Source of the DNA: Candidatus Nomurabacteria bacterium
GTDB lineage: Bacteria; Patescibacteriota; Minisyncoccia; Phycocordibacterales; UBA9973
DNA: 64,000 nucleotides
NCBI GenBank assembly: GCA_052035405.1
Contig: JBPOHQ010000007.1
Coordinates: 12,292 to 76,291 of the forward strand
Reading direction: 5' to 3'
The notes below the pieces were generated by a model. It was not told the origin of the DNA. It saw only the letters and a list, made by a program, of their open reading frames with translations, and did no database searches. Positions within the stretch are counted from its first letter, which is position 1. Every line of letters starts with the position of its first letter. The translations under genes and the position numbers were made by a program. Below, one piece after another: positions 1-64,000 of the stretch.

Positions 1-212
1 ACAAGTATGATCATTATGGGTTAACTGATTTTGCAGGAATGAACCTTGTTCCGTTTTTAATGTCAGTCCATTATGTTCCTGAATACCAAGAATTATTAAA
101 AGAGAAAATATCCCAAACAAATTATCCTGTGAAGATATTAACTGATGAGCAAGCAATCCTTGTGAAAGGAGACAGTTTTGAATTACTTGGAGGTGAAGAA
201 GTAAAGTTATAA
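1..212 (+). CDS. 3' end of an upstream gene (partial); function unknown
   Basis: Frame stays open from the window edge to TAA at 210-212; translation ends ...TDEQAILVKGDSFELLGGEEVKL. Confidence 0.4.
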   Translation, partial: KYDHYGLTDFAGMNLVPFLMSVHYVPEYQELLKEKISQTNYPVKILTDEQAILVKGDSFELLGGEEVKL

Positions 213-230
213 AGGAATAAATCTAGCTAT

Positions 231-276
231 TTTCTTGCAATATAGCTACTCGAATATCATCCCAAGTTCGGAGCAA
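231..276 (+). repeat. Copy A of a ~46-bp direct repeat (tttcttgcaatatagctactcgaatatcatcccaagttcggagcaa); second copy at 10997-11043
   Basis: About 80 % identical to 10997-11043 with an identical 18-nt core atcccaagttcggagcaa; contains a short stem cgaaY/gttcg; followed by a T6 run. Confidence 0.7.
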
Positions 277-370
277 TTTTTTGAGCCATATTTTGTAATG
301 GTTATTTTTCATACCCTTGTAGGGATTAGAACTATTTTGTGACAGAACTTTTCTATGGTATATTTTTAGT

Positions 371-700
371 ATGCAAATTAATTTAAATGTACAGCCTAAA
401 TATTTTACAGATATTCGTGAAGGTTTGAAAATATTTGAGGGACGTCTCGCTAAAGAGAAATATAGATTACTTAATATAGGAGACACAATATTGTTTGATA
501 ATGGGGATGATACCATTGTAAAAAAGATAGACGGTATTCACATTTTTGACTCTTTTTCTAGTGGAGCAGATTTTCTAGGGGTTAAAAATATTATCCCAGG
601 GATAGAATCAGTTTCAGAGCTTGTGTCCATTTACCGTCAATTTTATTCAGAGGAAGATGAAAAAAAGTACGGTGTGGTGTTTTTAAAACTGATTGATTGA
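371..700 (+). CDS. Small cytoplasmic protein, ASCH/PUA-like domain (tentative)
   Basis: 109-aa ORF; size and sequence reminiscent of ASCH-domain proteins; followed by a terminator. Confidence 0.4.
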   Translation: MQINLNVQPKYFTDIREGLKIFEGRLAKEKYRLLNIGDTILFDNGDDTIVKKIDGIHIFDSFSSGADFLGVKNIIPGIESVSELVSIYRQFYSEEDEKKYGVVFLKLID

Positions 701-735
701 CAAAACACTAAAAACATAGTACTTTACAGAAAGAT

Positions 736-757
736 GGCCCAATGGTGGGTCTTTTTT
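736..757 (+). terminator. Rho-independent terminator (ggccca-atgg-tgggtc + T6)
   Basis: 6-bp stem, 4-nt loop, T6 tail directly after the 371-700 gene. Confidence 0.55.
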
Positions 758-782
758 CTTTCACAATTTAAATCGCATTAAA

Positions 783-1278
783 ATGGAAAATGTACATTTT
801 CGTCCATATCGAAGCGATGATTATCAAATTATCGAACCTTGGTTTGAAGCCTTGGTCAGATTTTATGATGGTCACAATGGTCAAAACAAGTTAATTGACC
901 AATTGGTAGCTGGGCTTGGAGGATGGTGACAAAAATGGTTTCTTTACCACTCGTAAAGAGCTATGGGTTGCCGAACTAAAAGGACAGGTTGCAGGTTTTT
1001 ATTGCCTCAATTACAAAAGAGGCGGTTCTGTAAAACTTGGACCCATGATTACAAATCCTAGCCTTACAGGCAAAGGTATTGGTAAAGCAATGATGTCCCA
1101 CTTACTCGAACAAGTTTCAGGCGAGAGAAAACTTTATGCAACTACCAACGAAAACAATCATGCTATTAATAGCATTTTTGACAAATTTGGTTTACAGATC
1201 TTGAATCTATGGGAAGATACTGTATTGATGTTATGTGTTTCTCAGTCTACGGACTGTAATTTTCAAGTCTTTCGCTAG
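783..1278 (+). pseudogene. GNAT-family N-acetyltransferase interrupted by a frameshift (783-929 in one frame, 916-1278 in the +1 frame)
   Basis: N-terminal MENVHFRPYRSDDYQIIEPWFE... ends at TGA 927-929; acetyl-CoA-binding part ...GKGIGKAMMSHLLEQ... continues in the next frame; the +1 frame only opens after TAG 907-909, so the shift lies in 910-929. Confidence 0.55.
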
Positions 1279-1675
1279 AGGCATCTTACGAGAAAGTTGG
1301 CCACAATACTTCGTTAGGTTCTTTCAAGCGCCACCTGTCGAAGGGATTAATTTACTACTCTTTGGTGTGTAATAAACTAATTCCCTCGAACTTCGATTGC
1401 TGTCGAAATCGCATCAAGGGGCATCCACTTTAATAGCGTCCAAGGGTGGAGGGGATGCCGCGTTTCCGCAAATGCTCTCCACTGATCCTCAGGATTCCAC
1501 AAATAAACGAGAAATTAGCTGGAAGCTAACCTTTTCCATATCATATGGCTATATTATATCAAAGTCCCAATTTCTGATTGCAAGTCTTGCACAAAGTTTA
1601 AATTTATCCAAATTCAACTAGATTTATCACCAATTTTCCTCTATAATTACCCAGTAAATTTAAACAAATTAGGAA

Positions 1676-2104
1676 ATGAGTATATTATCTGGTTTAAACA
1701 AAATAAAGAGCTACACATTCCTTTTGGGCTTGTTCAACTTGCTTTTCTTTTTCATCCCCGGAGCAAGTTATTTATTCCTTTTCCAAAACGAGCTATTTGT
1801 TAGCTTAGATTTTAACAAAATACTACTTCTTTCTCTGGCAATTAACTTTCCAGCCATACTACTGTTTACGTCAGCTCTTATATTTAATCGAAAGAAAAAA
1901 CCGAAACCAACTGAAAACCAATTCTTTAGCATTATTACTGTCTCTAATATATTGGCTGGTTTAATAATGTATATATCTATTATTTCTTCCTATTCTTTAA
2001 ACCTATCTCCTAGACATCAGTTTTACTTTTATTTCGTAATTCTTCTGACGATTTTTATCTATATCTACTGGGATCTAAGAAAGAACGGTGCATTGTTTGA
2101 ATAA
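1676..2104 (+). CDS. Polytopic membrane protein, unknown function
   Basis: 142 aa with 4-5 hydrophobic helices. Confidence 0.45.
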   Translation: MSILSGLNKIKSYTFLLGLFNLLFFFIPGASYLFLFQNELFVSLDFNKILLLSLAINFPAILLFTSALIFNRKKKPKPTENQFFSIITVSNILAGLIMYISIISSYSLNLSPRHQFYFYFVILLTIFIYIYWDLRKNGALFE

Positions 2105-2192
2105 AAAATAGTTTTTGTAGATTACCTATTGAGCAATTTTACTTAGGATTTAAGGGTATTTTTTATCCCAATCTATCATTTTCTGTGCTTTG

Positions 2193-2221
2193 TTGGCACT
2201 AAAACTTATCTAATGTATAAT
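2193..2221 (+). promoter_or_regulatory. Sigma70-like promoter: TTGGCA-17 nt-TATAAT, ~50 nt upstream of the RHS gene
   Basis: Exact -10 TATAAT at 2216-2221 and -35 TTGGCA at 2193-2198 with a 17-nt spacer. Confidence 0.45.
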
Positions 2222-2270
2222 TTATTTAGCAGTTCTTCTATCGGCAATTATTATTAATAACATACATATT

Positions 2271-5200
2271 ATGAAATCACATTTCGTCTCGGGATATATA
2301 TTAAAAAAGTTTCTCTCAGTTTTTCTTATAGTTTCCTTCTTTATGGCGCCACTAGCGCCTATTTTTGCGCAAGAGGCAACCTTGGATAATTCTGCACCTG
2401 TTAGTACAGAGTCATCATCTCCAGTGGTACTAGATATCCTTCCAAGTGTAGATACTTTGACTGTTACATCAAATGAAACAACGATAGATGCATCGCCACA
2501 GATTGATACCACACCTGTAGATACGCCTACGGATGTAATAACTGACCCAAAAGACGAAAAACCTATTGAAGAAGTACCTGTAGATGAAGTTCCAGTTGAA
2601 GAAGAACCTGAGATGATGATGTCGATGATGGGTGGCACTGGAGGATTCCTTGGAGATACTCGTGATTTACCCAATATCGGATTTCCATCAGTAGATAAAG
2701 CTTCTGGTGGATTGTCATATAGCTATCCTTTAACATTGCCTCCTGGAAGAAATGGACTAGACCCAAAGCTTGCTCTTGAATACTCTAGTCAAGAAAATGA
2801 CCAAGGTAATTTGTTTGGTTATGGTTGGAATATCAATATCCCATATATAAAAAGAATCAATAAAACAGGTATAGAAAAGCTATATACTGACAATTACTTC
2901 TACTCCTCACTCTCTGGTGAACTTGTGTTAGTCTCTGGTACTACCTATGCACCAAAAGTAGAAGACGGAAGATTTTTAACTTATACATTTGATGGTACAT
3001 ATTGGACAGTAAAGTCAAAGGATGGATCGGTATATAAGTTTGGATACAATGCTGGTGCAAGACAAAATAATTCCGGAGACACAAAGACTTTTAAATGGAT
3101 GTTAGAGGAAGAGCGCGATACGAATAATAACTATATTAAGTATGAATACTATAAAAATGGAGGCCAAATATATCCTGATACCATAAGCTACACAGGCAAT
3201 GCATCGACCGACGGTATTTTTACTGTTGTGTTCTCTAGAGCTAGTAGAAACGATGCTGTAACTCAAGATTTTGGAGTTTTTGATGTAACGACAAGCTATA
3301 GAATCAGTGAAATACAGGCAAATATTAACGGCACCTGGGCTAGAAAATATACTCTAGGATATTCAAATGGTGACAATAGCCAGAGATCGTTGTTAACTAA
3401 CATTACTGAAGCAGGACAAGATGAAAGTTCAAATACCACCACCCTTTCACCAGTAGAATTTACCTATCAAGTTGCTACAACATCGAGTGCTGACTTCGTT
3501 ACAGATTCAGCTTGGTCCACAGCTGCTTCATCGACAATAAATACAAACCCATCTTATGGAACAATTGTTGCTGATTTAAACGATGATGGTTTGCCTGATG
3601 TTATGGAATCTTGGAGAGGGGCCAATGATGTATGGTATAAAGGAACATATTTAAATGATGGTGATGGTACTTGGACCCAGGATACAAACCTAACTCCACC
3701 AATTGAATTTGCTGGTAACAGTCCATTGAATGAGTTTGGAATTAGATCAGTTGATTTAAATGCAGATGGTTTGACTGACCTTGTACAAAGTTACAGTAAT
3801 GGTCCAGGTCAAAGCAACACAATACAAAGAGTATATATTAATACTGGAACTTCCTGGTCTCTTGATACGAGTTGGCAGCCATCTTGTTTTTTTCTTGGTT
3901 GGCCGCAAGGGGATAGTGGTTGTAGGTTAATAGATATAAACGGAGATGATTTACCAGATTTCGTCAATGCTGTTGGTGATAACAATGGTAATTCACCAAT
4001 CACAACCTCAGTTTATTTAAACACTGGTAGTGGTTGGAGTAGTAGTTCTGGTTGGAGTATTCCAGTTGATTTGCGTTTCGGTGTAATGCTTGTTGATTAC
4101 AATGGAGACGGGTTGGTTGATATTTTGAAAGGATACAAAAATCCAGACGCTAATCCAGCTATTTATATACAAGAGGCGTATAAAAATAATGGGGATAAAA
4201 CTTGGTCTTCTGACAGTGCGTATACACCACCTGTATACTTTGCAGTTCAAACAAATGGTTCTTCCTTGCCAGTTGGTACAGGAATACAACTAGCCGACAT
4301 TAACGGAGATGGAATGATAGATATTTTACGAGGCAGTGAGACTACTGATGGCGCATATTTAAATAAAGGGAATGGTTGGCACTTAACTACTAACTGGGAT
4401 TTTGGACATGGATCAGTGCCAGTTACTAGTGCTTCGCCTGTTAGGTTTGGAGATTTCGATGGTGATGGAATGATAGACAGATACGAAACAAGTGGTAGTG
4501 GTGGTGCAACAATGCAGAAAAATCAAAATGTTAAAGCTGACTTGATGTCTACAGTTAAGAATCAGTACGGCGGTGTAACAACAGTTACATACAAAGGTTC
4601 ACCTAAATACACTAGTGGCGGTTCAATCTTAAATCCTGATTTACCATTTATATTAATGACGGTATATCAGACTTCTACTGATTCTGGTTTTGGAAATTCA
4701 AATATCGTAAACACATACTCCTATGAAGGGGGTGATTATTATTACAACACCATTACAGACAGAAGGTTCTCTGGGTTTAATAAAATATCGGTAAGTGATG
4801 GTACGACTAAAACCACTACTTTTTATCATCAGGGTAATGCTACAGATTCATCAAACGGAGAATACAGTGACCACTCTTCAAAAATTGGTAAAGTGTACCG
4901 AGTAGAAACAAGTGATACTTCTGGGAATGTATATAAAAAGGTTGTGAACAAATGGGATAAATATAATCAAGGCACAGGCCGAGATTTTGTTAAACCAGTT
5001 CGTTCCACAGTATTAACCTATGACGGTGATAGTGATCACAAAGATATAGCAGAGGAATATACCTATGACAATACTTACGGAAATCTAACAGACAAAATAA
5101 TGTGGGGTGAGGTTACTGGTTCCAATGATGGTTCATTCACCGATACTGGATCTGATAAATACACTGAGAGTATTTCATATACCGCTAATACCACAGACTA

Positions 5201-8200
5201 CATTGTGGGCTTACCATATCAAGATACAGTTGTTGACCAAAGTTCAAATAAAGTTCGCGAGTCAAAGACATACTATGATACTCAATCATTAGGCACAGTC
5301 ACTGATGGGAATATAACAAAAGTAGAAAGATGGAAGACGGGCAGTACCTATGTAAACACTCAAAAGGCATATAACACTACCTACGGCATCCCAACTTCTT
5401 CTACTGACGAACGAGGTAAAACTACCACTTATAGCTATGATTTATACAACCTGTATCCAGCTACAGTCACAAATCCACTGTCTCAGGCAGTAAGTTATAC
5501 TTATGACTACTCACTGGGTAAACCAAAGCAATTCACTGACCAAAACAGCTTTGTATATCAGACTGTTTACGACGGACTAGATAGAGTAAAAGAAGAAAAG
5601 GTTCCAGACTTGTCTTCACCATATTCTCCAATAACTAAAACTGCATATACCTACACCGATACTTCTGGATCTATAGCTGTACAGAAAACAGCATACCTTG
5701 ATGGTTCAAACACAGCTCTTTCATATACATACTTTGATAAACTAAATCGACCAATCCAAACTCGAGTAGAAAATGAGAGTGATTATAACGTTAAAGATTT
5801 CTTGTACAATGCAGCTGGATTACTACAAAAGGAATCCTTACCATATTCTTCTTCAGGTACTGCTATTACCACGGCTAACAGCACTGCATCACTCTATCAT
5901 AATTTCACCTATGATCCATTACAGAGAATTTCTACACAAGTAAACAATGTCGGAACAACTTCATATGCCTATGACGACTGGAAGACATCTATAACTGATC
6001 CAAATACTAAGTTAAAACACTATTACAAAGACGCATACGACAATCTAATTCGTGTTGATGAAACAAATAGTGGAAGTACATATAGTACCTATTATGAATG
6101 GAATGGTAATAAACTATTGACTAAGATTACTGATGCATTAAGCAATATAAGAAGCTTTACTTATAATGGACTTGGTCGCAGACTAACAGCGGAAGACATT
6201 CATGCTTCTGCTGATGGTACCTATGGTACTTGGACATATACTTATGATGATGCTGGTAACCTAACTCAAAGTGTGAACCCGAATAGTCAAACTGTTAACT
6301 ACACTTATAATGATATTAATCAAGTATTAACAGAGAATTATACAGGCGATACCGGAACTGAAATTACATACACATATGGAGGGTGCACCAACGGTACAGG
6401 TAAACTTTGTAGTATAAACATGCTAAATGGTGCAGATACTGATTATACATACAATTCAAACGGTGGTATTGCATCAGAGGTTAAGACAATAAGCAGCACA
6501 GGATATACCACTTCATACACCTATGATAGACAAAGTAACATTCTAGAAATTACCAATCCAGACAGCTCTAAGGTTAAATACAATTTCAATACCGCTGGAA
6601 CGATGGAAACTATCCAAAGAAAAGAGAGCGGTGATGCCAGTTATACCAATGTGATTACTGACATGGACTATGGCCCACACGGAAAGAATACTTACAGAGA
6701 ATTTCTAAATGGCATAAATACAACCAATACCTTTGATGCCACCAAGTTATACAGACTAACTAGAATAAATACAATAAACCCAAATGATACTTCCTCTGGT
6801 TCACCGACAACCACCACATTCTACGCTAATTCTTCCGGTGACGGTCATATCGAGGCTTACAATTCAAACTGGGACACTGTGCACGACAATACAGCTGGTT
6901 CTTATATATCTCGTACCGCTACAACGAACGAGGTTCAAGTACGCAGACATTCAGGTAATTATTATATTTTTAGAGAATTCTTACCATTTGATACTTCTTC
7001 TTTGCCAGACAATGCTTCTATTAGTGCTACAGATCTAAGTATATATATTACTGATAAATCTAATGTAGATAACGATGGTGATGACTTTGTTACTGTGGTT
7101 CAAACATCTCAAGCAAGCACTAGTGAATTAGATTACGAAGATTTTGACCAAGCTGGTGCAGTAAATAATCCTACCGAAGGTGTTGCTACTTCCGATAGAA
7201 AAGATATTACTTCTATCAGTAATGGCTGGCTTGCATTCCCATTAAACAGCACAGGAAGGTCTTGGATTTCAACTACTGGTTACACAAAATTAGGTCTTAG
7301 GGAGGGTCATGATGTATTAGACAATACTATAACCAACTTTGACGACGATAATGATGTAAATAGTATCAAGTTTAGATCTGCTAATTATAGCGGTACATCC
7401 TCTGACCCTAAATTAGATGTGACCTATACTATTCCTGTTGCTACCGACTTTCAAGACATTAATTACACTTATGATGCTAACGGAAATATCACCCAAATAG
7501 TTGATAGCTCAGATACTAATGCTTCTAAAACCGTTGTCTACACTTACGATGATTTAAATCGAATGCTAACCGCTACCGCTACAGGCGTGGCGGGTGGTCA
7601 AAGTACTTACACTCATACCTATACATATAACGCAACAGGTAACATAACATCGAGTCCTTTTGGAACTTATGACTATAGCAGTAGTGGTTTTGCAAATCCA
7701 CATGCAGTAACATCAATTGTAAATGCTTTGAATAATAATCCGGTGATTACCTTAACTGGTTCTGACTTGATTTATCTGAATCTGGGCGATTCGTGGACTG
7801 AACCAGGCTACAGTGCCACAGATGCAGAAGACGGTAATTTAACTTCTAGTGTCACTGTGACTGGTTCGGTGGATACAAATACATTAGGAGTCTATAAACT
7901 TATATATAATGTCACAGACTCAAGCGGTCTACCTGCAGCAGGTGTGGCAAGAACTATATCTGTTAGACAGCCTTATAACCCAAAAGTAAAAACATTGGTT
8001 GTGGCTGGTGGTGGTGCAGGAGGAGCTGGAGATGGTTATAGCGGTGGCGGTGGAGGAGGTGCTGGTGGAGTAATTGAAGATAATGCTTTTGGAGTAACAG
8101 CTCAGAATTATAGTATTACTGTTGGTGATGGCGGTAGAGTGACCTATGCAGAGAGTGGAAGTAATTCAGTCTTCTCTACATTAACTGCTGTGGGTGGTGG

Positions 8201-10232
8201 AGTAGGCGCAAGAAGTTTCTTTAATGGTACTAGTGGAGGTTCTGGCGGGGGAGGGTCCGCTACAAACAATGGAGGTACTGGTACATCTGGACAAGGTAAT
8301 AGTGGTGGAAACGGTGCTACTGGAAGTTATAAAGCTGGTGGTGGAGGAGGGGGTGCTACTGCTACCGGATCAAATGCTGGAGCATCCGATAATGGTGCAA
8401 ATGGCGGAGCGGGCATATCTAGCTCAATTACAGGAATATCTACTACTTATGCTGGTGGTGGTGCAGGAGGAGCTAAGAACAGTAACTATAACGGCGGTAC
8501 TGGTGGAACTGGCGGAGGGGGAAATGGTAGCGGAGTAAATGGATGTACCGCCGGAGCAGCAAATAAGGGCGGAGGCGGAGGCGGTGCAAGGGGCGGATCT
8601 GACCCTTGTGATGGGGGTAAGGGTGTAGTAATTATTGCTTACAAATCCGATGGCACTGATGGAGTATCATCTTCATCAACTGGTGGAACCATTACAACAT
8701 CAGGAGGATATCAAATACATCAATTCAATAGCAATGGTACTTTTGGTTCTGTTCTAAGTAATTACAATTCTCCAAGTAATAATAATCCAGTCATTACTTT
8801 GACCGGGCAGAGCGTGCTTAATGTCGCCGTCAACAGTACTTGGACCGAACCAGGCTATAGTGCCAGTGATACAGAAGACGGGAACTTGACTTCAAATGTT
8901 GTGGTGACTGGTTCGGTGGATACAGCAACCCCAGGTGTATACAACCTAGTGTACAGTGTTGTTGATTCAGGCAATGCTTCTGCTATAACAAAAGTTAGAA
9001 CTGTGTTAGTAAGTAATTCAGTTAGCACTACTAATTACTCTTACGATAACAATGGCAATATGCTTACCCAAACCAACGGTCTATCAAATACTTGGAATTA
9101 CAAAAACCAACTTACTCAGGCAGTAAAAGGAGGAGTTACTAGTACATACACCTACGATTACACAGGACAGAGAGTAAAGCTTGGAAATGGTACTACTACT
9201 ACCGTATATCCAAGTATGTATTACAGTACTGATGGAACTACAAAAACAAAGAGTGTTTATATTGGTGGAACACAAGTTGCTACTATAGAAACTGTTGGCT
9301 CTACCACAACTCCATACTATATACACACAGATCACTTAAATTCTATAAATGTAGTATCTGATAACACTGGAGCTAAGGTTGAATTACTAGATTACTATCC
9401 TTATGGAAGCACACGCATATCTTCTGGTTCATACACAAATCAAAAGCAATACATTGGGCAATACTACGATACAAACACCTCGTTAAATTATCTAAATGCA
9501 AGGTATTATCACAATACAAATGGACAATTTATATCTCAAGATCTAATGTTTTGGACATTACCCCAAGAATTACTTTTTGATCCACAACTACAAAATTCTT
9601 ACAGCTATGCAAGTAACAACCCTATAATCAATAGCGACCCGAGTGGACTTATAAGTAAGTCAGACTTTTCTCCGGGCAACATTGCAAATAGGATTAACAA
9701 CATCCTTAACTCTTATTTTGGAAAGAGTCAAAATCAAAATAGTCAAATTGTTAGCCCAATACAGACAAAACAAAATACAAATGTAAGTCAATTAACTGAT
9801 AATAAAATGGGTTCAGTTGATTATGGACAATATAATGTAACATCAACTAATCTACGCAACCGCCTGGATAAATTTGCCAATGATACCAATCAGAATATAA
9901 TTGTAACTTCAGGAGATCGCTCTTCTGAAAGAAACAAATTAGTTGGTGGCGCAAATGCAAGTAGGCACTTGAATGGTGACGCTGCAGATATTAAGGTGAA
10001 TGGTGTTCAAAATGAACAATTGTCATATATGGCAAATGCATCTGGATTATTTAATACAACTATTTATTATCCTGTAGTAGATTTACCGAAAGCACTTGCT
10101 CCTCACGTTCATGTCGACTTAAACCCCGCAAACAATAACATTTTAAGGATATATGTTCCTTATATGAAAGGTGATTCTATCGTGAATGATTATAAGCCCC
10201 TAATTAACCCCTTAATAAGGGGTAAGCAATAA
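2271..10232 (+). CDS. Sec-secreted giant polymorphic toxin (WapA-like / fused TcB-TcC-like architecture): signal peptide, acidic S/T/P-rich linker, SpvB-like domain, FG-GAP/VCBS beta-propeller repeats, RHS/YD-repeat shell, Ig-like and Gly-rich insertions, RHS core with DPxGL, C-terminal peptidase-M15 (MepK/YcbK-like) toxin domain
   Basis: 2653-aa ORF. N-terminal MKSHF...FAQE signal. SpvB-like LPNIGFPSVDKASGGLSYSYPLTLPPGRNGLDP. Repeated DxNxDGxxD motifs (DLNDDGLPDV, VDLNADGLTDL, IDINGDDLPDF, VDYNGDGLVDI, ADINGDGMIDI, GDFDGDGMIDR). More than 15 YD repeats (YTYDxxGNL...). RHS core YYIHTDHLNS...DYYPYG...ARYYHNTNGQFISQD...DPSGL. Confidence 0.9.
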   Translation: MKSHFVSGYILKKFLSVFLIVSFFMAPLAPIFAQEATLDNSAPVSTESSSPVVLDILPSVDTLTVTSNETTIDASPQIDTTPVDTPTDVITDPKDEKPIEEVPVDEVPVEEEPEMMMSMMGGTGGFLGDTRDLPNIGFPSVDKASGGLSYSYPLTLPPGRNGLDPKLALEYSSQENDQGNLFGYGWNINIPYIKRINKTGIEKLYTDNYFYSSLSGELVLVSGTTYAPKVEDGRFLTYTFDGTYWTVKSKDGSVYKFGYNAGARQNNSGDTKTFKWMLEEERDTNNNYIKYEYYKNGGQIYPDTISYTGNASTDGIFTVVFSRASRNDAVTQDFGVFDVTTSYRISEIQANINGTWARKYTLGYSNGDNSQRSLLTNITEAGQDESSNTTTLSPVEFTYQVATTSSADFVTDSAWSTAASSTINTNPSYGTIVADLNDDGLPDVMESWRGANDVWYKGTYLNDGDGTWTQDTNLTPPIEFAGNSPLNEFGIRSVDLNADGLTDLVQSYSNGPGQSNTIQRVYINTGTSWSLDTSWQPSCFFLGWPQGDSGCRLIDINGDDLPDFVNAVGDNNGNSPITTSVYLNTGSGWSSSSGWSIPVDLRFGVMLVDYNGDGLVDILKGYKNPDANPAIYIQEAYKNNGDKTWSSDSAYTPPVYFAVQTNGSSLPVGTGIQLADINGDGMIDILRGSETTDGAYLNKGNGWHLTTNWDFGHGSVPVTSASPVRFGDFDGDGMIDRYETSGSGGATMQKNQNVKADLMSTVKNQYGGVTTVTYKGSPKYTSGGSILNPDLPFILMTVYQTSTDSGFGNSNIVNTYSYEGGDYYYNTITDRRFSGFNKISVSDGTTKTTTFYHQGNATDSSNGEYSDHSSKIGKVYRVETSDTSGNVYKKVVNKWDKYNQGTGRDFVKPVRSTVLTYDGDSDHKDIAEEYTYDNTYGNLTDKIMWGEVTGSNDGSFTDTGSDKYTESISYTANTTDYIVGLPYQDTVVDQSSNKVRESKTYYDTQSLGTVTDGNITKVERWKTGSTYVNTQKAYNTTYGIPTSSTDERGKTTTYSYDLYNLYPATVTNPLSQAVSYTYDYSLGKPKQFTDQNSFVYQTVYDGLDRVKEEKVPDLSSPYSPITKTAYTYTDTSGSIAVQKTAYLDGSNTALSYTYFDKLNRPIQTRVENESDYNVKDFLYNAAGLLQKESLPYSSSGTAITTANSTASLYHNFTYDPLQRISTQVNNVGTTSYAYDDWKTSITDPNTKLKHYYKDAYDNLIRVDETNSGSTYSTYYEWNGNKLLTKITDALSNIRSFTYNGLGRRLTAEDIHASADGTYGTWTYTYDDAGNLTQSVNPNSQTVNYTYNDINQVLTENYTGDTGTEITYTYGGCTNGTGKLCSINMLNGADTDYTYNSNGGIASEVKTISSTGYTTSYTYDRQSNILEITNPDSSKVKYNFNTAGTMETIQRKESGDASYTNVITDMDYGPHGKNTYREFLNGINTTNTFDATKLYRLTRINTINPNDTSSGSPTTTTFYANSSGDGHIEAYNSNWDTVHDNTAGSYISRTATTNEVQVRRHSGNYYIFREFLPFDTSSLPDNASISATDLSIYITDKSNVDNDGDDFVTVVQTSQASTSELDYEDFDQAGAVNNPTEGVATSDRKDITSISNGWLAFPLNSTGRSWISTTGYTKLGLREGHDVLDNTITNFDDDNDVNSIKFRSANYSGTSSDPKLDVTYTIPVATDFQDINYTYDANGNITQIVDSSDTNASKTVVYTYDDLNRMLTATATGVAGGQSTYTHTYTYNATGNITSSPFGTYDYSSSGFANPHAVTSIVNALNNNPVITLTGSDLIYLNLGDSWTEPGYSATDAEDGNLTSSVTVTGSVDTNTLGVYKLIYNVTDSSGLPAAGVARTISVRQPYNPKVKTLVVAGGGAGGAGDGYSGGGGGGAGGVIEDNAFGVTAQNYSITVGDGGRVTYAESGSNSVFSTLTAVGGGVGARSFFNGTSGGSGGGGSATNNGGTGTSGQGNSGGNGATGSYKAGGGGGGATATGSNAGASDNGANGGAGISSSITGISTTYAGGGAGGAKNSNYNGGTGGTGGGGNGSGVNGCTAGAANKGGGGGGARGGSDPCDGGKGVVIIAYKSDGTDGVSSSSTGGTITTSGGYQIHQFNSNGTFGSVLSNYNSPSNNNPVITLTGQSVLNVAVNSTWTEPGYSASDTEDGNLTSNVVVTGSVDTATPGVYNLVYSVVDSGNASAITKVRTVLVSNSVSTTNYSYDNNGNMLTQTNGLSNTWNYKNQLTQAVKGGVTSTYTYDYTGQRVKLGNGTTTTVYPSMYYSTDGTTKTKSVYIGGTQVATIETVGSTTTPYYIHTDHLNSINVVSDNTGAKVELLDYYPYGSTRISSGSYTNQKQYIGQYYDTNTSLNYLNARYYHNTNGQFISQDLMFWTLPQELLFDPQLQNSYSYASNNPIINSDPSGLISKSDFSPGNIANRINNILNSYFGKSQNQNSQIVSPIQTKQNTNVSQLTDNKMGSVDYGQYNVTSTNLRNRLDKFANDTNQNIIVTSGDRSSERNKLVGGANASRHLNGDAADIKVNGVQNEQLSYMANASGLFNTTIYYPVVDLPKALAPHVHVDLNPANNNILRIYVPYMKGDSIVNDYKPLINPLIRGKQ
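2650..3130 (+). other. SpvB/TcB N-terminal-like domain of the RHS protein
   Basis: Motifs SYSYPLTLPPGRNGLDPKLALEYSS...GYGWNINIPYI. Confidence 0.6.
3540..4500 (+). other. FG-GAP/VCBS-type beta-propeller repeat region (six or more DxNxDGxxD blades)
   Basis: Calcium-binding-like loops recur every ~50-60 aa. Confidence 0.6.
5040..6560 (+). other. RHS/YD-repeat shell, main block (further YD repeats at 7450-7640 and 9030-9200)
   Basis: YxYDxxGNL/TxxxD repeats throughout. Confidence 0.8.
7731..7970 (+). other. Ig-like (DUF5011/HYR-like) domain, copy 1
   Basis: NNNPVITLTGSDLIYLNLGDSWTEPGYSATDAEDGNLTSSVTVTGSVDT...; paralogous to 8779-9012. Confidence 0.5.
7995..8650 (+). other. Gly-rich low-complexity insertion (GGxGG/GGGGGG blocks, ~215 aa) inside the RHS protein
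   Basis: Runs of GGT/GGA/GGC codons; ends ...CDGGKGVVIIAYKSDG. Confidence 0.7.
8779..9012 (+). other. Ig-like (DUF5011/HYR-like) domain, copy 2
   Basis: NNNPVITLTGQSVLNVAVNSTWTEPGYSASDTEDGNLTSNVVVTGSVDT...; about 70 % nt identity to copy 1 by eye. Confidence 0.5.
9030..9650 (+). other. RHS repeat-associated core domain ending in the DPxGL aspartyl-autoprotease motif (DPSGL at 9636-9650)
   Basis: YYIHTDHLNS, DYYPYG, LNARYYHNTNGQFISQD, DPSGL. Confidence 0.8.
9651..10229 (+). other. C-terminal toxin domain: peptidase M15A / DUF882 (MepK/YcbK-like murein peptidase) fold
   Basis: TSGDRSSERNKLVGGANASRHLNGDAADI (9909-9992) matches the SGYRSxxxNxxVGGAxxSxHxxGxAxDI signature; HVHVD (10104-10118) supplies the HxH zinc ligands. 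Confidence 0.7.
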
Positions 10233-10233
10233 T

Positions 10234-10830
10234 ATGAAAACCAAACACATAATAATTGTAATTTTATTCGTGATTATAACTTCATACTTATTACTTAATA
10301 ATAAATTTGGAAAAGTTGCGAATAGCTGGAAATTTCAAAAGGTTATTGGGCAAACAATATTCTTTTCGAATAATCAACAATTTAATATTAACTTGTATGA
10401 CCTAAAATACGTCGGGCAACTATCTTCAGGCAAAGATAATCCGTTTTTTATAGTTTCAGGTAGAACTTGTCATAATTGTGACGAGAATCTAGCTATATAT
10501 ATATATTCTCCTAAAATAGGACTTATTAAAGAAAATAACGAACCTATAAGGTATTCATACCCAGGGAAAGAATATGATTACTCAAACAATAAACTTATTT
10601 TCGAATCCAGAATGTTCTATGGCCAGTGCTTAGATAAAAACAGTAGTTCAATTATTTGGTTTCAAAAGGAACTTGGCTCAAATGAAGTTTACAAAGAAAG
10701 TGCATTTGCTTTAGAGGTTATAGGAGAAAATATAAAAGAATCAATCAAAAAAGATACTGATTTGAGTATAGAACAAATCATAAAAAATTGTAACGAATTA
10801 CCAGGTGTTGACGTTACTACTCAACCTTAA
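10234..10830 (+). CDS. Candidate cognate immunity protein (N-terminal membrane anchor, extracytoplasmic Cys-containing domain)
   Basis: Starts 2 nt after the RHS stop codon; MKTKHIIIVILFVIITSYLLL anchor; no recognisable family. Confidence 0.5.
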   Translation: MKTKHIIIVILFVIITSYLLLNNKFGKVANSWKFQKVIGQTIFFSNNQQFNINLYDLKYVGQLSSGKDNPFFIVSGRTCHNCDENLAIYIYSPKIGLIKENNEPIRYSYPGKEYDYSNNKLIFESRMFYGQCLDKNSSSIIWFQKELGSNEVYKESAFALEVIGENIKESIKKDTDLSIEQIIKNCNELPGVDVTTQP

Positions 10831-10996
10831 AGCATAAAGGCATCAGGAGCCTTTTCTGAAATAGAATTAAAAATTTTATGAAAAACTTACTTTCAAAAAT
10901 CCTAATCCTGCTCTTCCTACTTGCCCCACTTCAACCCCTCTTCGCCTCTGAATCTCAACCAGAGACCCTTGTCACATATATTTGATTTACCGTTTG

Positions 10997-11043
10997 TTTT
11001 CTTCTAATATAGTTCTTCGAACGTTATCCCAAGTTCGGAGCAA
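10997..11043 (+). repeat. Copy B of the ~46-bp direct repeat (see 231-276)
   Basis: ttttcttctaatatagttcttcgaacgttatcccaagttcggagcaa; perfect 5-bp stem cgaac/gttcg around the loop gttatcccaa. Confidence 0.7.
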
Positions 11044-11120
11044 AGAAGTTATTATTGTATTATAATAAGATTTTATATTGTGCGTGTTATATTTTTCATT
11101 GAATCACTAAAAAATAATTT

Positions 11121-11651
11121 ATGAACTACATCTATCATTGGGTTCCAAAAGATATGCAAGGAGATGTGCTTTTCCCTTTGAATGCACTTAAAAAGACGCA
11201 TCCTGATTTGTATAAGAAACAAGCAAGTAAATATGTCGGACGAGAACAAATAATGCAATACAGGCTTCCTGTGTTGAATTGTTTATGGAACGACGTATTG
11301 CATTTTTCTCCTGTTCATCCATCAGAAGTGAAACAGGCCTTGATTGAGGCGGGTAGAAAAAAGCCTTTTGATGTTGAATTTTTTGAAATAGATCCACATC
11401 TTTTAAATCCTGAAAACACAATTGTTTATTTATACAAAGACAGCAGTATAATCGATAAGACAGAGGAAAATAATTTTGTAAAGTATAATCCTGAAGATAT
11501 AGCTCAATATTCTGTATTGCCAAAGGAAACTAAGGATTATTATAAAGAAATGCTTTCTCAAGGTAAAAACCCTCTATTATTTCATCGAGTACCACACATC
11601 CTTTTCAAGGGTTCACTTAATACGTTAAAAATTAAAAGAATGAAATTCTAA
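11121..11651 (+). CDS. Hypothetical cytoplasmic protein
   Basis: 176-aa ORF, no family recognised. Confidence 0.45.
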   Translation: MNYIYHWVPKDMQGDVLFPLNALKKTHPDLYKKQASKYVGREQIMQYRLPVLNCLWNDVLHFSPVHPSEVKQALIEAGRKKPFDVEFFEIDPHLLNPENTIVYLYKDSSIIDKTEENNFVKYNPEDIAQYSVLPKETKDYYKEMLSQGKNPLLFHRVPHILFKGSLNTLKIKRMKF

Positions 11652-11791
11652 ACCGTCGCAATCGTCGTATTTAAAACTAACACGCTAATGACCGGGGAAT
11701 GAGAGTCCTTTAGATACTGTAATTATCTTCCCTAGATTATTTATCTGATTTACTGTAGAATAGTATTATCTTACTAATTTAATAAAAATAT

Positions 11792-11923
11792 ATGGCAAAA
11801 AGAAATACAACATTAAGTCCAAAGAAGCCTTCTCGAAGATCTCATAAGACCAAGAAAAGACTTGCAATCAAACACACCATGCTTGCAAAAAAAGCAGCTC
11901 GACCAAAGAATAAGAAGAAATAA
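11792..11923 (+). CDS. Small highly basic protein (43 aa, K/R-rich; ribosomal-protein-like or nucleic-acid-binding)
   Basis: MAKRNTTLSPKKPSRRSHKTKKRLAIKHTMLAKKAARPKNKKK; a clean terminator follows; absent from the ORF track because of its size. Confidence 0.35.
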   Translation: MAKRNTTLSPKKPSRRSHKTKKRLAIKHTMLAKKAARPKNKKK

Positions 11924-11933
11924 TTTCCAAAAA

Positions 11934-11955
11934 ACACCCCGATGAGGGTGTTTTT
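11934..11955 (+). terminator. Rho-independent terminator (acaccc-cgatga-gggtgt + T5)
   Basis: Perfect 6-bp stem followed by a T-run. Confidence 0.6.
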
Positions 11956-11974
11956 GTTTATGGTATAATCACGC

Positions 11975-12793
11975 TTGTTTATGACTCATAAAAATTTTCA
12001 AAAAACAGTCTGGGATTTTTATAAAGAAAATAAAAGGGATTTACCTTGGCGACCAAAGAAGGGGAGAAAAGTAACCTCGTATGAAATATTAGTCTCTGAG
12101 TACATGCTTCAACAAACACAAGTAGATAGAGTAGTTCCAAAATTTATTGAATTTACAAAACATTTCCCAAACTTTCAAACTTTAGCAAAAGCAAAAGATA
12201 AAGATGTTCTCCGTTTTTGGTCTGGACTTGGATACAATCGTCGTGCTTTATACTTAAAAAGTACAGTAAAAAATATACATGAAAAGTATGCTGATATTGT
12301 GCCTAGAGAGAAAGAAACTTTAAAAACATTTCCTGGAGTGGGTGACTATATGGCTGCTGTATTGCCGGTATTTTTATATAACCAAAAAGAAGTACTTATT
12401 GAAACAAATGTTCGTACAGTCTACCTATACCATTTCTTTAAAGATGCTGTAGGTGTGTCAGATAAAGATATAGGTCTTATGATTCAAAAGACGTTACCAG
12501 AGAAAGATTTTCGAGAATGGTATTATGCGTTAATGGATTATGGTTCGTATCTAAAAAAAGAGAAGAAAGTAAATAATAAAAATCATCAAGCGTATACAAA
12601 ACAAAAACCATTTAAAGGTTCTCTCAGGTATGTACGAGGGCGACTGGTAAAAATTCTACTTACACAAAAGATATGGAGAGAAGAAGTGTATGCACTATTT
12701 CCGAATTACACAAAAGAACAGATAGATAAAGTAGTTGTGCAACTTTTATCTGAAAAATTTATAAAAGAAAATAAAAAGTATTTTTATCTTTGA
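11975..12793 (+). CDS. HhH-GPD base-excision DNA glycosylase (MutY/Nth family); likely true start is ATG at 11981
   Basis: [16 protein letters not shown]...[11 protein letters not shown]...[11 protein letters not shown] helix-hairpin-helix motifs; no C-terminal 4-Cys cluster seen. Confidence 0.7.
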
Positions 12794-13299
12794 TTATATA
12801 CTATACTATATGTATGTTAAAAAAAGCAGTGTTTGCAGGAGGATGTTTCTGGGGTCTCGAGGATCTTATTAGAAAACAACCTGGGGTAGTACATACAGAA
12901 GTCGGATATACTGGTGGTTCTGTAAAAAATCCTACGTATGATAATCATACAGGTCACGCTGAAGCCGTCGAGATAGAATACGATGATACTCTCACCTCAT
13001 ATAAACAACTTTTAAATTTCTTTTTTCAAATACATAATCCAACGACGTTTAATAGACAGGGAAATGACATAGGAGATTCGTATCGTTCAGCTATTTTTTA
13101 TGCAAATGAAACAGAAAAGAAAGAAGCAGAGGACTTTATAAAAATTGTGAACGACTCAAAAAGATGGAAAGATCCAGTTGTGACAACATTAGAACCACTA
13201 GGTATTTTTTACAAAGCAGAGGAGTATCATCAGGACTATCTAGTTAAAAATCCAGGAGGATATACGTGTCACGCTATTTATTTTGATAGTTATATTTAA
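12790..13299 (+). CDS. msrA: Peptide methionine sulfoxide reductase MsrA
   Basis: [10 protein letters not shown] active-site motif. Confidence 0.85.
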
Positions 13300-13381
13300 T
13301 TGTTGATGGGTATTATATTTCTGTAAATTGTTTAAACATGATATTATTTTAATAATATTATTATTAATTTTTGTAAAAAAT

Positions 13382-13783
13382 ATGTTAAAAGGATTTAAGC
13401 AATTTATATTAAGAGGGAATGTGGTGGACTTAGCCGTTGGTGTTGTTATCGGAGCATCTTTTAGTGCTGTTGTTGCAGCATTGGTTGAAAACATTCTTAC
13501 TCCATTGTTAGGTGCACTTATTAAAGTACCGGATTTTTCTGGATTGTTTTTTACCATAAATAACAGCAAATTCATGTATGGTAATTTTTTAAATGCATTC
13601 TTTTCTTTCGTATTAGTAGCTGCTGCAATCTATTTCTTTGTTATAACTCCTTTGAATACACTTATTTCAAAGTCCAAGAAAGAAGCACCGCTCGATCCTA
13701 CAACTAAAAAATGTCCTCGATGTATGAGTGAGATATCAATACAAGCGACCAAGTGTGCTTTTTGTACTGCTGATATTAACTAA
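13382..13783 (+). CDS. mscL: Large-conductance mechanosensitive channel MscL with a C-terminal CxxC...CxxC zinc-ribbon extension
   Basis: MLKGFKQFILRGNVVDLAVGVVIGASF...; C-terminal KKCPRCMSEISIQATKCAFCTADIN. Confidence 0.8.
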   Translation: MLKGFKQFILRGNVVDLAVGVVIGASFSAVVAALVENILTPLLGALIKVPDFSGLFFTINNSKFMYGNFLNAFFSFVLVAAAIYFFVITPLNTLISKSKKEAPLDPTTKKCPRCMSEISIQATKCAFCTADIN

Positions 13784-14655
13784 CCTTTCTTTTTTAATGG
13801 CAACTCAACAAAAAAAGTAGTTCCTCTGTTTACACCTTTGGATTTAGCGTAAATACGTCCCTTATGTCTTGCAATGACTTGTTTTGATAAGTATAGTTTC
13901 AACCCCATTCCGTCAGGATTCATAAGTACGGCTCTTTTGTTTCTATAAAATTTTGAGAAAATACGCATCTTATCTACTAAACCAAGTCCCATACCTGTAT
14001 CACCCACAAACAAAGTGATTGTATTTCCTTTCAGGATTGAATCAACTCCTACTTCACCATTTTTTGGTGTATAAAATATAGCATTTTCAACTAAGGCGTC
14101 TATAACAAATGTTATCTTTTTTATATCCAAAGTTAAGAGTGGAATATCTTTAAATGTAGATACTTGAAATTTAAGATTCTTTTTATTTATTTCCTCTCTG
14201 TATTTAACTATTGATTTTTCAACTACATCTCTTATCGAGATAGCTTCAAAGAAATAACTAGAGGTATTATTCAGATTTTTTATTCCAGCCACTAAATCTA
14301 CTATTTCAAGCACTTTGTTTGTTGCATTTGTTGTATTTTGGAGGTAAAGCATTTTCTCGCTCTGGGGCATATCTCTCTCGAGTTCTTTTAAGAGCCACAT
14401 TATTCTGGTCAAGGGGGTTCTGAATGTGTGGTTTACTATAGAAGTAAATTCATATTCTATATTTTTCACCTTAAGGTTTAGATAGATAAAGCTTATGCCT
14501 ATAACTATGACACTGATGAGGCATATGAGTGGTATTAAATAGATAGGTAGTCCATAAATTATGGAAAACGATTCATACTTATATAATAAATAAAATATAC
14601 CCAAAAGGTATGCAAAGAAAAATAAACCCTTGAGTAATTGACCAATTTTTTTCAT
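13780..14655 (-). CDS. Membrane sensor histidine kinase (HisKA + HATPase_c), orphan
   Basis: H-box HTFRTPLTRIMWLLKEL; G-box GDTGMGLG; N-terminal transmembrane helices. Confidence 0.75.
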   Translation of the reverse strand: MKKIGQLLKGLFFFAYLLGIFYLLYKYESFSIIYGLPIYLIPLICLISVIVIGISFIYLNLKVKNIEYEFTSIVNHTFRTPLTRIMWLLKELERDMPQSEKMLYLQNTTNATNKVLEIVDLVAGIKNLNNTSSYFFEAISIRDVVEKSIVKYREEINKKNLKFQVSTFKDIPLLTLDIKKITFVIDALVENAIFYTPKNGEVGVDSILKGNTITLFVGDTGMGLGLVDKMRIFSKFYRNKRAVLMNPDGMGLKLYLSKQVIARHKGRIYAKSKGVNRGTTFFVELPLKKKG

Positions 14656-14727
14656 GTTTGTATTATACTCTTTTTTGAAAAACTGAGAAAGTGTTTAAGT
14701 TATTATTTTGATATAATTAAGTTGTAT

Positions 14728-15819
14728 ATGAAATACATGAATAAACATACGTATATACTTATTATGGCTGGGGGAGCTGGGACAAGGCTGTATCCTAGGT
14801 CTACGGAAGCTTTACCGAAACAATTTCAAAAGATTGTAGGAGAGAAGACCCTCATAGAACAAACTTATGATAGAGCTGTAAAAATAGTAGATAAGAACCA
14901 TATCTATGTATCTTCAAATCATATCTATCATCATTTAATTAAAAAATACTTACCAGACATTCCTGAAAACAATTATATTACTGAACCTGTAAAGAAAAAC
15001 ACCGGACCAGCTATAGCATTAGCCACGGCTATTATTTACAAAAAAGATTCCAAGGCTATTATTATCTCTTTACACTCAGATCATTTAGTAGTAAAAGATG
15101 AAGAGTTTAAAAATAGCATCATTGCTGGTGTTACTGTTGTTGAAAAAAATCCTGAGAATATTTTATGTATTGGTATAACTCCTACGTCTCCGCATACTGG
15201 TTTTGGATATATTGAAAATAGTAAAAAATTTACAAGAGAAGAATCATATACTGTTTACAACGCGAAACGTTTTGTTGAAAAACCAAACTTAGAAACAGCA
15301 AAAAAATATTTAGCATCAGGTAAATTTTTTTGGAATGCAGGATATTTCATTTGGCAGGCAAAGCATTTTTTAAATGAGTTAAAACAGTTTGGTCCCGAAA
15401 TTTCAAAGGGTGTGAATAAAATTATCAATACGAGAGACAGAGCATCTTTTAAAAAAGTGCTAGATAAGGAGTTTGTCAATTTTAAAGAAATATCCATAGA
15501 TAACTTGATAATGGAAAAGACAAAAAATTTACTTGTCTTGCCTGTGGATATGGGTTGGTCTGATGTCGGTAGTTGGGATGTGGTGGTAAATATGGTAGAT
15601 AATCAATTAAAGGATATGTATGGTAATTACACGGAAGGGACAGCTATTCATATAGATACCCATAATACAACCATCTTATCTCATGATCATACCAAGATTA
15701 TTGCAACAGTAGGGTTAGATAATTTTATAGTTATAACTACCGAGGAGGCTATTGTAATAATTCCTAAAGGAAGAAGTGAGGATGTTAAAAAGGTAGTAGA
15801 GAAGATGAAAAAGACTTAA
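14728..15819 (+). CDS. manC: Mannose-1-phosphate guanylyltransferase (ManC/GMP); the track ORF starts at 14638, but 14728 avoids overlap with the kinase
   Basis: ILIMAGGAGTRLYPRS...LPKQF nucleotidyltransferase motif. Confidence 0.75.
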   Translation: MKYMNKHTYILIMAGGAGTRLYPRSTEALPKQFQKIVGEKTLIEQTYDRAVKIVDKNHIYVSSNHIYHHLIKKYLPDIPENNYITEPVKKNTGPAIALATAIIYKKDSKAIIISLHSDHLVVKDEEFKNSIIAGVTVVEKNPENILCIGITPTSPHTGFGYIENSKKFTREESYTVYNAKRFVEKPNLETAKKYLASGKFFWNAGYFIWQAKHFLNELKQFGPEISKGVNKIINTRDRASFKKVLDKEFVNFKEISIDNLIMEKTKNLLVLPVDMGWSDVGSWDVVVNMVDNQLKDMYGNYTEGTAIHIDTHNTTILSHDHTKIIATVGLDNFIVITTEEAIVIIPKGRSEDVKKVVEKMKKT

Positions 15820-15877
15820 AGAAGGTTCTTGTGTAGAATCTTCTTAAGAGTATAATATGAGTAACTATTATATATAG

Positions 15878-17230
15878 GTGCTTTTAACTTTATATAGAGA
15901 AATGCCCAAAAAACAAAAGATACAGGGAAAAATAAAAAAAGTTTCAGTCTTAAACAAGAAATCCACAAAGACCCTAAAAAAGCCTCAAATGAAAACACCT
16001 GTAAAAAATAAAAAAACTATTTCATTAAAAAAAACAACTAAAAAAAACACAGGCAAGTTCCTTAAAAAGAAAACCGTAGTCAAAGTTAAAAAAGTAGTGG
16101 CTAAAATTATAAAAAAAATTTCTGCACAGAAGGGTTCTAAGAAGATACTAAAAAAGAAGATAGTTAAAATTTCAAAGAAAAAAGTTGAAGATGTTTTACC
16201 AAAAGAAGGAATCAAATTAAGTAGGGCATATGCGAATCCTATTATCGAACCACGACTGTACTCTTGGGAATCAAAAGCTACGTTTAATCCAACTGCTTTT
16301 TTTTCAAATGGAAAAATACACCTCATCTACCGTGCTGTAGGCTGGGATGATATTTCCGTTTTAGGATATGCCTCTAGTTTTAATGGGTATAAGATTGAAG
16401 AACGTCCCCCATATCACATATATAGAAGATTCTCAAAAACAGAACCAATAGGACCAAAATTAGATTATGGATCTGGTGGTGGGTGGTCTGGAGGTTGTGA
16501 AGATCCTCGAATCACCCTTGTCGGAGATAGATTGTATATGTTATACACTGCCTTTGATGGTTGGAGTTCAGTACGTATTGCTTTGACCTCAATATCTTTA
16601 GAAGATTTTAGAAAACATCGCTGGGATAAATGGGAACACCCTGTCCTCATTTCTCCTCCAGGGGAAATAAATAAAAATTGGGTTATTTTTCCAGAGAAAA
16701 TAAATGGAAAGTTTGCCATTATGCACAGTTTTTACCCTAATATTTTAATTGACTATTTTGACACCTTGGATCATTTTGATGGCAAAACAAAATTTATCAA
16801 GAGTAATAATACCCGACCAGTAGATAAGACTCGAGGTTGGGATAGTTGGTTTCGTGGTGTCGGTCCGGCTCCCATGAGAATAAAAGAAGGTTGGCTCGTC
16901 TTGTATCATGCTATGGATCATAAAAATCCTGATAGATATAAAATGGGTGCACTCATACTCGACGGCAAGGATCCAACAAAAATTTTATATAGATCATCGC
17001 ACCCTATCTTGGAACCCGAAGCTCATTATGAGAATGAAGGGCATAAGTGGGGAGTGGTATATTCTTGCGGTGCAATTATAAAAGACGGAAGACTTTTTGT
17101 ATACTATGGAGGAGCTGATACGGTAGTTTGTGTTGCTTCGATTCCAGTAGCTGAATTAGTAGACCACCTGAAGAAAAATAAAGTAATAAAATTACAAAAC
17201 GATAAAATAGTAAAAACAAAAACAAAATAA
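15878..17230 (+). CDS. GH130 glycoside phosphorylase (beta-mannoside phosphorylase family) with an ~100-aa N-terminal Lys-rich tail
   Basis: GCEDPRITLVGDRLYMLYTAFDG GH130 signature; N-terminal KKxK repeats. Confidence 0.7.
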   Translation: MLLTLYREMPKKQKIQGKIKKVSVLNKKSTKTLKKPQMKTPVKNKKTISLKKTTKKNTGKFLKKKTVVKVKKVVAKIIKKISAQKGSKKILKKKIVKISKKKVEDVLPKEGIKLSRAYANPIIEPRLYSWESKATFNPTAFFSNGKIHLIYRAVGWDDISVLGYASSFNGYKIEERPPYHIYRRFSKTEPIGPKLDYGSGGGWSGGCEDPRITLVGDRLYMLYTAFDGWSSVRIALTSISLEDFRKHRWDKWEHPVLISPPGEINKNWVIFPEKINGKFAIMHSFYPNILIDYFDTLDHFDGKTKFIKSNNTRPVDKTRGWDSWFRGVGPAPMRIKEGWLVLYHAMDHKNPDRYKMGALILDGKDPTKILYRSSHPILEPEAHYENEGHKWGVVYSCGAIIKDGRLFVYYGGADTVVCVASIPVAELVDHLKKNKVIKLQNDKIVKTKTK

Positions 17231-17235
17231 AAAAT

Positions 17236-19167
17236 ATGTACGTAGCAAAAAGATCACAAAAAAATCCACTGATTGTTCCAAACAAAAATCATTACTGGGA
17301 AGAGTTTGCAACATTTAATGTGTGTCCAATAAAGAAAGGTGCTACTGTGTATGGTTTGTATCGAGCAATATCCGCATCAGATCAAATGCGTACCCCACAC
17401 CAAGTTTCTGTGATTGGTATTACAAAGAGTAAAGATGGGGAAAATTTTGGTGAGACAGATACTTTTATTATTCCAGAAAAAGAATGGGAACAATATGGTT
17501 GTGAAGATCCACGTGTCACGTATTTTGAGGGTAAATTTTATATTTTTTATACTGCATTATCCAAATATCCTCTTGGACCGGAAGGTATTAAGGTGGCTGT
17601 TGCTATCTCGAAAGATCTCAAAAAAGTAGAAAGTAGGCACTTTGTTACACCATTCAACGCAAAAGCAATGACCCTTTTCCCAGAGAGAATAAACGGGAAA
17701 ATTGTGGTTATGTTTTCAGCTCACACAGACATGCCTCCAGCAAAGATGGTTTTTGCTTATTTAGATAAAATCGAAGAATTATGGTCACCAATTTTTTGGG
17801 AAAAATGGAGTGAGAACATAAATAGTCACATTATCGATCCTCGACGGAATCCCTATGATCATGTCGAGGTTGGTGCTCCACCATTAAAGACAAGATATGG
17901 TTGGCTGCTTGTTTATTCTCATATACAGAACTATTTTCCAAATCCGGACAAACTAGCTCCAATCTTCGGTATCGAAGCAATTCTATTGGATTTAAAAGAC
18001 CCGACTAAAATAATAGGTCATACTCGAGGACCTATATTAGTACCGGAAGAACAATACGAGTTGTCTGGTTATATTGCTAATGTTATTTTTCCAAGTGGAG
18101 CACTTATTGAAAAAGATACGTTAAAGATTTATTACGGAGCGGCAGATACAACTTCTTGTATGGCAAGAGTAAACCTTACAGATCTTATTTACAGCATGCA
18201 TTATAGATATGCAGATACTTATCGTTTTAAAAGATTTTTAGGTAACCCTATAATTGCTCCAAAACCAGAAAACCCTTTTGAGTCAAAGGCCACATTTAAT
18301 CCAGCATCAGTAACCATAGGTGATAAGATTTATATTCTTTATCGAACTTTATCTGAAGACAACACTTCTACTATCGGTCTTGCTGTCACAAAGAACGGTT
18401 ACGATATCATAGAAAGACTCGATAAACCTATTTATGTACCAAGAGAGGATTTTGAAATAAAAAAGATTCCTAATGCAAATTCTGGTTGTGAAGATCCACG
18501 ATTAACGAAGATAGGCAATAAAATTTATATGTGCTATACAGCTTTTGATTCATATGGACCACCAAGAGTTGCTATCACTTCAATTTTAGAAAAAGATTTA
18601 GTTGCAAGGAATTTTAATTGGGCTAAGCCATTTTTAATTACTCCTGGAGATTTAGATGATAAAGATACGTGTATTTTGCCGGAAAAATTTAAAGATGGAT
18701 ATTTTGTTTTACATAGAATAAATAGCATGATTTGTGGTGATTATCTTAGTTCTCTTGAGTTTAACTCTGAACCTGTTAAAAAATGTTTGAGAATTTTAGG
18801 CCCCCGAATAAATACTTGGGATAGTCTCAAGGTGGGTATCGCATGTCCTCCTATAAAGACCAAAAAAGGCTGGTTGCTCTTATATCATGGCGTTTCAAAG
18901 AGTCATAGTACATACAGAGTAGGTGCAGTACTTCTCGATCTAAAAGATCCTGCAATAGTTCTTGCTCGAGGTAGTGAGCCAATCTTTGAACCAGAAGAAC
19001 AATATGAAAAGATTGGTATAGTAAATAATGTAGTTTTCCCTTGTGGTATGGAGGTTAAAAAAGATTTACTATTCATCTATTATGGTGGAGCAGATAGGGT
19101 TGTCGGTGTTGCCACGATGAAACTCGACATTATCCTTAAGACTCTCACAAACAGTATAAAATACTAG
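17236..19167 (+). CDS. Tandem double GH130 domain protein
   Basis: Two copies of the GCEDPR(V/L)T...Y(I/M)xYTA motif. Confidence 0.7.
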   Translation: MYVAKRSQKNPLIVPNKNHYWEEFATFNVCPIKKGATVYGLYRAISASDQMRTPHQVSVIGITKSKDGENFGETDTFIIPEKEWEQYGCEDPRVTYFEGKFYIFYTALSKYPLGPEGIKVAVAISKDLKKVESRHFVTPFNAKAMTLFPERINGKIVVMFSAHTDMPPAKMVFAYLDKIEELWSPIFWEKWSENINSHIIDPRRNPYDHVEVGAPPLKTRYGWLLVYSHIQNYFPNPDKLAPIFGIEAILLDLKDPTKIIGHTRGPILVPEEQYELSGYIANVIFPSGALIEKDTLKIYYGAADTTSCMARVNLTDLIYSMHYRYADTYRFKRFLGNPIIAPKPENPFESKATFNPASVTIGDKIYILYRTLSEDNTSTIGLAVTKNGYDIIERLDKPIYVPREDFEIKKIPNANSGCEDPRLTKIGNKIYMCYTAFDSYGPPRVAITSILEKDLVARNFNWAKPFLITPGDLDDKDTCILPEKFKDGYFVLHRINSMICGDYLSSLEFNSEPVKKCLRILGPRINTWDSLKVGIACPPIKTKKGWLLLYHGVSKSHSTYRVGAVLLDLKDPAIVLARGSEPIFEPEEQYEKIGIVNNVVFPCGMEVKKDLLFIYYGGADRVVGVATMKLDIILKTLTNSIKY

Positions 19168-19196
19168 GCACTGCTCTAATATGGTATAATGGATAC

Positions 19197-19607
19197 ATGC
19201 AAATAAAACTTGTATCTAAAAATTTAGAGTTAACGCAAGCGATAAAAGATTATGCAGAAAAGCGAGTTACCAACTTAGGTAAATTATTAACTAAGATAGA
19301 AGAAAAAGGAGGAGAAGTAAAAGTAAATTTCGAATTATCAAAAAGCACTAAACACCACAAGCAAGGAGAGGTATTTCATTCTGATTGTACGGTTAATGTT
19401 GATGGAAAGAATTTTTATTTGAGTGTAGACAAGGGAGATATCTATGAAGCGATAGATGCGGTAAAAGACGGTTTATTTAAAGAAATAAATAAAGAAAAAG
19501 ACAAGAAACAAACATTGTATAAAAGGGGAGCGAAGAGTGTTAAAAAAATGATGAAAGGTCTCTCGAAGAGAAATCCTCAAACAGGAACATATAACAAAAA
19601 GAAATAA
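19197..19607 (+). CDS. hpf: Ribosome hibernation-promoting factor (HPF/RaiA, sigma54-modulation protein family)
   Basis: MQIKLVSKNLELTQAIKDYAEKRV... Confidence 0.8.
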   Translation: MQIKLVSKNLELTQAIKDYAEKRVTNLGKLLTKIEEKGGEVKVNFELSKSTKHHKQGEVFHSDCTVNVDGKNFYLSVDKGDIYEAIDAVKDGLFKEINKEKDKKQTLYKRGAKSVKKMMKGLSKRNPQTGTYNKKK

Positions 19608-19610
19608 ATA

Positions 19611-19640
19611 AAATCCCCTCAACGAGGGGATTTTATTTTG
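19611..19640. terminator. Bidirectional terminator between hpf and fmt (aaaatcccctc-aacg-gaggggatttt, A/T flanks)
   Basis: 9-bp GC-rich stem with an A-run upstream and a T-run downstream. Confidence 0.65.
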
Positions 19641-20475
19641 AGTTAAATTCTTGCCATGTTATTTCCTTTTTTCCTTCGGGGATAACTTTTTTTATTACAA
19701 ATTTTTCATCTTCTAAACTAGCGTCACTGATGATAATTCGTTTTCCTTCTTTGAAATAAAATATACGAGGCCAGTGAGCATAGGCACGGAATTTATTATA
19801 AAGGACTTCAGGATCTTCTTTTAGTATATCCACCAAACCATCTTCTTTTTTTATCTTTTTACAGTAAGTAGCCCCCTCTTCTTCTTGCATTGTTGGTTGT
19901 AGTTTGCCGTCTAAAAAATCAGGCAGCATTTTTACTAGTAAACTACCTCCAATTTTTATTAATCTTTTTCTAAGCTCTTGAGCTTTTTCGTCTTTACCTA
20001 TTTCTACTTTTTCGAGTGCTATTACTGGACCAGTGTCCATTTTATATTCCATTTGTTGTATGGTGATACCAGTTACTTTGTCTCCGTTGAGCACTGCAGA
20101 TTCGACAGGGGACGCTCCACGCCATCTAGGGAGTATAGAATAATGTATATTAATAGATCCTAGACGAGGCATTTTTATGATTTCTTCGGACATGATTTTC
20201 CCATAAGCTACTACAATAAAAAGGTCAGAGTTTAGAGACTTTAGTTTTTCTGTTATTTCCGTGTTTAATTTTTCTGGTTGAATATATGGAATATTATTTT
20301 CTTCTGCCCACACTTTAACCAAAGGTGGTGTAAGAATCATTTTCCTTCCTTGTGGTCGGTCTGGAGATGTAACAATAAAAGAAGGGGTGTATCCATTTTC
20401 TTTTAAAATATCTAAAGTTTCTTTTGATACATCACCGGTACCAAAAAATACAAATTGTAAATTGTTTGTCTGCAT
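19633..20475 (-). CDS. fmt: Methionyl-tRNA formyltransferase
   Basis: Formyl-transferase N-terminal domain ...INIHYSILPRWRGASPV... Confidence 0.85.
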   Translation of the reverse strand: MQTNNLQFVFFGTGDVSKETLDILKENGYTPSFIVTSPDRPQGRKMILTPPLVKVWAEENNIPYIQPEKLNTEITEKLKSLNSDLFIVVAYGKIMSEEIIKMPRLGSINIHYSILPRWRGASPVESAVLNGDKVTGITIQQMEYKMDTGPVIALEKVEIGKDEKAQELRKRLIKIGGSLLVKMLPDFLDGKLQPTMQEEEGATYCKKIKKEDGLVDILKEDPEVLYNKFRAYAHWPRIFYFKEGKRIIISDASLEDEKFVIKKVIPEGKKEITWQEFNSK

Positions 20476-20478
20476 GAA

Positions 20479-21051
20479 TTATTCTTTTTCGTAGCCTGGG
20501 ATCTCTTCTTCACGTAAATCTTTTGCGTGATCAATGAAAAGAATACCATTTAAATGATCTGTCTCATGTTGAAATATTTGAGCAAGGAGACCACTTCCTC
20601 CACGAATAAATTTCTTACCAGTTTCGTCGTACGCTTCTACTGTAGCTTTCTTAGATCGATAGGTTTTTCCATAAATAGGACGAACTGAGAGACACCCTTC
20701 AGGCATCCACTCTTTATCACGGGACAGTTTTGAAATTTTCGGATTGATAAACACTATATCTTTAGTTTTGTTTTTAACTTTCACCACTTCTCCCATTTCT
20801 GTTTCTTTGCTCATCCTTTCTTTTCTGTTCTCTAGAAAATCCTCTTCAAATATTTTTCCAGACACTACAAAAATACGGAGAGAATATCCAATCTGAGGAG
20901 CGGCAATAGCTACGCCATCGTCTTGACTTTTTAAAGAACCAGACATTTCCTTTAATATCTTTTGAATTTTTGGAGTTTTGATCTCGTCGACAGGTATTTC
21001 TTTTGCGACTTGATGCAAAACTGCTTCCTCCTTTTGAAGAATTTTCTTCAT
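20479..21051 (-). CDS. def: Peptide deformylase
   Basis: GVAIAAPQIG, EGCLS, QHETDHLNG motifs. Confidence 0.85.
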   Translation of the reverse strand: MKKILQKEEAVLHQVAKEIPVDEIKTPKIQKILKEMSGSLKSQDDGVAIAAPQIGYSLRIFVVSGKIFEEDFLENRKERMSKETEMGEVVKVKNKTKDIVFINPKISKLSRDKEWMPEGCLSVRPIYGKTYRSKKATVEAYDETGKKFIRGGSGLLAQIFQHETDHLNGILFIDHAKDLREEEIPGYEKE

Positions 21052-21060
21052 TGTTTTTAT

Positions 21061-22368
21061 TTATTTTAACTCTTTTAAGTGTTCGAGGAGTTTGCTTAGT
21101 TTAACTGTGTTTTGGGACCTATTAGACATATCTCTTACTATGACAGTGTTGTCTATTGCTTCTTTTGCACCAAAGATGAGTGCATAAGGAACTGCTAATT
21201 TTTCAGCTATAGCGAGTTGAGCACCAAGAGAATCTTTTGAGAGGGATTGAGCTATTGGTATGTGTGCTTTACGGAGAATCTCTATCACATTGAGACTTTT
21301 AAGTTTGGCTTCACTTCCTAATTGGATAAAGTATATCTTTGGTTTTTTCATGATTCGTGGAGCAAGTTTTTTGTACCAAGGAGAAGCGACAATACGGTCT
21401 ACGCCGATTGCCATCCCTACTGCTGGAACATCTTTCTTTCCACCGACTTGTTTTGCGAGATAGTCATAGCGTCCACCTCCGGCAATTGATAGAGGTGTAC
21501 CATCTTCACCACCTTTTTCTTCTATAACTTCAAATACTGTACGAGTATAGTAAGCGAGTCCTCGAACGAGATTTTTATTAATATTGTACTGGATACCCAT
21601 TTCTTCTAAGTATTCCAACACCTCCTTAAAGTGTTTCTTGCAAGATGGGCATAGGAAACTAATAGAGTCTGGTGCTCCTTCGTTGATTTCTTTTGTTTTC
21701 TCTTCTTTTGAATCAAGAATTCTAAGAGGATTTGTCTTTAATCTTTCTTTGTCTATCGCGGGGAGGGCAGAGAGATTCTTTTTATAGTAGTTTGTTAGTT
21801 CTTTGAGGTATCCGTTACGGCATTCTTTGTCCCCAATTGAATTTATATCAATAGAAAGATTCTCTGCACCAGCTTCTTCGAGAATACTCATACCTGCCTT
21901 TATTACAAGTGCGTCCATGATACTTTTATCACTACCTAATGCATCTAGGTCAAATTGATAAAATTGTCGGTAACGTCCGCGTTGAGGTTTATCATGTCTA
22001 AAAGATGGGCCGTATTGATAGAACAACACTGGTTGAGGGAGAGATTGCATCCCGTGTTCTATGTATGCACGCATTAAAGATCCAGTGTGTTCAGGTCGGA
22101 GTGCAAGCACATCGCCACCTTTTGTCTTTAGAATATACATTTCTTTATCTACTATATCTGTACCATCTCCTACACCACGAGAAAAAACTTCTTCGTGTTC
22201 CATCATTGGGGTCTCGATAGGTTTAAATCCGTAGTACACAGCGACTTCTTGAGCTTTCTCAAAGAAACCTTGGAAACTGTAGTATTCTTCATTTTTTATA
22301 TCACGCATTCCTTTTGGAGATGCGACTTCTCTCGCTTTATTTTCTTTTTTAGGTGTTGTTTTACTCAT
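21061..22368 (-). CDS. hisS: Histidyl-tRNA synthetase (native copy)
   Basis: Class II motif 2 FRHDKPQRGRYRQFYQ; C-terminal anticodon-binding domain. Confidence 0.9.
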   Translation of the reverse strand: MSKTTPKKENKAREVASPKGMRDIKNEEYYSFQGFFEKAQEVAVYYGFKPIETPMMEHEEVFSRGVGDGTDIVDKEMYILKTKGGDVLALRPEHTGSLMRAYIEHGMQSLPQPVLFYQYGPSFRHDKPQRGRYRQFYQFDLDALGSDKSIMDALVIKAGMSILEEAGAENLSIDINSIGDKECRNGYLKELTNYYKKNLSALPAIDKERLKTNPLRILDSKEEKTKEINEGAPDSISFLCPSCKKHFKEVLEYLEEMGIQYNINKNLVRGLAYYTRTVFEVIEEKGGEDGTPLSIAGGGRYDYLAKQVGGKKDVPAVGMAIGVDRIVASPWYKKLAPRIMKKPKIYFIQLGSEAKLKSLNVIEILRKAHIPIAQSLSKDSLGAQLAIAEKLAVPYALIFGAKEAIDNTVIVRDMSNRSQNTVKLSKLLEHLKELK

Positions 22369-22372
22369 ATAT

Positions 22373-22957
22373 TTAGTTCACTTGTTTATAATCTCCTGGA
22401 GCATAGCTTAATGTATTTATTGGTAATAGTCTCAAGAAAGTCTTTCCTATAAATAAATTTCGATGCACTGGACCCCAATATCGTGAATCTGAGCTTGCTG
22501 ATCTATTGTCTCCCATTACGAAGTATTCATCGTCTTTAAGTTCAGAAGTTAAACTATTGTTAGAAATGTTTTTTACATACGGTTCTTCTAAGATAAATCC
22601 ATCAGGATGGGCCGCATTGATAATCTTGATAGTGCTTCCTTCGATGACTACTTTTTCATGAGGTAGACCAATGACTCTTTTAATAAAGAATTTTTTAGTA
22701 TCATTTGGGTATCTGAAAACAACCACATCACCTCTTTGTGGATCACCTAATCTGTAAGAAAGTTCGTTTATTATCAAATATTCTCCATTTTCAAAAGTGG
22801 GTACCATAGATGAACCGGACACAACGAAAGGCTGAGCAATAAAAACTCGAATAGGTACAACTATAATTATAGCTAAGGCTGCAAACTTTACGAGCTCCCA
22901 AAAAGACTGGGAGTTTGATTGTTTTTGTTCTATTTCCATCCAAATACTATACCACAA
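22373..22957 (-). CDS. lepB: Signal peptidase I
   Basis: SGSSMVPTF...GDNRSASSDSRYWG boxes. Confidence 0.85.
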   Translation of the reverse strand: MWYSIWMEIEQKQSNSQSFWELVKFAALAIIIVVPIRVFIAQPFVVSGSSMVPTFENGEYLIINELSYRLGDPQRGDVVVFRYPNDTKKFFIKRVIGLPHEKVVIEGSTIKIINAAHPDGFILEEPYVKNISNNSLTSELKDDEYFVMGDNRSASSDSRYWGPVHRNLFIGKTFLRLLPINTLSYAPGDYKQVN

Positions 22958-23039
22958 AAAACCCTTGACGTAACTATATTTATCATTGTCTAATCATATT
23001 TTGTCAGATGTGTCTATTTAATTTTGTTATCATTAAAAC

Positions 23040-23576
23040 ATGAAACTAATAATAGGGCTTGGGAATCCAGGAACAGAATATGAAAAGACGCGACACAATG
23101 CTGGACGTATTATTGTCGGTCTTATAGAAAAAAAATTAGAAGAAAAAAATATTAAAGCTCTTAAATTTTTAACACCAGATACGTTCATGAATAACTCGGG
23201 GAAGGCTGTCGCTCCATTTATAAAATCTAAAAAAGATTTGAGTGAGCTCATTGTCATATACGATGATATAGATTTACCTATGGGTAAAATGAAGATTTCT
23301 TTTAATCGCTCCAGTGGGGGACATAATGGAGTAGAGTCTATAATAAAACACGTGAAGAGTCAGGAATTTTTGAGGATTAGAATAGGCATCTGTCCTACAA
23401 CTCCAACAGGTAAAAACAAAAAACCAAAAGGGGAGGAAAAGGTCCTTAAGTTTTTGCTTGGTGAATTTAAGAAAGATGAGCTTGATGAACTTAAAAAATT
23501 ATCTAAAAAGATAGTAGAAGCTGTAGTCACTATTTATACTGAAAGCAAAGAAAAAGCTATGAGTTTGTATAATTAA
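23040..23576 (+). CDS. pth: Peptidyl-tRNA hydrolase
   Basis: MKLIIGLGNPGTEYEKTRHNAGRII. Confidence 0.85.
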   Translation: MKLIIGLGNPGTEYEKTRHNAGRIIVGLIEKKLEEKNIKALKFLTPDTFMNNSGKAVAPFIKSKKDLSELIVIYDDIDLPMGKMKISFNRSSGGHNGVESIIKHVKSQEFLRIRIGICPTTPTGKNKKPKGEEKVLKFLLGEFKKDELDELKKLSKKIVEAVVTIYTESKEKAMSLYN

Positions 23577-23853
23577 GCAGGATAATCTACTGCTATTTTG
23601 TTTTTACCTCGCATGTGTTAATCTAATTTCAAATTCTTTTTATGGATAAATTCTTTAAAGAGCTCCTGTTTATGTGGGAGACAATTGGAGATTTTTTTTC
23701 TGGAAACCTTGTCTGGGTTTCTGGGGGTGCATTTTTTAGGAGCATTATCCTAAATTTTGCATTATTTACCCTAATAAAATATTTATTAGGTTGAACGGAT
23801 TGCCTGCATTCTGAAAAAAGCAGGTGAGCTCGGCGTCTCTAACGTCTACAAAC

Positions 23854-23877
23854 AACCCATCTCAAAAGATGGGTTTT
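23854..23877. terminator. Hairpin aacccatct-caaa-agatgggtt overlapping the dnaE stop codon; possible bidirectional terminator
   Basis: 9-bp perfect stem; T-run on the + side, UUUGU on the - side. Confidence 0.4.
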
Positions 23878-26800
23878 ATACTTCTTTTACCGCGTCCATA
23901 ACAATAGTTTTCTCTTCGTTACGGATCGAGATTTTACCTGTGAAAGCGATGCACTTTTCTGCTTTTAAAATTTGTTCCGATGTTTTATAAATACTAGGAA
24001 AAGCGACGACTTCGATACTACCTCCAAGATCGGAGACTTTCAGGAATGCCATGCGTTCATTTTTCTTTGTGATAACTTCTCGGACACTTTCTATAATACC
24101 TGCGATGGTTACAGTCACACCGTTGGTGCCTTTTTCTTTTATCTTTTTTATATCAATATCTCTTTTTTCTAATTTCTTTTTTATTCTGTCGAGTGGATGT
24201 CCAGAGATGTACAATCCGAGTAATTCTTTCTCCCAGATGAGTTTTTCATTTTTTGTTGCTTCTGTTGCGGGTTTTAGTTTGTATTCTGGAGCTTGTACAT
24301 CGGTGAGTCCGCCAAACAGAGATATCTGGTTTGCATTTTGTTTACTGGATTCTTTGTTGTAGTTCAACATGTCTTCGAGATTACCTAGAAGTACACCTCT
24401 GTCACCAAAGTCATCCATACTTCCGGACTTTATAAGTGCTTCCATGGATTTCTTATTTAGATTTTTGTGTTTAATTCTGTCTAAGAAGTTAGAGATAGAA
24501 AGAAACTTTCCGTTTTTATTTCTCTCTTCGATAATTGCGGAACCAATATCAGCACCAAAGTTTTTGATAGTATACAGTCCAAAACGAATGGTTTTATCAT
24601 CTATATACGTGAAGTCTTGCACACTTTCATTTATATGAGGAGGTAAGACTTTGATACCCATGTTTTCTGATTCATGTACTATTTCAGCGACTTTTTCTAC
24701 ATCACCGGATTCAGCAGTGAGCACTGCACACATATATTCAGCAGGGTAATTCGCTTTCATATATGCAGTCTGATAAGCGACACGTCCATAGCTCGCAGAG
24801 TGAGCTTTGTTGAATCCATACGCAGCAAAAGGTTCGATCTGACTCCAGAGTTCTTGTGCTTTTTTAAGTGGCCATTTACTGTGTTCTACACATCCAGTTA
24901 TGAAATGCTCTTTTTGTTTTTCCATTTCTTCTGGAATTTTTTTACCGACAGCCTTACGGAATTTATCTGCTTCTCCCCAAGAGTATCCTGCTATATGAAT
25001 AGAGATGAGAAGCAAGTCGTCTTGATATACAAGCACTCCGTATGTTTGCTTGAGTATAGGTTCGAGCATTGGGTCCATGTATTTTACAAGACTAGGATTG
25101 TGTTTACGTTCGATATAAAGTGGAATGAACTGAATAGGGCCTGGACGATACAAGGCCACCATAGCATTTATGTCGTGGATAGTTGTCGGCTTAAGTTGTT
25201 TTAAGTACATAGTCATACCACTTCCATTTAATTGGAAAAGTCCCATAGTCTCACCGCGAGCAAGAAGTTCGAAAGTCTTTTTATCTTCGACGTCTACGTT
25301 TTCTATATCCACCTCAATATTTTTTGTTTGTTTCACTATGCGTACCGCGTCCGCGAGAATAGATAAGTTTCTAATTCCCAAGAAGTCGAATTTTGGAAGT
25401 CCGACATCTTCGATCTGATACATGTCATATTGAGTGATGACGTCTCCACCTTTTGGATCGTATTGTACTGGTGTAAATTCATAAAGTGGTTTTGGAGCGA
25501 TAACTATTCCTGCTGCATGCACAGACATATGCCTGACGCAGCCTTCCATTTTTTTAGCTAAGTCTATAATTTCTTTTGTGATGGCTTCTTTTTCATACGC
25601 TTCTTTGAGTTCGGGGACGAGTTCAAAAGCATGTTCTATGGTCATAGGCATTCCTTGAGAACCAACAGGTATCATGCTTGAGATTCTGTCTCCGACTGCG
25701 TATTCATAACCAAGCGCACGAGCAACATCACGCACAGAACCCTTGGCCATCATTGTTCCAAATGTTCCTATCTGAGCGACGCGATCTTTGCCATATTTTT
25801 GTTTTGCATATTCGATCATCTCTGCTCGTCTGTTGTCGGCATAGTCCATATCGATATCTGGAAGGGATGGACGCTCAGGGTTCAAGAATCTTTCGAAAGG
25901 AAGTTTATAAGTAAGTGGATCAACATTGGTAATACCTAACAGATACGTAGTGAGTGATCCTGCGACCGATCCTCGGATATTTGTAAGGATCCTATTTGCA
26001 CGAGCAAATTTTAATAAGTCTCCCACTACAAGGAAATATGTAGGGTATCCTTTTTGCTTAATAATAGCCAGTTCGTATTCAAGACGATCTACATAATCTT
26101 TTGTTTGTTCTAAATTTCTGAAAGGGAAGCCTTTGTAAGCAAGTTCTTTTAATACTTCGTTTGGATCACGATTACCTTCAATAGGAAAATCAGGGAAGTA
26201 TGGGACTCCAAGTTCTATTTCATAATCTTCACAAAGGTTCGCTACAATTGAAGTATTGTCTACTGATTCTTCAGAGTCTGAGAAATATTTTCTTGCTGTT
26301 TCTTCATTTATAAAAGAAAAATCATCATCAGAGAATTCAAATTTACCTTTGTCTTTATTTTCAGCACCAGTGTTTACTTGAAGGAGGGTGTTGTGTGCTT
26401 TGTGATCGTCATGGCAAGGATAGTGAGAGTCGGCAGTTGCGACGGTCTTGATATCGAATTTTTTACCGAGTCTTATCAGTTCGTCTCGAAGTTCCTTATC
26501 TTTCTCTATATGTGGATGAGATTGAATTTCTAAAAAATAATTTCCATGACCAAATATTTCATCATGTTCTTTAATTATACTTTCAGCTTTTTCTGTATTA
26601 CCTGCGAGTATTGCGCGCGAGAGTTTGCCTCCCATGCAACCAGATAGGCAGATGATGCCTTCACTGAATTCGCGAAGTAAATCTTCGTCTACGCGAGGTT
26701 TGTAATAGTATCCATCGAGATTGGCTGTGGTGACTATTCGCATGAGGTTTTTGTAACCTTTTAAATTTTTGGCGAGGAGTATGAGGTGGTAGCGTTTGTT

Positions 26801-27076
26801 GTCTATACCCGGTTCTTTGTTGGTGAGTTTTCTTTCTGCAACATAGACTTCACAACCGATGATAGGTTTGATACCCGCTTTCTTGCATTCTTTATAGAAC
26901 TCAATCGCACCGTACATGTTCCCATGGTCAGTGAGTGCTACTGCCGGCATATTAAAGCTCTTTGCTATTTTTACCAAGTCTTCTACTTTGGAAAGTCCAT
27001 CGAGCAGAGAGTAGTGTGAGTGAGTATGCAGGTGTATAAATTTGCTTTCCATAATTTTATATAAGGCATTATACAT
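23876..27076 (-). CDS. dnaE: DNA polymerase III alpha subunit
   Basis: PHP domain [13 protein letters not shown]; pol III alpha palm and OB regions. Confidence 0.9.
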
Positions 27077-27140
27077 ATTTTTTAGAAATTTTGGTATAAT
27101 GCAGGTATTAAAATTTAGCAGTAATTATTTTTGAAAATAT

Positions 27141-28169
27141 ATGGCAGATACAAAAATTAGAGTAGCGATAAATGGTTTTGGACGTATTGGAAGAGCATTC
27201 TTAAAGATTGCATGGGAGAGAGAAGATATTGAAATAGTTGCATTGAATGACTTGGGAACTCTCGAGAGTATGGCATATCTATTGAAGTACGATACTGTAT
27301 ACAGAACTTGGAATAAAAATATTGAAGTTAAAGATGGAAATATTGTAATAGATGGGAAGGTAGTTAAAGTAATTTCAGAAAAAGATACTACAAAGCTTCC
27401 TTGGAAAGAATTAAATATCGACGTAGTTGTTGAGTCTACTGGACTCTTTGTGGCTTATGAGAAAGCAAAATTCCATCTCGATCAGGGGGCAAAAAAAGTA
27501 GTAATTACTGCACCCTCTAAAGGTGACGGTTCTTTCCCAGGAGAGACAATACTGATGTCTGTAAACGAAGATAAATTCGGAACTTGCGACGTAACTTCAA
27601 ATGCATCTTGTACTACAAATGCTGCGAGCCCTTTAATTGGAATTTTAAGTGAAGCACTTGGGATAGAGAAAGCAATTTTAAATACTGTGCATGGATACAC
27701 GGCGACTCAAGCACTTGTAGATGGACCAAGTAAAAAAGATTTAAGAGAAGGTCGTGCCGCAGCTCAGAACATAGTACCGTCTTCTACGGGAGCCGCTATT
27801 GCTGTGACCAAAGCATACCCAGCACTTGAAAATCTTTTTGATGGTATTTCTATCCGTGTACCTGTGCCCGCTGGAAGTATTGTGGACGTGACCTTTATCG
27901 CAAAAAGAAATACCACAGCAGAGGAAGTAAATGAAATATTAAAGAAAGCCTCACAAGACTCAAAGTGGAGTCGAGTGTTCGCTGTGACCGAAGAGCCATG
28001 GGTATCTTCTGACATCCTCGGTAATCCTCATGCGTCTATCGCAGACTTGCCACTGACTCGAGTAGTGGGAGGAAATCTTGTAAAAGTTATGGCTTGGTAT
28101 GATAACGAGATGGGATATACACATACATTAGTAGACCATGTTGTTGCGACAGGAAAGAGTATTAAATAA
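27141..28169 (+). CDS. gap: Glyceraldehyde-3-phosphate dehydrogenase
   Basis: INGFGRIGR Rossmann motif; ASCTTN active site. Confidence 0.9.
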   Translation: MADTKIRVAINGFGRIGRAFLKIAWEREDIEIVALNDLGTLESMAYLLKYDTVYRTWNKNIEVKDGNIVIDGKVVKVISEKDTTKLPWKELNIDVVVESTGLFVAYEKAKFHLDQGAKKVVITAPSKGDGSFPGETILMSVNEDKFGTCDVTSNASCTTNAASPLIGILSEALGIEKAILNTVHGYTATQALVDGPSKKDLREGRAAAQNIVPSSTGAAIAVTKAYPALENLFDGISIRVPVPAGSIVDVTFIAKRNTTAEEVNEILKKASQDSKWSRVFAVTEEPWVSSDILGNPHASIADLPLTRVVGGNLVKVMAWYDNEMGYTHTLVDHVVATGKSIK

Positions 28170-28173
28170 AATT

Positions 28174-28662
28174 ATGAAAATCTATATTGGGACGGATCAT
28201 GCAGGGTTTGAATTAAAAGAAAAATTACTGAATTATTTACCAGAGTTAGGACTGGGTTATGAAGTCATTGATAAGGGTGCTTTTATACTTGATCCAAATG
28301 ACGACTATCCTGACTTTGTGACTGACGTAGCTATAAGCGTTGCAGAAGACGAAGGAAGTATGGGTATAGTAATCGGTGGTTCAGGACAAGGTGAAGCGAT
28401 GTGTGCAAACAAAGTGGCAGGAATAAGAGCAGTAGTATTTTATGGAGAGAAGTTACCGCTAGATAAAATAGACGTCCAAGGAGATGAAAGTAATGATACT
28501 TTCGAAATAGTAAAACTAGCTCGAGAACACAACAATGCAAACATTATCTCTGTTGGTACAAGGTTTGTTACAGAAGATGAAGCAAAGTTCGCTATTGAGT
28601 TATTTTTGCGTACAAAATTTTCCGGAGAGGAGAGACATGTAAGAAGGATAAATAAATTCTAA
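28174..28662 (+). CDS. rpiB: Ribose-5-phosphate isomerase B
   Basis: MKIYIGTDHAGFELKE...GIVIGGSGQGEAMCANK. Confidence 0.85.
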   Translation: MKIYIGTDHAGFELKEKLLNYLPELGLGYEVIDKGAFILDPNDDYPDFVTDVAISVAEDEGSMGIVIGGSGQGEAMCANKVAGIRAVVFYGEKLPLDKIDVQGDESNDTFEIVKLAREHNNANIISVGTRFVTEDEAKFAIELFLRTKFSGEERHVRRINKF

Positions 28663-28663
28663 T

Positions 28664-29380
28664 ATGGAAATAATACCTGCAGTTTTAGTAAAAAATTACG
28701 ATGAATTAAAAAACAAAATTGCACTTGTGCGGGGTGTTGTCTCGGTTGTGCAAATAGATATCTGTGACGGTATTTTTGTACCAAGTGTCACCTGGCCATT
28801 TTTTGCTCGTTCAACTAAAGGAGTAGGGGAAGATAATGCACTGGACCAGCATTTTCTAAATATTTTAAACGAAAGAGAAGGGATGCCTTTCTGGGAGGAT
28901 ATTGATTTTGAGCTTGATTTAATGGTATCTGATGCAGTAGAGAACTTTGACATTTACACAAAGCTTGGACCCAAGAGAATAATATTTCATCTAGAGGCTG
29001 TAAAAGATAGAGAAAATTTCCGAGAATTTTTGGAAGGGATAGATTCATATACTCGTGATGCTATGGAGATAGGTGTCGCTATAGGTCCTGACACCAATGT
29101 AGAAGAAGTTTTTCCATTAGTCTCTTGTACTGATTTTATCCAGATAATGGGAATATCACATATAGGTATGCAAGGGGAAGAGTTCAATGAAGAAGTTTTA
29201 GAGAACATAAAAATTTTAAAAGAAAAATTTTCAGAAATTATTATCTCAGTAGACGGAGGAGTAAATTTGACTTCAGGAGAAAAGTTAAAAGAAGTTGGCG
29301 TAGATAGGCTCGTTTCAGGTTCTGCAATTTTTAGTGCGAGTGATATAATAGGAAAGATAGAAGAGTTTCGAGAATTATAA
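28664..29380 (+). CDS. Ribulose-phosphate 3-epimerase-like TIM-barrel protein (divergent)
   Basis: IDICDGIFVPSVTWP...LDLMVSD...SVDGGVN resemble Rpe. Confidence 0.55.
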   Translation: MEIIPAVLVKNYDELKNKIALVRGVVSVVQIDICDGIFVPSVTWPFFARSTKGVGEDNALDQHFLNILNEREGMPFWEDIDFELDLMVSDAVENFDIYTKLGPKRIIFHLEAVKDRENFREFLEGIDSYTRDAMEIGVAIGPDTNVEEVFPLVSCTDFIQIMGISHIGMQGEEFNEEVLENIKILKEKFSEIIISVDGGVNLTSGEKLKEVGVDRLVSGSAIFSASDIIGKIEEFREL

Positions 29381-29388
29381 TTTTTATA

Positions 29389-30249
29389 ATGCTTACTCAA
29401 GAAAAAACTTTAGAGCTAGAAATGAAAGCGAATGATATTCGTGAGTCTATTATTACTATGCTTGTAGAAGCGGGGAGTGGACACACTGCAGGACCGCTTG
29501 GGATGGCAGATATTTTTGCATACTTTTATTTTTATGGTTTGAAACATGATCCTAAAAATACTACCTGGGAAGAGAGAGATCGCCTCGTTCTTTCAAATGG
29601 ACATATCTGCCCGGTATTGTATGCTTCCATGGCTCATGCTGGATATTTTCCCTTAGAAGAGCTCAGGACTTTAAGAAAATTTGGAAGTAGACTTCAGGGT
29701 CACCCCCATAGAGAATTTATGCCATGGCTTGAAAATAGTTCTGGGCCACTTGGTTCTGGTCTCTCACAGGCTTGTGGTATGGCACTTGCTGATAGAATAG
29801 ACAATAAAGACAATTCTAGATTTATTTATTGTTTTACTGGTGACGGAGAACTAAATGAAGGAAACAACTGGGAGGCAGTTATGTTTGCAGGGAAGCATAA
29901 ATTAAATAATTTAATAGCTATAGTAGATAGAAACAATATTCAGATCGATGGTAATACAGAGGATGTAATGCCACTCGAGTCTTTAAAGAATAAATGGAGA
30001 AGTTTTAACTGGCATGTTCTTGAAATATCTGGACATGATTTTTTTGCTATAGATTCCGCTATTAATCAAGCTCATTCAATAAGTGAAAAACCTACAGTCA
30101 TTATTGCTCACACTATTCCAGGAAAAGGAGTAAAAGAATTTGAAAGAGATTACAAGTGGCATGGTAAGGCTCCAAGCAAAGAAGAAGCGGATATGGCTTT
30201 AAAAGAACTTCGTACACTTGGAGGTAAAATAAAATCAGAACATCAATAG
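29389..30249 (+). CDS. Transketolase, N-terminal (TPP-binding) subunit
   Basis: GSGHTAGPLGMADI; split-tkt arrangement. Confidence 0.85.
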   Translation: MLTQEKTLELEMKANDIRESIITMLVEAGSGHTAGPLGMADIFAYFYFYGLKHDPKNTTWEERDRLVLSNGHICPVLYASMAHAGYFPLEELRTLRKFGSRLQGHPHREFMPWLENSSGPLGSGLSQACGMALADRIDNKDNSRFIYCFTGDGELNEGNNWEAVMFAGKHKLNNLIAIVDRNNIQIDGNTEDVMPLESLKNKWRSFNWHVLEISGHDFFAIDSAINQAHSISEKPTVIIAHTIPGKGVKEFERDYKWHGKAPSKEEADMALKELRTLGGKIKSEHQ

Positions 30250-30276
30250 TTTGTAAACTAGCTATAAATAAAAATT

Positions 30277-31275
30277 ATGCTTAATCCAGAATTAAAATTA
30301 AATACGAAACTTTTTAATGAAGATTGTGAACAGCAACCTATTAGAAAAGGTTTTGGACAAGGACTTTTAAAAGCGGGAGAAGAAGATAAAAATGTCGTCG
30401 CTCTTTGTGCTGATCTGACCGAGTCCACACAGATGCATCTTTTCAAAGAAAAATTTCCAGAGAGATTTGTAGAGATCGGTGTAGCAGAACAAAACCTTGT
30501 AACAGTTGCTTCAGGCATGGCGGCAATGGGTAAAATTCCTTTTTGTTCATCTTATGCTATGTTTTCTCCAGGCAGGAATTGGGAACAAATAAGAACAACT
30601 ATTGCGTATAATGACAGGAAAGTAATAGTAGTTGGAAGCCATGCAGGAATATCAGTTGGACCAGACGGAGGGACTCACCAAGCACTCGAAGATCTTGCTC
30701 TAATGCGAATATTGCCTAATATGGATGTAATTTCTCCATGTGATGCAATAGAAGCAAAAAAAGCAACGCTGCAATTAGCACAATCAAAACGACCAGCATA
30801 CCTGAGACTTGCTCGAGAGAAAACTCCAATCATCACAACAGATGAAACTCCATTTAATTTAGAAAAAGCACAAATATTTTGGATACCTGATTCAGGTTTA
30901 GCTTCTGTTGGCATCATCGTTACTGGAGGACTTACATACAATGTATTACTCGCAGCAAAAGAATTGGAGAATGAGGGTATAAAAACAAAAGTTTTAAATC
31001 TAGCAACCATCAAACCTATCGACGTAGAAGCAATTTTGAATTTAGTAAAAGAAACTAAATGTATAGTCACCGTAGAAGAACATCAGATTGCTGGAGGAAT
31101 GGGTTCCGCTGTTGCTGAAGTATTAGCTCAAAACTATCCTACACCAATTGAATTCGTAGGAGTAAAAGATCTTTTCGGACAATCCGGTACACCAAATGAA
31201 CTCATAAAACATTATGGTATGGATAAAGATTCTATAAAAGAATCGATAAGAAAAGTTTTAAAAAGAAAAAATTAA
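30277..31275 (+). CDS. Transketolase, C-terminal (pyrimidine-binding) subunit
   Basis: Follows the N-terminal subunit; typical Pyr and C-terminal domains. Confidence 0.85.
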   Translation: MLNPELKLNTKLFNEDCEQQPIRKGFGQGLLKAGEEDKNVVALCADLTESTQMHLFKEKFPERFVEIGVAEQNLVTVASGMAAMGKIPFCSSYAMFSPGRNWEQIRTTIAYNDRKVIVVGSHAGISVGPDGGTHQALEDLALMRILPNMDVISPCDAIEAKKATLQLAQSKRPAYLRLAREKTPIITTDETPFNLEKAQIFWIPDSGLASVGIIVTGGLTYNVLLAAKELENEGIKTKVLNLATIKPIDVEAILNLVKETKCIVTVEEHQIAGGMGSAVAEVLAQNYPTPIEFVGVKDLFGQSGTPNELIKHYGMDKDSIKESIRKVLKRKN

Positions 31276-31292
31276 AATTTATTTAAAATAAT

Positions 31293-31523
31293 ATGCCCGA
31301 AGATTTTTTTAAACGTGCAAATAATCCAGAAACACCTGATAGAAAAATTAAAAGAGTTAAAACGGTAACATTAGATGATATTACGTTCGATCAACAAGTG
31401 TCTGGTACCGAACCAGAAGACAGGGCAATGTTACCAGACGAATGGATTTGTCCCGTGTGTAAAAATTTAAATATAGGTAGTAAACACTGTAGAACTTGTA
31501 GTAATTCTGATTATGTAATTTAA
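31293..31523 (+). CDS. Small zinc-ribbon protein
   Basis: CPVCKNLNIGSKHCRTC. Confidence 0.4.
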   Translation: MPEDFFKRANNPETPDRKIKRVKTVTLDDITFDQQVSGTEPEDRAMLPDEWICPVCKNLNIGSKHCRTCSNSDYVI

Positions 31524-32527
31524 TCCAATATTTTTACCTTGTATTTTTCTGGTGCATTTTTAAGTAGTTCTTCTAATTTTTCCCTTGAGAGTAGTCCTTT
31601 TTGTGCACCTACGTATTGAACTACAGACATAGAATTAATAGGTCCCCAAGCTAGTGCTTCAGGTATAGATTTACCGAGTCCGAGTGCTGCTGTAAAAGTA
31701 GAAGCGAAAGCGTCCCCTGCACCAGTACGGTCCACAGCAGGAGCTGTATCAGGATAGATTGGTGTATACCAAATATTTGTTCCGTCTGAAGCATAAGCAC
31801 CATTTGGTCCGTCAGAAATAGCGACGATTTTTGGACCTAAGTTATGTAATCCTTTTGCTAATTCTTTGATATCTTTAGTTTCTACATTTAATATTTTTTG
31901 TGCTTCCTCTAGGTTACAGAAAAATACATGGGTATGAGCATAGATATCTTTTAGTTTTTCAGTACCCAGTGATATCTGGAATGTTCCAGGCTGGAAAGCG
32001 AGTTTTGTTTCTGGGTGTTTTTTTAAATATTCTGCAATTTCCATGTGGTAGGGAAGAGAATTTGAAGCAAGAGAACTTAGGTACATCCAAGAAACTTCCA
32101 CATCTTCTAAGTTTGGAAATTTAAAGTTAAATTCTGCATGTTTTACTAAAATTGTCCGCTCCACTCCAAACCACAACACGTAATGGTAATTTGTTTTCTG
32201 TCCTGCCTCGGTCGTTACATAGTCGGTTATGATATTATCTTTCTTTAAAGACTCTAAGCAGTCTTTACCATTTTGATCATCTCCAATATTTGTTATCAAA
32301 GCGGAAGTAAGTCCAAGGCGGCTAGCTGATACTGCGGCATTTGGACTATTGCCGACAGCGTTTAGTACATCTACAGATTCATAAGGAATTTTATCTCCAA
32401 AAGTAACACAGAGTTCAGCCCCAGGTGTATCTATGCCTGAGTGTACATGAGCTCCTTGTAATTTGATAAATGCATCGATAACTATGTCTCCGATTGCTAA
32501 AAAATCTATTTTTCTGTTTTTATTCAT
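31520..32527 (-). CDS. PfkB-family carbohydrate kinase
   Basis: DFLAIGDIVIDAF and DRTGAGDAFASTF motifs. Confidence 0.8.
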   Translation of the reverse strand: MNKNRKIDFLAIGDIVIDAFIKLQGAHVHSGIDTPGAELCVTFGDKIPYESVDVLNAVGNSPNAAVSASRLGLTSALITNIGDDQNGKDCLESLKKDNIITDYVTTEAGQKTNYHYVLWFGVERTILVKHAEFNFKFPNLEDVEVSWMYLSSLASNSLPYHMEIAEYLKKHPETKLAFQPGTFQISLGTEKLKDIYAHTHVFFCNLEEAQKILNVETKDIKELAKGLHNLGPKIVAISDGPNGAYASDGTNIWYTPIYPDTAPAVDRTGAGDAFASTFTAALGLGKSIPEALAWGPINSMSVVQYVGAQKGLLSREKLEELLKNAPEKYKVKILD

Positions 32528-32579
32528 GTGTTATGATTATAACATATTATAAAAGATTCAAAAATAACCATACAAATCT

Positions 32580-34031
32580 ATGTTGAAAAGATATTTTGTA
32601 TTTGTGTTTAGTTTTGCCTCCTTATTATCTTTTAATTTTGTTGGTGCGAGTGTGGTTATAAATGAAGTTCAAATATCTCCGACAGGAGATAGATTTATTG
32701 AACTCTTTAATCAAGACGATACAGAGGTAAATCTAACTGATTGGTATATTCAAAGGAAGACGCAAACAGGCACGAGTTTTAGCTCGCTTGTATCCAGTAC
32801 AAATTTTGAAAACAAAAAAATCAAAGGGCATGAATACTTTTTAATTTCTAGAAGCTTACTCAATAATTCAGATATCGTAGTGAGCACCATGACACTCACT
32901 GATTCCAATGTGATTCAGCTTAAAAATCAAAGCGGTGATATCGTTGACAAGCTCTGTTGGGGAGATGTGACTGATTGTGGAACGGTTGTCGCAAACCCTA
33001 CTGAAGGGAAAAGTGTCGCTCGAGGTACAGGTGGAGTGGTTATAGGAACACCGACACCTAAAGCAGCGAATAGTACTTCAGTCGGTGCTTCGGAACAGCA
33101 ACCAAATGAAGGAGCTCAGACCGATACATCTACTGGAACTACTACATCAGGATCAGGTTCTTCTATAAGTAAAACTGTAGAAGGAAAAATAATTACAAAA
33201 GTTGCAGTTAAAAGTATCGCGTTTGCGGGACTGCAAACGTCATTTCAGGCAAGTACCTTAGGCAAGGATGGATTACCGCTTTTTTATGGTAGATACTACT
33301 GGAATTTTGGTGATGGTACCTCACAAGAGACAAAAGTAAGTGATGGCGGGATGGTATCGCATACGTATTTTTATCCTGGTGAATACACGGTAATTCTAGA
33401 ATATTACATAAATAGTTATGGAGAAATTCCAGATGCAACAGACACAGTAAATCTAAAAGTAACAAGCGTAGAAGTTTTTATTTCAAGTATAGGGGACCAG
33501 AAAGATTTTTATATTGAACTTTCAAACAACACTGGGAACGACATTGATATTTCAAAATGGATCCTCGTCTCGGGAGAAAAAAGATTCTCATTTCCAAAAA
33601 ATACTTATATAGGAGCAAAAAAGAAAACCACATTTTCTCCCGCAGTAACTGGTTTTACTTTCTCTGACAAAAATAATCTAAAGTTAGTAAATCAAGATTG
33701 GAAAACTATTTTTGATTACGGCTCTACTGTGAGACCTATTCAAGTTGTATTACCGATAACTTATTCTTCAAGTAAAAAAGTAGCTCAAAAAGAAAATAGT
33801 TCTTCGTATACAATCACATTAGGAGAAAAAGAAGAAGACATAGAAAAAGATACGTTGTTGAATGCTCTTGTTGCACGTGGTGTTCAAAATAATACACCAA
33901 AGACTGGTACGTACCTGTATATTATTTTCTTTATTATTTTAATTTCTCTTGCGGGTTTTCTGGTATATATTCTTCGTAGAAGAAAATTTGGGACCAAAGA
34001 AGGTGACGACTTTGACATTTTAGATGAATAA
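32580..34031 (+). CDS. Surface protein with two lamin-tail domains (LTD) and a PKD domain, C-terminal transmembrane anchor
   Basis: VVINEVQISPTGDRFIELFN (LTD); YYWNFGDGTSQE...HTYFYPGEYTV (PKD, ~33290-33410); C-terminal LYIIFFIILISLAGFLVYILRRRK. Confidence 0.65.
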   Translation: MLKRYFVFVFSFASLLSFNFVGASVVINEVQISPTGDRFIELFNQDDTEVNLTDWYIQRKTQTGTSFSSLVSSTNFENKKIKGHEYFLISRSLLNNSDIVVSTMTLTDSNVIQLKNQSGDIVDKLCWGDVTDCGTVVANPTEGKSVARGTGGVVIGTPTPKAANSTSVGASEQQPNEGAQTDTSTGTTTSGSGSSISKTVEGKIITKVAVKSIAFAGLQTSFQASTLGKDGLPLFYGRYYWNFGDGTSQETKVSDGGMVSHTYFYPGEYTVILEYYINSYGEIPDATDTVNLKVTSVEVFISSIGDQKDFYIELSNNTGNDIDISKWILVSGEKRFSFPKNTYIGAKKKTTFSPAVTGFTFSDKNNLKLVNQDWKTIFDYGSTVRPIQVVLPITYSSSKKVAQKENSSSYTITLGEKEEDIEKDTLLNALVARGVQNNTPKTGTYLYIIFFIILISLAGFLVYILRRRKFGTKEGDDFDILDE

Positions 34032-34047
34032 CTATATCCTATAAACC

Positions 34048-34263
34048 ATGTTTAAAAATTTTTTACTTAAAAAGATGCTTCGATTAAAAGGCGTACCTGA
34101 AGCTCAAATAGATATGTTCGTAAATATGATGGAAAAAGACCCGGAGCTTTTCCAGAAAATTGCACTTGAAATACAAGAAAAAGTTAAAGGTGGGATGAGC
34201 GAGATGGATGCAGGTATGGTAGTGATGAAAAAGTATGAAGCAGAACTCAAAAAGTTAGTGTAA
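34048..34263 (+). CDS. Small hypothetical protein (71 aa)
   Basis: ORF with a terminator downstream. Confidence 0.35.
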   Translation: MFKNFLLKKMLRLKGVPEAQIDMFVNMMEKDPELFQKIALEIQEKVKGGMSEMDAGMVVMKKYEAELKKLV

Positions 34264-34320
34264 ATATCCTTAAATATAGATAAATTTTAATTATATATTT
34301 TATAGAGAGTTATACACATA

Positions 34321-34347
34321 AAAAAATGGCTTAAAGCCATTTTTTTC
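34321..34347. terminator. Bidirectional terminator A7-atggc-ttaa-gccat-T7
   Basis: Perfect hairpin flanked by A and T runs. Confidence 0.6.
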
Positions 34348-34382
34348 TTCATCAAGTTAAGATATAATATCTATATCCAGTA

Positions 34383-37300
34383 ATGGTAATAAATAAAAAA
34401 CAAAAAGGAAAAAGTAAATCCGTAAGGGCAATTTTGTTGATTGCTCTTTTCTCCTTTGTGTTTGTTTTAAACTCTATTTTCTATACTTTGTCTTTTGCAG
34501 CAGCAGGGGTTCCTCTTATAATAAATTTTCAAGGAAGACTCTTGAACTCTAGTGGTAACCTTTTGGGTGGAGCGTCCGGTACAAACTACTGTTATAAATT
34601 TTCTATTTACGATGCTGCGTCCGGTGGGTCTAAAATATGGCCAGCGGGTAGTCCTTCGACTATGACAATACTCACTCGTGAAGGAGTGTTCGATGCACCA
34701 GTCGGAGACGTTAGTGCAGGAGGGGATGCACTAACTTTAGCTTTCACTGATGACCAAGCTTTTATGAATGTCGAAGTATCTGCTATTGGAGCTGGAAGCT
34801 GTACTTCAGGAGATGAAAGTTTTGAGACTCTTACTCCACGTCAACAAATTGTTTCTTCTGCTTTTGCTATAAATTCAAAAACTGTTGGGGGATTCACTCC
34901 AGCACAATCTGCAACCGGTAGTCAGATACCAGTTCTCACTTCTGGGTCGCTCGTACTCGGAGATACAAATCCAGGGATTAAAGTTATAGGATCTAATACT
35001 CTCACTTTACAAAGTGGTGTTACTGGAGACATTCAGTTTTATAGTTCATCAAATAAAATTACTTCATCTGGTGATTTAACGATAGCAGGACTTGCAACTA
35101 CTGTCGGACTTACTTCTACTGGTAATGTTTCTATTACTTCTTCCAACACAACTCAAAATACCACATCATCTGCTCTTGCTGTGAACTTAAATTCACTTAC
35201 TTCCGGTACCGGAATATACGCAGCTTCTTCCTCTTTGACTTCCGGTTCACTGATGAATTTATCAATTACAGGTACAGGAGCACAAACAGGACAAAAGGGT
35301 TTAAATATTTCTCTGCAGGGTGCCAATGCTGTAGCAGGTCGAACCACTTATGGAGCGTATATTTCAAATGCTCATACAGGAACTTCGGTAAATATTAGTA
35401 CGTACTCTACGGCTAGTGGTGGTGCATTCAATGTGGGAGGGTATTTTGATTCTGCCGGTTCTGGAGCAACTAATACAGGTATTTATGCTTCAGCTTCAGG
35501 TGGTACAAATAATTACGCAGCTATTTTTGAAAATGGGAACGTGGGTATTGGAACTACTGCACCAACAAAAGCTCTGAGCATAGAAGGTGCGATGAATTTC
35601 TTAACATCCGGTGTTTCTCGTGGAATTGTTGGTCCGCCTACGTGGGACACTTCTTATGTAGCTATTCAAAATGGAACCTTAGCAGAAAGTACCTCTAATA
35701 CGGCTTTAGCTCAAAATGTATCTGGTGATACTATACTAAATGCCGCTACTGGTAGAACGCTTTACTTAAGGATAGGTAATGCTTCTTCTATGACATTGCT
35801 ATCTGGTGGTAATGTTGGTGTAGGGACAACAGCTCCAGATAAAGCTTTAGAAATCAATTCATCCACGGGTGCGAATTTACGTTTGACTTACAATGACTCA
35901 AATGGTTCTGCTACGAACTATGCAGATTTGCAAACTACAAGTGCTGGATATCTCACCGTAATTCCAAGTGGTGGACAGACAGATATAGGCACTAGAGCTG
36001 GAAGTGACGTGACGTACGGAACCTTAAATGTTTTTACCCCAGATGGAGCAACTAGGGGAATAAAGATAACTACAGGTGCAACATCTATTACTCAATCTCC
36101 GTTTAGCATCTATGATTCAGCCGGTTCTCTAAAAGCATCTATTGATACTTCATGGCGATGGAATTCTGTTGCAGGATTCGTTGCTCCAACTTTCTATACA
36201 GATACATGGCAGCCTTATACGGGTTCTGTTGACTTTAATATTAACCCACCTTCCACAAAAAATGTTAATTTAAATGTTGCAGGTGGAGGTCAGGTAGTAG
36301 TAACAGGTGGTATGAAAATTGGAACAACAACAGCTGCCTCTACCATTGTTGCAGCAAACACCACAGGTGGATCAAGTAATCCAGGAATTATTTTTGATAC
36401 AGCAGGGAATTACTGGGCAAACAGTCAACAGATATATTCTTTCCGAGAAAATGGAACAGAATTTTTCTCTATTGATGGTATCGGAAATATAAAAGCTCCA
36501 GCAGGAAATTTTACAACTTCAAGCACTACCCCAGAATCCGGAACCGACTCTTTCATTGGTCATGGTATGCGTCGTGCAAATACTGCTGCTGGATTTAATT
36601 TCGCATGGGGCGAATCAATAGTGTCGACCACTGAGCCAGGAATAGACTTATTCCCGATAGGTAGTAGTCATATAACAAATGGAATTCTTTTTAGATTATC
36701 TAAAGACAGTGCACGCACTGACGTGGCTTTACAAATAAATGGAGATGGAGGCATAGGGGTAAACACTACTCCGACTTCAGATTATTTATTTAATATAAAT
36801 GGTAATACTACAAATGATAACAGTAGAATATTAAATATAACTCAAGCAAACAATTCAGATGAAGACAGTAGTTCTATATATATAACAGCCACCCCAACAT
36901 TAGGATCAATAGCAGCTGAGCGCACTGTGAGAGGATCTTATCTGAGTTTGACTCCAAGCTTAACCATTGCTGGGGGTGGTATTTCTGGTAATGTTTTTGG
37001 TGCAGAAACTGCTATAGATTTATCTTCTGTTACTTTAGGAAATACAACGGGTGGTATAAATTCTGTGAATTATGGTAGCAGTGTGAACATTACAGGTACT
37101 CCAGTACTTAATGACACTCTTGCTGGTGATGACACTTTTCTAAGTGTATACGGTGCCTCTACAAATGTTCAAGTTTCTCCTACGTTAACAAATATTGGAA
37201 ATGCTGAGTTTCTAAGTTATGGAGCTTCTTTTAATAATGCTTCTAGTTCGCTTGGGAATGCAAATTTGTTAAGTCAAGCAACCGGTATTTATGTTTCTTC

Positions 37301-40300
37301 TGCCGGAGCCTTAACAACAACTGGAACGACATCACATTATGGTGCACAAATTACTGCAGGGGGTACTGCAGATACAAATTATGGATTATATGTTAGTAGT
37401 TCTGGAGCCACTACAAATTATGCTGCGATATTTGCATTAGGCAATGTAGGTATAGGTGATGTGGACCCGGCATCACTCTTTACAGTAGGTGCAGGGGATT
37501 TATTCCAAGTAAATAGTAGTGGTGCCATAGCTGCAGCGACAGGAGTTACTTCATCTGGTACCATTACATTCTCTGGACTTGGAGGAGGTGGATCACAGTG
37601 TGTTCTTACAGACAACTCAGGAATACTTTCTGCTGGTAGTTGTGGAGGTGGAGGAGCAACTTTGGACAGTGCTTATACAGCAGGTAATACAATAGGTACA
37701 GACAGTGGTAATAATGTAATTATAAACTTAGCCGAGGTGGCAACTCCGACAGAGTTTGTGATAAATAATCTAGATACAGCTGGAGTCAATGCAGTGCAGA
37801 TAGACAATGGTATAGCTTCAGGAACACTGACAAATGGACTTTTGTTAGAGCAGTCTGGTGCAGGCACTATGACTTCCGCTATTCAGATAACTGAGACAAC
37901 AGGCACTATCACAAATGGTATTTCTGTTACTGGAACTCTTACAAATATTTTAAATACCCCTACTCTTGATATTACAGGAGCAGGAGCGATAACAGGAGTG
38001 ACTGGTATATCAGGAGGTGATGTAGTAATAGATTTTAATGATTTTGTTGTAGACGTAGAAGGTTTTACTGTTATTGCACCAGACGCTACGGGAGATGCAT
38101 TGAGTATTATCTTTGGTGCAGCTACTGATTTGCAAGCAATTGTGATAGATGCTGCAACAAATGCGTCTACTCAGACAGAAGGGTTAATACAAATAACTTC
38201 AGATACTTCTACTGACACAGCTATTGCTGGAGTAGGACTCACTTTAGTGGCTGTTGATGATGATGCTGCAGATATACTTTATGGTCACCGTACAGATATA
38301 ACAATCCAAGAAGATACTACAGACAAGGATACAGTATATGGAAACTACGTAGGATTTACTCAAAATGATCCAAACTCAACAGGGTATGGATTTGCTGTTA
38401 TAGCAGAAGATGCTGGTACTTCACCTCTTGCTGTAGGTCTGCTTATTCAAAATCTCCAAGCCACTGATATAGACATAACAGATGGTATTTTGATACAAGC
38501 TACTACAAATGATTCTATTTTAGATGCTATAGATGTATCAGATGCAGAGATCACGAACGCTATAAACATAGGCACGAATTTACTTGTAGCATCTGGAGAC
38601 TCTATCAATGACTTCACTGGCAATGGCTTAGTTGTATCTTCAAATGCTCTTACTGTAGACACCACTCTTGGAGCTGATGGGCTTTCTGCTACGACTTCAT
38701 CTGGTTCAGGACTTGAAACATTGGCGACAGGAGTAGCATTACTCCAAGGTTGTGCACATGATGAAGTTTTGAAATGGAACGAAACTTCAGACGTTTGGGC
38801 TTGTGGGAAAGACAATGATTTAATTACTTTGTCTTGGGCTGAAACAAATTTGACTGCTTCACAAACTGCTCTACAAATGGACAGACCAAACGCTACTAAC
38901 TTAAACACAACTACCTCTGAGGCATACATGCCTTATGCTGGAAGTATCGTTGGTATAGAAGTCGGAGGTAGTGCTGCTCGTACTGCTGGTACTGCTACTT
39001 TTGAAGTATATAAAAATGGTGCTGCTACAGGATTAACTGCTGTTATAAATGGAACAAATACTCAATACGTAAGAACTACTCAAGTTCCAGGGACTGATAC
39101 TTTTGCAGCAGGAGATTATATAGATGTGAGAGAGACTACTACAGGAACCTTTGCTCCTACTACTTCTGAATACGTAGCTACTGTGTGGCTAGAGATAAAC
39201 GAAGGAGCTGACTTAGCAGAGTTATACAATATAGAAGATGTCAGTATTGAGTCAGGTGATGTTGTTGCAATACACCCATTCCTTGAAAATGGCATAATGA
39301 AAAGTAATAAAGCGTATCAGAAAGAAATTTATGGAGTAATTGCAACCAGACCGGGGGTTATTTTAGGTCAAAAAGAAATAGGAGACATAAGCATGTCTCG
39401 TGCGGTTGCTCTAGCTGGACGTGTGCCAGTCAAGGTAACTAATTCAAATGGTGTTATTAAAAAAGGTGATTATCTTACAAGTTCAGACATACCAGGAGTT
39501 GCAATGAAATTGACTAAAAATGGTATGTCTATTGGTATTGCCATGGAAGATTTTTATGGAGATGATGTTGGTAAAATAAATATGTATGTTAAAAATGGAG
39601 TAGTAAATGGTGATACAGAAAGTGTATTAGAAAATTTAGAAGGTTTGTCAGGAATAGAAACAAATAAAATAACCCTAAAGGGGCTGAATAGTATAGAACT
39701 AACATCAGAAAGTATAAGTGCACTTTCTAGTGCGATAGATTCTCTCAAATTTGAGAATTCAAAACAAGCAGATGATGTAATTATGCTTAATAACAAGAAC
39801 GAATCATTTGAAAATAAAATAATAAATATAGAGTCTGCTATGAGTTTAGGCATGTTTGAAAATAAAAATAATCTTAATTTAGAAACGTTAGTGGTGGGAG
39901 GGGAGGTACAGTTTAATGGACTAACATTCTTTAACTCAAGTACGGTGTTTAATCGAAATGTTACATTTGGTAATGTTGTAGAATTTACAACTCCACCACT
40001 TTTCAACAAAGACACAGCCGGTTTTGCGGTAATAAAAGCAGGAAGTAAAAAAGTGGAAGTAGTTTTCGAAAATCCGTATATAGCTCAGCCTGTAGTGAAT
40101 GCGTCTATTTCTTTAGAGGATTCAGTTAATCCCGCTACAGAGACTACCCCAGAAGTAGTGAATACTATGACAGACGAACAAGTTGAAGAATTTTTTAGCC
40201 AAAATATAGAGTACTTGATTACAAATAAAACTGAGAAAGGTTTTGTAATTAGAATAAATAAAGTAATTACAGAAGACGTACTATTCTCATGGTCAGCTTT

Positions 40301-40640
40301 TGCCGTAAAAGATCCAAAGATTTTTGAAAGTGTGTTGCCAGGACTTGTAATCGAGCAAGTTATTGAAGAAAATGAACCTACTCCTTCAAAGGTCATTCCA
40401 ACTCAAAACTCAACACCAGATGAAGCAATAATAGAAGAAACATCAGTATCCGAAGAAACAAATGAGACTATCGGTGCTCCAGAAGTTTTTGATACAGCAG
40501 AAACACCAGAACCTTCAACAGTTACAGATACACAAGAAAATCTAAATGCACAGGTGACAGAAGTTCCTGCAGTGTCTACTTTCAAAGAGACAAGAGCAGT
40601 AGAAATGAGTAATGCACCAGAGACTTTGATTGCGGAGTAG
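34383..40640 (+). CDS. Giant (2085-aa) membrane-anchored tail-fibre-like surface protein with an internal peptidase-S74 intramolecular-chaperone (IMC) domain
   Basis: N-terminal transmembrane helix; recurring [14 protein letters not shown](S/E)I motifs (fibre-type repeats); IMC domain [23 protein letters not shown]...[12 protein letters not shown] at 39201-39600; a further ~340 aa follow. Confidence 0.8.
39201..39600 (+). other. Peptidase S74 / 'chaperone of endosialidase' intramolecular-chaperone domain (internal)
   Basis: DLAELY...GDVVAIH...[13 protein letters not shown]...GRVPVKV pattern. Confidence 0.65.
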
Positions 40641-40682
40641 TATCCTTTGAGATATAATTCTAAACGTAGTTAAATCACATTT

Positions 40683-41096
40683 ATGTTAAGAAAAAAATCA
40701 TTTAGAATTCTGTTGTTATTAGTTACTTTAGGAGCGATAGGCCTTGCAGGGTATTTTTATTATGAACTCAATAATCTTAAAAATAATCCTCAATCAATAA
40801 CTAAGAAAGAGGTTTCAGACCTTGTGGATAAAGTTTCTCGATTAGTTTTGTTACCCGAGAAAGAGATACCCACAGTAGCCACTGTGTCAGATTTAGAAAA
40901 ACTCAAAGATCAAAAGTTTTTTGCTAAAGCTCAAAAAGGAGACAAGGTACTCATCTATGCAGAAGCAAAGAAAGCATATTTATATTCTGTAACAAAAGAC
41001 AGAGTTATAGATATTGCACCCCTCAATTTAGGAAACAAAAAAGAATCAAATACAGAAATACAAAATAGTAATGACAGTAGTCTTATTATAGAGTAG
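40683..41096 (+). CDS. Small membrane-anchored protein, paralogue 1
   Basis: N-terminal transmembrane helix; PTVATVSDLEKLKDQKFFAKAQKGDKVLIY closely matches the next ORF. Confidence 0.5.
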   Translation: MLRKKSFRILLLLVTLGAIGLAGYFYYELNNLKNNPQSITKKEVSDLVDKVSRLVLLPEKEIPTVATVSDLEKLKDQKFFAKAQKGDKVLIYAEAKKAYLYSVTKDRVIDIAPLNLGNKKESNTEIQNSNDSSLIIE

Positions 41097-41130
41097 TTTT
41101 ATTTGGTTAATATTCTAGTCTCTTGCTATA

Positions 41131-41547
41131 ATGGGCTACATGGCATACTTAAATTTTTATCTAAAAAAGAGAAATATTCATATGTTTGTTTTTTTGATAC
41201 TTTTAGTATTGGGTATTTTCTTTTTCAAAAATAAATTAAGTCTCGTTGGTCAGAGCACAGATAACAAGACAGTAAGTGAAAGTAAAATGTTAGCAAGAAA
41301 GGTGGGCAAGATAATGTTTGTGCCGAAGGATGAAGACCCTACCATAGCTACAGTTACAAATCCAGAAAACTTAAGAGGACAATCTTTTTTTGTGGATGCA
41401 AAAGTGGGTGATAAAGTTTTAATCTATAAAAATGCGAAAAAAGCTATTTTATATGATCCAATAGCTGATAAGATTATCACTATTGCACCACTTATCCTAG
41501 GTGAGCAAGATTCTACCGGATTAAATACTCCTGTATTTAAGTATTAA
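41131..41547 (+). CDS. Small membrane-anchored protein, paralogue 2
   Basis: PTIATVTNPENLRGQSFFVDAKVGDKVLIY; same architecture as 40683-41096. Confidence 0.5.
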   Translation: MGYMAYLNFYLKKRNIHMFVFLILLVLGIFFFKNKLSLVGQSTDNKTVSESKMLARKVGKIMFVPKDEDPTIATVTNPENLRGQSFFVDAKVGDKVLIYKNAKKAILYDPIADKIITIAPLILGEQDSTGLNTPVFKY

Positions 41548-41563
41548 TTTCTAAAATGGTCAG

Positions 41564-42586
41564 ATGAGAAATATTTTTAAAATTAAAAAATTAAACATTT
41601 TAAAGACGACCCTATATTTCTTTTATATTTCTTTTATATTTCTTTATTTTTTTTCTAATGGTCATGCTGTTGATTTAACTAGTACTAATTTTATCGTTCG
41701 AGATCCAATTATAGGTACTGGTGGAGACTATGGTACTTCTAGTAGCTTTAAATTATATTCAGCAGGTAACACCCTTCTCTCTGGTGTAGGTTCTTCCGCT
41801 ACCTATATAGGACATTATGGTTTTTTATACTATCCTTTTATAACTTTAGGTACTTTGTCTGCTGTAGCTTCTGGGGCTGATGCAAACCTTTCTTGGCCAG
41901 TATCTGCTGCAGGTCAAGGCTGGACAGTATCCGGATATAATACTGGTAAAGCTGCAGTTTCTGGCGGGCCATATACATATACTTCAGTAGGTAACGTAAC
42001 AAGCTATTCATATACTGGACTGACTCCAGGAAATTATTGTTTTGTTTTGCAGACATTGGATGGTCTCGGAAATGTAATTGGTACTTCAAATGAGTCTTGT
42101 ATAACCATACGTCCTACCCTTACTTTTTCGATACCTACTACAAGTGTAAATTTTGGTACCCTTTCATCTACTGGTCCAAGATATGCAAATGCAACGACGG
42201 GTAGTGCTACTGATGTGGTTGCTCACACTATGCAGGCTAGTAGTAATGCTTCTTCAGGATACGTCATTACCTACAAAGGTCCTACATTAACTTTCGGTAC
42301 ACATACGATAAATGTTGCTTCTAGTGTTTCTGGAGATGGTTCGGCGGGCACAGAACAATTTGGTATGTCTTTGTCTACCACCGGGTCAGCTACCATACCA
42401 GCAGCATATCAACAATCAGGACCAACTAGAACTTTCGTAGACAACACTACTACGAGCATAGCTAGCACCTCAGGGATTACTTCGACAGAGACATTTAGCA
42501 ATCATTACTTAGCAAACATTTCACCTGTTACAGAAGCAGGACCCTACTCTACCACAATAACTTTCATTGCCACAGGAACTTATTAG
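41564..42586 (+). CDS. Secreted Thr/Ser/Gly-rich beta-rich protein (adhesin/fibre-subunit-like), C-terminus ...TITFIATGTY
   Basis: Signal peptide; shared C-terminal motif with the next ORF. Confidence 0.45.
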   Translation: MRNIFKIKKLNILKTTLYFFYISFIFLYFFSNGHAVDLTSTNFIVRDPIIGTGGDYGTSSSFKLYSAGNTLLSGVGSSATYIGHYGFLYYPFITLGTLSAVASGADANLSWPVSAAGQGWTVSGYNTGKAAVSGGPYTYTSVGNVTSYSYTGLTPGNYCFVLQTLDGLGNVIGTSNESCITIRPTLTFSIPTTSVNFGTLSSTGPRYANATTGSATDVVAHTMQASSNASSGYVITYKGPTLTFGTHTINVASSVSGDGSAGTEQFGMSLSTTGSATIPAAYQQSGPTRTFVDNTTTSIASTSGITSTETFSNHYLANISPVTEAGPYSTTITFIATGTY

Positions 42587-42647
42587 TTATCCACATTAAA
42601 AATAATGGTGCAGTTAGTTATTTATTGGTATAATCTAATTAATTTTT

Positions 42648-43892
42648 GTGCAAGTCGCACAATTTTATTGTTTAATAAAATTATTATCAGTTAGTATTAA
42701 AAATATGAAAATTTTAAAAAAAATTACCAGTTTATCACTTATTATGATGTTAATGGTACTAACATCAGGTGTTGTTAATGTTAATAAAGCTTTAGCCGCT
42801 TCTATGACGGCTTCCAAAGATACAGCTACAAGACTAAAAATAAGTACCACAGCTGATCATACTATAGTGACTACTCTCCCTACTGGTGTTGATTTTGATT
42901 CTACGGGTAATACTGATATGTTGCGTTTTGATTTTGCTTCTACCTTCAGTACTTCAGGTACATGGGTCACAGGAGACTTCACATTTAACGATGGTACAGC
43001 TAGAACGGTTCAAGCTGTTGCACAAGGTGCGGGTACCGTAGATTGTACAGTGTCAGCTGGTGTGAACAATGTCTGTGTGGCTATAGACACTACCGGTTTT
43101 GCTTTTTATGTAAAACCTTCTGCTACGTACACAGCATCAGCAACTGCTGCAACTATAACATTTACTATTGATGGAACTACTACTGATGGAACTTTAACAA
43201 ACCCTGCTTCAGCAGGTTCAGCAGCTCTTGATCTTGCAGCTTGCGATGAAGTAGCTTCATGTACAACTTCATTTACTTCTTCTCATACAGCAGCCACCGC
43301 TCTTGGAATTGCAGATGATGATCAGGTTACCGTGACTGCCACAGTGAATTCTTCCCTTACTTTTGACTTAGATGCTAACACTTCTGGAACTGGAGACACG
43401 GTAGCCCCATATACTGTGGCTTTAGGTACTATTACTACTGTAGATACTCGTGTGTCTGGTGCAACAGATTCAGTAAACAGAATAATGATGGATCTAGATA
43501 CTAACGCTGCTTCTGGTGTGGTTGTAACTGTAAAAGATGCAAACGGCACAAACGGTCTTGTCTCTACTTCTGTACCGGCTGATAATATAAACAGTGCTGA
43601 CGGTACTATGGCTGATGGAACAGAAAATTATGGACTTTGCGTTATTTCCGTAACTCAAACCCTTGGTACACTTTCAAAAGCATCTCCATATAACTCAGGA
43701 ACATGTGCTGCTGATTCAGAAACAAATGATATACAGGCTTTAACGACTTCAGGAGAGAACATCGTAAGTTCAGCTGCTCCTATATCAGGTGGACGAGCAC
43801 AAATAGCGGTAAATGCTGCTATAAGTGGTATTACACCTGCTCACTCTGACTATACAGATACCCTAACCTTTATTGCAACTAGTACTTTTTAA
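42648..43892 (+). CDS. Secreted Thr/Ser/Ala-rich protein, paralogous C-terminus ...TLTFIATSTF (probable start at ATG 42706)
   Basis: Signal peptide MKILKKITSLSLIMMLMVL; composition and C-terminal motif like 41564-42586. Confidence 0.45.
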   Translation: MQVAQFYCLIKLLSVSIKNMKILKKITSLSLIMMLMVLTSGVVNVNKALAASMTASKDTATRLKISTTADHTIVTTLPTGVDFDSTGNTDMLRFDFASTFSTSGTWVTGDFTFNDGTARTVQAVAQGAGTVDCTVSAGVNNVCVAIDTTGFAFYVKPSATYTASATAATITFTIDGTTTDGTLTNPASAGSAALDLAACDEVASCTTSFTSSHTAATALGIADDDQVTVTATVNSSLTFDLDANTSGTGDTVAPYTVALGTITTVDTRVSGATDSVNRIMMDLDTNAASGVVVTVKDANGTNGLVSTSVPADNINSADGTMADGTENYGLCVISVTQTLGTLSKASPYNSGTCAADSETNDIQALTTSGENIVSSAAPISGGRAQIAVNAAISGITPAHSDYTDTLTFIATSTF

Positions 43893-43905
43893 ATTTTAAT
43901 CGACT

Positions 43906-44931
43906 TTGATTATAATGAAAAATTATTTAAGTGACAGAAAAATTTCGCTAATAACTTCTCTATTTTTTGCACTATTTATTTTATTCAGTGCTAACCAGGT
44001 GTTTGCTCTTAGCTTATCTCCTGTTAGATTTGAGTTACAAGGTGATCCCGGACAATCTGTATCAGGAGAAATAATCTTAACTAACGAAACTGACTACCCT
44101 CAGACTTTCTATTCTTCTTTCTCAAACTTTGAAGCTCAAGGTGAGTCAGGTAACCCTGCTTTTGTTGTTCCTAAAAATGATTTAGGTACATGGATATCTA
44201 CTTCAGATATTGTTAATCTAGAACCACATGTTACTAAAAATGTTCCGTTCACTATAGATATACCAAAAGATGCTGAGCCAGGAGGTCATTTTGCTGTTAT
44301 CTTTTTTGGAGATACACCCGTAAATAATACTGGTGGTGGTGCAGTATCAGTTGGATCACAAACCGGTGCACTTGTCTTACTTTCTGTTAGTGGAGATGTA
44401 AAACAAGCAGGAGGAATGACAGCTTTCAACTTAAAGAACAATAAGCATTTTTATAATACTTTACCAGTAGATTTTGAATACAAATTTAAAAACGATGGAG
44501 GTGACCGCATTAAACCAGATGGTTTAATTACAGTTAGAAATATAATTTTTTATCCAAAAGTTAAGTTAGATGCTAACCCAAGTGAAGGGAATATACTTCC
44601 TGGAAGTACTCGAAAGTTTGAGATTAGTTGGATAAATTATTCTAGACCAAAAGACTTTACTCCTTCTTCAAATGTTTTTACTAGATATATAGAAATGGTT
44701 AAATATCAATGGCAAAATTTTGCTTTTGGTCCTTACTTTGCAAAAATACATCTTTCTTATGCTGGTTTAAATTTTGGTGACGGTAGTACCTTGTTTTTCT
44801 TTGTATTCCCTTGGCAACTTCTTATATTGATAGCTTTTGTATTAGGTGGATTGTATGTAATTGGAAAGAAAGTTCTCATACGTTACAATGCCCACATTAT
44901 AGAAAAAGCTAAACAAAATATGAAGTTGTAA
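43906..44931 (+). CDS. Cell-surface protein with C-terminal transmembrane anchor, DUF916/DUF3324 (CscA-like) architecture (tentative)
   Basis: Signal peptide; LSLSPVRFEL...PKDAEPGGHFAVIFF; C-terminal helix LLILIAFVLGGLYVIG + KK. Confidence 0.4.
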   Translation: MIIMKNYLSDRKISLITSLFFALFILFSANQVFALSLSPVRFELQGDPGQSVSGEIILTNETDYPQTFYSSFSNFEAQGESGNPAFVVPKNDLGTWISTSDIVNLEPHVTKNVPFTIDIPKDAEPGGHFAVIFFGDTPVNNTGGGAVSVGSQTGALVLLSVSGDVKQAGGMTAFNLKNNKHFYNTLPVDFEYKFKNDGGDRIKPDGLITVRNIIFYPKVKLDANPSEGNILPGSTRKFEISWINYSRPKDFTPSSNVFTRYIEMVKYQWQNFAFGPYFAKIHLSYAGLNFGDGSTLFFFVFPWQLLILIAFVLGGLYVIGKKVLIRYNAHIIEKAKQNMKL

Positions 44932-44942
44932 ACTTTTCTTTA

Positions 44943-45851
44943 ATGAAACATATAATATTCAAAAAGACAATTATTGGTGTTTCGCTATTTTTCTTTTTAA
45001 TTTTTTCTATTTATTCGTATACTTTTGCTTTTGATATAACTTTTAGCGAAGATGTGAGTGTAACAGCACAAGTAGGTTCTATCATTACTTCTCCTAGTGG
45101 AGGGTCTGGATCCGGTTCGGATAATCCTATAATGTTGCCAGAGACAAGTGTGCTCTTTTCTGGTATAGCTTACCCAAATGCCATAGTTACTTTACTTAAA
45201 GATGGAGTAGAAAAAACTAAAGTAACGGCAAACAAAGATGCTTATTTTTCAATAACATTGTTCGAAGAGTATGAGAATAATGCTCTATATACTCTTTTTG
45301 CAAAAGATATAGAAGGCGGGCGTTCATTACTGTTAAATTATCCAATTGTAATTCATACTGGGTACACAACTTATGTTAATGGTATATTGTTTCCCCCTAC
45401 TATAAGTACAGACAAATTAGAAGTTGCATTAGGTGATTATCTGTCCGTGTTCGGATATGCTGCACCAGAAGAAGATATGAAGATTTTTTTTGAAGGACCT
45501 CAAAAAAAATCTTTTGCTTTAAAATCAAATAAATTAGGAAAGTATGCACTTACACTACCTTTATCTGGTTTAGTAAAAGGAGATTATGTTGTTTATGTAA
45601 AATATGAAGCACACACTAGAGTTAGTAAATTGATTAGATTCGTAATTGGAGAAAAGAATGTTCTAAATACAAAAGAAATTACTGATATACCAGGGGATTG
45701 TAACGCAGATAGAGCCATAAATCTTACAGATCTTTCTATCTTATCTTTTTGGTATAAAAGATTAAATCCACCTAAGTGTGTAGACGTAAACGCAGATAAA
45801 TTGATAGATTTAGTAGACTTCTCTATAGTAGCTTTTTATTGGACAGGATAA
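44943..45851 (+). CDS. Dockerin-containing surface protein (N-terminal anchor/signal, C-terminal type-I dockerin pair)
   Basis: DCNADRAINLTDLSIL and DVNADKLIDLVDFSIV give two D-x-N-x-D-x-x-I-(N/D)-x-x-D calcium-binding repeats (45685-45848). Confidence 0.6.
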   Translation: MKHIIFKKTIIGVSLFFFLIFSIYSYTFAFDITFSEDVSVTAQVGSIITSPSGGSGSGSDNPIMLPETSVLFSGIAYPNAIVTLLKDGVEKTKVTANKDAYFSITLFEEYENNALYTLFAKDIEGGRSLLLNYPIVIHTGYTTYVNGILFPPTISTDKLEVALGDYLSVFGYAAPEEDMKIFFEGPQKKSFALKSNKLGKYALTLPLSGLVKGDYVVYVKYEAHTRVSKLIRFVIGEKNVLNTKEITDIPGDCNADRAINLTDLSILSFWYKRLNPPKCVDVNADKLIDLVDFSIVAFYWTG

Positions 45852-45857
45852 TTACAT

Positions 45858-46727
45858 ATGATCAAAAAAATTATTTTATTTTTAGTTATACTGTTTTCTT
45901 TTTCTACAAATGCACATGCTGCATCTCTTTTTTTGGATTCACCAACAGATATTAAAAAAGACCAAATTTTTGAAGCTAATATAAAGTTAGACTCTATGGG
46001 AGAAGTGGTAAACTCTTTTTCTATTAGTTTAGCGTACCCAGTAGAATTGCTTACCTTCAATGGATATAAGGAGGATTCTACTGTGATAAAGATGTTTATA
46101 GAGAAGCCAAAGGTTGTTAATGGTAAAATTTCTTTTAGTGGTATTATTCCCGGTGGTATTTCTGGATTTTACGATCCCAATAAAAAAGATGTAAACACAC
46201 TACCAGTTATAACATTACTTTTTAAACCAAGGAATGCTGGTGAAGGAGTCTTCTCTTTTACAGACATACAAATACTTAAAAATGATGGTTTGGGTACTAG
46301 CTTGTCTACCCAAAGTTCTGATAAAAATATAAAGGTAAATTCTGTAGAAGAATCTATAAAAGAAGAAAAGGACAGCATAAAGCCTCTTCCTTTTAATATA
46401 CAGTTAATAGAAGCATCTAGCCTGTCAAATACTCCACTCATGCTGTATTTTAATACAAGGGATTTAGATTCTGGAATAAAAAATTATCAAATAAAAATTA
46501 ATAATACTGTTTGGATGAACGCAGAGAGTCCTTATGTCATCTCAAGAGGATTTTTTGCAAAAAACTTCACAGTTAGGGCTTTTGATCATGCTGGTAACTA
46601 CGAAGACGCTCATCTTCGTTTGGAGGGTAAATCGTTTGATTTTATTACCCTAATTATATTAGTATTAATCGTGTTTGTCTTATGTCTCTCTTATCTGTTA
46701 ATATGGAGAAATGGTAAATTCGATTAG
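45858..46727 (+). CDS. Cohesin-like domain protein, C-terminal transmembrane anchor
   Basis: Signal peptide; ~140-aa domain FSISLAYPVELLTF...LLFKPRNAGEGVFSFTDIQILKNDG fits the cohesin consensus; C-terminal transmembrane helix. Confidence 0.5.
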   Translation: MIKKIILFLVILFSFSTNAHAASLFLDSPTDIKKDQIFEANIKLDSMGEVVNSFSISLAYPVELLTFNGYKEDSTVIKMFIEKPKVVNGKISFSGIIPGGISGFYDPNKKDVNTLPVITLLFKPRNAGEGVFSFTDIQILKNDGLGTSLSTQSSDKNIKVNSVEESIKEEKDSIKPLPFNIQLIEASSLSNTPLMLYFNTRDLDSGIKNYQIKINNTVWMNAESPYVISRGFFAKNFTVRAFDHAGNYEDAHLRLEGKSFDFITLIILVLIVFVLCLSYLLIWRNGKFD

Positions 46728-47853
46728 AAATCTTAATATATTTATATTTATCGGAGTACTTTTGTTAAGTCCAAGTATTTCTTCTGCAGATAATTCTAGG
46801 TTGTTTTTTAGCAATCCTCCAAAACAAATAGAAGAAGGAGAGAGGGTTACTTTTGATATAAATATTGAATCCAAAACTCAATCCATAAATGCTATATCTG
46901 GTGTTGTATATTTTCCTTCTGAATTATTGCAAGTTGTATCTGTTTCTAAAGAAAAGAGTTTAATCAATTTTTGGACACATGAGCCAAAAGTTTTTAGAGA
47001 CAAAATATCTTTTGAAGGAGTCATTTTAAATCCTGGGTTTCAAGGGTCTAAGAGTAAAATTTTTAGTATTACCTTTGAAGCTAAAAATAAAGGTACAGCA
47101 AATCTAGGCTTTACTGAGGGTTCAGTCCTTGCAAATGATGGTATGGGTAGCAATGTTCTTACCTATCTAGATAGGGTGATTTTTAAAATAATAGGTGTAA
47201 CGTTAAAGCCTGATACCACTGTACCTCAGCTACCTAAAAAAGATTTAGCTGAAATACCTAAAATAAAAAAAATTGCAAAATTACCCATAATCACAGACTA
47301 TCCATCTTTTGTGAACTCAAAAGAAAAATTACATTTAGAAGGTGAAGGTGAACCAAATGCACTGACAAAAATCGTCTTTGAAGATGTGTCTGTAAAATCT
47401 ATTGGAGAGAGGTTTATGGAATTTGTGCAGACAGAAAAGAAAAAGTTAGACAGCGTATTGGTTAAAAATAATGAAGTTGGTAAATTTGATTACGTTAGTC
47501 CCTCTGATCTATTAGCTGGTGTTTATAACGCTACTCCCTTTTTAATAGAAGAAGAAACAAACACTGAAAAACCAGGTTTTGGTGTTCAACTTTTTGTGAA
47601 GGACAGTAAAATAGTTAATTACCTCATTGTAGCCATAAATGTACTTGGGTTACTTATTCCTATTGTTACATTATGTGTGATAGTATATTTCATACCATGG
47701 TATTCATGGAGAAAAATGAGGGTTCTGAAAAGGAAATTAGGATTAGAAGAAGAAAAAATAGAGCTTATAGGTATTGACTTAGAAAGACAGAGTAATCAAA
47801 GGGTGGACAGGAGTGTCTCTTTTAAAGAAGAAAATATATTAAAAAAAGAATAG
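46711..47853 (+). CDS. Cohesin-like domain protein 2, C-terminal transmembrane anchor (paralogue of 45858-46727)
   Basis: NAISGVVYFPSELLQV...ITFEAKNKGTANLGFTEGSVLANDG aligns with the preceding protein. Confidence 0.5.
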   Translation: MVNSIRNLNIFIFIGVLLLSPSISSADNSRLFFSNPPKQIEEGERVTFDINIESKTQSINAISGVVYFPSELLQVVSVSKEKSLINFWTHEPKVFRDKISFEGVILNPGFQGSKSKIFSITFEAKNKGTANLGFTEGSVLANDGMGSNVLTYLDRVIFKIIGVTLKPDTTVPQLPKKDLAEIPKIKKIAKLPIITDYPSFVNSKEKLHLEGEGEPNALTKIVFEDVSVKSIGERFMEFVQTEKKKLDSVLVKNNEVGKFDYVSPSDLLAGVYNATPFLIEEETNTEKPGFGVQLFVKDSKIVNYLIVAINVLGLLIPIVTLCVIVYFIPWYSWRKMRVLKRKLGLEEEKIELIGIDLERQSNQRVDRSVSFKEENILKKE

Positions 47854-47863
47854 TTGCATCTAA

Positions 47864-48715
47864 ATGAAAGATAAAATAATTTTAAAAATTATATATGTTT
47901 TTGCTTGTATCGGTTTTATTTTCGTATTGGTTTTTCTATTAATGCAATTTGGGTTACTTAATGTTCGTGGTTCTATTAAAGAGAGAAATCAATTTTTTGG
48001 ACAAGTAAAGAAAACAGACAATACAAACGGATGCTTGCATGCCCCAGAGACGCAAGATGAAGAAGTGCTGTGTGCTTGGGTTGATACCGCAGAATGGGAA
48101 GTGGTTCGCGAAGGTTTAAAAAAAGATGCATCTATAATACAAGACGTCTCGCAGAAAACTGGTGTGTCGGCTCGGATGATTGCCGCATCTGTTGTCCCTG
48201 AGCAGATAAGGTTCTTTACTTCTAATAGGGAAAGTTTTAAAAGATATTTTGAGCCTATGAAACTTTTAGGTTCAATGTCTCAGTTTTCTCTTGGTGTGTC
48301 TGGTATCAAACAAGAGACTGCGAATGATATAGAAAAATATGCAAATGACTCAACTTCACCGTTTTATCCTGGAGGAGGATTCGCAGAACTGCTTGTCTAT
48401 CCAAATGGTGTAAACCACGACACGGAACTTTACAATAGGCTTACTGATTCAAAAAACCACTATTATTCTTATCTTTATACTGCCATTTATTTAAAAGAGA
48501 TAGAAACACAATGGAAGAATGCTGGGTTTGAAGTAGGTGATAGGCCAGATGTTTTGGTTACACTCTTTAATCTTGGTTTTAAAGCATCCAATCCTAAACC
48601 AAATCCACAAGTTGCTGGGTCTCTAATCTATGTCGGAGGTAAAAATTATACTTTTGGAGTACTAGGTAGTTCATTCTATAATTTAAATGAACTTATAGAT
48701 ATATTTCCAAATTAA
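47864..48715 (+). CDS. Membrane-anchored hypothetical protein
   Basis: N-terminal transmembrane helix; no family recognised. Confidence 0.4.
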   Translation: MKDKIILKIIYVFACIGFIFVLVFLLMQFGLLNVRGSIKERNQFFGQVKKTDNTNGCLHAPETQDEEVLCAWVDTAEWEVVREGLKKDASIIQDVSQKTGVSARMIAASVVPEQIRFFTSNRESFKRYFEPMKLLGSMSQFSLGVSGIKQETANDIEKYANDSTSPFYPGGGFAELLVYPNGVNHDTELYNRLTDSKNHYYSYLYTAIYLKEIETQWKNAGFEVGDRPDVLVTLFNLGFKASNPKPNPQVAGSLIYVGGKNYTFGVLGSSFYNLNELIDIFPN

Positions 48716-48778
48716 TGACTTTTAATTTTAATTTTGTTATATTCTATCAATGTCATTATCTATAGGCATTGTATGAAC

Positions 48779-48869
48779 GCAACACGACATATACCCGATA
48801 AGGTTATTCCTTTCTATTTCACTATTAAATTACCACCGCCTTTAGTTAGAGGGGTGGACTATGGATTCA
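48779..48869 (+). repeat. Copy 1 of a ~91-bp direct repeat (caacacgacatatacccgat...ttcactattaaattaccac...tttagttagagg...tatggattca)
   Basis: About 90 % identical to 57851-57943 by eye, same orientation. Confidence 0.8.
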
Positions 48870-48893
48870 ATTCAGTTGCAAAATAAGGGTGTT

Positions 48894-49838
48894 CTAAAAT
48901 TTTAATTTATAATTAAATATAAATTTATTACTAGAATATTTTATCTCACCACCTATAGGTATAATATTTATCGGGTGAGTGTGTCCAAAATCTACATTTG
49001 CCACAATAGGAATATTTTTTAATGCCATTTTATTTGCAATAATACTCTCCAGATCTTCTTTATTTATATTTGAATCTGTATCAAATCGGCCAATGACCAA
49101 AGCTTTGATCTTGTTAAAGTTGGGTTGTAAGGTTAATGTCTCTAACTGTCTATCAAACTCTCCCTTATCATCCAATGAATAGTGATCCCACTCAATAAAT
49201 AAAACTTTATCAGTTAAGTTTGGAAAAAATTCCGTACCGAACAAAAGACTAAAGCTAGGTAAATTTCCACCCACAGCAATTCCTGAAAAGTCACCTGGAT
49301 TAATGCTCCATAAACCTGAATTATCAATAATTTCTCTTTTTTCTCCAAACAATGCGCCGTAATACTTATCACTTACCTTAGCTTCATAAGATTCTTCTTG
49401 TTTTAAGGCAGCAGATAGACTGTCGGTGGTATTTGGTAAAAGAAGTGATGAACACAACCATCTGTAATTTATTCCCAGATATGATGTTAAACCGGTTTTA
49501 GTAAATATAGCATTACAAAGAACTGTAACATCTGAAGCGCCAAAAAAAGGCTTAGGATTGTTTTTAACTAGATCCCAATTTATATTAGAAAGTATTTGAT
49601 TTGAATTCGTCCCCCCATGATAGGCCATTATTAAATTCACCTCCTTATCTGACCATGCATCATTCCAGTCAGAGATTCGTTTTTCTATTGTTGTAGACAC
49701 CCCTTCTATTCCTTCTACATTTTTCCCGTACAAAACATTAAAACCCTCATTGTTAAGGAGACCTTCTGCAATATTTAATGTATTTTTGTGTCTCTCAAGC
49801 AAGGGGCTACTTGGAGCAATAATTTTTATGTTTTTCAT
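48894..49838 (-). CDS. LD-carboxypeptidase (peptidase S66, MccF/LdcA family)
   Basis: IIAPSSP, IMAYHGGTNSNQIL and PKPFFGASDVTVL motifs. Confidence 0.65.
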   Translation of the reverse strand: MKNIKIIAPSSPLLERHKNTLNIAEGLLNNEGFNVLYGKNVEGIEGVSTTIEKRISDWNDAWSDKEVNLIMAYHGGTNSNQILSNINWDLVKNNPKPFFGASDVTVLCNAIFTKTGLTSYLGINYRWLCSSLLLPNTTDSLSAALKQEESYEAKVSDKYYGALFGEKREIIDNSGLWSINPGDFSGIAVGGNLPSFSLLFGTEFFPNLTDKVLFIEWDHYSLDDKGEFDRQLETLTLQPNFNKIKALVIGRFDTDSNINKEDLESIIANKMALKNIPIVANVDFGHTHPINIIPIGGEIKYSSNKFIFNYKLKF

Positions 49839-49933
49839 TGTCTTATATAGCCATAGAATACCACTTTACACCATTTTTACAAGGCATGAATTTGAGTTGA
49901 CAACCTTAGTAATAAGGGTAACATGAGGTTTAT

Positions 49934-50953
49934 ATGAATAAAAACTCAAAATGGGCAGTAATAATATTATCATTAATTGCATTAATAGCTGTGTCAGGAT
50001 TCTTGTTCTCTGGTATAAAAACAAAAGAAAATACTCAGGTAGAGTCTCCTGAAATAAGAATAGGATGGCAAACACCCTGGGCCACCCAAGGACAATTGGT
50101 TCAAGTCTTGAAACACACCCAAATTTTAGAGAAACATAATGTAAGAGCTGATTTTAAAGGATTTACTTATGGTGGGCCACTAAACGAAGCCGCACTTGCA
50201 GGAGAAGTCGACATGATTCTAACCGCTGATCAACCAGCTGCAACATTACTATCAAAGAATGAAAATTGGACTATCATTGGAAGACTTATGTACAACAGGG
50301 TTTCTTTGTATGTGCCCCCAATGTCTCCAATACAAAATGTTTCAGATTTGAAAAATAAAACTGTAGCCATGCCTTTCGGAGCTGCCGCACAAAGAATGGC
50401 ATTAAAAGCAGAGGAAGATGCGGGTCTTAACCCAAACACAGATGTGAAGAATATTAATTTGGGTATCTATGAACAGTCTGATCTTATTCGTGATCCCAAT
50501 GCAAAGAAATGGGGCGATATAGATGCCATGGCAGGATTTGATCCACTTCCAGCGATTTTTGAAGAAAAGGGGTTAACCAGGAATTTAGGTGTTGGCAAGA
50601 TTGTATCTGTGATCCTAGTAAACAATTCAGTTTTGGAGAACAATCCTGAAGTCGTAACAAATTTCCTGAGTGCTTTTACTGATGCATATGATTATTATAG
50701 AACTAATGTTCAAGAAGCAGATGCTTGGTTTGTAGAAGAATCAGGTTTAGATATTACCCCTAAGGCGCTGGAAATCTCAGCAAGCCTTGAGCCAAATCTA
50801 AAAGTTAACAGTAAAGATGAAATAAGGATTGATTTTAATGATGAAGATTTTGCCATCATGCAGGAAGCAGCTGATTTTATCTTTAACCAAGGTCTAGTTG
50901 ATAAAAAGGTAGAGATGAAAAATTTTGTTAACACGACATATATCAAAAAATAA
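49934..50953 (+). CDS. ABC transporter substrate-binding protein (NMT1/SsuA/TauA family)
   Basis: N-terminal anchor; IRIGWQTPWATQGQL...LTADQPAA. Confidence 0.65.
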   Translation: MNKNSKWAVIILSLIALIAVSGFLFSGIKTKENTQVESPEIRIGWQTPWATQGQLVQVLKHTQILEKHNVRADFKGFTYGGPLNEAALAGEVDMILTADQPAATLLSKNENWTIIGRLMYNRVSLYVPPMSPIQNVSDLKNKTVAMPFGAAAQRMALKAEEDAGLNPNTDVKNINLGIYEQSDLIRDPNAKKWGDIDAMAGFDPLPAIFEEKGLTRNLGVGKIVSVILVNNSVLENNPEVVTNFLSAFTDAYDYYRTNVQEADAWFVEESGLDITPKALEISASLEPNLKVNSKDEIRIDFNDEDFAIMQEAADFIFNQGLVDKKVEMKNFVNTTYIKK

Positions 50954-50959
50954 AACTCT

Positions 50960-52096
50960 ATGAAAAAAAATCTTATATTAATATCACTTGATACTTTAAG
51001 AGCAGATGTCGGATATAGTGGCAGATTCCCAACAATAGAGAATCTTCGGAAAAAATCAGTTTCTTTTCTGAATACAATCTCATCTGCCCCAATCACACCC
51101 ATCAGTCACGCTAGTGTGTTTACTGGATTACAGCCTTACAATCATGGAGTAAGACATTTGTTTAAGGAAAAACTAAACCTTAAACACAAAACTCTTGCTG
51201 AGTTATTAAAGAAGCAAGGTTACGACACCGCAGCCATTGTATCCTGCCCTGGGATGAATAAATGGTATGGATTATCAAAAGGTTTTGATTATTACAACGA
51301 TGAAATTCCGAGACTTCCAGATGGCACAGACCCACTAAAGACCGTAGATGTTAAAAAGAGAGGTTCTGCTTTAAAAAGAGCTGACGTCGTAGTCGACAAG
51401 GCCAAAGAATGGTTTTCTAAAAGGAAGTCAAAAAAACCTTTCTTCCTGTTTCTTCACTTTTTCGACACACATTGGCCATATGAAGCACCTGAAATATACG
51501 GTGGAAATAATATTTACGAACAAGAAGTAGCTTATGCTGATTATCACCTAGGAAAGTTTCTTGAGTATGTAAAGAGTGTGGTGAATCTAGACGACACAAC
51601 AATTGTATGTTTTTCTGATCACGGTGAAGATTTAGAAGGATTGTATCCAAACGACAAAGGAGGTAAAAAACTTGGACATCCTGAAGAATCTGGTCATGGT
51701 TGTTTGCTCTATGACCAAACTCAAAAAGTGATGCTAACTTTTAGTGATAAAAGTTTACCTAAAAATAAAGCTTTAAATAATCAAGTTCGACTGATTGACC
51801 TCACGCCAACTGTCTTGGATTTATTAGGAGTAAAAACTAGTTCAATTAAATTTGATGGTGTTTCTTTGCTTCCGGTCATCAAAGACAAGAAAAATATTAC
51901 ACCTGTGGCATATTCAGAAACCTTTTACCCAGAGGAGCAAAATCAATCTACAAATAATAAGTATCCAAATGCAAAGAATAAAAAATCTATTAGGATAGAC
52001 AACAAATATAAAGTCATCTTTAATCTAGAGAGTGACTTAATAGAGGTCTATGATCTAGAAAAGGATCCGAACGAGCAAAATAATCTTTTTCTGTAA
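50960..52096 (+). CDS. Alkaline-phosphatase-superfamily enzyme, NPP/type-I phosphodiesterase-like
   Basis: ILISLDTLRADV...SAPITPISHASVFTGLQPYNHGV resembles NPP (Thr-nucleophile region TFPNHYSIVTGLYPESHGI). Confidence 0.55.
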   Translation: MKKNLILISLDTLRADVGYSGRFPTIENLRKKSVSFLNTISSAPITPISHASVFTGLQPYNHGVRHLFKEKLNLKHKTLAELLKKQGYDTAAIVSCPGMNKWYGLSKGFDYYNDEIPRLPDGTDPLKTVDVKKRGSALKRADVVVDKAKEWFSKRKSKKPFFLFLHFFDTHWPYEAPEIYGGNNIYEQEVAYADYHLGKFLEYVKSVVNLDDTTIVCFSDHGEDLEGLYPNDKGGKKLGHPEESGHGCLLYDQTQKVMLTFSDKSLPKNKALNNQVRLIDLTPTVLDLLGVKTSSIKFDGVSLLPVIKDKKNITPVAYSETFYPEEQNQSTNNKYPNAKNKKSIRIDNKYKVIFNLESDLIEVYDLEKDPNEQNNLFL

Positions 52097-52108
52097 TTAT
52101 TTAAAGTA

Positions 52109-53452
52109 ATGTTGGATCAGAATAAATTTTGCAATACTGAAGATCTGGTTAAAGCTGTTCAGGAGATGAGCGGGCGCGCAAAGGCGGCGAATTGCGAAAT
52201 TATTTATTTCATAGAGTCCGGTGGCCTCATGCTTAAAGACATATTCATGTCGCTTAAAGACAGGAGTGGTTTCAATGCTTCTGGTGTTGTATCTAGCAAG
52301 GTTACAGCACTAACTAAAATTCCATTGAGTTATCAAATAAAAGGTCTGTTAACTGAAGAAGAAATTAACTCAAAAATTAGCATCAATCAGATAGAAAAAA
52401 TAAGAGAAGTTATTCAGGTAAGTAAGTTTAATAACAAGGAAGATATTGTTAAATTATTCACCAGTGACCATGTCCCAGAAAAATCCCTAGGCGTTATTAT
52501 AGACACATTAACCATGTTAGGCGAAGTGTCCCCAGTAATAGAAAACAATAATAATACATTTTTTAAAGACGACACAAAGTTTATCCAGACAAAGGAAAAA
52601 TTGCTGAGTGAACGTATTAAAGCGCTTCCAAATATAAGACATGATATTCGCCCTATACTGAATATTCTTTTAGAAAATACATCTTTTGCTAAAAAGATTA
52701 GTGGGAAGAAAATTTATGTAATAGACGAAGCAACTAGCAGAGGTCGGGCTCTGTGGTCCATTGAAATAATACTAAAGGCTTTTTGCTCTAGCGCGGTCTG
52801 GAAGATTGGGGTTATTTACAGCACAGCACCAGTCAAATCAAGTGAATACATTGACTATATTTTCAGTAGCACTAAACCACCACTACTAACAAACCGTCCA
52901 GATGTATTGGGTGTTATAGTGGCAAAAGATGAACAAGTTGGATTCAAAAGGAATGAAATTAATGGTCTACTAAACCATCTGGCTTATGCGGAGTTTGATC
53001 ATTTGTCATATGATACAAATCTACAAATCATTCACAAAAAAATTGAATCCATATCGACTAAATTTCAAATATCCTCTTCTTTGTCGACAGATCAAAAACT
53101 AAAACTAATAAACTTTTGGATAAATTGTAATGTTAAAGAGCACTTTGAAGAATGTTTGAATCTGAACCTAGTAAGTTGTACTGGAATAATTGAACAAACA
53201 TCATTTTATTTATGCGCACCGAATCCTTTTGCAGACATTAAAGAAAGAGAATCCTTTAAGAAGGAGTCGCACAACTTCCTAGATAAACTACTAGAAATTT
53301 ATAATGATCCAGAATATTCAGATGAATTTAATAGCATTAAGGAAAAACTAATTCAGGCCAAAAAGTCGATAAATTTAAAAGAGTTAACAGATTGGCAAAA
53401 CAATAGGAACAATTTCCTGAAAGAAATCAATCAATTTATTAGCGTGATATAA
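52109..53452 (+). CDS. Hypothetical protein (447 aa)
   Basis: ORF; GC-rich 5' patch; weak PRTase-like IYVIDEATSRGRAL. Confidence 0.35.
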   Translation: MLDQNKFCNTEDLVKAVQEMSGRAKAANCEIIYFIESGGLMLKDIFMSLKDRSGFNASGVVSSKVTALTKIPLSYQIKGLLTEEEINSKISINQIEKIREVIQVSKFNNKEDIVKLFTSDHVPEKSLGVIIDTLTMLGEVSPVIENNNNTFFKDDTKFIQTKEKLLSERIKALPNIRHDIRPILNILLENTSFAKKISGKKIYVIDEATSRGRALWSIEIILKAFCSSAVWKIGVIYSTAPVKSSEYIDYIFSSTKPPLLTNRPDVLGVIVAKDEQVGFKRNEINGLLNHLAYAEFDHLSYDTNLQIIHKKIESISTKFQISSSLSTDQKLKLINFWINCNVKEHFEECLNLNLVSCTGIIEQTSFYLCAPNPFADIKERESFKKESHNFLDKLLEIYNDPEYSDEFNSIKEKLIQAKKSINLKELTDWQNNRNNFLKEINQFISVI

Positions 53453-53454
53453 TA

Positions 53455-54867
53455 ATGATTATGAAAAAAGAAAACAAGTATGACCATATAATCCTCGTTT
53501 CATTAGACACACTTAGAAACGACTGTATTACAGCAAACAAAGAAAATTTTGTTAAAAAGATGTTGGGTAAAAAAGCCTTTAAGACGGAAAAAATAGACCA
53601 ACTCATTAAAAAAGGAGTTTACTTTAGAAACTGCATTTCGGCAGCTCCGTATACTTCTGCTTCTCATACCGCTTACTTCACCGGCGTGTGGCCAAACCAA
53701 AATGGTGTATATGAATTTTTTAATAGAAAAATCGCTCGACCAACTATTTTTAAACTGGCAAAAGAAAGCGGTTTCCACACCATATTTCAGACAGACTTTC
53801 CTATCATTCTAGGAGAAAGTCTAGGGTTTACTGATGGTGTAGATGATTATTTTATTGAAGACGAAAAAAGTGCTTTTAAAAAACTACAGACAGCATCAAA
53901 AAACAAAAAAACAGTATCATTCTTTCATTTTGGGGGGATACACTATCCATATGGTTTCCATAAGATAAAATTTGCTAAAAAGGATTTCCCAAACAAGGTT
54001 AAGGCGTTAGAAAAAAAATATGGACTAAAACCAAACACTGATGCACCAGACATGCTGGATGAAAGTTTTCGTGACGATAGAGATAAAGAATATTTACTCA
54101 GATATAAATCTATTGTTGACTATCTGCACTCCGAATCTAAATATGAAGATTTGCTACAGCTCTATCTTGAGGGATTGGATTATTTTTTGAAAAATAGATT
54201 CAATTCTTTTTTTGATAAATTAATTAACTTTGTTGATAAAAATAACGCCCTACTTGTTGTATTTGCGGATCACGGTGAGAACTGGAACGAAAATTCACGA
54301 GGACATTCTAATTCGGTGGATGATGAGGTGTTAAGAGTTCCATTAATATTCTATGGTAAAAATATTCCAAAAAATAAAAAGATAGCTGAACTTGTCAGAA
54401 CGATAGATGTTATACCTACGGTATGTGAATATACAGACATAAAGAAGGTTGGATTTAGTGGTAAACCAATAGATCTGCAAAACATTAAATCTTTTAAATC
54501 GAAGCGAGATGCTTATTCACAAGTATGGAGAGTTGGAGACAAGCGCAAAATATATGAATTTCAACAGAAGATTTTAAAAAATAAAAAAATGTATAGTCCA
54601 TTAAAAACTAAACTAGAGAAAGAGTCAGTGTATGCTAATGAATACTCCTTAAAACGTAAATATCTTGAAAATGGCAAAATAGAGGAAGTCTTGTTTAAAA
54701 ATACAGGAGAAAAAATTGAACCAATGAAAGCGAACGAAAAAATCTCTTCAAAATTAAGAAAGCTTCTGTCGGAATACAATAAAAAAAATAAATTTGTTGG
54801 TGAAAAAATAGATGAGATTCCTACAGAGATTGCCAATGGATTAAAATCTATGGGTTATAATGTCTAG
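53455..54867 (+). CDS. Second alkaline-phosphatase-superfamily / NPP-like phosphodiesterase
   Basis: IILVSLDTLRNDC...SAAPYTSASHTAYFTGVWPNQNGV. Confidence 0.55.
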   Translation: MIMKKENKYDHIILVSLDTLRNDCITANKENFVKKMLGKKAFKTEKIDQLIKKGVYFRNCISAAPYTSASHTAYFTGVWPNQNGVYEFFNRKIARPTIFKLAKESGFHTIFQTDFPIILGESLGFTDGVDDYFIEDEKSAFKKLQTASKNKKTVSFFHFGGIHYPYGFHKIKFAKKDFPNKVKALEKKYGLKPNTDAPDMLDESFRDDRDKEYLLRYKSIVDYLHSESKYEDLLQLYLEGLDYFLKNRFNSFFDKLINFVDKNNALLVVFADHGENWNENSRGHSNSVDDEVLRVPLIFYGKNIPKNKKIAELVRTIDVIPTVCEYTDIKKVGFSGKPIDLQNIKSFKSKRDAYSQVWRVGDKRKIYEFQQKILKNKKMYSPLKTKLEKESVYANEYSLKRKYLENGKIEEVLFKNTGEKIEPMKANEKISSKLRKLLSEYNKKNKFVGEKIDEIPTEIANGLKSMGYNV

Positions 54868-54946
54868 CTAGACTTTTTTGACATAGCTCACTTTTAGTTA
54901 TATAACTAGTAAAAATAACTAGTTCACTCAAAATTAAATAAATAAG

Positions 54947-56239
54947 ATGGGCAAACAGAAAGTACCCTCGGTTAAAGGCATGAATGACATTCTGCCTGAG
55001 AGGCTACGCAAAATGCAGTTTGTAGAGAATCTGCTACTGCAACTTAGCTACAACTATGGGTACTTGCAAGTTAAGACCCCATCAGTTGAGCATGCGGAGC
55101 TGTATACACGTACATCGGAATTTTCGGAAGAGAAGAGCTATCCGGTCATTGATCCGAAGGATCGTGGCCTAGTGCTCAAAAACGACCCGTGTGCACCTTT
55201 GGTTCGCTTGGCGATAGAAAACCTTGTAAACAGGCAACCAGCCCCTTATAAGCTGGTGGCTTGCGATAGTATCTTTCGCTCGACGAACCGCAGGCGTCGA
55301 GAGTTCCGGATGTTCAATTTGGCCTGCTTTGGCGTTCCTGGGTCTATGGCTGACGCCGAGATGCTACGACTTCTGGTCGATTTCTTTGAGGCTCGAGGGC
55401 TTGTGGGTTGCAAAATTACTTTCAACAACCTGCAGCTTTATACCTCCTTGCTTTCCAAAGAAGTTGATGATCCTGAAAAGGTTGGTTCCATATTGCATCA
55501 GATAAGATTTGCAACGGATTTGAAAGCTGTGAGAGAAATACTTACAACTTCACAAGTTTCTGAGCCAATTGGTTCGGTTATATTGCAACTCTGGTCTGGA
55601 ATACAAGGTACCGCTGAACTCATGAGGATCGCTGATTCTTTAGAATGCAATCCATTTACTGAGGCAGTTGTACATCTTGAAGCATTTGAAACAATGTTAC
55701 AAAGCCATGAATTGAATCTTGCGATATTGAATACTGCAAATCTTCACGGCACCGGCTTTTACTCGGGTCTTACGTACAAACTGATTGCACCTGGTGAAAA
55801 AGGTCGTGAAATTGCCGACGGTGGCAGATATGACGACATGTTCACTCAGCTTGGTGGAGTTGGTATGGGTGCTTGCGGAATTGGGTTAGGCATTGAGCGA
55901 CTGGTTGAAATACTAGAAAGCTATGGTTGCCAAACTCAGGAATCAACCACTTGCAAGAGTGTGTTTGTGATTAATGAATTGGACCGTGAATCTTTTGCAA
56001 AATGGTCCAAGACGATCCGCAAACTTCGACTTGAGGGTTTCAAGATTGAGGAAGATCTTTCCCAAAAGAAATTCCAAAAATCTTTTGCCAGAGCAAAGTT
56101 ACTTGGCTACGACCTTGTTTTGGTCATGAGACCTGCCGGTGACAGCATTACAGTACAAATTATCGATGCTAGCACTCTTTTAGTTAGAGAGTTAACAATT
56201 GATAACGAAGCTGAGCTTTATTCTCTTCTTCAAGGGTAA
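54947..56239 (+). CDS. Histidyl-tRNA-synthetase paralogue (HisRS-like, degenerate motif 2; HisZ-like or auxiliary aaRS), conspicuously GC-rich
   Basis: GMNDILPE...; motif 3 GGRYDDM...GIGLGIERL; C-terminal HGTP-anticodon-like domain; local GC (~45-50 % by eye) well above surroundings. Confidence 0.65.
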   Translation: MGKQKVPSVKGMNDILPERLRKMQFVENLLLQLSYNYGYLQVKTPSVEHAELYTRTSEFSEEKSYPVIDPKDRGLVLKNDPCAPLVRLAIENLVNRQPAPYKLVACDSIFRSTNRRRREFRMFNLACFGVPGSMADAEMLRLLVDFFEARGLVGCKITFNNLQLYTSLLSKEVDDPEKVGSILHQIRFATDLKAVREILTTSQVSEPIGSVILQLWSGIQGTAELMRIADSLECNPFTEAVVHLEAFETMLQSHELNLAILNTANLHGTGFYSGLTYKLIAPGEKGREIADGGRYDDMFTQLGGVGMGACGIGLGIERLVEILESYGCQTQESTTCKSVFVINELDRESFAKWSKTIRKLRLEGFKIEEDLSQKKFQKSFARAKLLGYDLVLVMRPAGDSITVQIIDASTLLVRELTIDNEAELYSLLQG

Positions 56240-56261
56240 ATAAAGACGAATGATTGATAAC

Positions 56262-56297
56262 ATCAGGGTTGTAGCATACAATAGCTACAACCCTGAT
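56262..56297. terminator. Perfect 14-bp inverted repeat atcagggttgtagc-N8-gctacaaccctgat (terminator or recombination hairpin)
   Basis: Seen directly; lies between the HisRS paralogue and the ABC permease gene. Confidence 0.5.
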
Positions 56298-56302
56298 TTA
56301 GT

Positions 56303-57070
56303 ATGAAAATACCATTTAATATTAAATTAATAATAGTACTGCTATCCATAACGCTTCTTATACAAGTGGTTTTTTTGCTTTTTCCTGAATGGTCTACGGT
56401 TTTACCTCAACCTCTTGAGGTAATTAAGGTAGGCGTAAATGAATTCTCGTCCGGAAATATTTTTATTGATATTTTAGTTAGTCTTAAAAGAGTGACAGTT
56501 GGTTTTCTTTTGGCGACAATTATCGCAATACCACTGGCGATATTTAGCGCCCATCATAAGATTGGTAGATATTTAGTTAATATAAACGAATTGTTACGAC
56601 ATATACCGCCAATAGCCTGGATACCTGTGGCCATAGTTTTTTTTGGCCTTGGAGATGCTTCCGCATTTTTTATTGTTTTCTTGGGTTCCTTTTTCCCAAT
56701 TTTTTTAAATACTTTTTTTGGAGCTAATAGTCTGCCCTTGGTGTATATCAGAGTTTGTCAGTCATTTGAGTTACCGAAAATGGTTTATATGAAAGATATA
56801 CTATTCAAATTCTCATTGCCATATATTTTTACAGGCTTAAGGATAGGTATAGGCATGGCATGGATGAGTGTTATTGCTGCAGAGTTAGTTGGTGCTCAAT
56901 CTGGGCTTGGCTATTATATACAATTCAATAGGCTACTTTTGCATATGGATAAGGTGGTTTTTGGAATGCTTTTGATTGGTTTAATAGGTTTATCTTTAAA
57001 TAAATTAATAAAGTTACTAGAGAAAAAGGTGCTGGTATGGGTGCCTTCAAATCACCATGATAGAAATTAA
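56303..57070 (+). CDS. ABC transporter permease (SsuC/TauC-like)
   Basis: Six transmembrane segments; EAA-like loop. Confidence 0.75.
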   Translation: MKIPFNIKLIIVLLSITLLIQVVFLLFPEWSTVLPQPLEVIKVGVNEFSSGNIFIDILVSLKRVTVGFLLATIIAIPLAIFSAHHKIGRYLVNINELLRHIPPIAWIPVAIVFFGLGDASAFFIVFLGSFFPIFLNTFFGANSLPLVYIRVCQSFELPKMVYMKDILFKFSLPYIFTGLRIGIGMAWMSVIAAELVGAQSGLGYYIQFNRLLLHMDKVVFGMLLIGLIGLSLNKLIKLLEKKVLVWVPSNHHDRN

Positions 57071-57773
57071 AAACATATCTCATAAATACAAAAGACAAAA
57101 TCAAAATATATTAAATGATATAAATTTTAATATTTCTGATGGAGAATTTGTTACTATTGTCGGAAAATCTGGATGTGGTAAATCAACACTCTTAAACATT
57201 ATTGCCGGATATATAAAACCAACTAACGGAAAGATATTTATTGAAGAAAAAGAAGTAAATAAGCCCGGCAAAGATAGGATTGTAATTCATCAAGGATATG
57301 ACCATTTTGATTGGATGAGCGTCGAAGATAATTTGTTATTAGTAAACAAAGATAAGTCTGTAGTTTATGGATTATTATCAAAAGTAGGACTTGAGGATAT
57401 GCACGATGCATTTCCGCACGAACTTTCTGGCGGAATGAAGAAAAGACTATCTATAGCCAGAGCCTTGGCAGCTGATCCTAAATTCTTGATTATGGACGAG
57501 CCATTTAGTTCACTGGATCATAAAATCAGAAGCCAGATCTATAAAGAAGTTTCGGCCTTAACCAAAGAACTAAATAAAACTGTTTTGTTAGTGACGCACG
57601 ACTTAGATGAAGCAATTGAATTGTCGAATAAGATTATTATTTTGTCTGGTGGCTCAACCACAGTTCATGAAGTAATCTATTTAGATAGACACAATCAATA
57701 TAATGACCATTCAAAGTTTTTGGATCAAATATTTAATTTAAAAAATCAAATAAAAAAATTGATTGAAGATTAA
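57057..57773 (+). CDS. ABC transporter ATP-binding protein
   Basis: Walker A GKSGCGKST; signature LSGGMKKRLSIARAL; Walker B LIMDEP. Confidence 0.85.
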   Translation: MIEIKNISHKYKRQNQNILNDINFNISDGEFVTIVGKSGCGKSTLLNIIAGYIKPTNGKIFIEEKEVNKPGKDRIVIHQGYDHFDWMSVEDNLLLVNKDKSVVYGLLSKVGLEDMHDAFPHELSGGMKKRLSIARALAADPKFLIMDEPFSSLDHKIRSQIYKEVSALTKELNKTVLLVTHDLDEAIELSNKIIILSGGSTTVHEVIYLDRHNQYNDHSKFLDQIFNLKNQIKKLIED

Positions 57774-57850
57774 TAAATTATTTTCTACTTGAATTTTCTT
57801 AAGAAATAAGTAATAGTAAGGGGATGAGTTTAAGTATCGGAATGGCGTGA

Positions 57851-57943
57851 GCACAACACGACATATACCCGATCAAGTTATTCCTTTCTATTTCACTATT
57901 AAATTACCACCTCCTTTAGTTAGAGGGATGGATTATGGATTCA
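57851..57943 (+). repeat. Copy 2 of the ~91-bp direct repeat (see 48779-48869)
   Basis: Seen directly. Confidence 0.8.
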
Positions 57944-58032
57944 GTAATTATAATAAAGAGCACAAATAGGCTACTTAGGTTTTTGTAAAAATTTGATAAA
58001 ATCTGTGTAAGATGATTTAATCATTAATATCT

Positions 58033-59088
58033 ATGAGAACAATTCTTATTACTGGTGGCTGTGGCTTTATTGGAGCAAACACGGCAGAGTACTATCTAAC
58101 TAAAAAAGGCTATAAAGTTGTTGTGCTAGATAATCTTTCAAGAGTTGGTTCTAAGTATAATTTACAATGGCTAAAAAAAATTAACGGTAACTTTGTTTTT
58201 CGAAAAATTGACATAAGGGATTACAAATCTTTACTTGTAATATTTGAAGAAGTTAAGCCTGACTTAATTCTACATTTAGCAGGACAAACCACGGTAACTG
58301 GTTCCATGGTAAATCCAAGAGAAGATTTTGAAATTAATGCTGTTGGTACTTTTAATGTTTTAGAAGCCCTTAGAAATGGCGCACCTAAGGCTACCTTGAT
58401 TTACTCTAGTACAAACAAAGTAATGGGCGAACTAGCAGACATGCCTATTCGAGAAGAAAAAAATAAATATTCTTTCAAGAACATAAAAGGTATTTCTGAA
58501 AAACAGCCATTAGATTTTTGTAGCCCATATGGTTGCTCAAAAGGTTGTGGTGATCAATATGTTTTAGATTATGCAAGAATTTATAAATTAAACACTGTCG
58601 TTTTTAGGCAATCATGTATTTATGGTTCAAGACAATTCGGCATAGAAGGACAAGGGTGGCTTGCCTGGCTCATGAGTTCTTTGATTTTTGATCAGGCTGT
58701 ATCTTTATATGGTACGGGCAAACAAGTTAGAGACATTCTGCATGTTAGAGATTTAATAAGTGCTTTTGATTTAGCTTTTAAAAATATTAAAATAACTAAG
58801 GGCAAAGCTTATACTATTGGAGGAGGTCCAAATTTTTCTGTCTCTATTTTAGAATTCTTTGAAATCCTAGAAAATATTTCTGGTAAGAAGTTTAACTACA
58901 AGATGAAACCTTGGAGATTGGTAGATCAAAAAGTCTATATTTCCGATGTGTCTTCGGCAAGTAAAGATTTTAATTGGATACCAAAAGTGAGTCCAAAAGA
59001 AGGTATAAAAGATATGTATGATTGGGTTTTGCAAAATAAACAACTTATAGATAAATCTGGTATTTTAAATAATAAAACAAAAAAATAA
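58033..59088 (+). CDS. NAD-dependent sugar epimerase/dehydratase (SDR family)
   Basis: ILITGGCGFIGAN; YGCSK (YxxxK). Confidence 0.8.
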   Translation: MRTILITGGCGFIGANTAEYYLTKKGYKVVVLDNLSRVGSKYNLQWLKKINGNFVFRKIDIRDYKSLLVIFEEVKPDLILHLAGQTTVTGSMVNPREDFEINAVGTFNVLEALRNGAPKATLIYSSTNKVMGELADMPIREEKNKYSFKNIKGISEKQPLDFCSPYGCSKGCGDQYVLDYARIYKLNTVVFRQSCIYGSRQFGIEGQGWLAWLMSSLIFDQAVSLYGTGKQVRDILHVRDLISAFDLAFKNIKITKGKAYTIGGGPNFSVSILEFFEILENISGKKFNYKMKPWRLVDQKVYISDVSSASKDFNWIPKVSPKEGIKDMYDWVLQNKQLIDKSGILNNKTKK

Positions 59089-60009
59089 TTGCTACTGATC
59101 ATGGAAAAAGGACCCGAAAGAATAATAAATATCGATATAAAATGTCTACAAATTGACAGAGAAAATTTAGAATCCCAGCTTAAAAAAATTTCAGAGGTTC
59201 TATTAAAAATATCAGAAGACGATCGTTTCGATACCTTCTCTCACTTTGCAACACTTGCCGACATTTCAGACAGTCAAAGTGTTGATCCAGTAAATAGTGT
59301 GGAATTGTTAGAAAACTGGGACTATGAAAGTATGGATTTTATTAAAAAAGAGAAAGCAGGAAACTGTGTTGATTTTGCAGTCTTGTGTCAAAAAATGTTA
59401 GCAGATGTTGGAGTGCCCACAACAATAATTGGAAGACTGGCAGAAGAAAAAGATTATACACCAAGACAAGCCAGCTTTTTAAAATATAGACACGTTGCTC
59501 CTATGTATGCAAATGAATCAAACGGGTTAAAATTATTTGTATTGGAACCAAGTTGGAAGTTTTCTGAACCAGTACCAATTGCATTAGGTGTACCTTCTAT
59601 TTATAAAGACTGGGTATCTGAGGTAACTAATATCAAAGGTGTAAATTTTTCCCAAAAAGCATTTAATCCAGTAAAGAATAAACGCAGAGAAAGATTGTAT
59701 GATATTCATCCACTTGATATAGACTACTGCTGTCAACTAACTAAGCGTTTTATCCGAGTGCCTAGAGAATTAAAAATATTGAATACAAAAAACGAAGAAA
59801 TTATTCAATTCGTTAAATTTGACGCTAAGAAGCAGATATTTGTCACAAATATAGAGGGTGTGGGTTCTGAGTTTTTACCTGACACAATTAGTGGGGAGCA
59901 ATCAAGAGTGTTAGAAGAAGTTTTGGGAAAGCCTGAATTAACCACTTATCTATCTAAAGTTTTTAATTTCATACAATCATTACCGAATGATTTTTGGATA
60001 AAAGATTAA
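59089..60009 (+). CDS. Transglutaminase-like (Cys-His-Asp) domain protein (tentative)
   Basis: GNCVDFAVLCQKMLADVGVPTTIIG...RHVAP. Confidence 0.4.
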   Translation: MLLIMEKGPERIINIDIKCLQIDRENLESQLKKISEVLLKISEDDRFDTFSHFATLADISDSQSVDPVNSVELLENWDYESMDFIKKEKAGNCVDFAVLCQKMLADVGVPTTIIGRLAEEKDYTPRQASFLKYRHVAPMYANESNGLKLFVLEPSWKFSEPVPIALGVPSIYKDWVSEVTNIKGVNFSQKAFNPVKNKRRERLYDIHPLDIDYCCQLTKRFIRVPRELKILNTKNEEIIQFVKFDAKKQIFVTNIEGVGSEFLPDTISGEQSRVLEEVLGKPELTTYLSKVFNFIQSLPNDFWIKD

Positions 60010-60027
60010 TAATTAATTTAACAATAT

Positions 60028-61224
60028 ATGAAAATATGTATTTACGCTCATAGTTTTCCGCCTATTATTGGTGGTGCCCAGACTTACCAATATAATTTAG
60101 CTATCGGTTTAGGTAAGCTGGGTCACGAGGTGTTAGTTTTAACAGGTGAGATTCCCAATTCTTTAAAACCGAAGATTAAAGATTATAAATCGCCTTATTT
60201 TAAAGTTGTTAGAGTTCCTGGTTTTCGTGAATCCATTAAAATGAAAGCACCTTTTAGAGATTTACTAATTGATTCGTTTAATATTTTAAAAAAGTTTGAC
60301 CCAGACATCATATATTCAAATGGATTTATCCCTTGTTTACTTATTTCTATGATAAAAGATGGTTTGCGTGCTAAACATATTTTTAGTTATCATTCTACTC
60401 CAGAGTTGGATGTAAATAAGCTTGTCGGTATTTGGCCTGGAAATTTAGAGTTTGAGTTATCAATTGCTAGATATATTTTTAAGCAAAGGTCTTTTGATGC
60501 TTATTTAGCATGTAGCAATAACTATCTTAATACTGTAAAAAGTAGCGTTGATGCAAAAATAAAAAACGCACACCGTATTTATTACGGCGTAGACATGAAA
60601 AAGTTTTCTTTTGAGTTAAAAGTTAACAGAGAAAAACATGGCTTCAGTAACAGAGATTTTATTGTTCTTTGTCCGGTCAGACTTATTGAAAGAAAAGGCA
60701 TTCTGGATATTTTAAAAGCATTTAGCATATTAAAAAAAGAGATTCCAAATATTAAACTTTTAATTCCTACGAGCAAGCTTTCTACAAATGATAAATTTGC
60801 TCAATCAATTTTAATATTGATTAAAAAGTTAAAAATACAAAATTATGTTTCAATAAGACCAGATGAGTTTACTATAGAAGACATGCCTAAGGTTTACGCT
60901 CTTTCAGATATAATGGTTTTTCCTTCATATTCAGAAGGGTTGGGCATAATATCTCTAGAAGCAATGTCTATGAAAAAACCAGTAGTTGCTACAAACATTC
61001 CTGGAATTAACGAGGTCGTTATACATAACAAAACAGGATTATTAGTAGACATAAAAAATCCTAAACAGATTGCTGAATCAATAAAGTTGCTATATAAAGA
61101 CAACGATTTACGAGACCGTCTAACTAAAAATGCGTACTCTATGATTCAAAAAGAGTTTGAATTAAATAATCAAGTTAAAAAAGCTGAAAAGCTTTTTGTT
61201 GCAGTATATGGAAAAAATAAATAA
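60028..61224 (+). CDS. GT4-family glycosyltransferase
   Basis: FPSYSEGLGIISLEAMSMKKPVVATNIPG (EX7E region). Confidence 0.8.
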   Translation: MKICIYAHSFPPIIGGAQTYQYNLAIGLGKLGHEVLVLTGEIPNSLKPKIKDYKSPYFKVVRVPGFRESIKMKAPFRDLLIDSFNILKKFDPDIIYSNGFIPCLLISMIKDGLRAKHIFSYHSTPELDVNKLVGIWPGNLEFELSIARYIFKQRSFDAYLACSNNYLNTVKSSVDAKIKNAHRIYYGVDMKKFSFELKVNREKHGFSNRDFIVLCPVRLIERKGILDILKAFSILKKEIPNIKLLIPTSKLSTNDKFAQSILILIKKLKIQNYVSIRPDEFTIEDMPKVYALSDIMVFPSYSEGLGIISLEAMSMKKPVVATNIPGINEVVIHNKTGLLVDIKNPKQIAESIKLLYKDNDLRDRLTKNAYSMIQKEFELNNQVKKAEKLFVAVYGKNK

Positions 61225-61831
61225 AACTCTAGCAAATAAAATTAAAAAGTACATAAAAAGCACTAGACATCCATTAATTGTTTTAATCTCTGGTATCAAT
61301 GGAGTGGGTAAAACAACAGTGGCTTTTAATTTGTCGAATCTTTTGGATATAAAGCAAAGAGTTGGGCTAGGTTCAATAGTAAAGACTCTTATCTCAATCG
61401 ATCCAAAGAATAAAGATTTTTATAAGATGGATAATTATTTCACATCTTCTATTAAGATGAATGAATTAAAAAAACAGTCTTTAGTTATAAGTAAGTCAGT
61501 AAATCTAATGATAGAAAAATATAGCGTTGGGGGAGTTTCTTGTATTATTGAAGGTGTCCAGTTGATACCGAGATATTTGGTTGGTAATACAATTCAATTT
61601 TATATACAAATCACTGATTCAAAAAAGTACAAACAACGGTTAGAAATTTGTGACACTAGAACTCCTCGCATTGTTTCTGAAAAAGAATTTAGTAATTTAC
61701 TAAAACTGAATCAGCTTCTAGAGAAAGAAATGAGTAAGAGTAAAGTGTGTGTTTTGGATGGTTCAAAGTCTTTGGTTGCAATTATCAACGAAATGTTGGA
61801 AAATATAGCTATTAATCTTAATTTAAAGTAA
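61196..61831 (+). CDS. P-loop NTPase/kinase-like protein
   Basis: Walker A GINGVGKTT. Confidence 0.45.
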   Translation: MLQYMEKINKTLANKIKKYIKSTRHPLIVLISGINGVGKTTVAFNLSNLLDIKQRVGLGSIVKTLISIDPKNKDFYKMDNYFTSSIKMNELKKQSLVISKSVNLMIEKYSVGGVSCIIEGVQLIPRYLVGNTIQFYIQITDSKKYKQRLEICDTRTPRIVSEKEFSNLLKLNQLLEKEMSKSKVCVLDGSKSLVAIINEMLENIAINLNLK

Positions 61832-61839
61832 TAAAATTT

Positions 61840-62823
61840 ATGTCTATTGAATTCTCTGAGTTAAAACAACTATCAAAAGAAGCAAGAGATGCCTCGAATA
61901 TACTTAGAAAAGAGCTTGGAGAAATGCCACATAAAATCAAAGGCAATTTCATTGCTTTCTTTGGTCGTCAATTTAATCCTGATTACAAATGGAATAGTGC
62001 CTTAAAACCATTATGGTCTGGTTTTTATATTAAATATAATGATTTGGAAATGATGGTAGATCCCGGGATAAATATTTTGGAAAGGGCAGAAAGAATAGGT
62101 GTTAATTTGGCACTCACAAATACTTTGTTTATCTCTCACGGACACATAGATCATGGTCATGATGCAAATGTGATTGCTGAAATGGCTGCTTATAGGGAGA
62201 ATTCCAAACTGCGAATATTAATGTCTGAGTGCACACAAGAAGAGAAAATAATGAGCCATTATCATTCTCAGTCTCAAGATGGAACTGAACTTATTTTAAT
62301 TGATAAATCGAAGGGAATTGATTTAGGAAATAATATTAAATTAAAGCCAGTAGAAGTATTGCATACAATCGGAGGATCCTTTGGCTTTGTCCTTGATTTA
62401 CACGGATTAACAATTGGATATACAGGCGATACTGGTTTTAACGCAACATATAAAACCACTGACGGTAGAGAACTCCCTGCTTTTGGTAAAATTCCAGACA
62501 AAAAAGAAATTGAAGAACCGGGAGCTTTTAACGAGGAATTGAAGAAAGTTTTTAGTGACCTGGATATGTTGGTTTTCAATTTGCATGATGTTGAATTCAG
62601 AAAACACACTAAACATAATTTGTATCATTCTACTGTATCTGATGCCGTGGAAGTTCTACAGGGATCCAAAGTCAAGCATTGTTTTTTTGAACATTTTAAT
62701 CCTCATGGATGTCTAGGCGTAGAGTATCCACAAAAAGTGAATCAGTATATAAAAGAAGTTAGTGGCAAAGAAACAACACTTGTTGCCTTAAATGGACATA
62801 TTGTTAACCTAGATAATATTTAA
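61840..62823 (+). CDS. MBL-fold metallo-hydrolase
   Basis: SHGHIDHGHD (HxHxDH). Confidence 0.7.
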   Translation: MSIEFSELKQLSKEARDASNILRKELGEMPHKIKGNFIAFFGRQFNPDYKWNSALKPLWSGFYIKYNDLEMMVDPGINILERAERIGVNLALTNTLFISHGHIDHGHDANVIAEMAAYRENSKLRILMSECTQEEKIMSHYHSQSQDGTELILIDKSKGIDLGNNIKLKPVEVLHTIGGSFGFVLDLHGLTIGYTGDTGFNATYKTTDGRELPAFGKIPDKKEIEEPGAFNEELKKVFSDLDMLVFNLHDVEFRKHTKHNLYHSTVSDAVEVLQGSKVKHCFFEHFNPHGCLGVEYPQKVNQYIKEVSGKETTLVALNGHIVNLDNI

Positions 62824-62825
62824 TT

Positions 62826-63885
62826 ATGCCTAGCGAAACACCTAAATTTTTTGTTGATAAGGTTAGAGAACAAAAAGAAGGTGACCCTCATCCTTATGAT
62901 GCTTTAATTCATGTCGAAAAAGATACAGAACGAATGGGTTTCGTGCAAGATAATTTTGTTTGTGAGGTGGTTAACGAAAAAGGCCAAGAATCAACGATAA
63001 GATTTCCTACCGCAATAACTTATTTTAAAAATGAAGGTTCTAAAAATTGGTCAAAAAAATTATATGGCTATAAAGAATCAGTTCAAGAGGCCTTAAGTTC
63101 AGAAGAAATGAATTATTATGTTGTTTATGACCCAACCTCTGAGTTAAGTTTTTTAGCGATGCCTTTTGATAACAATACTCAAATAGCACGATGTAGAGAT
63201 AATTTAAACTTGTTTTTAAAAAATGGAAAACTTGAAGACAAAGAATCCTTATTAAAATTAATATCTGAATTTAAAGGTGTAGATTTCGGGTTATTTGGTT
63301 CTAGATTTATAAAAAATTATGATCAACCAACAAAAATATCAGATATAGATTTGATAATTTATGGACCAGAAGATTTGCAAAAAGTTGTTGATTCTCTTGA
63401 AATGGATGAATCATTAAGAAAAAAAGTTGGTGTTAGTTTTAAAGATTCAAGTAGATTTGAGCAATATGTGCAATATTATATGAAAAAATTTAACCTGACT
63501 GAGGCCGAGGCAAAAATTATGTTTACAAGACGAAGACGTTATATGCTTAACCCAGGTATTAAGTTTTCAATTAATTGCGCATTACCACATAACGATACAA
63601 ACAGAAAAATACCTATAACCGTGGGCTCAAAAAAAAATACACGATATTTCAATAGAAGGTACAGCCTTAGATACTTCTCTGTCTTCAAATTTACCAAGAG
63701 TTTTTTCTGTGGAAAGTGAGGGACAAAAAATTGATATAGTAACTGGTATTTGGTCATTAAAGGATTTTATTAGGACTGGCGATAAGGTAAAAGTAACTGG
63801 AGCATTGAGAGAATCAGATGGTGTGACTTTTATCTCTTTAGAAAAACCAGGAGATATTATTATACCAATAGCCAATGAGAAATAA
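62826..63885 (+). pseudogene. Pol-beta-superfamily/LicD-like nucleotidyltransferase-fold protein interrupted by a frameshift at an A9 tract (63629-63637); 62826-63719 plus the +1 frame to TAA 63883-63885
   Basis: GLFGSRFIKNYDQPTKISDIDLII (GS...DxD); the +1 frame is closed upstream of the A-run and open for 82 codons downstream with protein-like sequence. Confidence 0.5.
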
Positions 63886-64000
63886 TCAGAAGTTAGCTGA
63901 GCAAATATTCCAAGATGGAAAGTTAATAAAAAAACTGAGCCCTAGTCGCAATGCTTTTAATAGTGAGGCGTGTATTTATAGATGGCTAGATAATGATTAT

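Follow-up and report, generated by a model that had tools for sequence, protein, structure and literature searches.

The closest described system to the locus analysed here is the Pam pilus, a thin pilus of ultrasmall CPR/Patescibacteria that was recently reported for Candidatus Mycosynbacter amalyticus and is represented in NCBIfam by NF058581 and NF058579 (Troman et al., bioRxiv 10.64898/2026.03.03.709456). In the same preprint, the terminator was a single protein, PamR, with an N-terminal strand, two FnIII domains and a transmembrane (TM) segment; a tail-fibre-like neighbour gene and an ATP synthase neighbourhood of pam operons were also reported. In Firmicutes, WxL/Csc clusters encode WxLIP (DUF916-DUF3324-TM; PDB 9i25, 9i1y), and the WxL proteins were described as monomers bound to peptidoglycan rather than as filaments (Hassan et al., 2023; PMC10599100). 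Our analysis indicated that positions 34383-47853 of the window (the whole stretch of DNA that was analysed, 64,000 nucleotides) match a Pam-type pilus system, with a predicted tip pilin, a predicted shaft pilin and a membrane-anchored WxLIP/PapD-like chaperone. As in Pam, the Sec-exported pilins are two-domain proteins whose C-terminal Ig-like domain is open and whose donor strand lies between the domains, the tip subunit lacks that strand, the PapD-like chaperone keeps a C-terminal TM helix (as in PamC/D), a tail-fibre-like giant lies in the neighbourhood, neither usher nor trans-envelope machine is present, and the system is restricted to CPR. However, one chaperone is found here instead of two, the shaft pilin gene has a DnaA-box-like element in front of it, and a simple scan for ATP synthase motifs was negative across the window. 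Furthermore, there is no PamR-type protein, and the role proposed for it appears to be split between a secreted strand-Ig-Ig-dockerin adaptor and two cohesin-TM anchors. With chaperone-usher pili (Pap/Fim, Csu, CFA/I) the locus shares the logic of donor-strand complementation and exchange, the two-Ig chaperone fold, tip-first assembly and a growth-stopping terminator subunit (cf. PapH). It differs from them in having no outer membrane or usher, a membrane-anchored chaperone, two-domain pilins and, as we propose, a non-covalent cohesin-dockerin contact as its anchor.

Table 1. Features of the locus (positions in the window)
Feature	Position	Strand	Description
LTD-PKD protein	32580-34031	+	LTD x2 and PKD (Pfam); C-terminal TM segment
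71-aa ORF	34048-34263	+	no hydrophobic segment
Giant secreted fibre protein	34383-40640	+	2085 aa; signal peptide / N-terminal hydrophobic segment
Small N-terminally anchored protein, paralogue 1	40683-41096	+	137 aa
Small N-terminally anchored protein, paralogue 2	41131-41547	+	138 aa; 121 aa from alternative start
Tip-type pilin	41564-42586	+	340 aa; signal peptide, N-terminal domain aa ~35-185, Pam pilin C-terminal domain aa 194-340
TTATCCACA, perfect DnaA-box consensus	42587-42595	+	directly after tip pilin stop codon
Candidate promoter and leader, shaft pilin gene	42626-42662	+	extended -10 TGGTATAAT (42626-42634); hairpin then T-run (42646-42662)
Shaft-type (major) pilin	42705-43892	+	395 aa from ATG 42705; signal peptide, N-terminal domain, QVTVTATV donor strand, C-terminal Pam pilin domain
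Membrane-anchored pilus chaperone	43906-44931	+	341 aa (338 from ATG 43915); signal peptide, two Ig-like domains, C-terminal TM helix aa ~303-340 in model
Secreted dockerin adaptor	44943-45851	+	302 aa; signal peptide, DVSVTAQV donor-strand-like N-terminus, Gly-rich linker, two Big_6-type Ig domains, C-terminal type I dockerin
Cohesin anchor 1	45858-46727	+	289 aa; signal peptide, cohesin, FnIII-like domain, C-terminal TM helix
Cohesin anchor 2	46711-47853	+	380 aa; signal peptide, cohesin, further domain, TM helix, conserved ~50-aa cytoplasmic tail
Last gene	47864-48715	+	N-terminal hydrophobic segment (Kyte-Doolittle)

As the original prediction stated, twelve co-directional ORFs occupy 32580-48715, with short gaps or overlaps (Table 1). 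It had also given each of them a signal peptide or membrane anchor and held that nothing cytoplasmic interrupts them. By Kyte-Doolittle analysis, 11 of the 12 had an N-terminal segment of this kind and four (the LTD-PKD protein, the chaperone and both cohesin anchors) a C-terminal TM segment; the second statement was not strictly true because the 71-aa ORF has no hydrophobic segment. Across 80 related Patescibacteria genomes, the order of pilin(s), chaperone, dockerin protein and two cohesin anchors was almost invariant: the genes kept the same strand and order, with overlaps or gaps of a few nucleotides, in 70-80 of the 80 species-level genomes, and the pilin-to-cohesin order was retained in more distant loci too. 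The small TM protein and the giant often lay upstream of this block. Synteny held across 40683-47853, was looser at the giant and did not extend to the three edge genes. The predicted LTD-PKD-LTD protein was recognised by Pfam, but its gene was near the operon in none of the 80 other genomes, the 71-aa ORF in one (a 65%-identical homologue at locus L022) and the last gene in two; the downstream neighbours elsewhere were housekeeping genes, for example ThrRS, GyrB and YchF. These three are neighbours, not pilus parts, and within the twelve-gene stretch unit behaviour is limited to 34383-47853. For nine of the twelve genes, the proposal of one coherent apparatus for surface attachment or fibre display is supported by their strict synteny, seen in about 70-80 species-level genomes, and by fusions among tip, giant and dockerin proteins. 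The three edge genes, two on the left and one on the right, lack such co-conservation and give the proposal no support.

The tip pilin matched NF058581 (CPR_Pam_pilin_C) at 70.1 bits (cut-off 55; E 2e-19) and PamT partially, and the same model matched 39 of the 72 pilin-family members (best E 6e-35). The shaft pilin alone stays below the NCBIfam Pam model and was assigned to the family because of its homology to the tip pilin domain; hhalign of the tip-type and shaft-type C-terminal domain profiles gave a probability of 100% (E 2e-45). No donor-strand motif was found in the tip pilin. The motif was missing from the first pilin gene of the run in 67 of 70 loci and carried by 70 of 76 non-first pilin genes. 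On JGI contigs the shaft pilin likewise starts at the ATG that gives 395 aa, while an alternative GTG (42648) falls inside the hairpin. TTATCCACA sits in the sole long intergenic gap of the operon, which precedes the shaft pilin gene and has a median of 103 nt, versus 20 nt or less, or overlaps, elsewhere in the operon. From -200 to +20 of the shaft pilin start, the element was present exactly in 42 of 70 related loci and with at most one mismatch in 56, the background being 16 exact copies over 1.15 Mb of sequence from these loci. The extended -10 and the hairpin with its T-run may provide the shaft pilin gene with a promoter and a leader.

An AF2 model of the chaperone (pLDDT 89.5) was searched against PDB with Foldseek. 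WxLIP structures came out best (9i25_C/9i1y, E 1e-10), in agreement with the DUF916-like anchor that had been proposed, followed by the chaperone-usher chaperones CfaA, CsuC and EcpB (E 1e-9 to 6e-7). Pfam WxLIP_PGBD was matched at E 0.012. The protein has 898 homologues, and relatives occur in at least 157 genome stretches.

Downstream of the chaperone, the expected dockerin protein and two cohesin-like anchors were both recovered. In the window adaptor Dockerin_1 is sub-threshold (19 bits, cut-off 22.9), but its orthologues carried Dockerin_1 in 34 of 36 cases and Big_6 in all 36, with both Ca2+ loops (D-x-N-x-D...D) invariant. At the mature N-terminus, the motif V-[ST]-[VI]-[ST]-A-x-V and the Gly linker are conserved. 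A pilin-linker HMM recognised 31 of 76 adaptor-family N-termini versus 13 of 834 other ORFs (40-fold enriched; Fisher p 1e-26), and a regular expression for the donor-like motif, which is short, matched 94 of 125 homologues. For cohesin anchor 1, the AF2 model (pLDDT 81) had the cohesin-FnIII double module 2w1n as its top Foldseek match (E 2e-11) and superposed on 2jh2 with a TM score of 0.80 and an rmsd of 2.7 A. Pfam Cohesin was found in 5 of 36 orthologues and is precomputed on relatives, and one homologue carries the NCBI name 'cohesin domain-containing protein'. Anchor 2, whose gene shares its first 17 nt with the end of anchor 1, is related to it by BLASTP (E 4e-14) and by hhalign of the cohesin profiles (probability 99.9%, E 1e-33), and R. 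flavefaciens cohesins were its best PDB profile matches. Beyond this one dockerin and these two cohesins, no others were detected in the rest of the window or in sequence flanking related loci.

The giant, encoded upstream of the pilus genes, is a variable and accessory module. Among the 39 loci with enough flank, 19 had a + strand ORF of at least 800 aa directly upstream of the small-TM/pilin block. The C-terminal ~400 aa are common to giants in the same position elsewhere, with aa ~1600-1745 and 1800-2000 conserved in 11 loci, and aa ~1609-1711 share 42% identity with a jumbo-phage virion protein whose gene adjoins a long tail fibre gene. H_lectin matches were recurrent, all of them sub-threshold. 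The giant is probably a glycan-binding adhesin. The IMC domain once proposed for it was not recovered, as no Pfam, PHROG or PDB sequence match appeared when the giant was searched whole and in pieces. Sequence and profile comparison did find paralogy in both of the two pairs of small proteins that had been named. The small anchored proteins share 40% identity (E 2e-26); paralogue 1 contains a conserved extracytoplasmic domain of ~70 aa (PTIATVSDPEALKDQxFFxxAKKGDKVLIY in the family alignment), for which no Pfam or PDB match was found.

Gene fusions in other genomes bear on how these parts are arranged. The tip N-terminal domain, in two different types, was fused to an Ig-Ig-dockerin body (48%/43% identity, E 1e-38/2e-64); the cohesin anchors followed directly, and pilin domain and chaperone were missing. 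At 12 loci, the giant and the Pam pilin C-terminal domain formed one protein, which had no donor motif. These fusions support the order giant/tip, shaft, dockerin adaptor and cohesin anchor. In the pilus-less loci the tip pilin N-terminal domain replaces the N-terminus of the adaptor, indicating that the pilus and dockerin modules are tied to one function. Where the giant was fused to the pilin domain, the small TM protein was absent in all nine loci with enough upstream flank, versus its presence in 32 of 46 others (p 1.3e-4), and in the pilus-less locus L088 it was kept together with the giant. Small anchored protein 1 thus travels with a separate giant. The attachment of such a separate giant to the tip is suggested by gene order and by the fusions.

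We consider it probable, though by no means assured, that 34383-47853 of this Paceibacteria-like lineage encodes a CPR-specific, donor-strand-exchange pilus of the Pam type and, with it, the tip load and the membrane anchor. All components would be exported by Sec, and their signal or anchor segments are what was seen. The membrane-tethered two-Ig chaperone, going by its fold and the Pam model, would then cap the open C-terminal Ig-like domain of fresh pilins. Because it has the acceptor domain and lacks the donor strand, the first pilin could be placed only at the distal tip; the motif pattern itself was observed. The second pilin, which has both the acceptor domain and the donor strand, a candidate promoter region of its own and homology to Pam pilins proven by cryo-EM, would polymerise head to tail as the shaft. 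Growth would end when the pilin-like N-terminal strand of the adaptor enters the last shaft subunit, and the filament would be tied to the cell when the adaptor's dockerin plugs into the cohesin of either anchor; both this strand insertion and the cohesin-dockerin binding are what we infer. At the other end, the giant may be a distal payload on the N-terminal domain of the tip pilin, with the small paralogues (40683-41547) helping, as fusions elsewhere suggest.

The pilus and the cohesin-dockerin genes could also be two adjacent but independent systems, a Pam-type pilus anchored otherwise and a module that displays the two Ig domains of the adaptor. Cohesin-dockerin pairs are known outside pilus contexts, the published Pam model works without them, and loci L088, L089 and L090, in which dockerin and cohesin occur without pilin domain or chaperone, indicate that the module can work alone. 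However, the dockerin gene follows the chaperone gene by an overlap or a few nucleotides in more than 70 genomes, the N-terminus of its product copies the pilin donor motif, and it is this very N-terminus that pilus-less loci swap for the tip domain. We regard such independence as unlikely. It is improbable, in our judgement, that the locus makes a non-filamentous complex like those of Firmicutes, in which a WxLIP-like protein would hold single surface proteins by beta-hairpin insertion with no polymerisation. This reading draws on the WxLIP structures that the chaperone model matched best in PDB, one of which is bound to a WxL protein, and on the architecture of two Ig domains and a TM helix, identical to that of WxLIP. 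WxL clusters likewise pair a small and a large secreted protein with a common C-terminal domain next to the membrane protein gene, and this membrane protein is predicted to put a strand into its partner. The partners of WxLIP are not known to polymerise, which weighs against a polymerising pilus, WxLIP being the chaperone's best structural match. However, Pfam WxL was found in 0 of 72 pilin-family members and their C-termini have no W-x-L motifs; the partner domain here belongs to the NCBIfam Pam pilin family, whose PamA and PamB were solved as filaments by cryo-EM. The donor motif in later pilin genes and not in the first fits ordered polymerisation, and WxL clusters contain no cohesin or dockerin.

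That all twelve genes form one apparatus is very improbable. Their common strand, short gaps and nearly complete export would fit, and the same arrangement was seen on near-identical metagenome contigs; these contigs, however, belong to the same species, while the counts of zero, one and two among 80 other genomes, the housekeeping genes found downstream there and the 71-aa ORF without export signal speak against it. We give almost no credence to a cellulosome-like enzyme complex for polysaccharide degradation, although cohesin and dockerin modules are both there. The cohesin fold, the cohesin-FnIII tandem and the type I dockerin with two Ca2+ loops do resemble modules known from cellulosomes and from Clostridium perfringens glycoside hydrolases (PDB 2w1n, 2jh2, 2vn5). 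However, enzyme domains, glycoside hydrolases included, are absent from the operon, each anchor presents just one cohesin, held directly by a TM helix, so that there is no scaffoldin, and the sole dockerin sits on an Ig-domain protein that also carries a pilin-like donor strand, in place of which other genomes have a pilus tip domain.

Returning to the Pam-type pilus, the original prediction had considered the locus not yet described as a unit. This no longer applies to the pilin-chaperone core, which is covered by the 2026 preprint and the NCBIfam models, but it seems to hold for the cohesin-dockerin part. Dockerin, cohesin and WxL are not mentioned in the preprint (bioRxiv 10.64898/2026.03.03.709456), and no cohesin-dockerin pilus base was found in the literature searched. 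The cohesin-dockerin base is apparently an undescribed part of the system: in this lineage, a cohesin-dockerin "plug and socket" appears to fasten the pilus to the cell membrane, and the giant appears to sit at its far end.

Twelve plus-strand ORFs follow one another at 32580-48715 with short gaps or overlaps at their junctions, and had been predicted to form one coherent surface locus made only of exported proteins. A hydropathy scan found an N-terminal hydrophobic segment in 11 of the 12 and an additional C-terminal TM segment in four (the LTD-PKD protein, the DUF916-like protein and both cohesin-like proteins). The same scan found no hydrophobic segment in the 71-aa ORF, which has a homologue in another genome and is therefore probably a real, non-exported protein; the prediction thus held for the direction of all twelve genes and for the N-terminal segment of eleven. 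Loci were sampled via the DUF916-like protein, hereafter the chaperone, whose 898 homologues led to 80 loci, each from a different species-level genome, and every protein of the window was mapped onto them (see table). Relatives of the chaperone were encoded in at least 157 genome stretches. Gene order and strand were constant across the loci, with junctions overlapping or gapped by a few nucleotides, and core genes missed in the 80 loci were mostly cut off by contig ends. A plus-strand ORF of at least 800 aa lay directly upstream in 19 of the 39 loci having enough flank. In the window, the twelve ORFs are bordered by ordinary metabolism (a transketolase and a pfkB kinase upstream; an LD-carboxypeptidase, a binding protein and a sulfatase downstream), and in other genomes housekeeping genes adjoin the operon downstream. 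From this pattern of co-conservation, the unit is therefore 40683-47853, with the giant as a frequent but variable companion, and the LTD-PKD gene, the 71-aa ORF and the last gene fall outside the coherent locus that had been proposed.

Genes and domains of the locus, with their occurrence in the 80 sampled loci
Feature	Position (strand)	Residues (aa)	Loci of 80
LTD-PKD protein	32580-34031 (+)		0
71-aa ORF	34048-34263 (+)		1
Giant	34383-40640 (+)		15 (by similarity)
Small paralogues	40683-41096 (+); 41131-41547 (+)		36
Pilin-like genes (tip pilin; shaft pilin)	41564-42586 (+); 42705-43892 (+)		66 and 62
Chaperone (DUF916-like)	43906-44931 (+)		80
Dockerin adaptor	44943-45851 (+)		76
Dockerin domain	44943-45851 (+)	246-302
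Cohesin anchors 1 and 2	45858-46727 (+); 46711-47853 (+)		71 and 70
Cohesin domain of anchor 1	45858-46727 (+)	22-162
Cohesin domain of anchor 2	46711-47853 (+)	28-165
Last gene	47864-48715 (+)		2

Homologues came from MAGs of Paceibacterota, Nomurabacteria, Parcubacteria and Minisyncoccia, and the original guess of an episymbiotic reduced genome is therefore reasonable. In 28 loci, cohesin anchor 2 was followed by a gene for an exported, solute-binding-like protein (SBP_bac_3) of about 360 aa, which has a TM helix at its C-terminus and a coiled-coil tail, at position +4 from the chaperone (e.g., L057:15035-16123 and L088:12632-13726, in two related loci from other genomes), where the window instead has the unrelated last gene. 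An Rfam search of the window gave no match, and PHROGs gave none for the giant or any operon protein.

The core of the unit is very probably a Pam-type pilus operon. The Pam pilus became known in 2026 from a single Saccharimonadia species, Ca. Mycosynbacter amalyticus, and homologues outside CPR bacteria were not reported; cryo-EM of its filaments revealed the two-domain PamA and PamB and donor-strand exchange, and its operon also holds genes for PapD-like chaperones that end in a TM helix (PamC/D) and for a tip protein without donor strand, PamT (bioRxiv 10.64898/2026.03.03.709456). Our tip pilin (340 aa) belonged to NCBIfam CPR_Pam_pilin_C (NF058581; 70.1 bits vs. a cut-off of 55), which was matched by 39 of the 72 pilin-family members (best E 6e-35). 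The shaft pilin alone did not match NF058581, and profiles built separately for the tip and shaft classes aligned over the whole C-terminal domain (hhalign, probability 100%, E 2e-45). The tip pilin reached 50.8 bits against the PamT equivalog model (cut-off 240) and carries an extra N-terminal domain, so it was not taken as a PamT equivalog. PDB sequence searches with both pilins, the pilin and chaperone profiles and the giant returned nothing usable, PamA and PamB chains being undetected. Immediately before their C-terminal domain, the majority of pilins have V-T-V-T-A-T-V with alternating hydrophobic residues, a predicted donor strand. In the 70 loci that have two or more pilin genes, this motif was absent from the first pilin gene of the run in 67, the window among them, and present in 70 of the 76 later genes; the shaft pilin of the window has QVTVTATV, and the tip pilin has the acceptor domain without the donor-strand motif. 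Such a pattern would arise from a first gene for a tip subunit that can only accept a strand and later genes for the shaft. Furthermore, a long preceding gap (median 103 nt) was found only at the shaft gene, and in the window it holds an extended -10 and a hairpin. ATG 42705 is the likelier shaft start because GTG 42648 falls within the hairpin; it gives a protein of 395 aa, and the same call was obtained on JGI contigs.

The AF2 model of the chaperone (pLDDT 89.5) shows a pair of beta-sandwich domains and, at the C-terminus, a long helix (303-340). Its best PDB matches in Foldseek were Enterococcus faecium WxLIP 9i25 (9i25_C) and 9i1y (E 1e-10), followed by the chaperone-usher chaperones CfaA, CsuC and EcpB; the match to Pfam WxLIP_PGBD was sub-threshold (E 0.012, 16 bits vs. 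a cut-off of 27.3). Therefore, the earlier label "DUF916-like anchor", borne out by the WxLIP matches, and "membrane-anchored PapD-like chaperone" both describe the protein, which is modeled as a PapD/FimC-like chaperone keeping its C-terminal TM helix. A structural kinship between Pam chaperones and Firmicutes WxLIP, on which the text of the Pam preprint is silent, may point to a common origin. The sole low-confidence loop of the model (residues ~136-150, pLDDT 57) holds an invariant GVS[IV]GAxTG; it is loosely donor-motif-like and could be a strand lent by the chaperone to the pilins, and the pilin-linker HMM gave no family-wide support for this likeness. At one related locus (L015:10004-11917, +), chaperone and dockerin adaptor read as one 637-aa ORF, either a true fusion or an assembly frameshift.

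The base of the operon encodes the adaptor and the two anchors, whose original labels as dockerin and cohesin-like proteins were upheld. Among 36 orthologues of the adaptor (302 aa), 34 matched Dockerin_1 and all 36 matched Big_6; D252, N254, D256, D263, D285 and D292 were invariant and D281 and N283 nearly so, a type I dockerin with duplicated, conserved Ca2+-binding loops. Anchor 1 (289 aa; AF2 pLDDT 81) consists of a signal peptide, a cohesin, an FnIII-like domain and a TM helix, and its cohesin fold was recognized by Foldseek (2w1n, E 2e-11; 2jh2, TM 0.80, rmsd 2.7 A; 2vo8, TM 0.79). The cohesin of anchor 2 (380 aa) is homologous to that of anchor 1 (hhalign E 1e-33), and the protein continues with another domain, a TM helix and a cytoplasmic tail. 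This tail, the C-terminal ~50 residues, is strongly conserved (YFIPWYSxRRMRxLKxKxGLEEEKIEL), which hints at an intracellular partner or signal. In the window and all loci, dockerins were confined to the adaptor family and cohesins to the two anchor families. The dockerin family conserves [ED]-x-V-[ST]-[VI]-[ST]-A-x-V at its mature N-terminus, ahead of a poly-Gly linker (FDITFSEDVSVTAQVGSIITS in the window adaptor), and judged by its sequence this is the pilin donor motif. The pilin-linker HMM matched residues ~28-46 in 31 of 76 dockerin proteins vs. 13 of 834 other non-pilin ORFs (Fisher p 1e-26), and a regular expression found the donor motif in 94 of 125 dockerin-protein homologues. Because the pilin donor motif stands at its N-terminus, we propose that the adaptor terminates the pilus: it would give its N-terminal strand to the last shaft subunit, and its dockerin is predicted to bind and dock onto the cohesin anchors. 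Adaptor and anchors would jointly fill the role assigned to PamR alone, a single membrane-anchored terminator protein that unites an N-terminal strand, a pair of FnIII domains and a TM helix (bioRxiv 10.64898/2026.03.03.709456). We give this cohesin-dockerin anchoring an even chance or slightly better.

The fusions found in other genomes concern both ends of the pilus. The related locus L088 encodes a 402-aa secreted protein made of the tip pilin N-terminal domain (48% identity, E 1e-38) and the Ig-Ig-dockerin body (43%, E 2e-64), followed by two cohesin anchors, the pilin C-terminal domain and the chaperone being absent. L089 and L090 have the same pilus-less layout, and at least five more homologues are tip-domain/dockerin fusions, with two unrelated tip-domain types. 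At 12 loci the first "pilin" was a giant of 846-2582 aa with the Pam C-terminal domain at its end and without donor motif, and these fused giants have segments in common with giants that are encoded separately in other genomes. Where the upstream flank was long enough, the small anchored protein was absent from 9 of 9 loci with a fused giant and present in 32 of 46 others (p 1.3e-4); the small paralogues had no relatives in Pfam or PDB. Read together, payload (tip domain or giant) and socket (dockerin and cohesin) are the constant ends, with shaft and chaperone as an insertable spacer, which supports the predicted fibre display for the window's giant. That the giant sits at the tip is held with less confidence than the anchoring. 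The "IMC domain" earlier ascribed to the giant was left unconfirmed because no family model matched it: in Pfam, no phage tail-fibre IMC (Peptidase_S74/G2) was found in the giant, five pieces of it or six orthologous giants. A resemblance of an ADLAELY...GDVV segment to Peptidase_G2 was considered and dropped when the model gave no support. The sole phage link of the giant is a stretch of ~100 residues (aa ~1609-1711) that shares 42% identity with a structural protein of the jumbo phage PA5oct virion, encoded beside a long tail fibre gene. Pfam gave a weak Fibritin_C and repeated sub-threshold H_lectin matches near the C-terminus for the giant family, and "tail-fibre-like, possibly glycan-binding" appears a fair but weak description of it. 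The conserved Pam neighbourhood also includes a tail-fibre-like protein (bioRxiv 10.64898/2026.03.03.709456). A second giant of the window (2271-10232, +; 2653 aa) contains SpvB, FG-GAP, eight RHS repeats, Bact_surface_Ig-like, Gly_rich_2 and a C-terminal Peptidase_M15; it resembles the shell of an Rhs/Tc-type polymorphic toxin carrying a peptidoglycan peptidase as its payload, here in a CPR genome.

Other surface systems resemble the operon in part. The pilin domain, the chaperone and the tip/shaft logic place the operon within the Pam system, and its pilins would likewise assemble into extracellular filaments. Unlike in Pam, no PamR-type protein is encoded: the adaptor has the strand and the anchors have the TM helices. 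The ATP synthase neighbourhood of pam operons was not found either, a simple motif scan of the 64-kb window detecting no ATP synthase alpha/beta Walker motif. Dockerin and cohesin are not mentioned in the preprint text, through which alone the M. amalyticus operon was compared. WxL/Csc clusters share only the chaperone fold (WxLIP, DUF916-DUF3324-TM; a fold-level match), and the pilins were rejected as WxL proteins, since 0 of 72 matched Pfam WxL and their C-termini end in TFIATGTY/F. The likeness to chaperone-usher pili is limited to logic because there is no usher, neither an usher-like ORF nor a Pfam usher being found in the operon or its conserved neighbours. With cellulosomes only the cohesin and dockerin modules are common: the sole dockerin is on a protein of Ig domains, the anchors have one cohesin apiece, and no enzyme domain or scaffoldin was found in the operon. 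As for sortase pili, no TLxTC motif occurred in the window, and the pilins had neither sorting signal nor C-terminal TM segment. An LPXTG-type signal exactly at the NCBIfam cut-off (15.9 bits) was confined to the LTD-PKD-LTD protein, which is unrelated to the pilus and ends with NTPKTG, a hydrophobic stretch and RRRK. On balance, pilus, giant payload and cohesin-dockerin base together are the probable explanation of the locus.

The gap before the shaft pilin also holds a perfect DnaA-box 9-mer, TTATCCACA, at 42587-42595 (+), directly after the tip pilin stop codon; a second copy lies at 40823-40831 (-), inside the first small paralogue. In the related loci L005-L084, the box preceded the last pilin gene, in either orientation, exactly in 42 of 70 loci and with at most one mismatch in 56 of 70, vs. 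16 exact matches across the other 1.15 Mb of these loci. This recurrence against a low background suggests that the major pilin may be regulated by DnaA or a factor of the same specificity. The distance from the box to the nearest -10-like hexamer varies, and therefore no activation geometry is claimed. The reading as a replication origin was set aside: the gap has a single box, and the window showed no GC-skew turn and no DnaA Walker motif.

A large part of bacterial diversity belongs to the Patescibacteria; few have been cultivated, and these grow attached to host cells. The locus bears on how they attach, as a related Pam-type system in Paceibacteria-like genomes. No paper was found that connects cohesin-dockerin with pili or reports this operon from Patescibacteria. 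A lead is that a dockerin-domain protein is reported to be essential in the cultivated Saccharibacterium Southlakia epibionticum (PMC10633639). The locus offers a testable model for points that the Pam work left open or solved otherwise, namely the cell tether (cohesin-dockerin), the tip occupant (a variable N-terminal domain or the giant fibre) and the regulation of the major subunit, and the natural fusions are ready-made experimental constructs. We tentatively suggest, at somewhat less than an even chance, a new way of anchoring pili in monoderm-like CPR cells, in which a strand-capping adaptor with its dockerin in membrane-anchored cohesins would form a Ca2+-dependent, potentially reversible plug replacing sortase, usher or TM pilin. 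In relatives that lack the pilus, the tip domain itself would fit straight into the socket, a giant, phage-tail-fibre-like adhesin would have the pilus as an optional spacer, and shaft expression would be tied to the DnaA-box-like site. If true, cohesin-dockerin biology would reach from enzyme scaffolds to organelle anchoring.

Follow-up and report, generated by a model that had tools for sequence, protein, structure and literature searches.

A giant protein encoded by a Candidatus Nomurabacteria bacterium, a tiny, symbiotic member of the Patescibacteria (CPR), contains a tandem beta-tulip module of the Peptidase_G2 type that is homologous to the D4 domain of the phage phi29 protein gp12, both in sequence and in fold. 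In viruses this module forms the end of the protein, whereas in cellular proteins it is, as a rule, internal. Based on these findings we consider it fairly probable that the protein is a secreted, trimeric, tail-fibre-like surface protein whose C-terminal cassette folds the trimer and then cuts the chain at A1609/D1610 (the slash marks a predicted cut). The gene lies in a window of 64 kb, i.e. the whole stretch of DNA that was analysed, and spans 34383..40640 (+) as one unbroken frame of 2085 codons up to the stop codon TAG, which bears out the giant reading frame described in an earlier note on this DNA.

The earlier note had placed an intramolecular-chaperone domain at 39201-39600, and a conserved module is indeed located there, at 39210-39602. 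With a profile of the family, phi29 gp12 was retrieved from the PDB at an E-value of 7.3e-7 and aligned exactly at its cleavage site; this match was found with the first profile (A1) and lost with the cassette-wide profile (A3), the best PDB match of which, V-ATPase subunit E, is spurious. Alignment to gp12 D4 by hhalign gave a probability of 94.5% (E 7.8e-8), the module shares 42% identity with the C-terminus of a virion protein of phage PA5oct, and the tandem beta-tulip fold of D4 is present. The corresponding Pfam model, PF11962, matched 8 of 23 homologues (best E 7.6e-9) and, in direct scans, neither the window protein nor the isolated segment. Thus, the link to gp12 D4 can only be made via a family profile or a structure. 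When the whole protein was scanned against Pfam, NCBIfam and PHROG, nothing useful emerged, and weak matches to Fibritin_C, methionyl-aminopeptidase and hyaluronoglucosaminidase were taken as chance.

The domain had originally been read as Peptidase_S74, i.e. an endosialidase-type chaperone with a Ser-Lys dyad, and the earlier note itself had named a missing S74 hit or non-conserved catalytic Ser/Lys residues as decisive against this assignment. As PF13884 matches neither the whole protein nor the isolated segment at E<=10, and as conserved Asp and Glu residues are found instead of a Ser-Lys dyad, the assignment is refuted. The motif S-D-x-x-x-K does not occur anywhere in the protein, S-x4-K is lacking in aa 1590-1640, and the module does not adopt the S74 chaperone fold; sequence profile and fold rather indicate phi29 gp12 D4. 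Although related giant proteins carry real S74 domains and the overall architecture resembles that of S74-bearing tail-fibre-like proteins, an S74 module in this protein is thus extremely improbable.

The position of the module separates viral from cellular proteins. All 80 viral modules end 1-5 residues before the stop codon, whereas in a genome scan with a 7-sequence alignment as query more than 100 residues follow the module in 78 of 80 genomic loci, as they do in 104 giant relatives from Patescibacteria. Thousands of related bacterial proteins have this layout of internal module and tail. In the window protein 346 residues follow, i.e. the module is not at the extreme C-terminus that characterizes Peptidase_G2. 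The proposal of a phage-type chaperone module that lies within a cellular protein and is followed by a long tail therefore holds, and it does so as a family-wide rule. Moreover, in the siblings P0090, P0101 and P0142 this slot, which precedes the same lectin domain, is occupied by a true S74 module that retains S-D-x-x-x-K as well as the Ser..Lys spacing. As the catalytic Ser and Lys are kept in these siblings, one and the same position maintains two proteolytic chemistries that are unrelated to each other. From the shared position and lectin domain of these siblings we argue that the G2-type module is probably functionally equivalent to an intramolecular chaperone. Thus, a clean evolutionary rule emerges: viruses carry the module at the end of the protein and cells within it, and two unrelated self-cleaving modules are exchanged at one slot.

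Table 1. Features along the fibre protein; nucleotide positions are those of the window.
Feature	Residues	Nucleotides	Strand	Basis
Probable cleavable Sec signal peptide, predicted cut S-F-A/A-A-G	1-38	34383..34496	+	Sequence rules, no dedicated predictor
Conserved N-terminal region with beta-sandwich domain	39-240	34497..35102	+	Alignment of relatives and AF2
Variable Thr/Gly/Ser/Ala-rich fibre body	241-1439	35103..38699	+	Composition, motifs
Lineage-specific domain directly upstream of the module	1440-1609	38700..39209	+	Comparison with relatives
Predicted autocleavage site A1609/D1610-L-A-E1613 (GCT GAC TTA GCA GAG)	1609-1613	39207..39221	+	Alignment to phi29 gp12
Peptidase_G2-type (phi29 gp12 D4-like) tandem beta-tulip intramolecular-chaperone module	1610-1740	39210..39602	+	
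Asn/Ser/Glu/Leu-rich linker, predicted helical, possibly coiled coil	1741-1835	39603..39887	+	AF2
Conserved H-type-lectin-like beta domain	1836-1990	39888..40352	+	
Acidic Glu/Thr/Pro/Val-rich low-complexity tail and stop codon	1991-2085	40353..40640	+	Composition

The N-terminus, formerly taken for a membrane anchor, is probably a cleavable Sec signal peptide, as judged from its sequence features. It consists of a basic n-region and about 20 hydrophobic residues preceding the predicted cut, and 13 relatives have an A-x-A-type site, behind which conservation sets in abruptly at AGVP. When the whole protein was scanned, Kyte-Doolittle windows above 1.6 were restricted to aa 11-29, i.e. no transmembrane segment was found downstream of the module. 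The adjacent N-terminal region is 45-83% identical in most of 44 aligned relatives and its beta-sandwich domain was modelled with AF2 at a pLDDT of 85-97 over aa ~47-155; a PDB fold search with this model gave no significant match (best E 0.15). The composition of the fibre body agrees with the Gly/Thr/Ser-rich regions with repeated motifs noted earlier, the motif GN[VI]G[IV]G being present in three copies at aa 385, 476 and 1020 (nt 35535, 35808 and 37440). A Pfam scan of the body gave no match, and DNA tandem repeats were not found within the gene. In the domain directly upstream of the module the first ~38 aa, a Cys-loop motif, are shared with relatives, and the remainder matches only P0023, a protein from an independent assembly. 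If cleavage occurs, this domain would form the C-terminal tip of the fibre.

Downstream of the module, where a tail of ~340 aa had been described, the 346 residues comprise a helix-predicted linker, a beta domain and an acidic tail. In the AF2 model, a monomer with low pLDDT in this region, the linker forms two helices (model residues 176-199 and 210-226), and among relatives its length ranges from 3 to 327 aa. The beta domain appears to have an H-type-lectin-like fold with putative sugar binding, its match to PF09458 being weak (E 0.28, under the Pfam threshold), and no other part of the protein is as well conserved. The acidic tail (E20 T16 V9 P9; net charge -19) shows neither a hydrophobic anchor nor a sorting motif, and 0-170 aa of comparable P/S/T/E-rich sequence are found at this position in relatives.

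At the N-terminal boundary of the module A1609/D1610-L-A-E1613 aligns with S691/D692-F-A-E695 of phi29 gp12, D1610 corresponding to D692 and E1613 to E695. The crystallised released fragment of gp12 (3GQH) starts at the Asp of this site, and in the structure of pre-mature gp12 (3SUC) the Glu is replaced by Gln. Asp, Ala and Glu of the motif are invariant in 60 of 60 aligned relatives, and D-x-A-E is present in 103 of 106 module instances of giant relatives, in 265 of 276 instances of a further set and in all 80 viral instances. Ala precedes the Asp in 76 of the 80 viral modules, and A-D-L-A-E, as found in the window protein, is the commonest viral form. Thus, by analogy with gp12, cleavage probably takes place between A1609 and D1610.

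For the protein as a whole we suggest the following course of events. After export via Sec and removal of the signal peptide the C-terminal cassette, i.e. the tandem beta-tulip module, the helical linker and the H-type-lectin domain, would set three chains in register. It would then nucleate the folding of the long fibre, rich in beta structure, starting at the C-terminus, similar to D4 in phi29 gp12, which has a chaperone role and whose removal results in loss of assembly (bioRxiv 10.1101/216911, PMC3357383, PMC9863714). Once the trimer is formed, the module may hydrolyse its own N-terminal boundary, A1609-D1610, via Glu1613 and the Asp carboxylate, which would give rise to a fibre of ~158 kDa (aa 39-1609) and a C-terminal fragment of ~52 kDa (aa 1610-2085). 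We infer trimerisation, chaperone role and cleavage alike, as well as the fate of the fragment, which may leave or stay bound. For phi29 gp12, ATP-dependent release was reportedly described by Xiang et al. in 2009, together with mutational data. Outside the cell a release of this kind is unlikely, as a cytoplasmic ATP-dependent step would hardly apply to a Sec-exported, cellular protein.

Several observations do not fit this scheme easily. It counts against autocleavage here that only phi29 gp12, with its terminal module, has been shown to be cleaved, and against the scheme in general that no cell anchor was recognised in the protein. Many relatives have two to three tandem modules that keep D-x-A-E, which is a poor fit to a disposable terminal pro-domain, so that the motif could be structural; likewise, it would be odd for a piece that is cleaved off and discarded to be better conserved than the rest of the protein, as the lectin domain is. 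The module may thus be a permanent, non-cleaving trimerisation knot kept in the mature fibre, with coiled coil and H-type-lectin trimer forming the working distal head, which would bind sugars on a host cell. We regard this as possible, but unlikely, since the Asp and Glu aligned to the cleavage and catalytic residues of phi29 are nearly invariant, internal and tandem copies included, and since the S74 modules filling the slot in siblings also retain catalytic Ser and Lys. Furthermore, one would expect a head that binds the host to differ from lineage to lineage, whereas the lectin domain is most conserved and it is aa 1440-1609 upstream that are lineage-specific.

That the gene encodes a tail fibre of a phage or prophage, and not a protein of the cell, is suggested by the phage-type module and fibre motifs and by homologues among phage virion proteins. 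However, the fibre gene is chromosomal and syntenic: it is flanked by genes for GAPDH, Rpe, transketolase, PfkB, DNA polymerase III alpha and HisRS, this synteny is repeated in a second genome, and a PHROG search of the neighbouring ORFs returned no meaningful matches. As the protein moreover starts with a signal peptide, and all 80 viral copies of the module are terminal and without lectin domain, we consider a phage gene very improbable. Within the 64-kb window no second copy of the module was found; the other giant ORF of the window is unrelated to the fibre protein. The concern that an undetected frameshift had joined the tail, as a separate ORF, to the module can practically be dismissed, since the frame is continuous to TAG, P0023 has the same length (2085 aa) at 98% identity, and module and tail share one ORF in more than 100 relatives.

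The autocleavage scheme resembles several known systems, but none of them in all respects. The closest is the D4 auto-chaperone of gp12, the phi29 pre-neck appendage or tailspike (MEROPS G2, Pfam PF11962). In gp12, as in the 80 viral loci, the module reaches the stop, in contrast to the lectin-containing extension of the window protein. The upstream body of the latter, moreover, cannot be recognised as a beta-helix of the pectin-lyase type (no Pfam match). Endosialidase-type S74 chaperones (phage K1F endoNF, T5 pb1; PF13884) share the proposed role as self-removing C-terminal trimerisation chaperone and the slot in P0090, P0101 and P0142, but are unrelated in sequence and fold, have Ser-Lys as catalytic residues in place of Asp/Glu, and are absent from the window protein. 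The ICA domain of myelin regulatory factor (MYRF) likewise is an internal phage-type chaperone in a cellular protein with functional sequence downstream, and trimerisation-dependent self-cleavage separates the two halves of MYRF (PMC5436001). There, however, the module is of the S74 type, a transmembrane anchor lies behind it and a transcription factor is released by cleavage, whereas the window protein has a G2-type module, no hydrophobic segment downstream of it, and is probably extracellular. Beta-tulip capsid decoration or cement proteins (HFTV1 capsid stabilisation protein, Sf11 gp40, phi29 gp8.5 base, TW1, Pam3 cement) are small, stand-alone, uncleaved capsid binders, which are not known to have a fibre-linked D-x-A-E boundary motif. 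H-type lectins (Helix pomatia agglutinin, SLL-2, the C-terminal domain of discoidin I; PF09458) are not known to be placed downstream of self-cleaving modules.

The giant surface proteins of CPR bacteria, which live in attachment to other cells, almost wholly lack annotation, nearly all relatives of the window protein having no precomputed Pfam domain. A cassette of phage auto-chaperone and lectin can now be recognised at their C-termini; we found no earlier description in the literature on PF11962/Peptidase_G2 and on CPR in combination with lectin, intramolecular chaperone or tail fibre. As the current Pfam model mostly misses the module family, which amounts to ~26,000 clusters at E<=1e-10, the annotation of many metagenomic proteins could be improved. 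One may even speculate, although we think this rather improbable, that CPR have repurposed phage-derived self-cleaving modules, G2 or S74 interchangeably, as built-in sites at which giant surface fibres are processed or broken. Cleavage after export might then free a trimeric H-type lectin, either soluble or held loosely, or leave a nicked, non-covalently joined fibre that sheds its lectin head under load. A parallel would be the SEA/GAIN-type autoproteolysis of adhesion proteins in eukaryotes, and where two or three modules stand in tandem, cleavage would divide the protein into several trimeric pieces of defined extent. Irrespective of this speculation, the cassette model offers a concrete, testable folding route for ~200-kDa fibres outside a cell that lacks both a periplasm and external ATP, and it predicts an exact processing site with two products of 158 and 52 kDa.

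The segment of the 2085-aa fibre-like giant protein that the earlier note took for a clear S74-type (PF13884) intramolecular chaperone (IMC) domain at 39201-39600 is a Peptidase_G2-type (PF11962) module (aa 1610-1740, nt 39210-39602) like domain D4 of phi29 gp12, and this identification is solid. A Pfam scan of the whole protein gives zero matches, PF13884 is absent from the isolated segment at E<=10, and the S-D-x-x-x-K motif of the presumed Ser-Lys dyad occurs nowhere in the protein, so that an S74 identity is rejected. PF11962 is precomputed in two of 22 homologues found with aa ~1587-1780 and matches eight of 23 family members scanned singly (best E 7.6e-9). Against PDB sequences, the family profile finds the phi29 pre-neck appendage protein gp12 (6qz9_A, E 7.3e-7; 3suc, E 8.8e-5) and also 3gqh_A, the crystallised released C-terminal fragment of gp12, whose first residues D-F-A-E-Y-F-E-S align with the D-x-A-E of the family; hhalign of a cleaner module profile with the gp12 C-terminus yields a probability of 94.5% (E 7.8e-8). 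In 3suc, a pre-mature crystal form, Gln stands at the position of the Glu, which fits what we take to be the catalytic residue of gp12, E695, and its presumed cut between S691 and D692. In an AlphaFold2 (AF2) model of aa 1600-1995, built from 27 trimmed relatives, the module has ten strands (pLDDT 90-98), and the best PDB match in Foldseek is again pre-mature gp12 (3suc, E 5e-4). Moreover, a virion structural protein of Pseudomonas phage PA5oct is 42% identical to the segment at its extreme C-terminus (E 1e-16), reads K-Y-A-D-L-A-E-R-Y there and ends a few residues past the module.

The D-x-A-E motif is under strong constraint: D, A and E are each invariant in 60/60 aligned giant relatives, and the motif is found in 103/106 module instances of 105 giant relatives, in 265/276 instances of the best 150 cluster representatives, in 87/96 instances of genomic loci and in 80/80 viral loci. 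Of the 80 viral copies, 76 have Ala ahead of the Asp and 66 have Leu as x; the A-D-L-A-E of the window protein is therefore the commonest viral form. In three giant relatives (P0024, P0049, P0116) the module is missing its first part, D-x-A-E included, but the rest and the tail are retained; these may be natural non-cleaving variants useful in comparison.

The module is terminal in viruses, whereas it is internal in cells. In all 80 IMG/VR viral loci it ends 1-5 residues ahead of the stop, with no lectin-like domain (0/80), and in phi29-like gp12 it extends to the stop; in 105 giant relatives 115-572 residues follow (median 349). Among 80 species-representative genome loci (L084-L163) it is terminal in none, followed by more than 100 residues in 78 and by the lectin-like domain in 34, and 21 loci have two modules. 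Thus, the internal position proposed for a phage-type IMC is borne out family-wide, its S74 identity is not, and an internal module in cellular proteins is the rule, not an oddity. When 1.84 billion representatives are searched exhaustively with a profile, 31,668 clusters match at E<=1e-3, of which 25,998 remain at E<=1e-10; the best 150, skewed to multi-copy proteins because scores add up, all carry 2-3 tandem modules, and a median of 253 residues follows the last module. Tandem copies, e.g. at aa 2161-2296 and 2360-2494 of P0131 and in P0143-P0292, are typically spaced by ~140 aa and nearly all have D-x-A-E; if every copy cuts, such a protein would end up in several pieces, and if not, the motif has another role. 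The great majority of named sources belong to the Patescibacteria (Paceibacteria, Nomura-, Saccharibacteria, Woese-, Gottesman-, Levyi-, Uhr-, Roizman-, Magasanikbacteria and others), and a minority of MAGs is recorded as Gammaproteobacteria or Pseudomonadales, one as Weeksellaceae and one as Thermotogae. Modules ~50% identical to that of the window lie in such MAGs (L085, L086, L092, L100, L101, L111, L126 and others), and the carriers labelled Gammaproteobacteria/Pseudomonadales include a 1.6-Mb 'chromosome' (OZ246394.1); either mislabelling of bins or a genuine spread outside Patescibacteria could account for them.

Downstream of the module, the supposed coiled-coil-like segment corresponds to a linker of 3-327 residues across relatives, for which a helical character is tentative. 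The β domain that follows (pLDDT 87-97) is found in 106/120 giant relatives; Pfam H_lectin (PF09458) is matched by 17/28 relatives (best E 3.7e-5; window copy E 0.28), and one relative is annotated by NCBI as an H-type lectin domain-containing protein. Four giant relatives without the G2-like module carry true PF13884 matches, likewise internal and with the Ser...Lys spacing kept, and in three of them (P0090, P0101, P0142) the lectin-like domain and a P/S/E-rich tail follow. Hence, two unrelated self-cleaving chaperones with preserved catalytic residues are interchangeable at one slot of the family, which argues that the function of the slot is that of an IMC; we regard this swap as the strongest indirect argument for it, probably with cleavage included.

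The giant ORF is a single open frame of 2085 codons (34383..40640, + strand) ending in TAG. P0023, from an independent metagenome assembly, has exactly 2085 aa and is 98% identical, and more than 100 relatives hold the identical set of parts within one ORF, which together exclude the frameshift-separated tail ORF considered earlier. The fibre-like body is confirmed by its Thr/Gly/Ser/Ala-rich composition and three GN[VI]G[IV]G motifs (aa 385, 476 and 1020), as is the acidic tail. The N-terminal hydrophobic stretch, previously described as a membrane anchor, is the sole one in the protein; because a basic n-region precedes it, S-F-A/A-A-G follows, and in 13 relatives the sequence varies freely before the A-x-A-type site and becomes conserved abruptly at A-G-V-P after it, we read it, by sequence rules rather than a dedicated predictor, as a predicted cleavable Sec signal peptide and not as a stable anchor.

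The giant gene is chromosomal. Upstream lie genes for GAPDH, ribulose-phosphate epimerase (Rpe), a split transketolase (Tkt), a PfkB kinase and an LTD+PKD protein, an order conserved at the P0025 locus of another genome, and DNA polymerase III alpha and HisRS are found farther out; ORFs downstream have no Pfam and no meaningful PHROG matches. The window contains one module copy, its other giant ORF being unrelated. Terminator-like hairpins at 33900-41200, several of them inside the coding region, number 11 against 3.9 +/- 2.0 in shuffled sequence, probably a composition effect.

Features of the giant protein (aa), S74 domains of relatives (aa) and neighbouring genes (nt)
Feature	Position	Strand	Description
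A1609-D1610-L-A-E1613	nt 39207-39221	+	predicted cut between A1609 and D1610
Linker	aa 1741-1835	+	Asn/Ser/Glu/Leu-rich; AF2 helices at low confidence
β domain	aa 1836-1990	+	best-conserved part of protein; 55-60% identity in top matches
Acidic low-complexity tail	aa 1991-2085	+	last 95 residues: E 20%, T 16%, P 9%, net charge -19
S74, P0090	1935-1990		length 2313
S74, P0101	1831-1882		length 2203
S74, P0141	980-1037		length 1197
S74, P0142	2504-2558		length 2864
LTD (lamin-tail)+PKD protein	32580-34031	+	just upstream of giant; C-terminal hydrophobic segment by eye; possible partner of the fibre
LTD+PKD protein, P0025 locus	L003 6146-7561		equivalent place
Tandem paralogues	40683-41096, 41131-41547	+	immediately downstream of giant; 137 and 138 aa, 40% identical (E 2e-26); each with N-terminal hydrophobic segment; no Pfam/PHROG family
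Seven consecutive ORFs	41564-48715	+	283-414 aa; no significant Pfam/PHROG match, weak dockerin/Ig-like hints; may form a surface-protein cluster with giant
Unrelated giant	2271-10232	+	2653 aa; SpvB, FG-GAP, RHS-repeat, bacterial surface Ig-like, Gly_rich_2, C-terminal Peptidase_M15_3; resembles a polymorphic toxin of the Tc/RHS type with a cell-wall peptidase at its end, notable for a small episymbiont genome
HisRS-like	21061-22368	-
HisRS-like	54947-56239	+	only catalytic core matched, no anticodon-binding domain match; may be HisZ-like or an otherwise diverged paralogue
Mannose-1-phosphate guanylyltransferase, two GH130 (beta-1,4-mannooligosaccharide phosphorylase) genes	14638-19167	+	second GH130: 643 aa, two matched stretches; gene set suggests mannoside scavenging

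Beyond the homology, fold, motif conservation, architecture and genomic context, which the analysis shows, we infer trimerisation, chaperone action and cleavage. In the best-supported reading, the protein would be exported via Sec and lose its signal peptide, the C-terminal cassette would set three chains in register, and the β-tulip module would nucleate fibre folding from the C-terminal end, like D4 in gp12, before cutting itself at the predicted site into a fibre (aa 39-1609, 158 kDa) and a fragment of 476 aa (aa 1610-2085, 51.7 kDa). The cut would leave the lineage-specific domain (aa 1440-1609) as the C-terminal tip of the fibre, mirroring phage receptor-binding proteins, where a variable tip lies just ahead of a conserved chaperone. 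For gp12, assembly is non-productive once D4 is removed (bioRxiv 10.1101/216911; also PMC9863714, PMC3357383).

The main rival, a permanent trimeric node formed by the module with the lectin as working head, is favoured by the uncleaved decoration-protein relatives, by the frequency of tandem copies and by the high conservation of the lectin; given the interchange of two self-cleaving chaperones with intact catalytic residues, we consider it less likely. A mixed outcome, i.e. a cut chain with the fragment still attached non-covalently, is plausible; fragment release in phi29 needs ATP, which is unavailable outside the cell.

The module type and its role as a self-cleaving chaperone are already known from phi29, homology of D4 to 'some bacterial adhesion proteins' was reportedly noted by Rossmann's group (bioRxiv 10.1101/216911), and MYRF is a precedent for a cellular protein with an internal IMC, there of S74 type (PMC5436001). 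Our literature searches returned no prior description of the strict split between terminal modules in viruses and internal ones in cells, of the module-linker-H-lectin-acidic-tail cassette conserved in Patescibacteria giants, of the G2/S74 swap at one slot, of tandem copies or of how large the family is, with most of its members missed by the current Pfam model. The biology implied by the identification, although unproven, is testable.

Follow-up and report, generated by a model that had tools for sequence, protein, structure and literature searches.

A dockerin protein and two membrane-anchored cohesins as the probable anchoring end of a Pam-type pilus operon in a Paceibacteria-like patescibacterium

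INTRODUCTION

Patescibacteria (CPR) account for a large share of bacterial diversity; most seem to be host-attached, and their attachment organelles are barely understood. How a pilus is retained on an usher-less cell is a question to which the operon described herein speaks. In other systems, dedicated proteins serve as pilus terminator/anchor or basal subunits, i.e., FimI and PapH for chaperone-usher pili and SpaB for sortase pili. Cohesin–dockerin pairing provides another route to surface retention, with cellulosome anchoring in Clostridium thermocellum mediated by binding of the CipA type II dockerin to the cohesins of SdbA and OlpB. Pairs outside of cellulosomes include those of the Clostridium perfringens NanJ/NagJ toxin complexes (PDB 2vo8, 2w1n, 2o4e) and of Archaeoglobus fulgidus (2xdh). 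Unlike in the pilus context considered below, the partners there are glycoside hydrolases/toxins or uncharacterised proteins, and no C-terminally TM-anchored cohesin is known inside a pilus operon; going by literature searches, none of the non-cellulosomal pairs is known to anchor a pilus.

The closest described pilus is the Pam system of Ca. Mycosynbacter amalyticus (Troman et al., bioRxiv 10.64898/2026.03.03.709456; NCBIfam NF058581, NF058579), known from this 2026 preprint only and with an AlphaFold-based assembly model. There, the proposed link between filament and membrane is the terminator PamR, built from an N-terminal strand, two Ig/FnIII-like domains, and a C-terminal TM helix. Pam pilins were placed mainly in Saccharimonadia and Microgenomatia, and neither cohesin nor dockerin is mentioned in the preprint (10.64898/2026.03.03.709456). 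In the WxL clusters of Firmicutes, WxLIP proteins (DUF916 + DUF3324 + TM) are predicted to insert a β-hairpin strand into a partner (PMC10599100); unlike the present operon, these clusters have not been described with cohesin or dockerin genes.

Herein, we analysed a 64-kb stretch of DNA (the window) from a Paceibacteria-like patescibacterium, in which a first-pass annotation had singled out three consecutive genes (g4, g5, and g6) as a mini cohesin–dockerin module. In our assessment, these genes are probably the anchoring end of a Pam-type (i.e., CPR-specific, donor-strand-exchange) pilus operon.

RESULTS

A tightly packed operon conserved across CPR lineages

The ORFs g4, g5, and g6 were confirmed on the + strand (Table 1). 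Contrary to the initial view of a free-standing unit, together with g1, g2, and g3 they make up a compact, widely conserved operon, of which they are the 3′ half; their interpretation must be widened to that of the three closing genes of a conserved pilus operon. Gene order is conserved as small TM protein, pilin(s), g3, g4, g5, g6, with at least 585 Patescibacteria species (species-level genomes) carrying the operon and the order from pilin(s) to g6 kept across many CPR lineages. Carriers include Paceibacteria-type and many other lineages, Minisyncoccia MAGs among them (loci L018 and L061), which differs from the distribution reported for Pam pilins. Upstream, pilins immediately precede g4 in one tightly packed operon in all 30 loci that encode a strand-type g4 (see below) and offer at least 4 kb of sequence on that side. 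Downstream, the dockerin gene is directly followed by at least one cohesin gene in 69/69 related loci with enough sequence, and by two in 68/69; the neighbourhood ratio is exclusively one dockerin to two cohesins. The small proteins g0a and g0b probably belong to the operon; their homologues lie upstream of pilins in 33 related loci and also directly upstream of the fused head–dockerin genes detailed below. Scanning for promoters and terminators yielded nothing above shuffled expectation. ATP synthase genes were not encountered in the window, a further point of difference from the Pam system.

Table 1. Features of the operon, in window positions
Feature	Nucleotides	Strand	Residues	Remarks
g0a, g0b	40683..41547	+	137 + 138 aa	Two paralogous small proteins, each with N-terminal TM helix
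g1, tip-type Pam pilin	41564..42586	+		Signal peptide, head, C-terminal acceptor domain, no donor-strand motif
g1 head	41669-42121	+	36-186	
g1 C-terminal acceptor domain	42143-42583	+	194-340	
g2, shaft-type pilin	42648..43892	+		N-terminal domain, donor linker strand, C-terminal acceptor domain (aa 241-414)
g2 putative donor linker strand	43314-43352	+	223-235	DDDQVTVTATVNS
g3, membrane-anchored chaperone-like protein	43906..44931	+		Ig-like domains, C-terminal TM helix aa 296-318
g4, proposed pilus base/terminator subunit	44943..45851	+	302 aa	
g4 signal peptide		+	1-29	
g4 orphan donor-type strand	45048-45086	+	36-48	EDVSVTAQVGSII; family alignment
g4 Gly/Ser linker		+	49-66	
g4 two Ig-like domains		+	68-137 and 141-236	
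g4 dockerin	45684-45848	+	248-302	
Dockerin Ca-binding loop 1	45696-45731	+		DCNADRAINLTD; then a helix
Dockerin Ca-binding loop 2	45783-45818	+		DVNADKLIDLVD; then a helix
g5, short membrane-anchored cohesin	45858..46727	+	289 aa	Begins with signal peptide
g5 cohesin	45918-46340		21-161	
g5 second small beta domain			181-255	
g5 C-terminal TM helix			259-284	Then ~5-aa cytoplasmic end
g6, long membrane-anchored cohesin	46711..47853	+	380 aa	Begins with signal peptide; conserved middle beta domain
g6 cohesin	46798-47205		~30-165	
g6 TM helix			303-327	
g6 cytoplasmic tail			328-380	Charged, highly conserved

A dockerin protein encoded beside two membrane-anchored cohesins

Type I dockerins are recognised by a tandem duplication of a ~22-residue segment, in which a helix follows an EF-hand-like Ca loop of 12 residues (D1, N/D3, D/N5, D12). 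The C-terminus of g4 displays this duplicated loop–helix arrangement, as the first-pass annotation had proposed, and a strict dockerin Ca-loop pattern matches the window, read in all six frames, at DCNADRAINLTD and DVNADKLIDLVD only; across 81 g4 orthologues, the Ca-ligand (D/N) positions are at least 90% conserved. An AF2 model of g4 (pLDDT 85.4) contains a loop-helix-loop-helix at residues 250-302 (helices 261-269 and 290-301), and the two best PDB sequence matches are dockerins. Taken singly, g4 scores under the gathering threshold of Pfam Dockerin_1 (PF00404; 19.0 bits vs. 22.9, E = 0.0016), but 25/28 g4 family members match the model at E ≤ 0.01 (best E = 1.8e-8). A chance EF-hand-like motif was rejected in light of these family-wide matches and the full loop–helix duplication. 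Big_6 likewise matches 25/28 family members, the stalk matches being generic Ig/FnIII folds, and TM prediction revealed no helix in g4 besides the signal peptide.

Paralogy, a cohesin fold, and a C-terminal TM anchor, as proposed for g5 and g6, were borne out by fold and family evidence together with TM prediction, the cohesin domain being a ~140-aa nine-stranded β-sandwich (jelly-roll). Single-sequence searches of Pfam, NCBIfam, and the PDB with g5 or g6 returned nothing useful (including nothing at E ≤ 1 for the Pfam Cohesin HMM, PF00963), such that family profiles and fold comparison were needed. At the family level, Pfam Cohesin matches 7/23 g5-type (best 1.9e-4) and 6/23 g6-type proteins (best 4e-7). 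The top 4 PDB matches of the g5 family profile are cohesins (E ~0.03), with the g6 family profile being uninformative in the same comparison; g6 is a paralogue of g5, the cohesin HMM matches it at E = 9e-32, and several of its orthologues are named "cohesin domain-containing protein" by NCBI. The structures closest to the cohesin domains are dockerin-binding cohesins, non-cellulosomal ones among them. Failure of the Cohesin HMM on both anchors was half of what the first-pass annotation had named as grounds for abandoning its module; the Pfam model did fail on g5 and g6, but the fold and family evidence outweigh this. Certain invariant loops are unusual for cohesins, namely SFSGIIPGG and KNDGLGT in g5 and SFEGVILNPG and ANDGMGS in g6, and the TM helix and cytoplasmic tail of g6 are near-invariant. 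Assignment of g5/g6 as PamC/PamD chaperones was rejected given the cohesin fold and the persistence of these genes where pilins and g3 are absent.

Because a cohesin gene lies directly downstream of the dockerin gene in every one of the 69 loci, tethering of g4 to the membrane via these cohesins would be the most economical reading. In the window and ~1.2 Mb of related loci, the dockerin HMM matches g4-type ORFs only and the cohesin HMM g5/g6-type ORFs only; with no further dockerin or cohesin ORF in this sequence, the suggestion that other proteins might also be tethered is unsupported. The non-cellulolytic setting did hold up, as GH and CBM domains are absent from g1-g7; as, in addition, each protein has just one cohesin, only one dockerin occurs, and a multi-cohesin scaffoldin is missing, a true cellulosome was rejected.

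Pilins and a chaperone-like protein upstream of g4

NCBIfam CPR_Pam_pilin_C (NF058581) matches g1 (E = 2e-19, 70.1 bits, cutoff 55), which possesses the C-terminal truncated-Ig acceptor domain characteristic of Pam pilins as well as a partial PamT match (E = 1.4e-13). The g2 protein, which is without a match to the NCBIfam Pam models, has a CTD homologous to that of g1 (27% identity, E = 6e-4). A conserved alternating-hydrophobic motif, the putative donor strand, is present at the NTD-CTD linker, as expected of a Pam pilin, in 34/65 g2-type pilins, always just before LTFDLD. This motif is nearly absent from g1-type proteins, with the pattern occurring in 3/38 and at the NTD-CTD linker in none. 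For distant loci, ORFs are termed pilin-like by architecture only, because searches of these ORFs with the NCBIfam Pam models gave a single weak match.

For g3, Pfam WxLIP_PGBD matches 24/32 family members (best E = 3.8e-5), and the best PDB matches are to EfmWxLIP1 (9i25/9i1y, E = 0.04). Its architecture and TM helix fit the two-domain, TM-anchored PamC/PamD type, with no match to any NCBIfam Pam model. A resemblance of g3 to both WxLIP and PamC/PamD is thus suggested, albeit at weak E-values; the similarity to WxLIP is weak but consistent and extends to the Ig-like domains and C-terminal TM helix. Unlike in WxL clusters, a WxL domain was found in neither g1 nor g2. The g3 gene accompanies pilins and is absent from fused-head loci.

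An orphan donor-type strand and head–dockerin fusions

The orphan N-terminal β-strand of g4 (EDVSVTAQVG, within EDVSVTAQVGSII) displays the same motif as the donor linker strand of g2 pilins (DDDQVTVTATVNS in g2 itself), with the g4 family retaining E-x-V-S-V-x-A-x-V-G right after the signal peptide. In the AF2 model, a disordered linker parts this strand from the first domain, and it belongs to no domain. The motif is found N-terminally in 45/80 g4 proteins and in the linker of the g2 pilins enumerated above vs. 13/3125 other ORFs, making it ~50-fold rarer elsewhere; it is in none of g5, g6, or g0a. The strand is also kept where the region following it is replaced by a Cys-rich module. The motif is a short one. 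Within genomes, the g4 strand and the pilin linker do not co-vary significantly (5.0 vs. 4.8 of 13 identities, with 802/5000 shuffles reaching the observed value). The strand and the two-Ig stalk do not suit a reading of g4 as arbitrary cargo; instead, the protein looks like a pilus base subunit.

Single genes joining the g1 head to the stalk and dockerin of g4 occur in 9 loci/genomes (E 1e-47 to 1e-62); neither the acceptor CTD nor the orphan strand is present in these fusions. Pilin and g3 genes are absent from all 7 (of the 9) loci having at least 4 kb of upstream sequence, and both g5/g6-type cohesin genes are kept wherever downstream sequence exists.

DISCUSSION

Both the M. amalyticus Pam system and the present operon are CPR-specific, with TM-anchored chaperone-like proteins (putatively g3 in the latter), no usher, and a giant "tail-fibre-like" protein nearby. 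The two differ in that g2, g3, g5, and g6 do not match NCBIfam Pam models, and in that two extra genes encode TM-anchored cohesins here. As in PamR, g4 has an N-terminal strand and two Ig/FnIII-like domains, but it falls outside the PamR terminator definition in ending with a dockerin instead of a TM helix; we consider g4 a putative terminator analogous, rather than demonstrably homologous, to PamR, its stalk matches being generic Ig/FnIII folds.

We favour the following scheme as the probable one. All components would be exported by Sec, with the TM-anchored, chaperone-like g3 holding the acceptor domains of the pilins. The g1 protein, with a head and acceptor domain but no donor strand, would form the tip, and g2 would polymerise as the linker donor strand of each subunit inserts into the acceptor domain of the one before it. 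With a donor-type strand at its mature N-terminus and no acceptor domain, g4 would cap the proximal end and therefore terminate growth; we infer this strand insertion and the order of assembly from the distribution of the motif and domains. Beyond the strand, the flexible Gly/Ser linker and two-Ig stalk lead to the Ca-binding dockerin, which would plug into the cohesin of g5 and/or g6, held in the cytoplasmic membrane by their C-terminal TM helices. Physical contact between dockerin and cohesin is suggested by family identity and co-occurrence. The cohesin–dockerin pair would thus fill the role proposed for PamR's own TM helix in M. amalyticus. As with FimI, PapH, and SpaB, the proposed g4 is a dedicated last subunit that joins the fibre and cannot accept another, and that would therefore stop growth and fix the fibre to the cell. 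The arrangement would also resemble cellulosome anchoring, with the C-terminal dockerin of an extracellular assembly plugging into a cell-bound cohesin to hold that assembly on the cell; unlike in the cellulosome, there is no multi-cohesin scaffoldin, CBM, enzyme, or SLH domain here, anchoring is via TM helices, and the cargo would be a pilus-like fibre.

Other readings of these genes must be weighed against pilus anchoring. Were g5 and g6 generic scaffolds of an autonomous, cellulosome-style display module, they would present g4, and perhaps other dockerin proteins, independently of any pilus. The cohesin and dockerin identities hold under such a scheme, two cohesins could mean more than one ligand, and 9 genomes without pilin/chaperone genes have the module with a head-stalk-dockerin fusion; nonetheless, we deem it unlikely, as no second dockerin ORF occurs in the window or the ~1.2 Mb of related loci, pilins sit immediately upstream of every strand-type g4 with sufficient flanking sequence, and the orphan donor-type strand of g4 would be left without a role. 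The same 9 genomes bear on the idea that g5/g6 instead act in pilus assembly (as platform, usher substitute, or chaperone) or bind the cell wall, with the g4 dockerin being a Ca-stabilised module that binds something else. There, g5/g6 persist with the dockerin protein where pilin/chaperone genes are missing, and so track the dockerin and not polymerisation. Their closest structures are moreover dockerin-binding cohesins, including non-cellulosomal ones, and a chaperone-like component is already supplied by g3. This leaves such functions decidedly improbable, despite the invariant loops unusual for cohesins, the failure of the Pfam Cohesin HMM on g5 and g6, the three TM-anchored accessory proteins of M. 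amalyticus, and a near-invariant g6 TM helix and tail that suggest more than passive anchoring.

Least probable by our estimate, and very unlikely, is that g4 is a stand-alone adhesin/matrix protein, its strand an ordinary structural element and its co-location with pilins a matter of shared regulation as opposed to physical linkage. The generic Ig tandem stalk is like that of many adhesins, the motif is short, and strand–pilin co-variation is not significant. Against this, the strand is part of no domain, a disordered linker setting it apart from the first; it is conserved even with a Cys-rich module replacing the next region, and its motif shows ~50-fold enrichment in just two positions, at the N-terminus of g4 and in the linker of the pilins; in addition, strand and acceptor domain were lost together in the fusions.

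If g4 is the pilus base, this operon would (i) present a concrete, testable anchoring mechanism in at least 585 species-level genomes, (ii) widen cohesin–dockerin biology from enzyme display to organelle anchoring, and (iii) provide functional annotation for four "hypothetical protein" families in CPR genomes. More tentatively, and with doubt outweighing belief, a cohesin–dockerin plug-and-socket could be a third, previously unrecognised way, beside ushers and sortases, to fix donor-strand pili and related fibres in many Patescibacteria. Here, two cohesins would make up a membrane socket, the g6 TM helix and tail would link the base of the fibre to a partner in the cytoplasm, and the split and fused versions would reflect appendages of different length evolving, module by module, on a single conserved anchor, i.e., a pilus in the split version and a single-chain fibre in the fused version. 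Were this true, the coupling via g6 could serve regulated release, force sensing, or signalling during host attachment. The domains concerned are small and expressible: the dockerin has 55 aa, the cohesins 140 aa, and the donor peptide 19 aa.

A dockerin protein and two membrane-anchored cohesins

The protein encoded by g4 ends in a real dockerin, the signal for which is clear at the family level. Its C-terminal end reads DCNADRAINLTD...DVNADKLIDLVD, and these two sites are the only matches to a strict dockerin Ca-loop pattern in the six frames of the 64-kb window. On the window protein, Pfam Dockerin_1 is sub-threshold (19.0 bits vs. a cutoff of 22.9; E=0.0016), and dockerins are the top two PDB sequence matches, with marginal E-values. 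Homologues of ~300 aa number more than 146; in the family alignment, Dockerin_1 matches 25 of 28 members (best E=1.8e-8), as does Big_6, and the Ca-ligand positions are invariant or almost so. The AF2 model (pLDDT 85.4) places one helix behind each of the two Ca loops. While g4 has a signal peptide only, without a C-terminal TM helix, such a helix is present in g3 (a chaperone-like protein), g5, and g6 alike.

Over their N-terminal ~150 aa, g5 and g6 are paralogues (27% identity, E=4e-14). Pfam Cohesin does not match either window protein at E<=1, and single-sequence PDB searches with each found nothing. At the family level, (i) the top four PDB matches of a g5-family profile are cohesins (E ~0.03), (ii) Pfam Cohesin matches 7/23 g5-family and 6/23 g6-family members (best E 4e-7), (iii) a g5-family cohesin-domain HMM matches g6 at E=9e-32, and (iv) several orthologues carry the NCBI name "cohesin domain-containing protein." The first-pass annotation had proposed a dockerin protein beside two paralogous, TM-anchored cohesin-like proteins, with Cohesin HMM failure set beforehand as part of what would count against it; that failure does occur on single sequences, yet it is overruled by fold and family evidence. 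With the dockerin, cohesin, and TM-helix results, the observation is confirmed.

Of note, the TM helix and juxtamembrane cytoplasmic tail of g6 (consensus YFIPWYSWRRMR-LKKKLGLEEEK) are near-invariant across the family and more conserved than its cohesin domain, a hint of oligomerisation or of a partner in the cytoplasm. In distant lineages (L046-L083), g6 homologues are ~200 aa longer (570-630 aa), with a g5-like second domain and a g4-like Ig domain between cohesin and TM helix, so that the socket has a longer stalk.

Features of the locus, in window coordinates
Feature	Position (nt)	Strand	Description
2653-aa protein	2271-10232		multidomain
483-aa protein	32580-34031		C-terminal TM helix
2085-aa protein	34383-40640		secreted; directly upstream of operon
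137-aa protein	40683-41096		N-terminal TM helix
138-aa protein	41131-41547		N-terminal TM helix
g1	41564-42586	+	tip-type pilin; upstream of g4
hairpin and T-run	42646-42662		g1/g2 gap
g2	42648-43892	+	shaft-type pilin; upstream of g4
g2 putative donor motif	43314-43352	+	DDDQVTVTATVNS, just before "LTFDLD"
g3	43906-44931	+	chaperone-like; upstream of g4
g4	44943-45851	+	302 aa ORF; dockerin
g5	45858-46727	+	289 aa ORF; cohesin
g6	46711-47853	+	380 aa ORF; cohesin
g6 juxtamembrane tail	47692-47757		aa 328-349
g7	47864-48715		283 aa; N-terminal TM helix

A donor-type strand in g4

The strand E-x-V-S-V-x-A-x-V-G is conserved in the g4 family right behind the signal peptide, with a Gly/Ser/Pro linker after it. 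This orphan strand is unanchored in the AF2 model; next come a disordered stretch (aa 45-67), a pair of confident beta-sandwiches, and the dockerin. The pattern [VI][STEN][VI][STGNY]A.[VI] occurs at positions 20-60 in 45/80 g4 proteins and in 34/65 g2-type pilins, always right before the acceptor-domain start "LTFDLD"; it occurs in 3/38 g1-type pilins (0 at the NTD-CTD linker), in 13 of 3125 other ORFs, and in none of g5, g6, or g0a (a small TM protein upstream of g1). A putative pilin-type donor strand in a protein without an acceptor domain fits the logic of a terminator. Within-genome co-variation of the strands was not significant. In distant g4 proteins (L049, L056, L060, L063-L068, L071, L076, L079), the orphan strand is separated from the first Ig domain, within the first ~100 aa, by a Cys-rich module (CGDG..EQCDG..C..GF.GG.L.C...C.F....C) and a long stretch of poly-Gly.

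Nine loci encode fusion proteins that combine a g1 head (about positions 5-171 of the HMM; E 1e-47 to 1e-62, 32-49% identity) with the linker, stalk, and dockerin of g4. The head joins the poly-Gly linker directly in 9/9 fusions, and the g1 acceptor CTD and the orphan strand are absent from all nine. Acceptor domain and orphan strand come and go together, which is what one would expect of binding partners. Where upstream sequence exists, neither pilin genes (0/7) nor g3 (0/7) accompany the fusions, and cohesin genes are retained wherever downstream sequence exists; pilins lie upstream in 30/30 loci with a strand-type g4. Two units therefore co-vary separately, one of pilins and the chaperone-like g3, the other of dockerin and cohesins.

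Pilin and chaperone-like context

With 70.1 bits, g1 is above the cutoff (55) of the NCBIfam "CPR Pam pilus system pilin" domain model; it also partially matches PamT, and its C-terminal domain is homologous to that of g2. WxLIP_PGBD matches 24/32 g3-family members weakly but consistently, and the best PDB matches of the family are to EfmWxLIP1. WxLIP proteins, like PamC and PamD as described, pair two Ig-like domains with a TM helix; they are predicted to insert a strand into a partner. The weak but consistent likeness of g3 (alignment A3) to Firmicutes WxL-interacting proteins (DUF916) suggests that the chaperones of the CPR Pam pilus and the WxL clusters of surface proteins are linked in evolution.

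Short "classical" pilins of 175-250 aa lie upstream of g3 in distant loci L055, L061, L065, L067, L070, and L075. Behind a signal peptide, these have a donor-type strand at the N terminus and an acceptor-like domain, but lack the N-terminal domain. Their C termini are similar to those of g1 and g2, and they are mostly missed by NCBIfam Pam models. In L067, L068, and L070 they stand beside a TM-anchored ORF of ~196-198 aa at the g3 position, matched by the g3 HMM in L070 only.

Operon conservation

Relatives turned up in at least 585 species-level genomes in a pattern search with the g4 family; among the matches listed are Nomura-, Portnoy-, Brenner-, Wolfe-, Falkow-, Magasanik-, and Colwellbacteria, Paceibacterota, Minisyncoccia, and Microgenomatus. 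In iterated HMM searches of six-frame ORFs from 80 loci, the genes recurred in the order g0a, pilin(s), g3, g4, g5, g6. A cohesin gene follows g4 in all 69 loci with >=2.5 kb downstream, and two follow in 68. Across the window and ~1.2 Mb of related loci, the dockerin HMM matches g4-type ORFs only and the cohesin HMM g5/g6-type ORFs only; one dockerin and two cohesins form a locally closed system. Other cargo, raised as a possibility in the first-pass annotation, is unsupported, with no sign of any in that sequence.

The + strand run containing g4-g6 has gaps of 6-13 nt, with a 17-nt overlap of g5 and g6. Window GC is ~35%, and its nearest relatives are Patescibacteria MAGs throughout. Promoter and terminator scans were uninformative. 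The terminator-like hairpin between g1 and g2 is no better than shuffled expectation. It overlaps the listed GTG start of g2, the real start of which may be an ATG at about 42705.

Proposed model of a cohesin-anchored pilus

In the Pam system, described in a 2026 preprint, PamR (an N-terminal strand, two FnIII-like domains, and a TM helix) is proposed to terminate and anchor the filament; cohesin or dockerin is never mentioned there (10.64898/2026.03.03.709456). In the best-supported model, g1 would be the tip, g2 the shaft, and g3 a membrane-bound chaperone. Through putative insertion of its N-terminal strand, g4 would cap the base in the manner of a Pam or chaperone-usher terminator. Unlike PamR, g4 has no TM helix of its own; its dockerin would instead plug into the membrane cohesins g5 and/or g6, which would stand in for the TM helix of PamR in the manner of a cohesin-dockerin anchor.

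Complexes of cohesin with dockerin depend on Ca, bind very tightly, and have high mechanical strength, properties that would suit a load-bearing anchor. Non-cellulosomal cohesins and dockerins are already known; a dockerin-bearing terminator with two TM-anchored cohesins in a conserved donor-strand pilus operon is new to the literature searched. The initial reading is partly supported: its domain identities and tethering idea hold, but it missed the surrounding operon and the probable role of g4. The system lacks every cellulosome-defining feature. It occurs widely, suggests a mechanism, and lends itself to direct tests, its key contact being one that we infer.

Neighbouring genes

The 137- and 138-aa proteins are paralogous, with homologues upstream of pilins in 33 related loci. 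Homologues also lie directly upstream of fused head-dockerin genes, so the two proteins may belong with the "head" and not with polymerisation. Starting 10 nt past g6, g7 is matched by neither Pfam nor NCBIfam and has no homologue in any of the 80 related loci, which places it outside the conserved operon.

The 2085-aa protein has no Pfam match; giant homologues sit beside the operon in at least 12 related loci. The protein may be the counterpart of the "tail fibre-like protein" central to pam neighbourhoods (10.64898/2026.03.03.709456). The 2653-aa protein, with SpvB, FG-GAP, RHS repeats, Bact_surface_Ig-like, Gly_rich_2, and a C-terminal Peptidase_M15_3, looks like a giant of the toxin or cell-wall-hydrolase type. 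The 483-aa protein, with a lamin-tail domain (LTD, E=1.4e-20) and PKD, is a further anchored surface protein near the operon.

Follow-up and report, generated by a model that had tools for sequence, protein, structure and literature searches.

The window, a 64,000-nt stretch of DNA from Candidatus Nomurabacteria (GCA_052035405.1 JBPOHQ010000007.1:12292-76291), contains two copies, A and B, of a direct repeat and no further ones. A repeat search placed them at 48756-48869 and 57830-57943 (114 nt, 88% identity), both on the + strand, and blastn aligned 48761-48869 with 57835-57943 at 89% identity across 109 nt. These searches bear out the initial annotation in its description of ~91-bp direct repeats, in the same orientation, bounding a ~9-kb block. 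It also placed the right ends correctly (48869 and 57943), but similarity runs ~20 nt further left in both copies than it had supposed, and the copies, near-identical as it stated, differ by 6 mismatches over the 91 nt rather than by the ~8 that it counted by eye. Copy A and a third allele, in strain L003, are similar over ~30 nt further left again. A perfectly identical 35-nt core (48803-48837 and 57877-57911) occurs exactly twice in the window and had no match in 100 shuffles, even when 3 mismatches were allowed. Two independent metagenome assemblies that are 100% identical to the window (L001 and L004) break inside this core, as expected of a genuine two-copy repeat. A TR/VR pair of a diversity-generating retroelement was considered and rejected, given that the mismatches (A/C, G/A, G/T, G/A, C/T) show no adenine bias and that the window holds no reverse transcriptase homologue.

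The DNA between the copies carries the cargo of cassette A (48894-57773). Pfam, NCBIfam and the GC profile agree with the earlier listing of an S66 peptidase, an ABC importer, two NPP-like enzymes, a hypothetical gene and a GC-rich HisRS paralogue: the genes are those of an S66 LD-carboxypeptidase (48894-49838, - strand), an SsuA-family binding protein (49934-50953), a sulfatase-family member of the sulfatase/alkaline-phosphatase superfamily (50960-52096), a product without assigned function (52109-53452), a second sulfatase-family protein of that superfamily (53455-54867), a HisS/HisZ-like protein (54947-56239, 45% GC), an ABC permease (56303-57070) and an ABC ATPase (57057-57773). The SsuA/TauA-type ABC importer is split, its binding protein lying apart from the permease and the ATPase. 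Cassette B (58033-64000, + strand), which continues past the window, encodes an NAD-dependent epimerase/dehydratase, a GT4 glycosyltransferase and a metallo-beta-lactamase-fold protein, each followed by an unassigned protein. In L001, it goes on with two more unassigned proteins and an inositol-1-phosphate synthase and ends at YchF, at window-equivalent ~65920-66927, ~1.9 kb past the window end and ~8 kb to the right of copy B. Judging from these domains, cassette A probably serves organosulfur uptake (sulfonate importer/sulfatase) and cassette B probably supplies cell-surface sugar genes.

Homologues of cassette A were absent from this locus in the sister strain L003 and in the closest genomes, L005 and L006, and L003 is 99.9% identical to the window solely from 57836 rightwards. 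The closest genome, L005, does have the genes of cassette B, but a tRNA-like gene stands upstream where the repeat composite would be, and ychF is missing within 10 kb downstream. The left flank of copy A also differs from the peptidoglycan-binding-protein gene found left of the first such composite in L003 and L054. ARAGORN detected no tRNA or tmRNA in the window, and a tRNA-targeted genomic island was rejected on this ground.

Each repeat is part of a longer composite, hereafter a scar, made of a ychF-type start, MSLSIG(I/M)(V/A)*, and, in another frame, of the last ~45 codons of a large serine recombinase (LSR) from CPR bacteria, with the peptide pattern RHGxNTxRH…IPFYFTIKLPPPLxRGxDYGF. In the LSR frame, scar A (48734-48886, + strand) reads LLYSINVIIYRHCMNATRHIPDKVIPFYFTIKLPPPLVRGVDYGFNSVAK* and scar B (57820-57969, + strand) reads GDEFKYRNGVSTTRHIPDQVIPFYFTIKLPPPLVRGMDYGFSNYNKEHK*. 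A six-frame search of the window with the peptide profile matched these two places only (E 8.5e-25 for A and 3e-23 for B; next-best 0.04), and tblastn matched both to LSR C-termini, scar A to those of P0029, P0008, P0018, P0027, P0033 and P0039; 'DEFKYRNG' of scar B, for instance, corresponds to LSR '…VEFKTIDRHG'. No integrase or LSR gene or fragment other than these two tails was detected in the window by tblastn.

The ychF-type start of scar A (48750-48776, + strand; ATG TCA TTA TCT ATA GGC ATT GTA TGA) is an 8-codon mini-ORF, MSLSIGIV*, and that of scar B (57824-57850, + strand; ATG AGT TTA AGT ATC GGA ATG GCG TGA) encodes nearly the same peptide, MSLSIGMA*, by different codons; the real YchF of the window strain reads MLSIGIVGLPNVGKST. 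The start in scar A represents the left arm, of B- or P-type, of the junction. The crossover region would lie at 48765-48773 (+ strand; GGCATTGTA), the Gly-Ile-Val codons 6-8 of ychF, as deduced from a table of junctions and from allele boundaries; the corresponding GG of scar B is at 57839-57840. From there, the integrase tail, or P' arm, extends over 48765-48869 in scar A (+ strand), where it encodes G/C-MNATRH…IPFYFTIKLPPPLVRGVDYGF up to the point at which similarity to copy B stops, and over 57839-57943 in scar B (+ strand). An extended -10-like motif, TGTTATATT, is found at 48735-48743 (+ strand), 6 nt 5' of the ychF-type ATG of scar A. The promoter scan identified ATGACT-17-TATATT with a preceding TG, a score that alone is not above chance, and TGnTATAxT also precedes the real ychF in L001 and the scars of L003, L054a, L054b and L054c. 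We infer that the motif is a putative ychF promoter for a leaderless mRNA.

The last 37 codons of scar A are annotated as a gene by NCBI (P0001), which raises the question of whether the repeat is simply a duplicated small gene of 37-40 aa (MNATRH…DYGF…) that serves some separate function, such as that of a regulatory or toxic peptide. An ATG or GTG is located at the same position in both copies, many tiny ORFs of the tail family are called in metagenomes, and the codon changes from A to B are synonymous (CCG>CCT, GAC>GAT) or conservative (GTG>ATG, V>M; AAG>CAA, K>Q). Coding constraint, which we count in favor of the LSR reading, shows in the peptide IPFYFTIKLPPP: the window, L027 and L030 all have it unchanged, yet the window and L027 use different synonymous codons at 11 of its 12 positions. 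Constraint can be inherited from parental LSR genes, and the in-frame similarity to the LSR continues 5' of the supposed start ('INVIIYRHC' against 'INVLSSYRHG'), the start codon itself being an internal V/M of the LSR. Since, in addition, C-terminal parts are missing in several copies and the peptide belongs to no Pfam or NCBIfam family, we regard an autonomous small gene as very improbable.

The same codons account for features that had been ascribed to a structured RNA used twice, as a 5' leader, small RNA or terminator. The CCACC(G/T)CC…GGG(G/A)TGG hairpin can indeed be drawn, and its minus-strand version tolerates the C>T change through a G-U pair, but the folding energies equal those of shuffled sequences on either strand (z -0.87, +0.61, +0.32, -0.24). 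The Rfam scan that the initial annotation called for returned 0 matches at gathering thresholds, and a local search at E<=10 gave chance-level matches only; no terminator-like site was found, and copy A sits between convergent genes. The stem arms coincide with the codons for PPP and RG(V/M), and the homologues in L027, L030 and L054b lack the 3' arm. Likewise, the SD-like agaggg followed by an MDYGF start resolves into R-G-(V/M)-D-Y-G-F, codons that belong to the integrase tail and are in frame with it. A structured RNA is thus effectively refuted, and we accord it hardly any probability.

The origin of the tail emerged from a profile search of 1.84 billion proteins, in which 40 families carried the motif. 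In the six of these that are named above, it forms the extreme C-terminus of longer proteins, directly after '…LQVYGYIPI…', a sequence that also ends the body of three-domain LSRs recovered together with P0029, and P0029 itself has the recombinase zinc ribbon. The most complete example, an uninterrupted 581-aa ORF at 9701-11446 of L031, combines Resolvase, Recombinase and Zn_ribbon_recom domains with the tail; like P0041, it passes all three Pfam cut-offs. Its contig is 964 kb long and has no ychF within 10 kb of the gene, which may mark an internal junction of an array or something else. Among solved structures, the catalytic domains closest to that of the CPR LSR are those of TP901-1 integrase and TnpX. 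No circular attP form was recovered, IMG/VR yielded only distant LSRs (27-32% identical), and our literature search found no paper on CPR LSRs.

LSR genes next to ychF show the reciprocal junction. In 9 loci, the YchF start overlaps by 38 nt with the gene of P0041 or P0047, LSRs that are N-terminally intact and tailless, and an LSR abuts ychF in L032-L040. None of the 32 N-intact LSR homologues has the tail, and 26 of them end in the peptide predicted from the ychF GIVGLPNVGK codons (6-15) read in the LSR frame. The LSR is correspondingly 581 aa long with the tail and 536-539 aa without it and fused to ychF; orphan tails also occur. Across genomes, because the forms are drawn from different ones and not from one matched attL/attR/attP quartet, scars join the ychF start to the tail, tailless genes join the LSR body to the ychF body, and LSR+tail genes have both P arms. 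The only stretch common to ychF, LSR+tail genes and scars is GGNATHGT, and sister alleles (winB and L003; L029 and L030) switch identity immediately 5' of the GG, which brackets the crossover to ~9 nt. The ychF genes of the window strain, L030 and L058 are preceded by an LSR P-arm remnant of ~7-10 codons. No LSR-bearing element was found on one contig together with the attL scar that belongs to it, and in L032 and L037 no tail occurs in the sequence upstream of the LSR, over up to 10 kb. The LSR elements carry a replication-type protein, a Prim-Pol/D5_N primase in L032 and an AAA_25 ATPase in L035; in L035, the LSR is also immediately preceded by an HTH_17 gene, a possible directionality factor.

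These junctions bear on a simpler proposal, that no site-specific crossover took place in an integrase gene and that the repeat is either a plain segmental duplication or what homologous recombination left of a decayed integrase pseudogene. The window has no integrase, and RecA-mediated exchange could make use of 109 nt with 89% identity. Yet at least 10 scars of different lineages share one junction to the nucleotide, …ATH|GG…, and its reciprocal is present in 26-32 LSR genes. Furthermore, the left arms encode MSLSIG followed by IV or MA by different codons, and the two window copies are therefore not duplicates of each other. We consider such a duplication extremely unlikely.

Scars were also found in other CPR contigs, which contain one to three of them, each heading an LSR-less cassette and each, in every case examined, with M(x)LSIG(I/M)x* immediately left of the tail. 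Three scars are spaced ~4.1 kb apart in L054/L055, and two arrays reach ychF, through 8 genes in L058 and through a reverse-transcriptase cassette in L030. An integron in the window was rejected, as the window lacks an integrase and the repeat folds no better than shuffles.

Taken together, these observations make it quite probable that both repeats are attL-type junction scars of integrative elements whose LSRs, a CPR family (Paceibacterota/Nomurabacteria), have the 5' end of ychF as their target. We infer LSR recombination as the origin of the scars, together with the order of events and the fate of the LSR genes, as follows. Most likely, the attP of the native LSR (~580 aa) lies inside its own 3' coding end and attB in the 5' codons of ychF. 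The P arm would be the last ~10 codons before '…R-H-G', whose other frame encodes a surrogate ychF start (ATG plus ~5 codons), and the P' arm would encode the conserved ~45-aa tail; attB would span ychF codons ~1-15, with the crossover in GGN-ATH-GTN (codons ~6-8). Integration would then create an attR that fuses the LSR body to the ychF body, keeping the ychF ORF intact with an element-supplied start and clipping the LSR to ~536-539 aa, the last few of them read out of frame from ychF codons. The attL at the other end of the element would join the old ychF start to the LSR tail, giving the scar. New elements would enter beside ychF and push older elements and scars upstream, and with LSR genes lost later, or cassettes lacking them from the outset, the residue would be scar-cassette-scar-cassette-ychF. 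In the window, scar A would head cassette A and scar B cassette B. The suggestion of an inserted island with a duplicated target or att sequence is thereby retained as regards site-specific integration and a mobile 9-kb cargo, absent from L003, L005 and L006, but each repeat would mark the left end of one of two successive islands instead of both ends of one, and would consist of an element-borne, clipped LSR tail joined to a ychF start rather than of host target sequence that was duplicated. Against this scheme stand the absence of an LSR body from the window, of a contig joining an LSR-bearing element to its scar and of a circular attP form, the location of the L031 LSR away from ychF, the L005 locus and the unmatched left flank of scar A. 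Canonical LSRs, moreover, recombine attP with attB only, which does not account for a second entry at a site with a P-derived left arm.

The scars could, as a variant of this scheme, be working attachment sites of LSR-less cassettes with a minimal attP (a ~30-nt P arm and the tail-coding P' arm), moved at ychF by an LSR acting in trans in an integron-like serine-recombinase system. All seven junctions examined (winA, winB, L001 ychF, L027, L030 scar, L030 ychF and L058 ychF) keep ~7-13 LSR P-arm codons, with no spread of sizes, and absence of the LSR is the rule in arrays (window, L030, L054 with three in a row, L058 and L062). Moreover, L001 and L003 differ in what lies to the left of cassette B but share the cassette itself at 99.9-100% identity, suggesting that it moved recently and independently. 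Against this, no circular cassette or empty-site pair was found, and the short P arm is equally explained by selection for the ychF start and promoter during LSR deletion; some tails are decaying, having lost everything after PPP (L027, L030 and L054b), and larger decayed LSR remnants exist (L041 and L052). We therefore hold movement in trans to be unlikely, if less so than the other alternatives, and favor attL-type scars left by integrative elements of the LSR family. More broadly, and tentatively, the family may represent a self-clipping bacterial serine integrase, with an attP in its own 3' end that also encodes a replacement ychF start. Integration would swap the tail for junk codons, a possible switch of integration state or directionality, and re-wire ychF expression to the element, and repeated use of the site, possibly by LSR-less cassettes in trans, would build integron-like arrays across the CPR. 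If true, this would be a self-partitioning integrase outside archaea and outside tyrosine recombinases. The clipped LSR would lose only the last ~8% of the protein and may still work.

Like the LSR integrases phiC31, Bxb1, TP901-1, A118, TnpX and SCCmec Ccr, the CPR enzymes combine Resolvase and Recombinase domains with a zinc ribbon and a coiled coil, and integrate into one particular host gene, sharing with it a very short core. In characterized LSRs, to our knowledge, attP lies outside the int ORF, whereas the CPR attP is apparently inside it, so that integration removes a conserved ~45-aa tail; in addition, the P arm appears to double as a surrogate start of the target gene, and scars accumulate in arrays. 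The arrays resemble integrons in that cassettes with the same orientation are stacked at a fixed site, each bearing a recognizable recombination-derived element and most lacking a recombinase of their own, and in their adaptive cargo (efflux, defense, nutrient uptake). In contrast to integrons, they lack an IntI tyrosine recombinase and an attC-type folded single-stranded site, their cassettes are several genes long, and the insertion is in the start of an essential-type gene instead of attI. In tRNA-targeting islands with tandem accretion, as here, the end of the target gene is carried by the element and the gene stays intact, while the displaced end persists as a direct repeat and successive insertions yield tandem arrays; the window, however, has no tRNA gene, and its conserved repeat is mostly integrase-derived rather than target-derived. 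Pneumococcal prophages adjoin ychF as well, and a defective upstream prophage controls ychF expression (PMC8637289). The gene neighborhood is the same, but the prophage integrase is a tyrosine recombinase, attB is intergenic and the hosts are unrelated, with no evidence of shared ancestry. In the integration-dependent immunity of mycobacteriophage BPs, attP lies in a coding gene whose integrated and free forms differ in a C-terminus with regulatory information (PMC4557955). A C-terminus that depends on the integration state would be common to both systems, but BPs uses a tyrosine integrase to clip a repressor, which loses an ssrA-like degradation tag, whereas the clipped CPR gene would be the integrase itself. 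Finally, the 'suicidal' integrases of the SSV1 type carry the site in their own gene, which integration partitions so that either end of the element bears a part of it; they are tyrosine recombinases, stated to be exclusive to archaea (PMC8371274). We rejected an SSV-type tyrosine system for the elements described here, since the domains are those of a serine recombinase, the hosts are CPR bacteria and the target is ychF. As in SSV1, the forms of the CPR genes suggest an attachment site within the integrase ORF and a partitioned gene, but here the enzyme is serine-type and bacterial, the target is a protein-coding 5' end rather than a tRNA gene, and only the last ~8% of the integrase would be removed.

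A single two-copy direct repeat family is present in the window, at 48756-48869 and 57830-57943 in a repeat search (114 nt, 88% identity) and at 48761-48869 and 57835-57943 by blastn (109 nt, 89% identity). Its 35-nt perfect core occurs twice in the window and in none of 100 shuffles, even with three mismatches allowed. The two near-identical direct repeats described in the initial annotation are thus real, and near-identity holds over the 91 nt first delimited, with six mismatches rather than about eight. Two Logan assemblies of the same genome, L004 (corresponding to 37864-48832) and L001 (57877-64000), are 100% identical to the window and both end inside the core, the behavior expected of assemblers at a genuine repeat. 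Pfam and NCBIfam searches confirmed the genes proposed to lie between the copies (S66 peptidase, ABC importer, sulfatase-family and HisS/HisZ-like genes), and the GC profile bears out the GC-rich HisRS paralogue, as values run from 31 to 37% save for a 45% spike over this gene. The HisS/HisZ-like gene (54947-56239, 45% GC amid 31-36%) scores below the NCBIfam cutoffs (hisS, 190 versus 287 bits; hisZ, 145 versus 272 bits) and has the genes of a split sulfonate-type ABC importer operon on either side, a position because of which we consider it probably foreign; it is probably not a canonical HisRS.

The proposal that the repeats are a structured 5' leader or a small RNA proved wrong: Rfam gave no match at the gathering score over the whole window and only chance-level matches around copy A at E≤10, both strands of both copies folded no better than shuffles (z from -0.87 to +0.61), and no terminator-like site is present. 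A Phe/Pro attenuation leader, or a PPP arrest peptide exposing a downstream Shine-Dalgarno sequence, was discarded since the hairpin is not conserved and no ORF follows. A tRNA 3'-end attachment repeat was rejected because a scan for tRNAs and tmRNAs found none in the window; a DGR template/variable repeat pair, because adenine bias is absent and the window holds no reverse transcriptase (a cassette with one occurs in locus L030); and a type I toxin, for want of a transmembrane segment. An exact 28-mer had no match in IMG/VR and an exact 24-mer none in GTDB genomes, the latter indicating that the source species is not among the GTDB representatives. The window epimerase is 88% and 81% identical to epimerases of a Candidatus Nomurabacteria MAG and a Paceibacterota MAG, respectively, in agreement with the hosts annotated for the recombinases described below.

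Translated in one forward frame, the copies give (M)NATRHIPDKVIPFYFTIKLPPPLVRGVDYGF… and …STTRHIPDQVIPFYFTIKLPPPLVRGMDYGF…. A pattern scan of IMG/VR with the peptide returned no relatives, a word-indexed search with 40 aa returned only the window's own ORF, and Pfam and NCBIfam found nothing in the repeat peptides. A degenerate scan of JGI metagenomes recovered diverged copies in loci L027-L030, where IPFYFTIKLPPP is unchanged despite synonymous differences from the window at 11 of 12 codons. An exhaustive search of 1.84 billion representatives yielded 40 families with the tail profile, most of them tiny ORFs. In six longer proteins (P0029, P0008, P0018, P0027, P0033, and P0039), the motif RHGxNTxRH…IPFxFxIKLPPPLxRGxDYGF lies at the extreme C terminus, directly after "…LQVYGYIPI…". 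P0029 contains a recombinase zinc ribbon, and its 184 homologs are large serine recombinases (LSRs) with annotated hosts in Paceibacterota, Kaiserbacteria, Nomurabacteria, Microgenomates, and others; in those inspected, "…LQVYGYIPI…" likewise closes the recombinase body. The LSR similarity continues in frame upstream of the supposed start of both copies ("YSINVIIYRHC" in copy A resembles "…INVLSSYRHG", and "DEFKYRNG" in copy B resembles "…VEFKTIDRHG"), so that the ATG/GTG is an internal V/M codon and not a start. The relatives belong firmly to the LSR family, whereas the question is moot for the window, which holds scars only; outside these two scars, similarity and profile searches of the window detected no recombinase sequence.

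An intact catalytic N terminus was found in 32 of the 120 gene-called LSR homologs, none of which carries the tail; the tail-less LSRs stop a few residues past "…R(D/N/H)". Two such genes, P0041 (loci L032-L034) and P0047 (L035-L040), share 38 nt with the start of YchF. The ychF codons GGN ATH GTN GGN YTN CCN AAY GTN GGN AAR, read in the LSR frame, predict the ending R-(N/H/D/Y)-(S/R/C)-(R/G/W)-x-(T/P/A/S)-(K/Q/E/stop)…, and this ending is exact in 26 of the 32 proteins and nearly so in the remaining six, indicating that essentially the whole LSR family is fused to ychF at one position. The other form of the gene, with the tail, occurs in locus L031 (9701-11446), where an unbroken ORF encodes a 581-aa LSR that also has all three Pfam domains. 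The appearance of N-terminal truncation in every tail-bearing LSR was in part a gene-calling artifact: the L031 gene is intact, while the copies in L041 and L052 are truly decayed, their 5' parts destroyed. No LSR-bearing element was seen with both ends: scars were absent from the sequence preceding the LSR elements in L032 and L035-L040, of which up to 10 kb was available, and those elements may extend farther. IMG/VR contained no free viral form of this family, only LSRs 27-32% identical.

Several features of these loci deserve mention. To the left of the LSR, L032 encodes a Prim-Pol/D5_N primase with PDDEXK and ResIII proteins, and L035 an AAA_25 ATPase with a small HTH_17 protein. Defense-rich cargo precedes the tail-bearing LSRs in L031 (329-9381) and L052 (270-5814), namely XamI/Eco57I/AccI-type restriction-modification, GmrSD, SMODS (CBASS-like), DUF6602, and an ImmA/IrrE-type M78 peptidase with an HTH protein. 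In L041 (8593-11164), the 5'-truncated, tail-bearing LSR is directly preceded by a tyrosine integrase gene and a tRNA-like sequence, suggesting that a second element inserted into or next to a first. Many homologs among P0041-P0159 are exactly 539 aa long despite differing ychF read-through lengths, which may be natural or a database artifact.

Every orphan copy of the tail has a ychF-type start just to its left, in another frame. In scar A (48734-48886, + strand), this start reads ATG TCA TTA TCT ATA GGC ATT GTA TGA (MSLSIGIV*) and in scar B (57820-57969, + strand) ATG AGT TTA AGT ATC GGA ATG GCG TGA (MSLSIGMA*); the others read MSLSIGMA* (L003, a sister strain), MALSIGMV* (L027), MKLSIGMV* (L029 and L030), MLSIGME*, MLSIGVA*, and MSLSIGMA* (three scars of L054), and MSLSIGMK* (L058). 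The real YchF of the window strain (in L001) begins MLSIGIVGLPNVGKST. When all sites were aligned on the GG of the Gly codon, the left arm ATG-N3-6-CTN-WSN-ATH was common to all, whereas the right arm was GGNATGGNRTGARCRCA… in scars and LSR+tail genes and GGNATYGTNGGNYTNCCNAAYGT… in LSR|ychF junctions and LSR-free ychF genes, only ~GGNATHGT being common to both. Both junction types occur at one nucleotide-precise position in many lineages; the attP-, attB-, attL-, and attR-type sites compared come from different genomes and not from one matched lineage. Comparison of sister alleles locates the exchange: from 57836 rightwards, L003 and the window share 99.9% identity, the left side of L003 being unrelated to that of scar B, and L029 and L030 are identical rightwards from the GG and use different codons for MKLSI leftwards. 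Such a switch exactly at the shared core is the signature of conservative site-specific recombination. The tails of scars A and B differ by two synonymous changes, V/M and K/Q; their left arms use different codons for almost the same peptide (MSLSIG followed by IV or MA), so that the two copies are products of separate events and not copies of each other. The suggestion of an island with attachment sequences was therefore partly right, the copies being integrase-derived junction scars in a cassette array.

Repeat homology, both junction types, and arrays ending at ychF are direct observations, and from the sequences the system looks like serine-integrase integration in a form where attP is intragenic and a start codon is mimicked. 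In the mechanism that we consider most likely, attP would lie inside the 3' end of the LSR gene and attB would comprise codons ~1-15 of ychF, and integration, presumably catalyzed by the LSR, would generate attR (LSR body|ychF) and attL (ychF start|tail). The free element would encode the 581-aa LSR and the integrated element the clipped form, the P arm giving ychF a new start; LSR genes would later be deleted up to the sequence needed by ychF. A conserved TGnTATAxT motif lies 6-9 nt in front of the ychF-type ATG both at the real ychF (L001, ~8026-8034) and at scars (window, 48735-48743; L054); as a single site it is not above chance. Its conservation suggests that ychF has a leaderless mRNA, for which the motif may be the promoter, and that scars may retain a promoter facing outward.

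The arrays are consistent with serial insertion next to ychF, a picture in which older cassettes are pushed upstream and LSR genes are absent. L054/L055 have three scars in the same orientation (10001, 14177, and 18219) after a 1149-aa PG-binding protein, each heading an LSR-less cassette (MarR/efflux/ABC; MarR/efflux/MFS; others). The scar is followed by eight genes (6.6 kb) and YchF in L058, by two genes of unknown function, a reverse transcriptase, and YchF in L030, and by NYN, NucS, type I restriction-modification, and Shedu-like genes in L062. L001 places the YchF of the window strain ~8 kb to the right of scar B, ~1.9 kb past the window end, and its start is predicted behind TGGTATATT…ATGCTAAGTATAGG; a remnant of ~7-10 LSR P-arm codons precedes ychF here and in L030 and L058. 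A different sample yielded L003, in which the PG-binding gene is followed by a single scar, with a B-type tail and an A-like left arm, and then by the epimerase block found right of scar B; it lacks the cassette between scars A and B. The whole L030 cassette (1743-4250), which could be a retron, a DGR, or an Abi-type defense module, comprises two unknown ORFs, of 220 and 160 aa, and the gene for a reverse transcriptase of 344 aa (RVT_1); a strong promoter of its own, TTGACA-17-TATAAT, lies at ~1636-1664. The position of scar B, upstream of the epimerase, is occupied in the closest GTDB relative (L005) by a tRNA-like gene (9740-9815), with a CTG-anticodon loop as judged by eye, and then by a GC-rich stretch that looks structured; the 10 kb downstream contain no ychF.

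Left of scar A, nine consecutive + strand genes (40683-48715) have no Pfam match on record; they may form an older cassette with its own scar lost or elsewhere. The window lacks the ancestral left neighbor found in L003 and L054, the ~1150-aa PG-binding protein. Further left are giant ORFs of 2653 aa (2271-10232) and 2085 aa (34383-40640), the former of which contains a 132-nt repeat whose copies (7794-7925 and 8841-8972) share 73% identity and has a local GC peak, 47.7%, at 8-9 kb. A 66-nt motif (GGTTGTGAAGATCC…, "GCEDPR…") recurs three times ~1 kb apart (16493-16558, 17497-17562, and 18484-18549) inside ORFs 15878-17230 and 17236-19167, and looks like a conserved motif of tandem paralogous domains.

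The genomes of CPR/Patescibacteria are tiny and come from uncultured organisms, and gene flow among them is poorly understood. With these results, the two anonymous repeats of the window become markers of island boundaries, as do dozens of metagenomic "hypothetical 35-80-aa proteins", and the ychF start is identified as a hotspot of flexible genes, with cargo including nutrient importers, efflux pumps, surface-sugar genes, restriction-modification, Shedu/CBASS-like genes, and reverse transcriptase. A candidate attP, ~60 bp around the "…RHG" codon of the LSR, and a candidate attB, codons 1-15 of ychF, are thereby defined and may serve as a new integrase tool. In the literature covered, which is incomplete so that an earlier description is possible, neither CPR/Patescibacteria serine recombinases nor a ychF attB for a serine recombinase matching this system is described. 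A pneumococcal prophage adjoins ychF and affects its expression (PMC8637289), and the BPs repressor switches its C terminus via an intragenic attP (PMC4557955). Archaeal SSV-type tyrosine integrases have the attachment site in their own gene, an arrangement said to be exclusive to archaea (PMC8371274); the likeness to our system lies in this location of the site, whereas the enzyme here is a serine recombinase. Our results suggest a serine-recombinase counterpart both of the archaeal "suicidal" integrases and of integration-dependent C-terminal switching.
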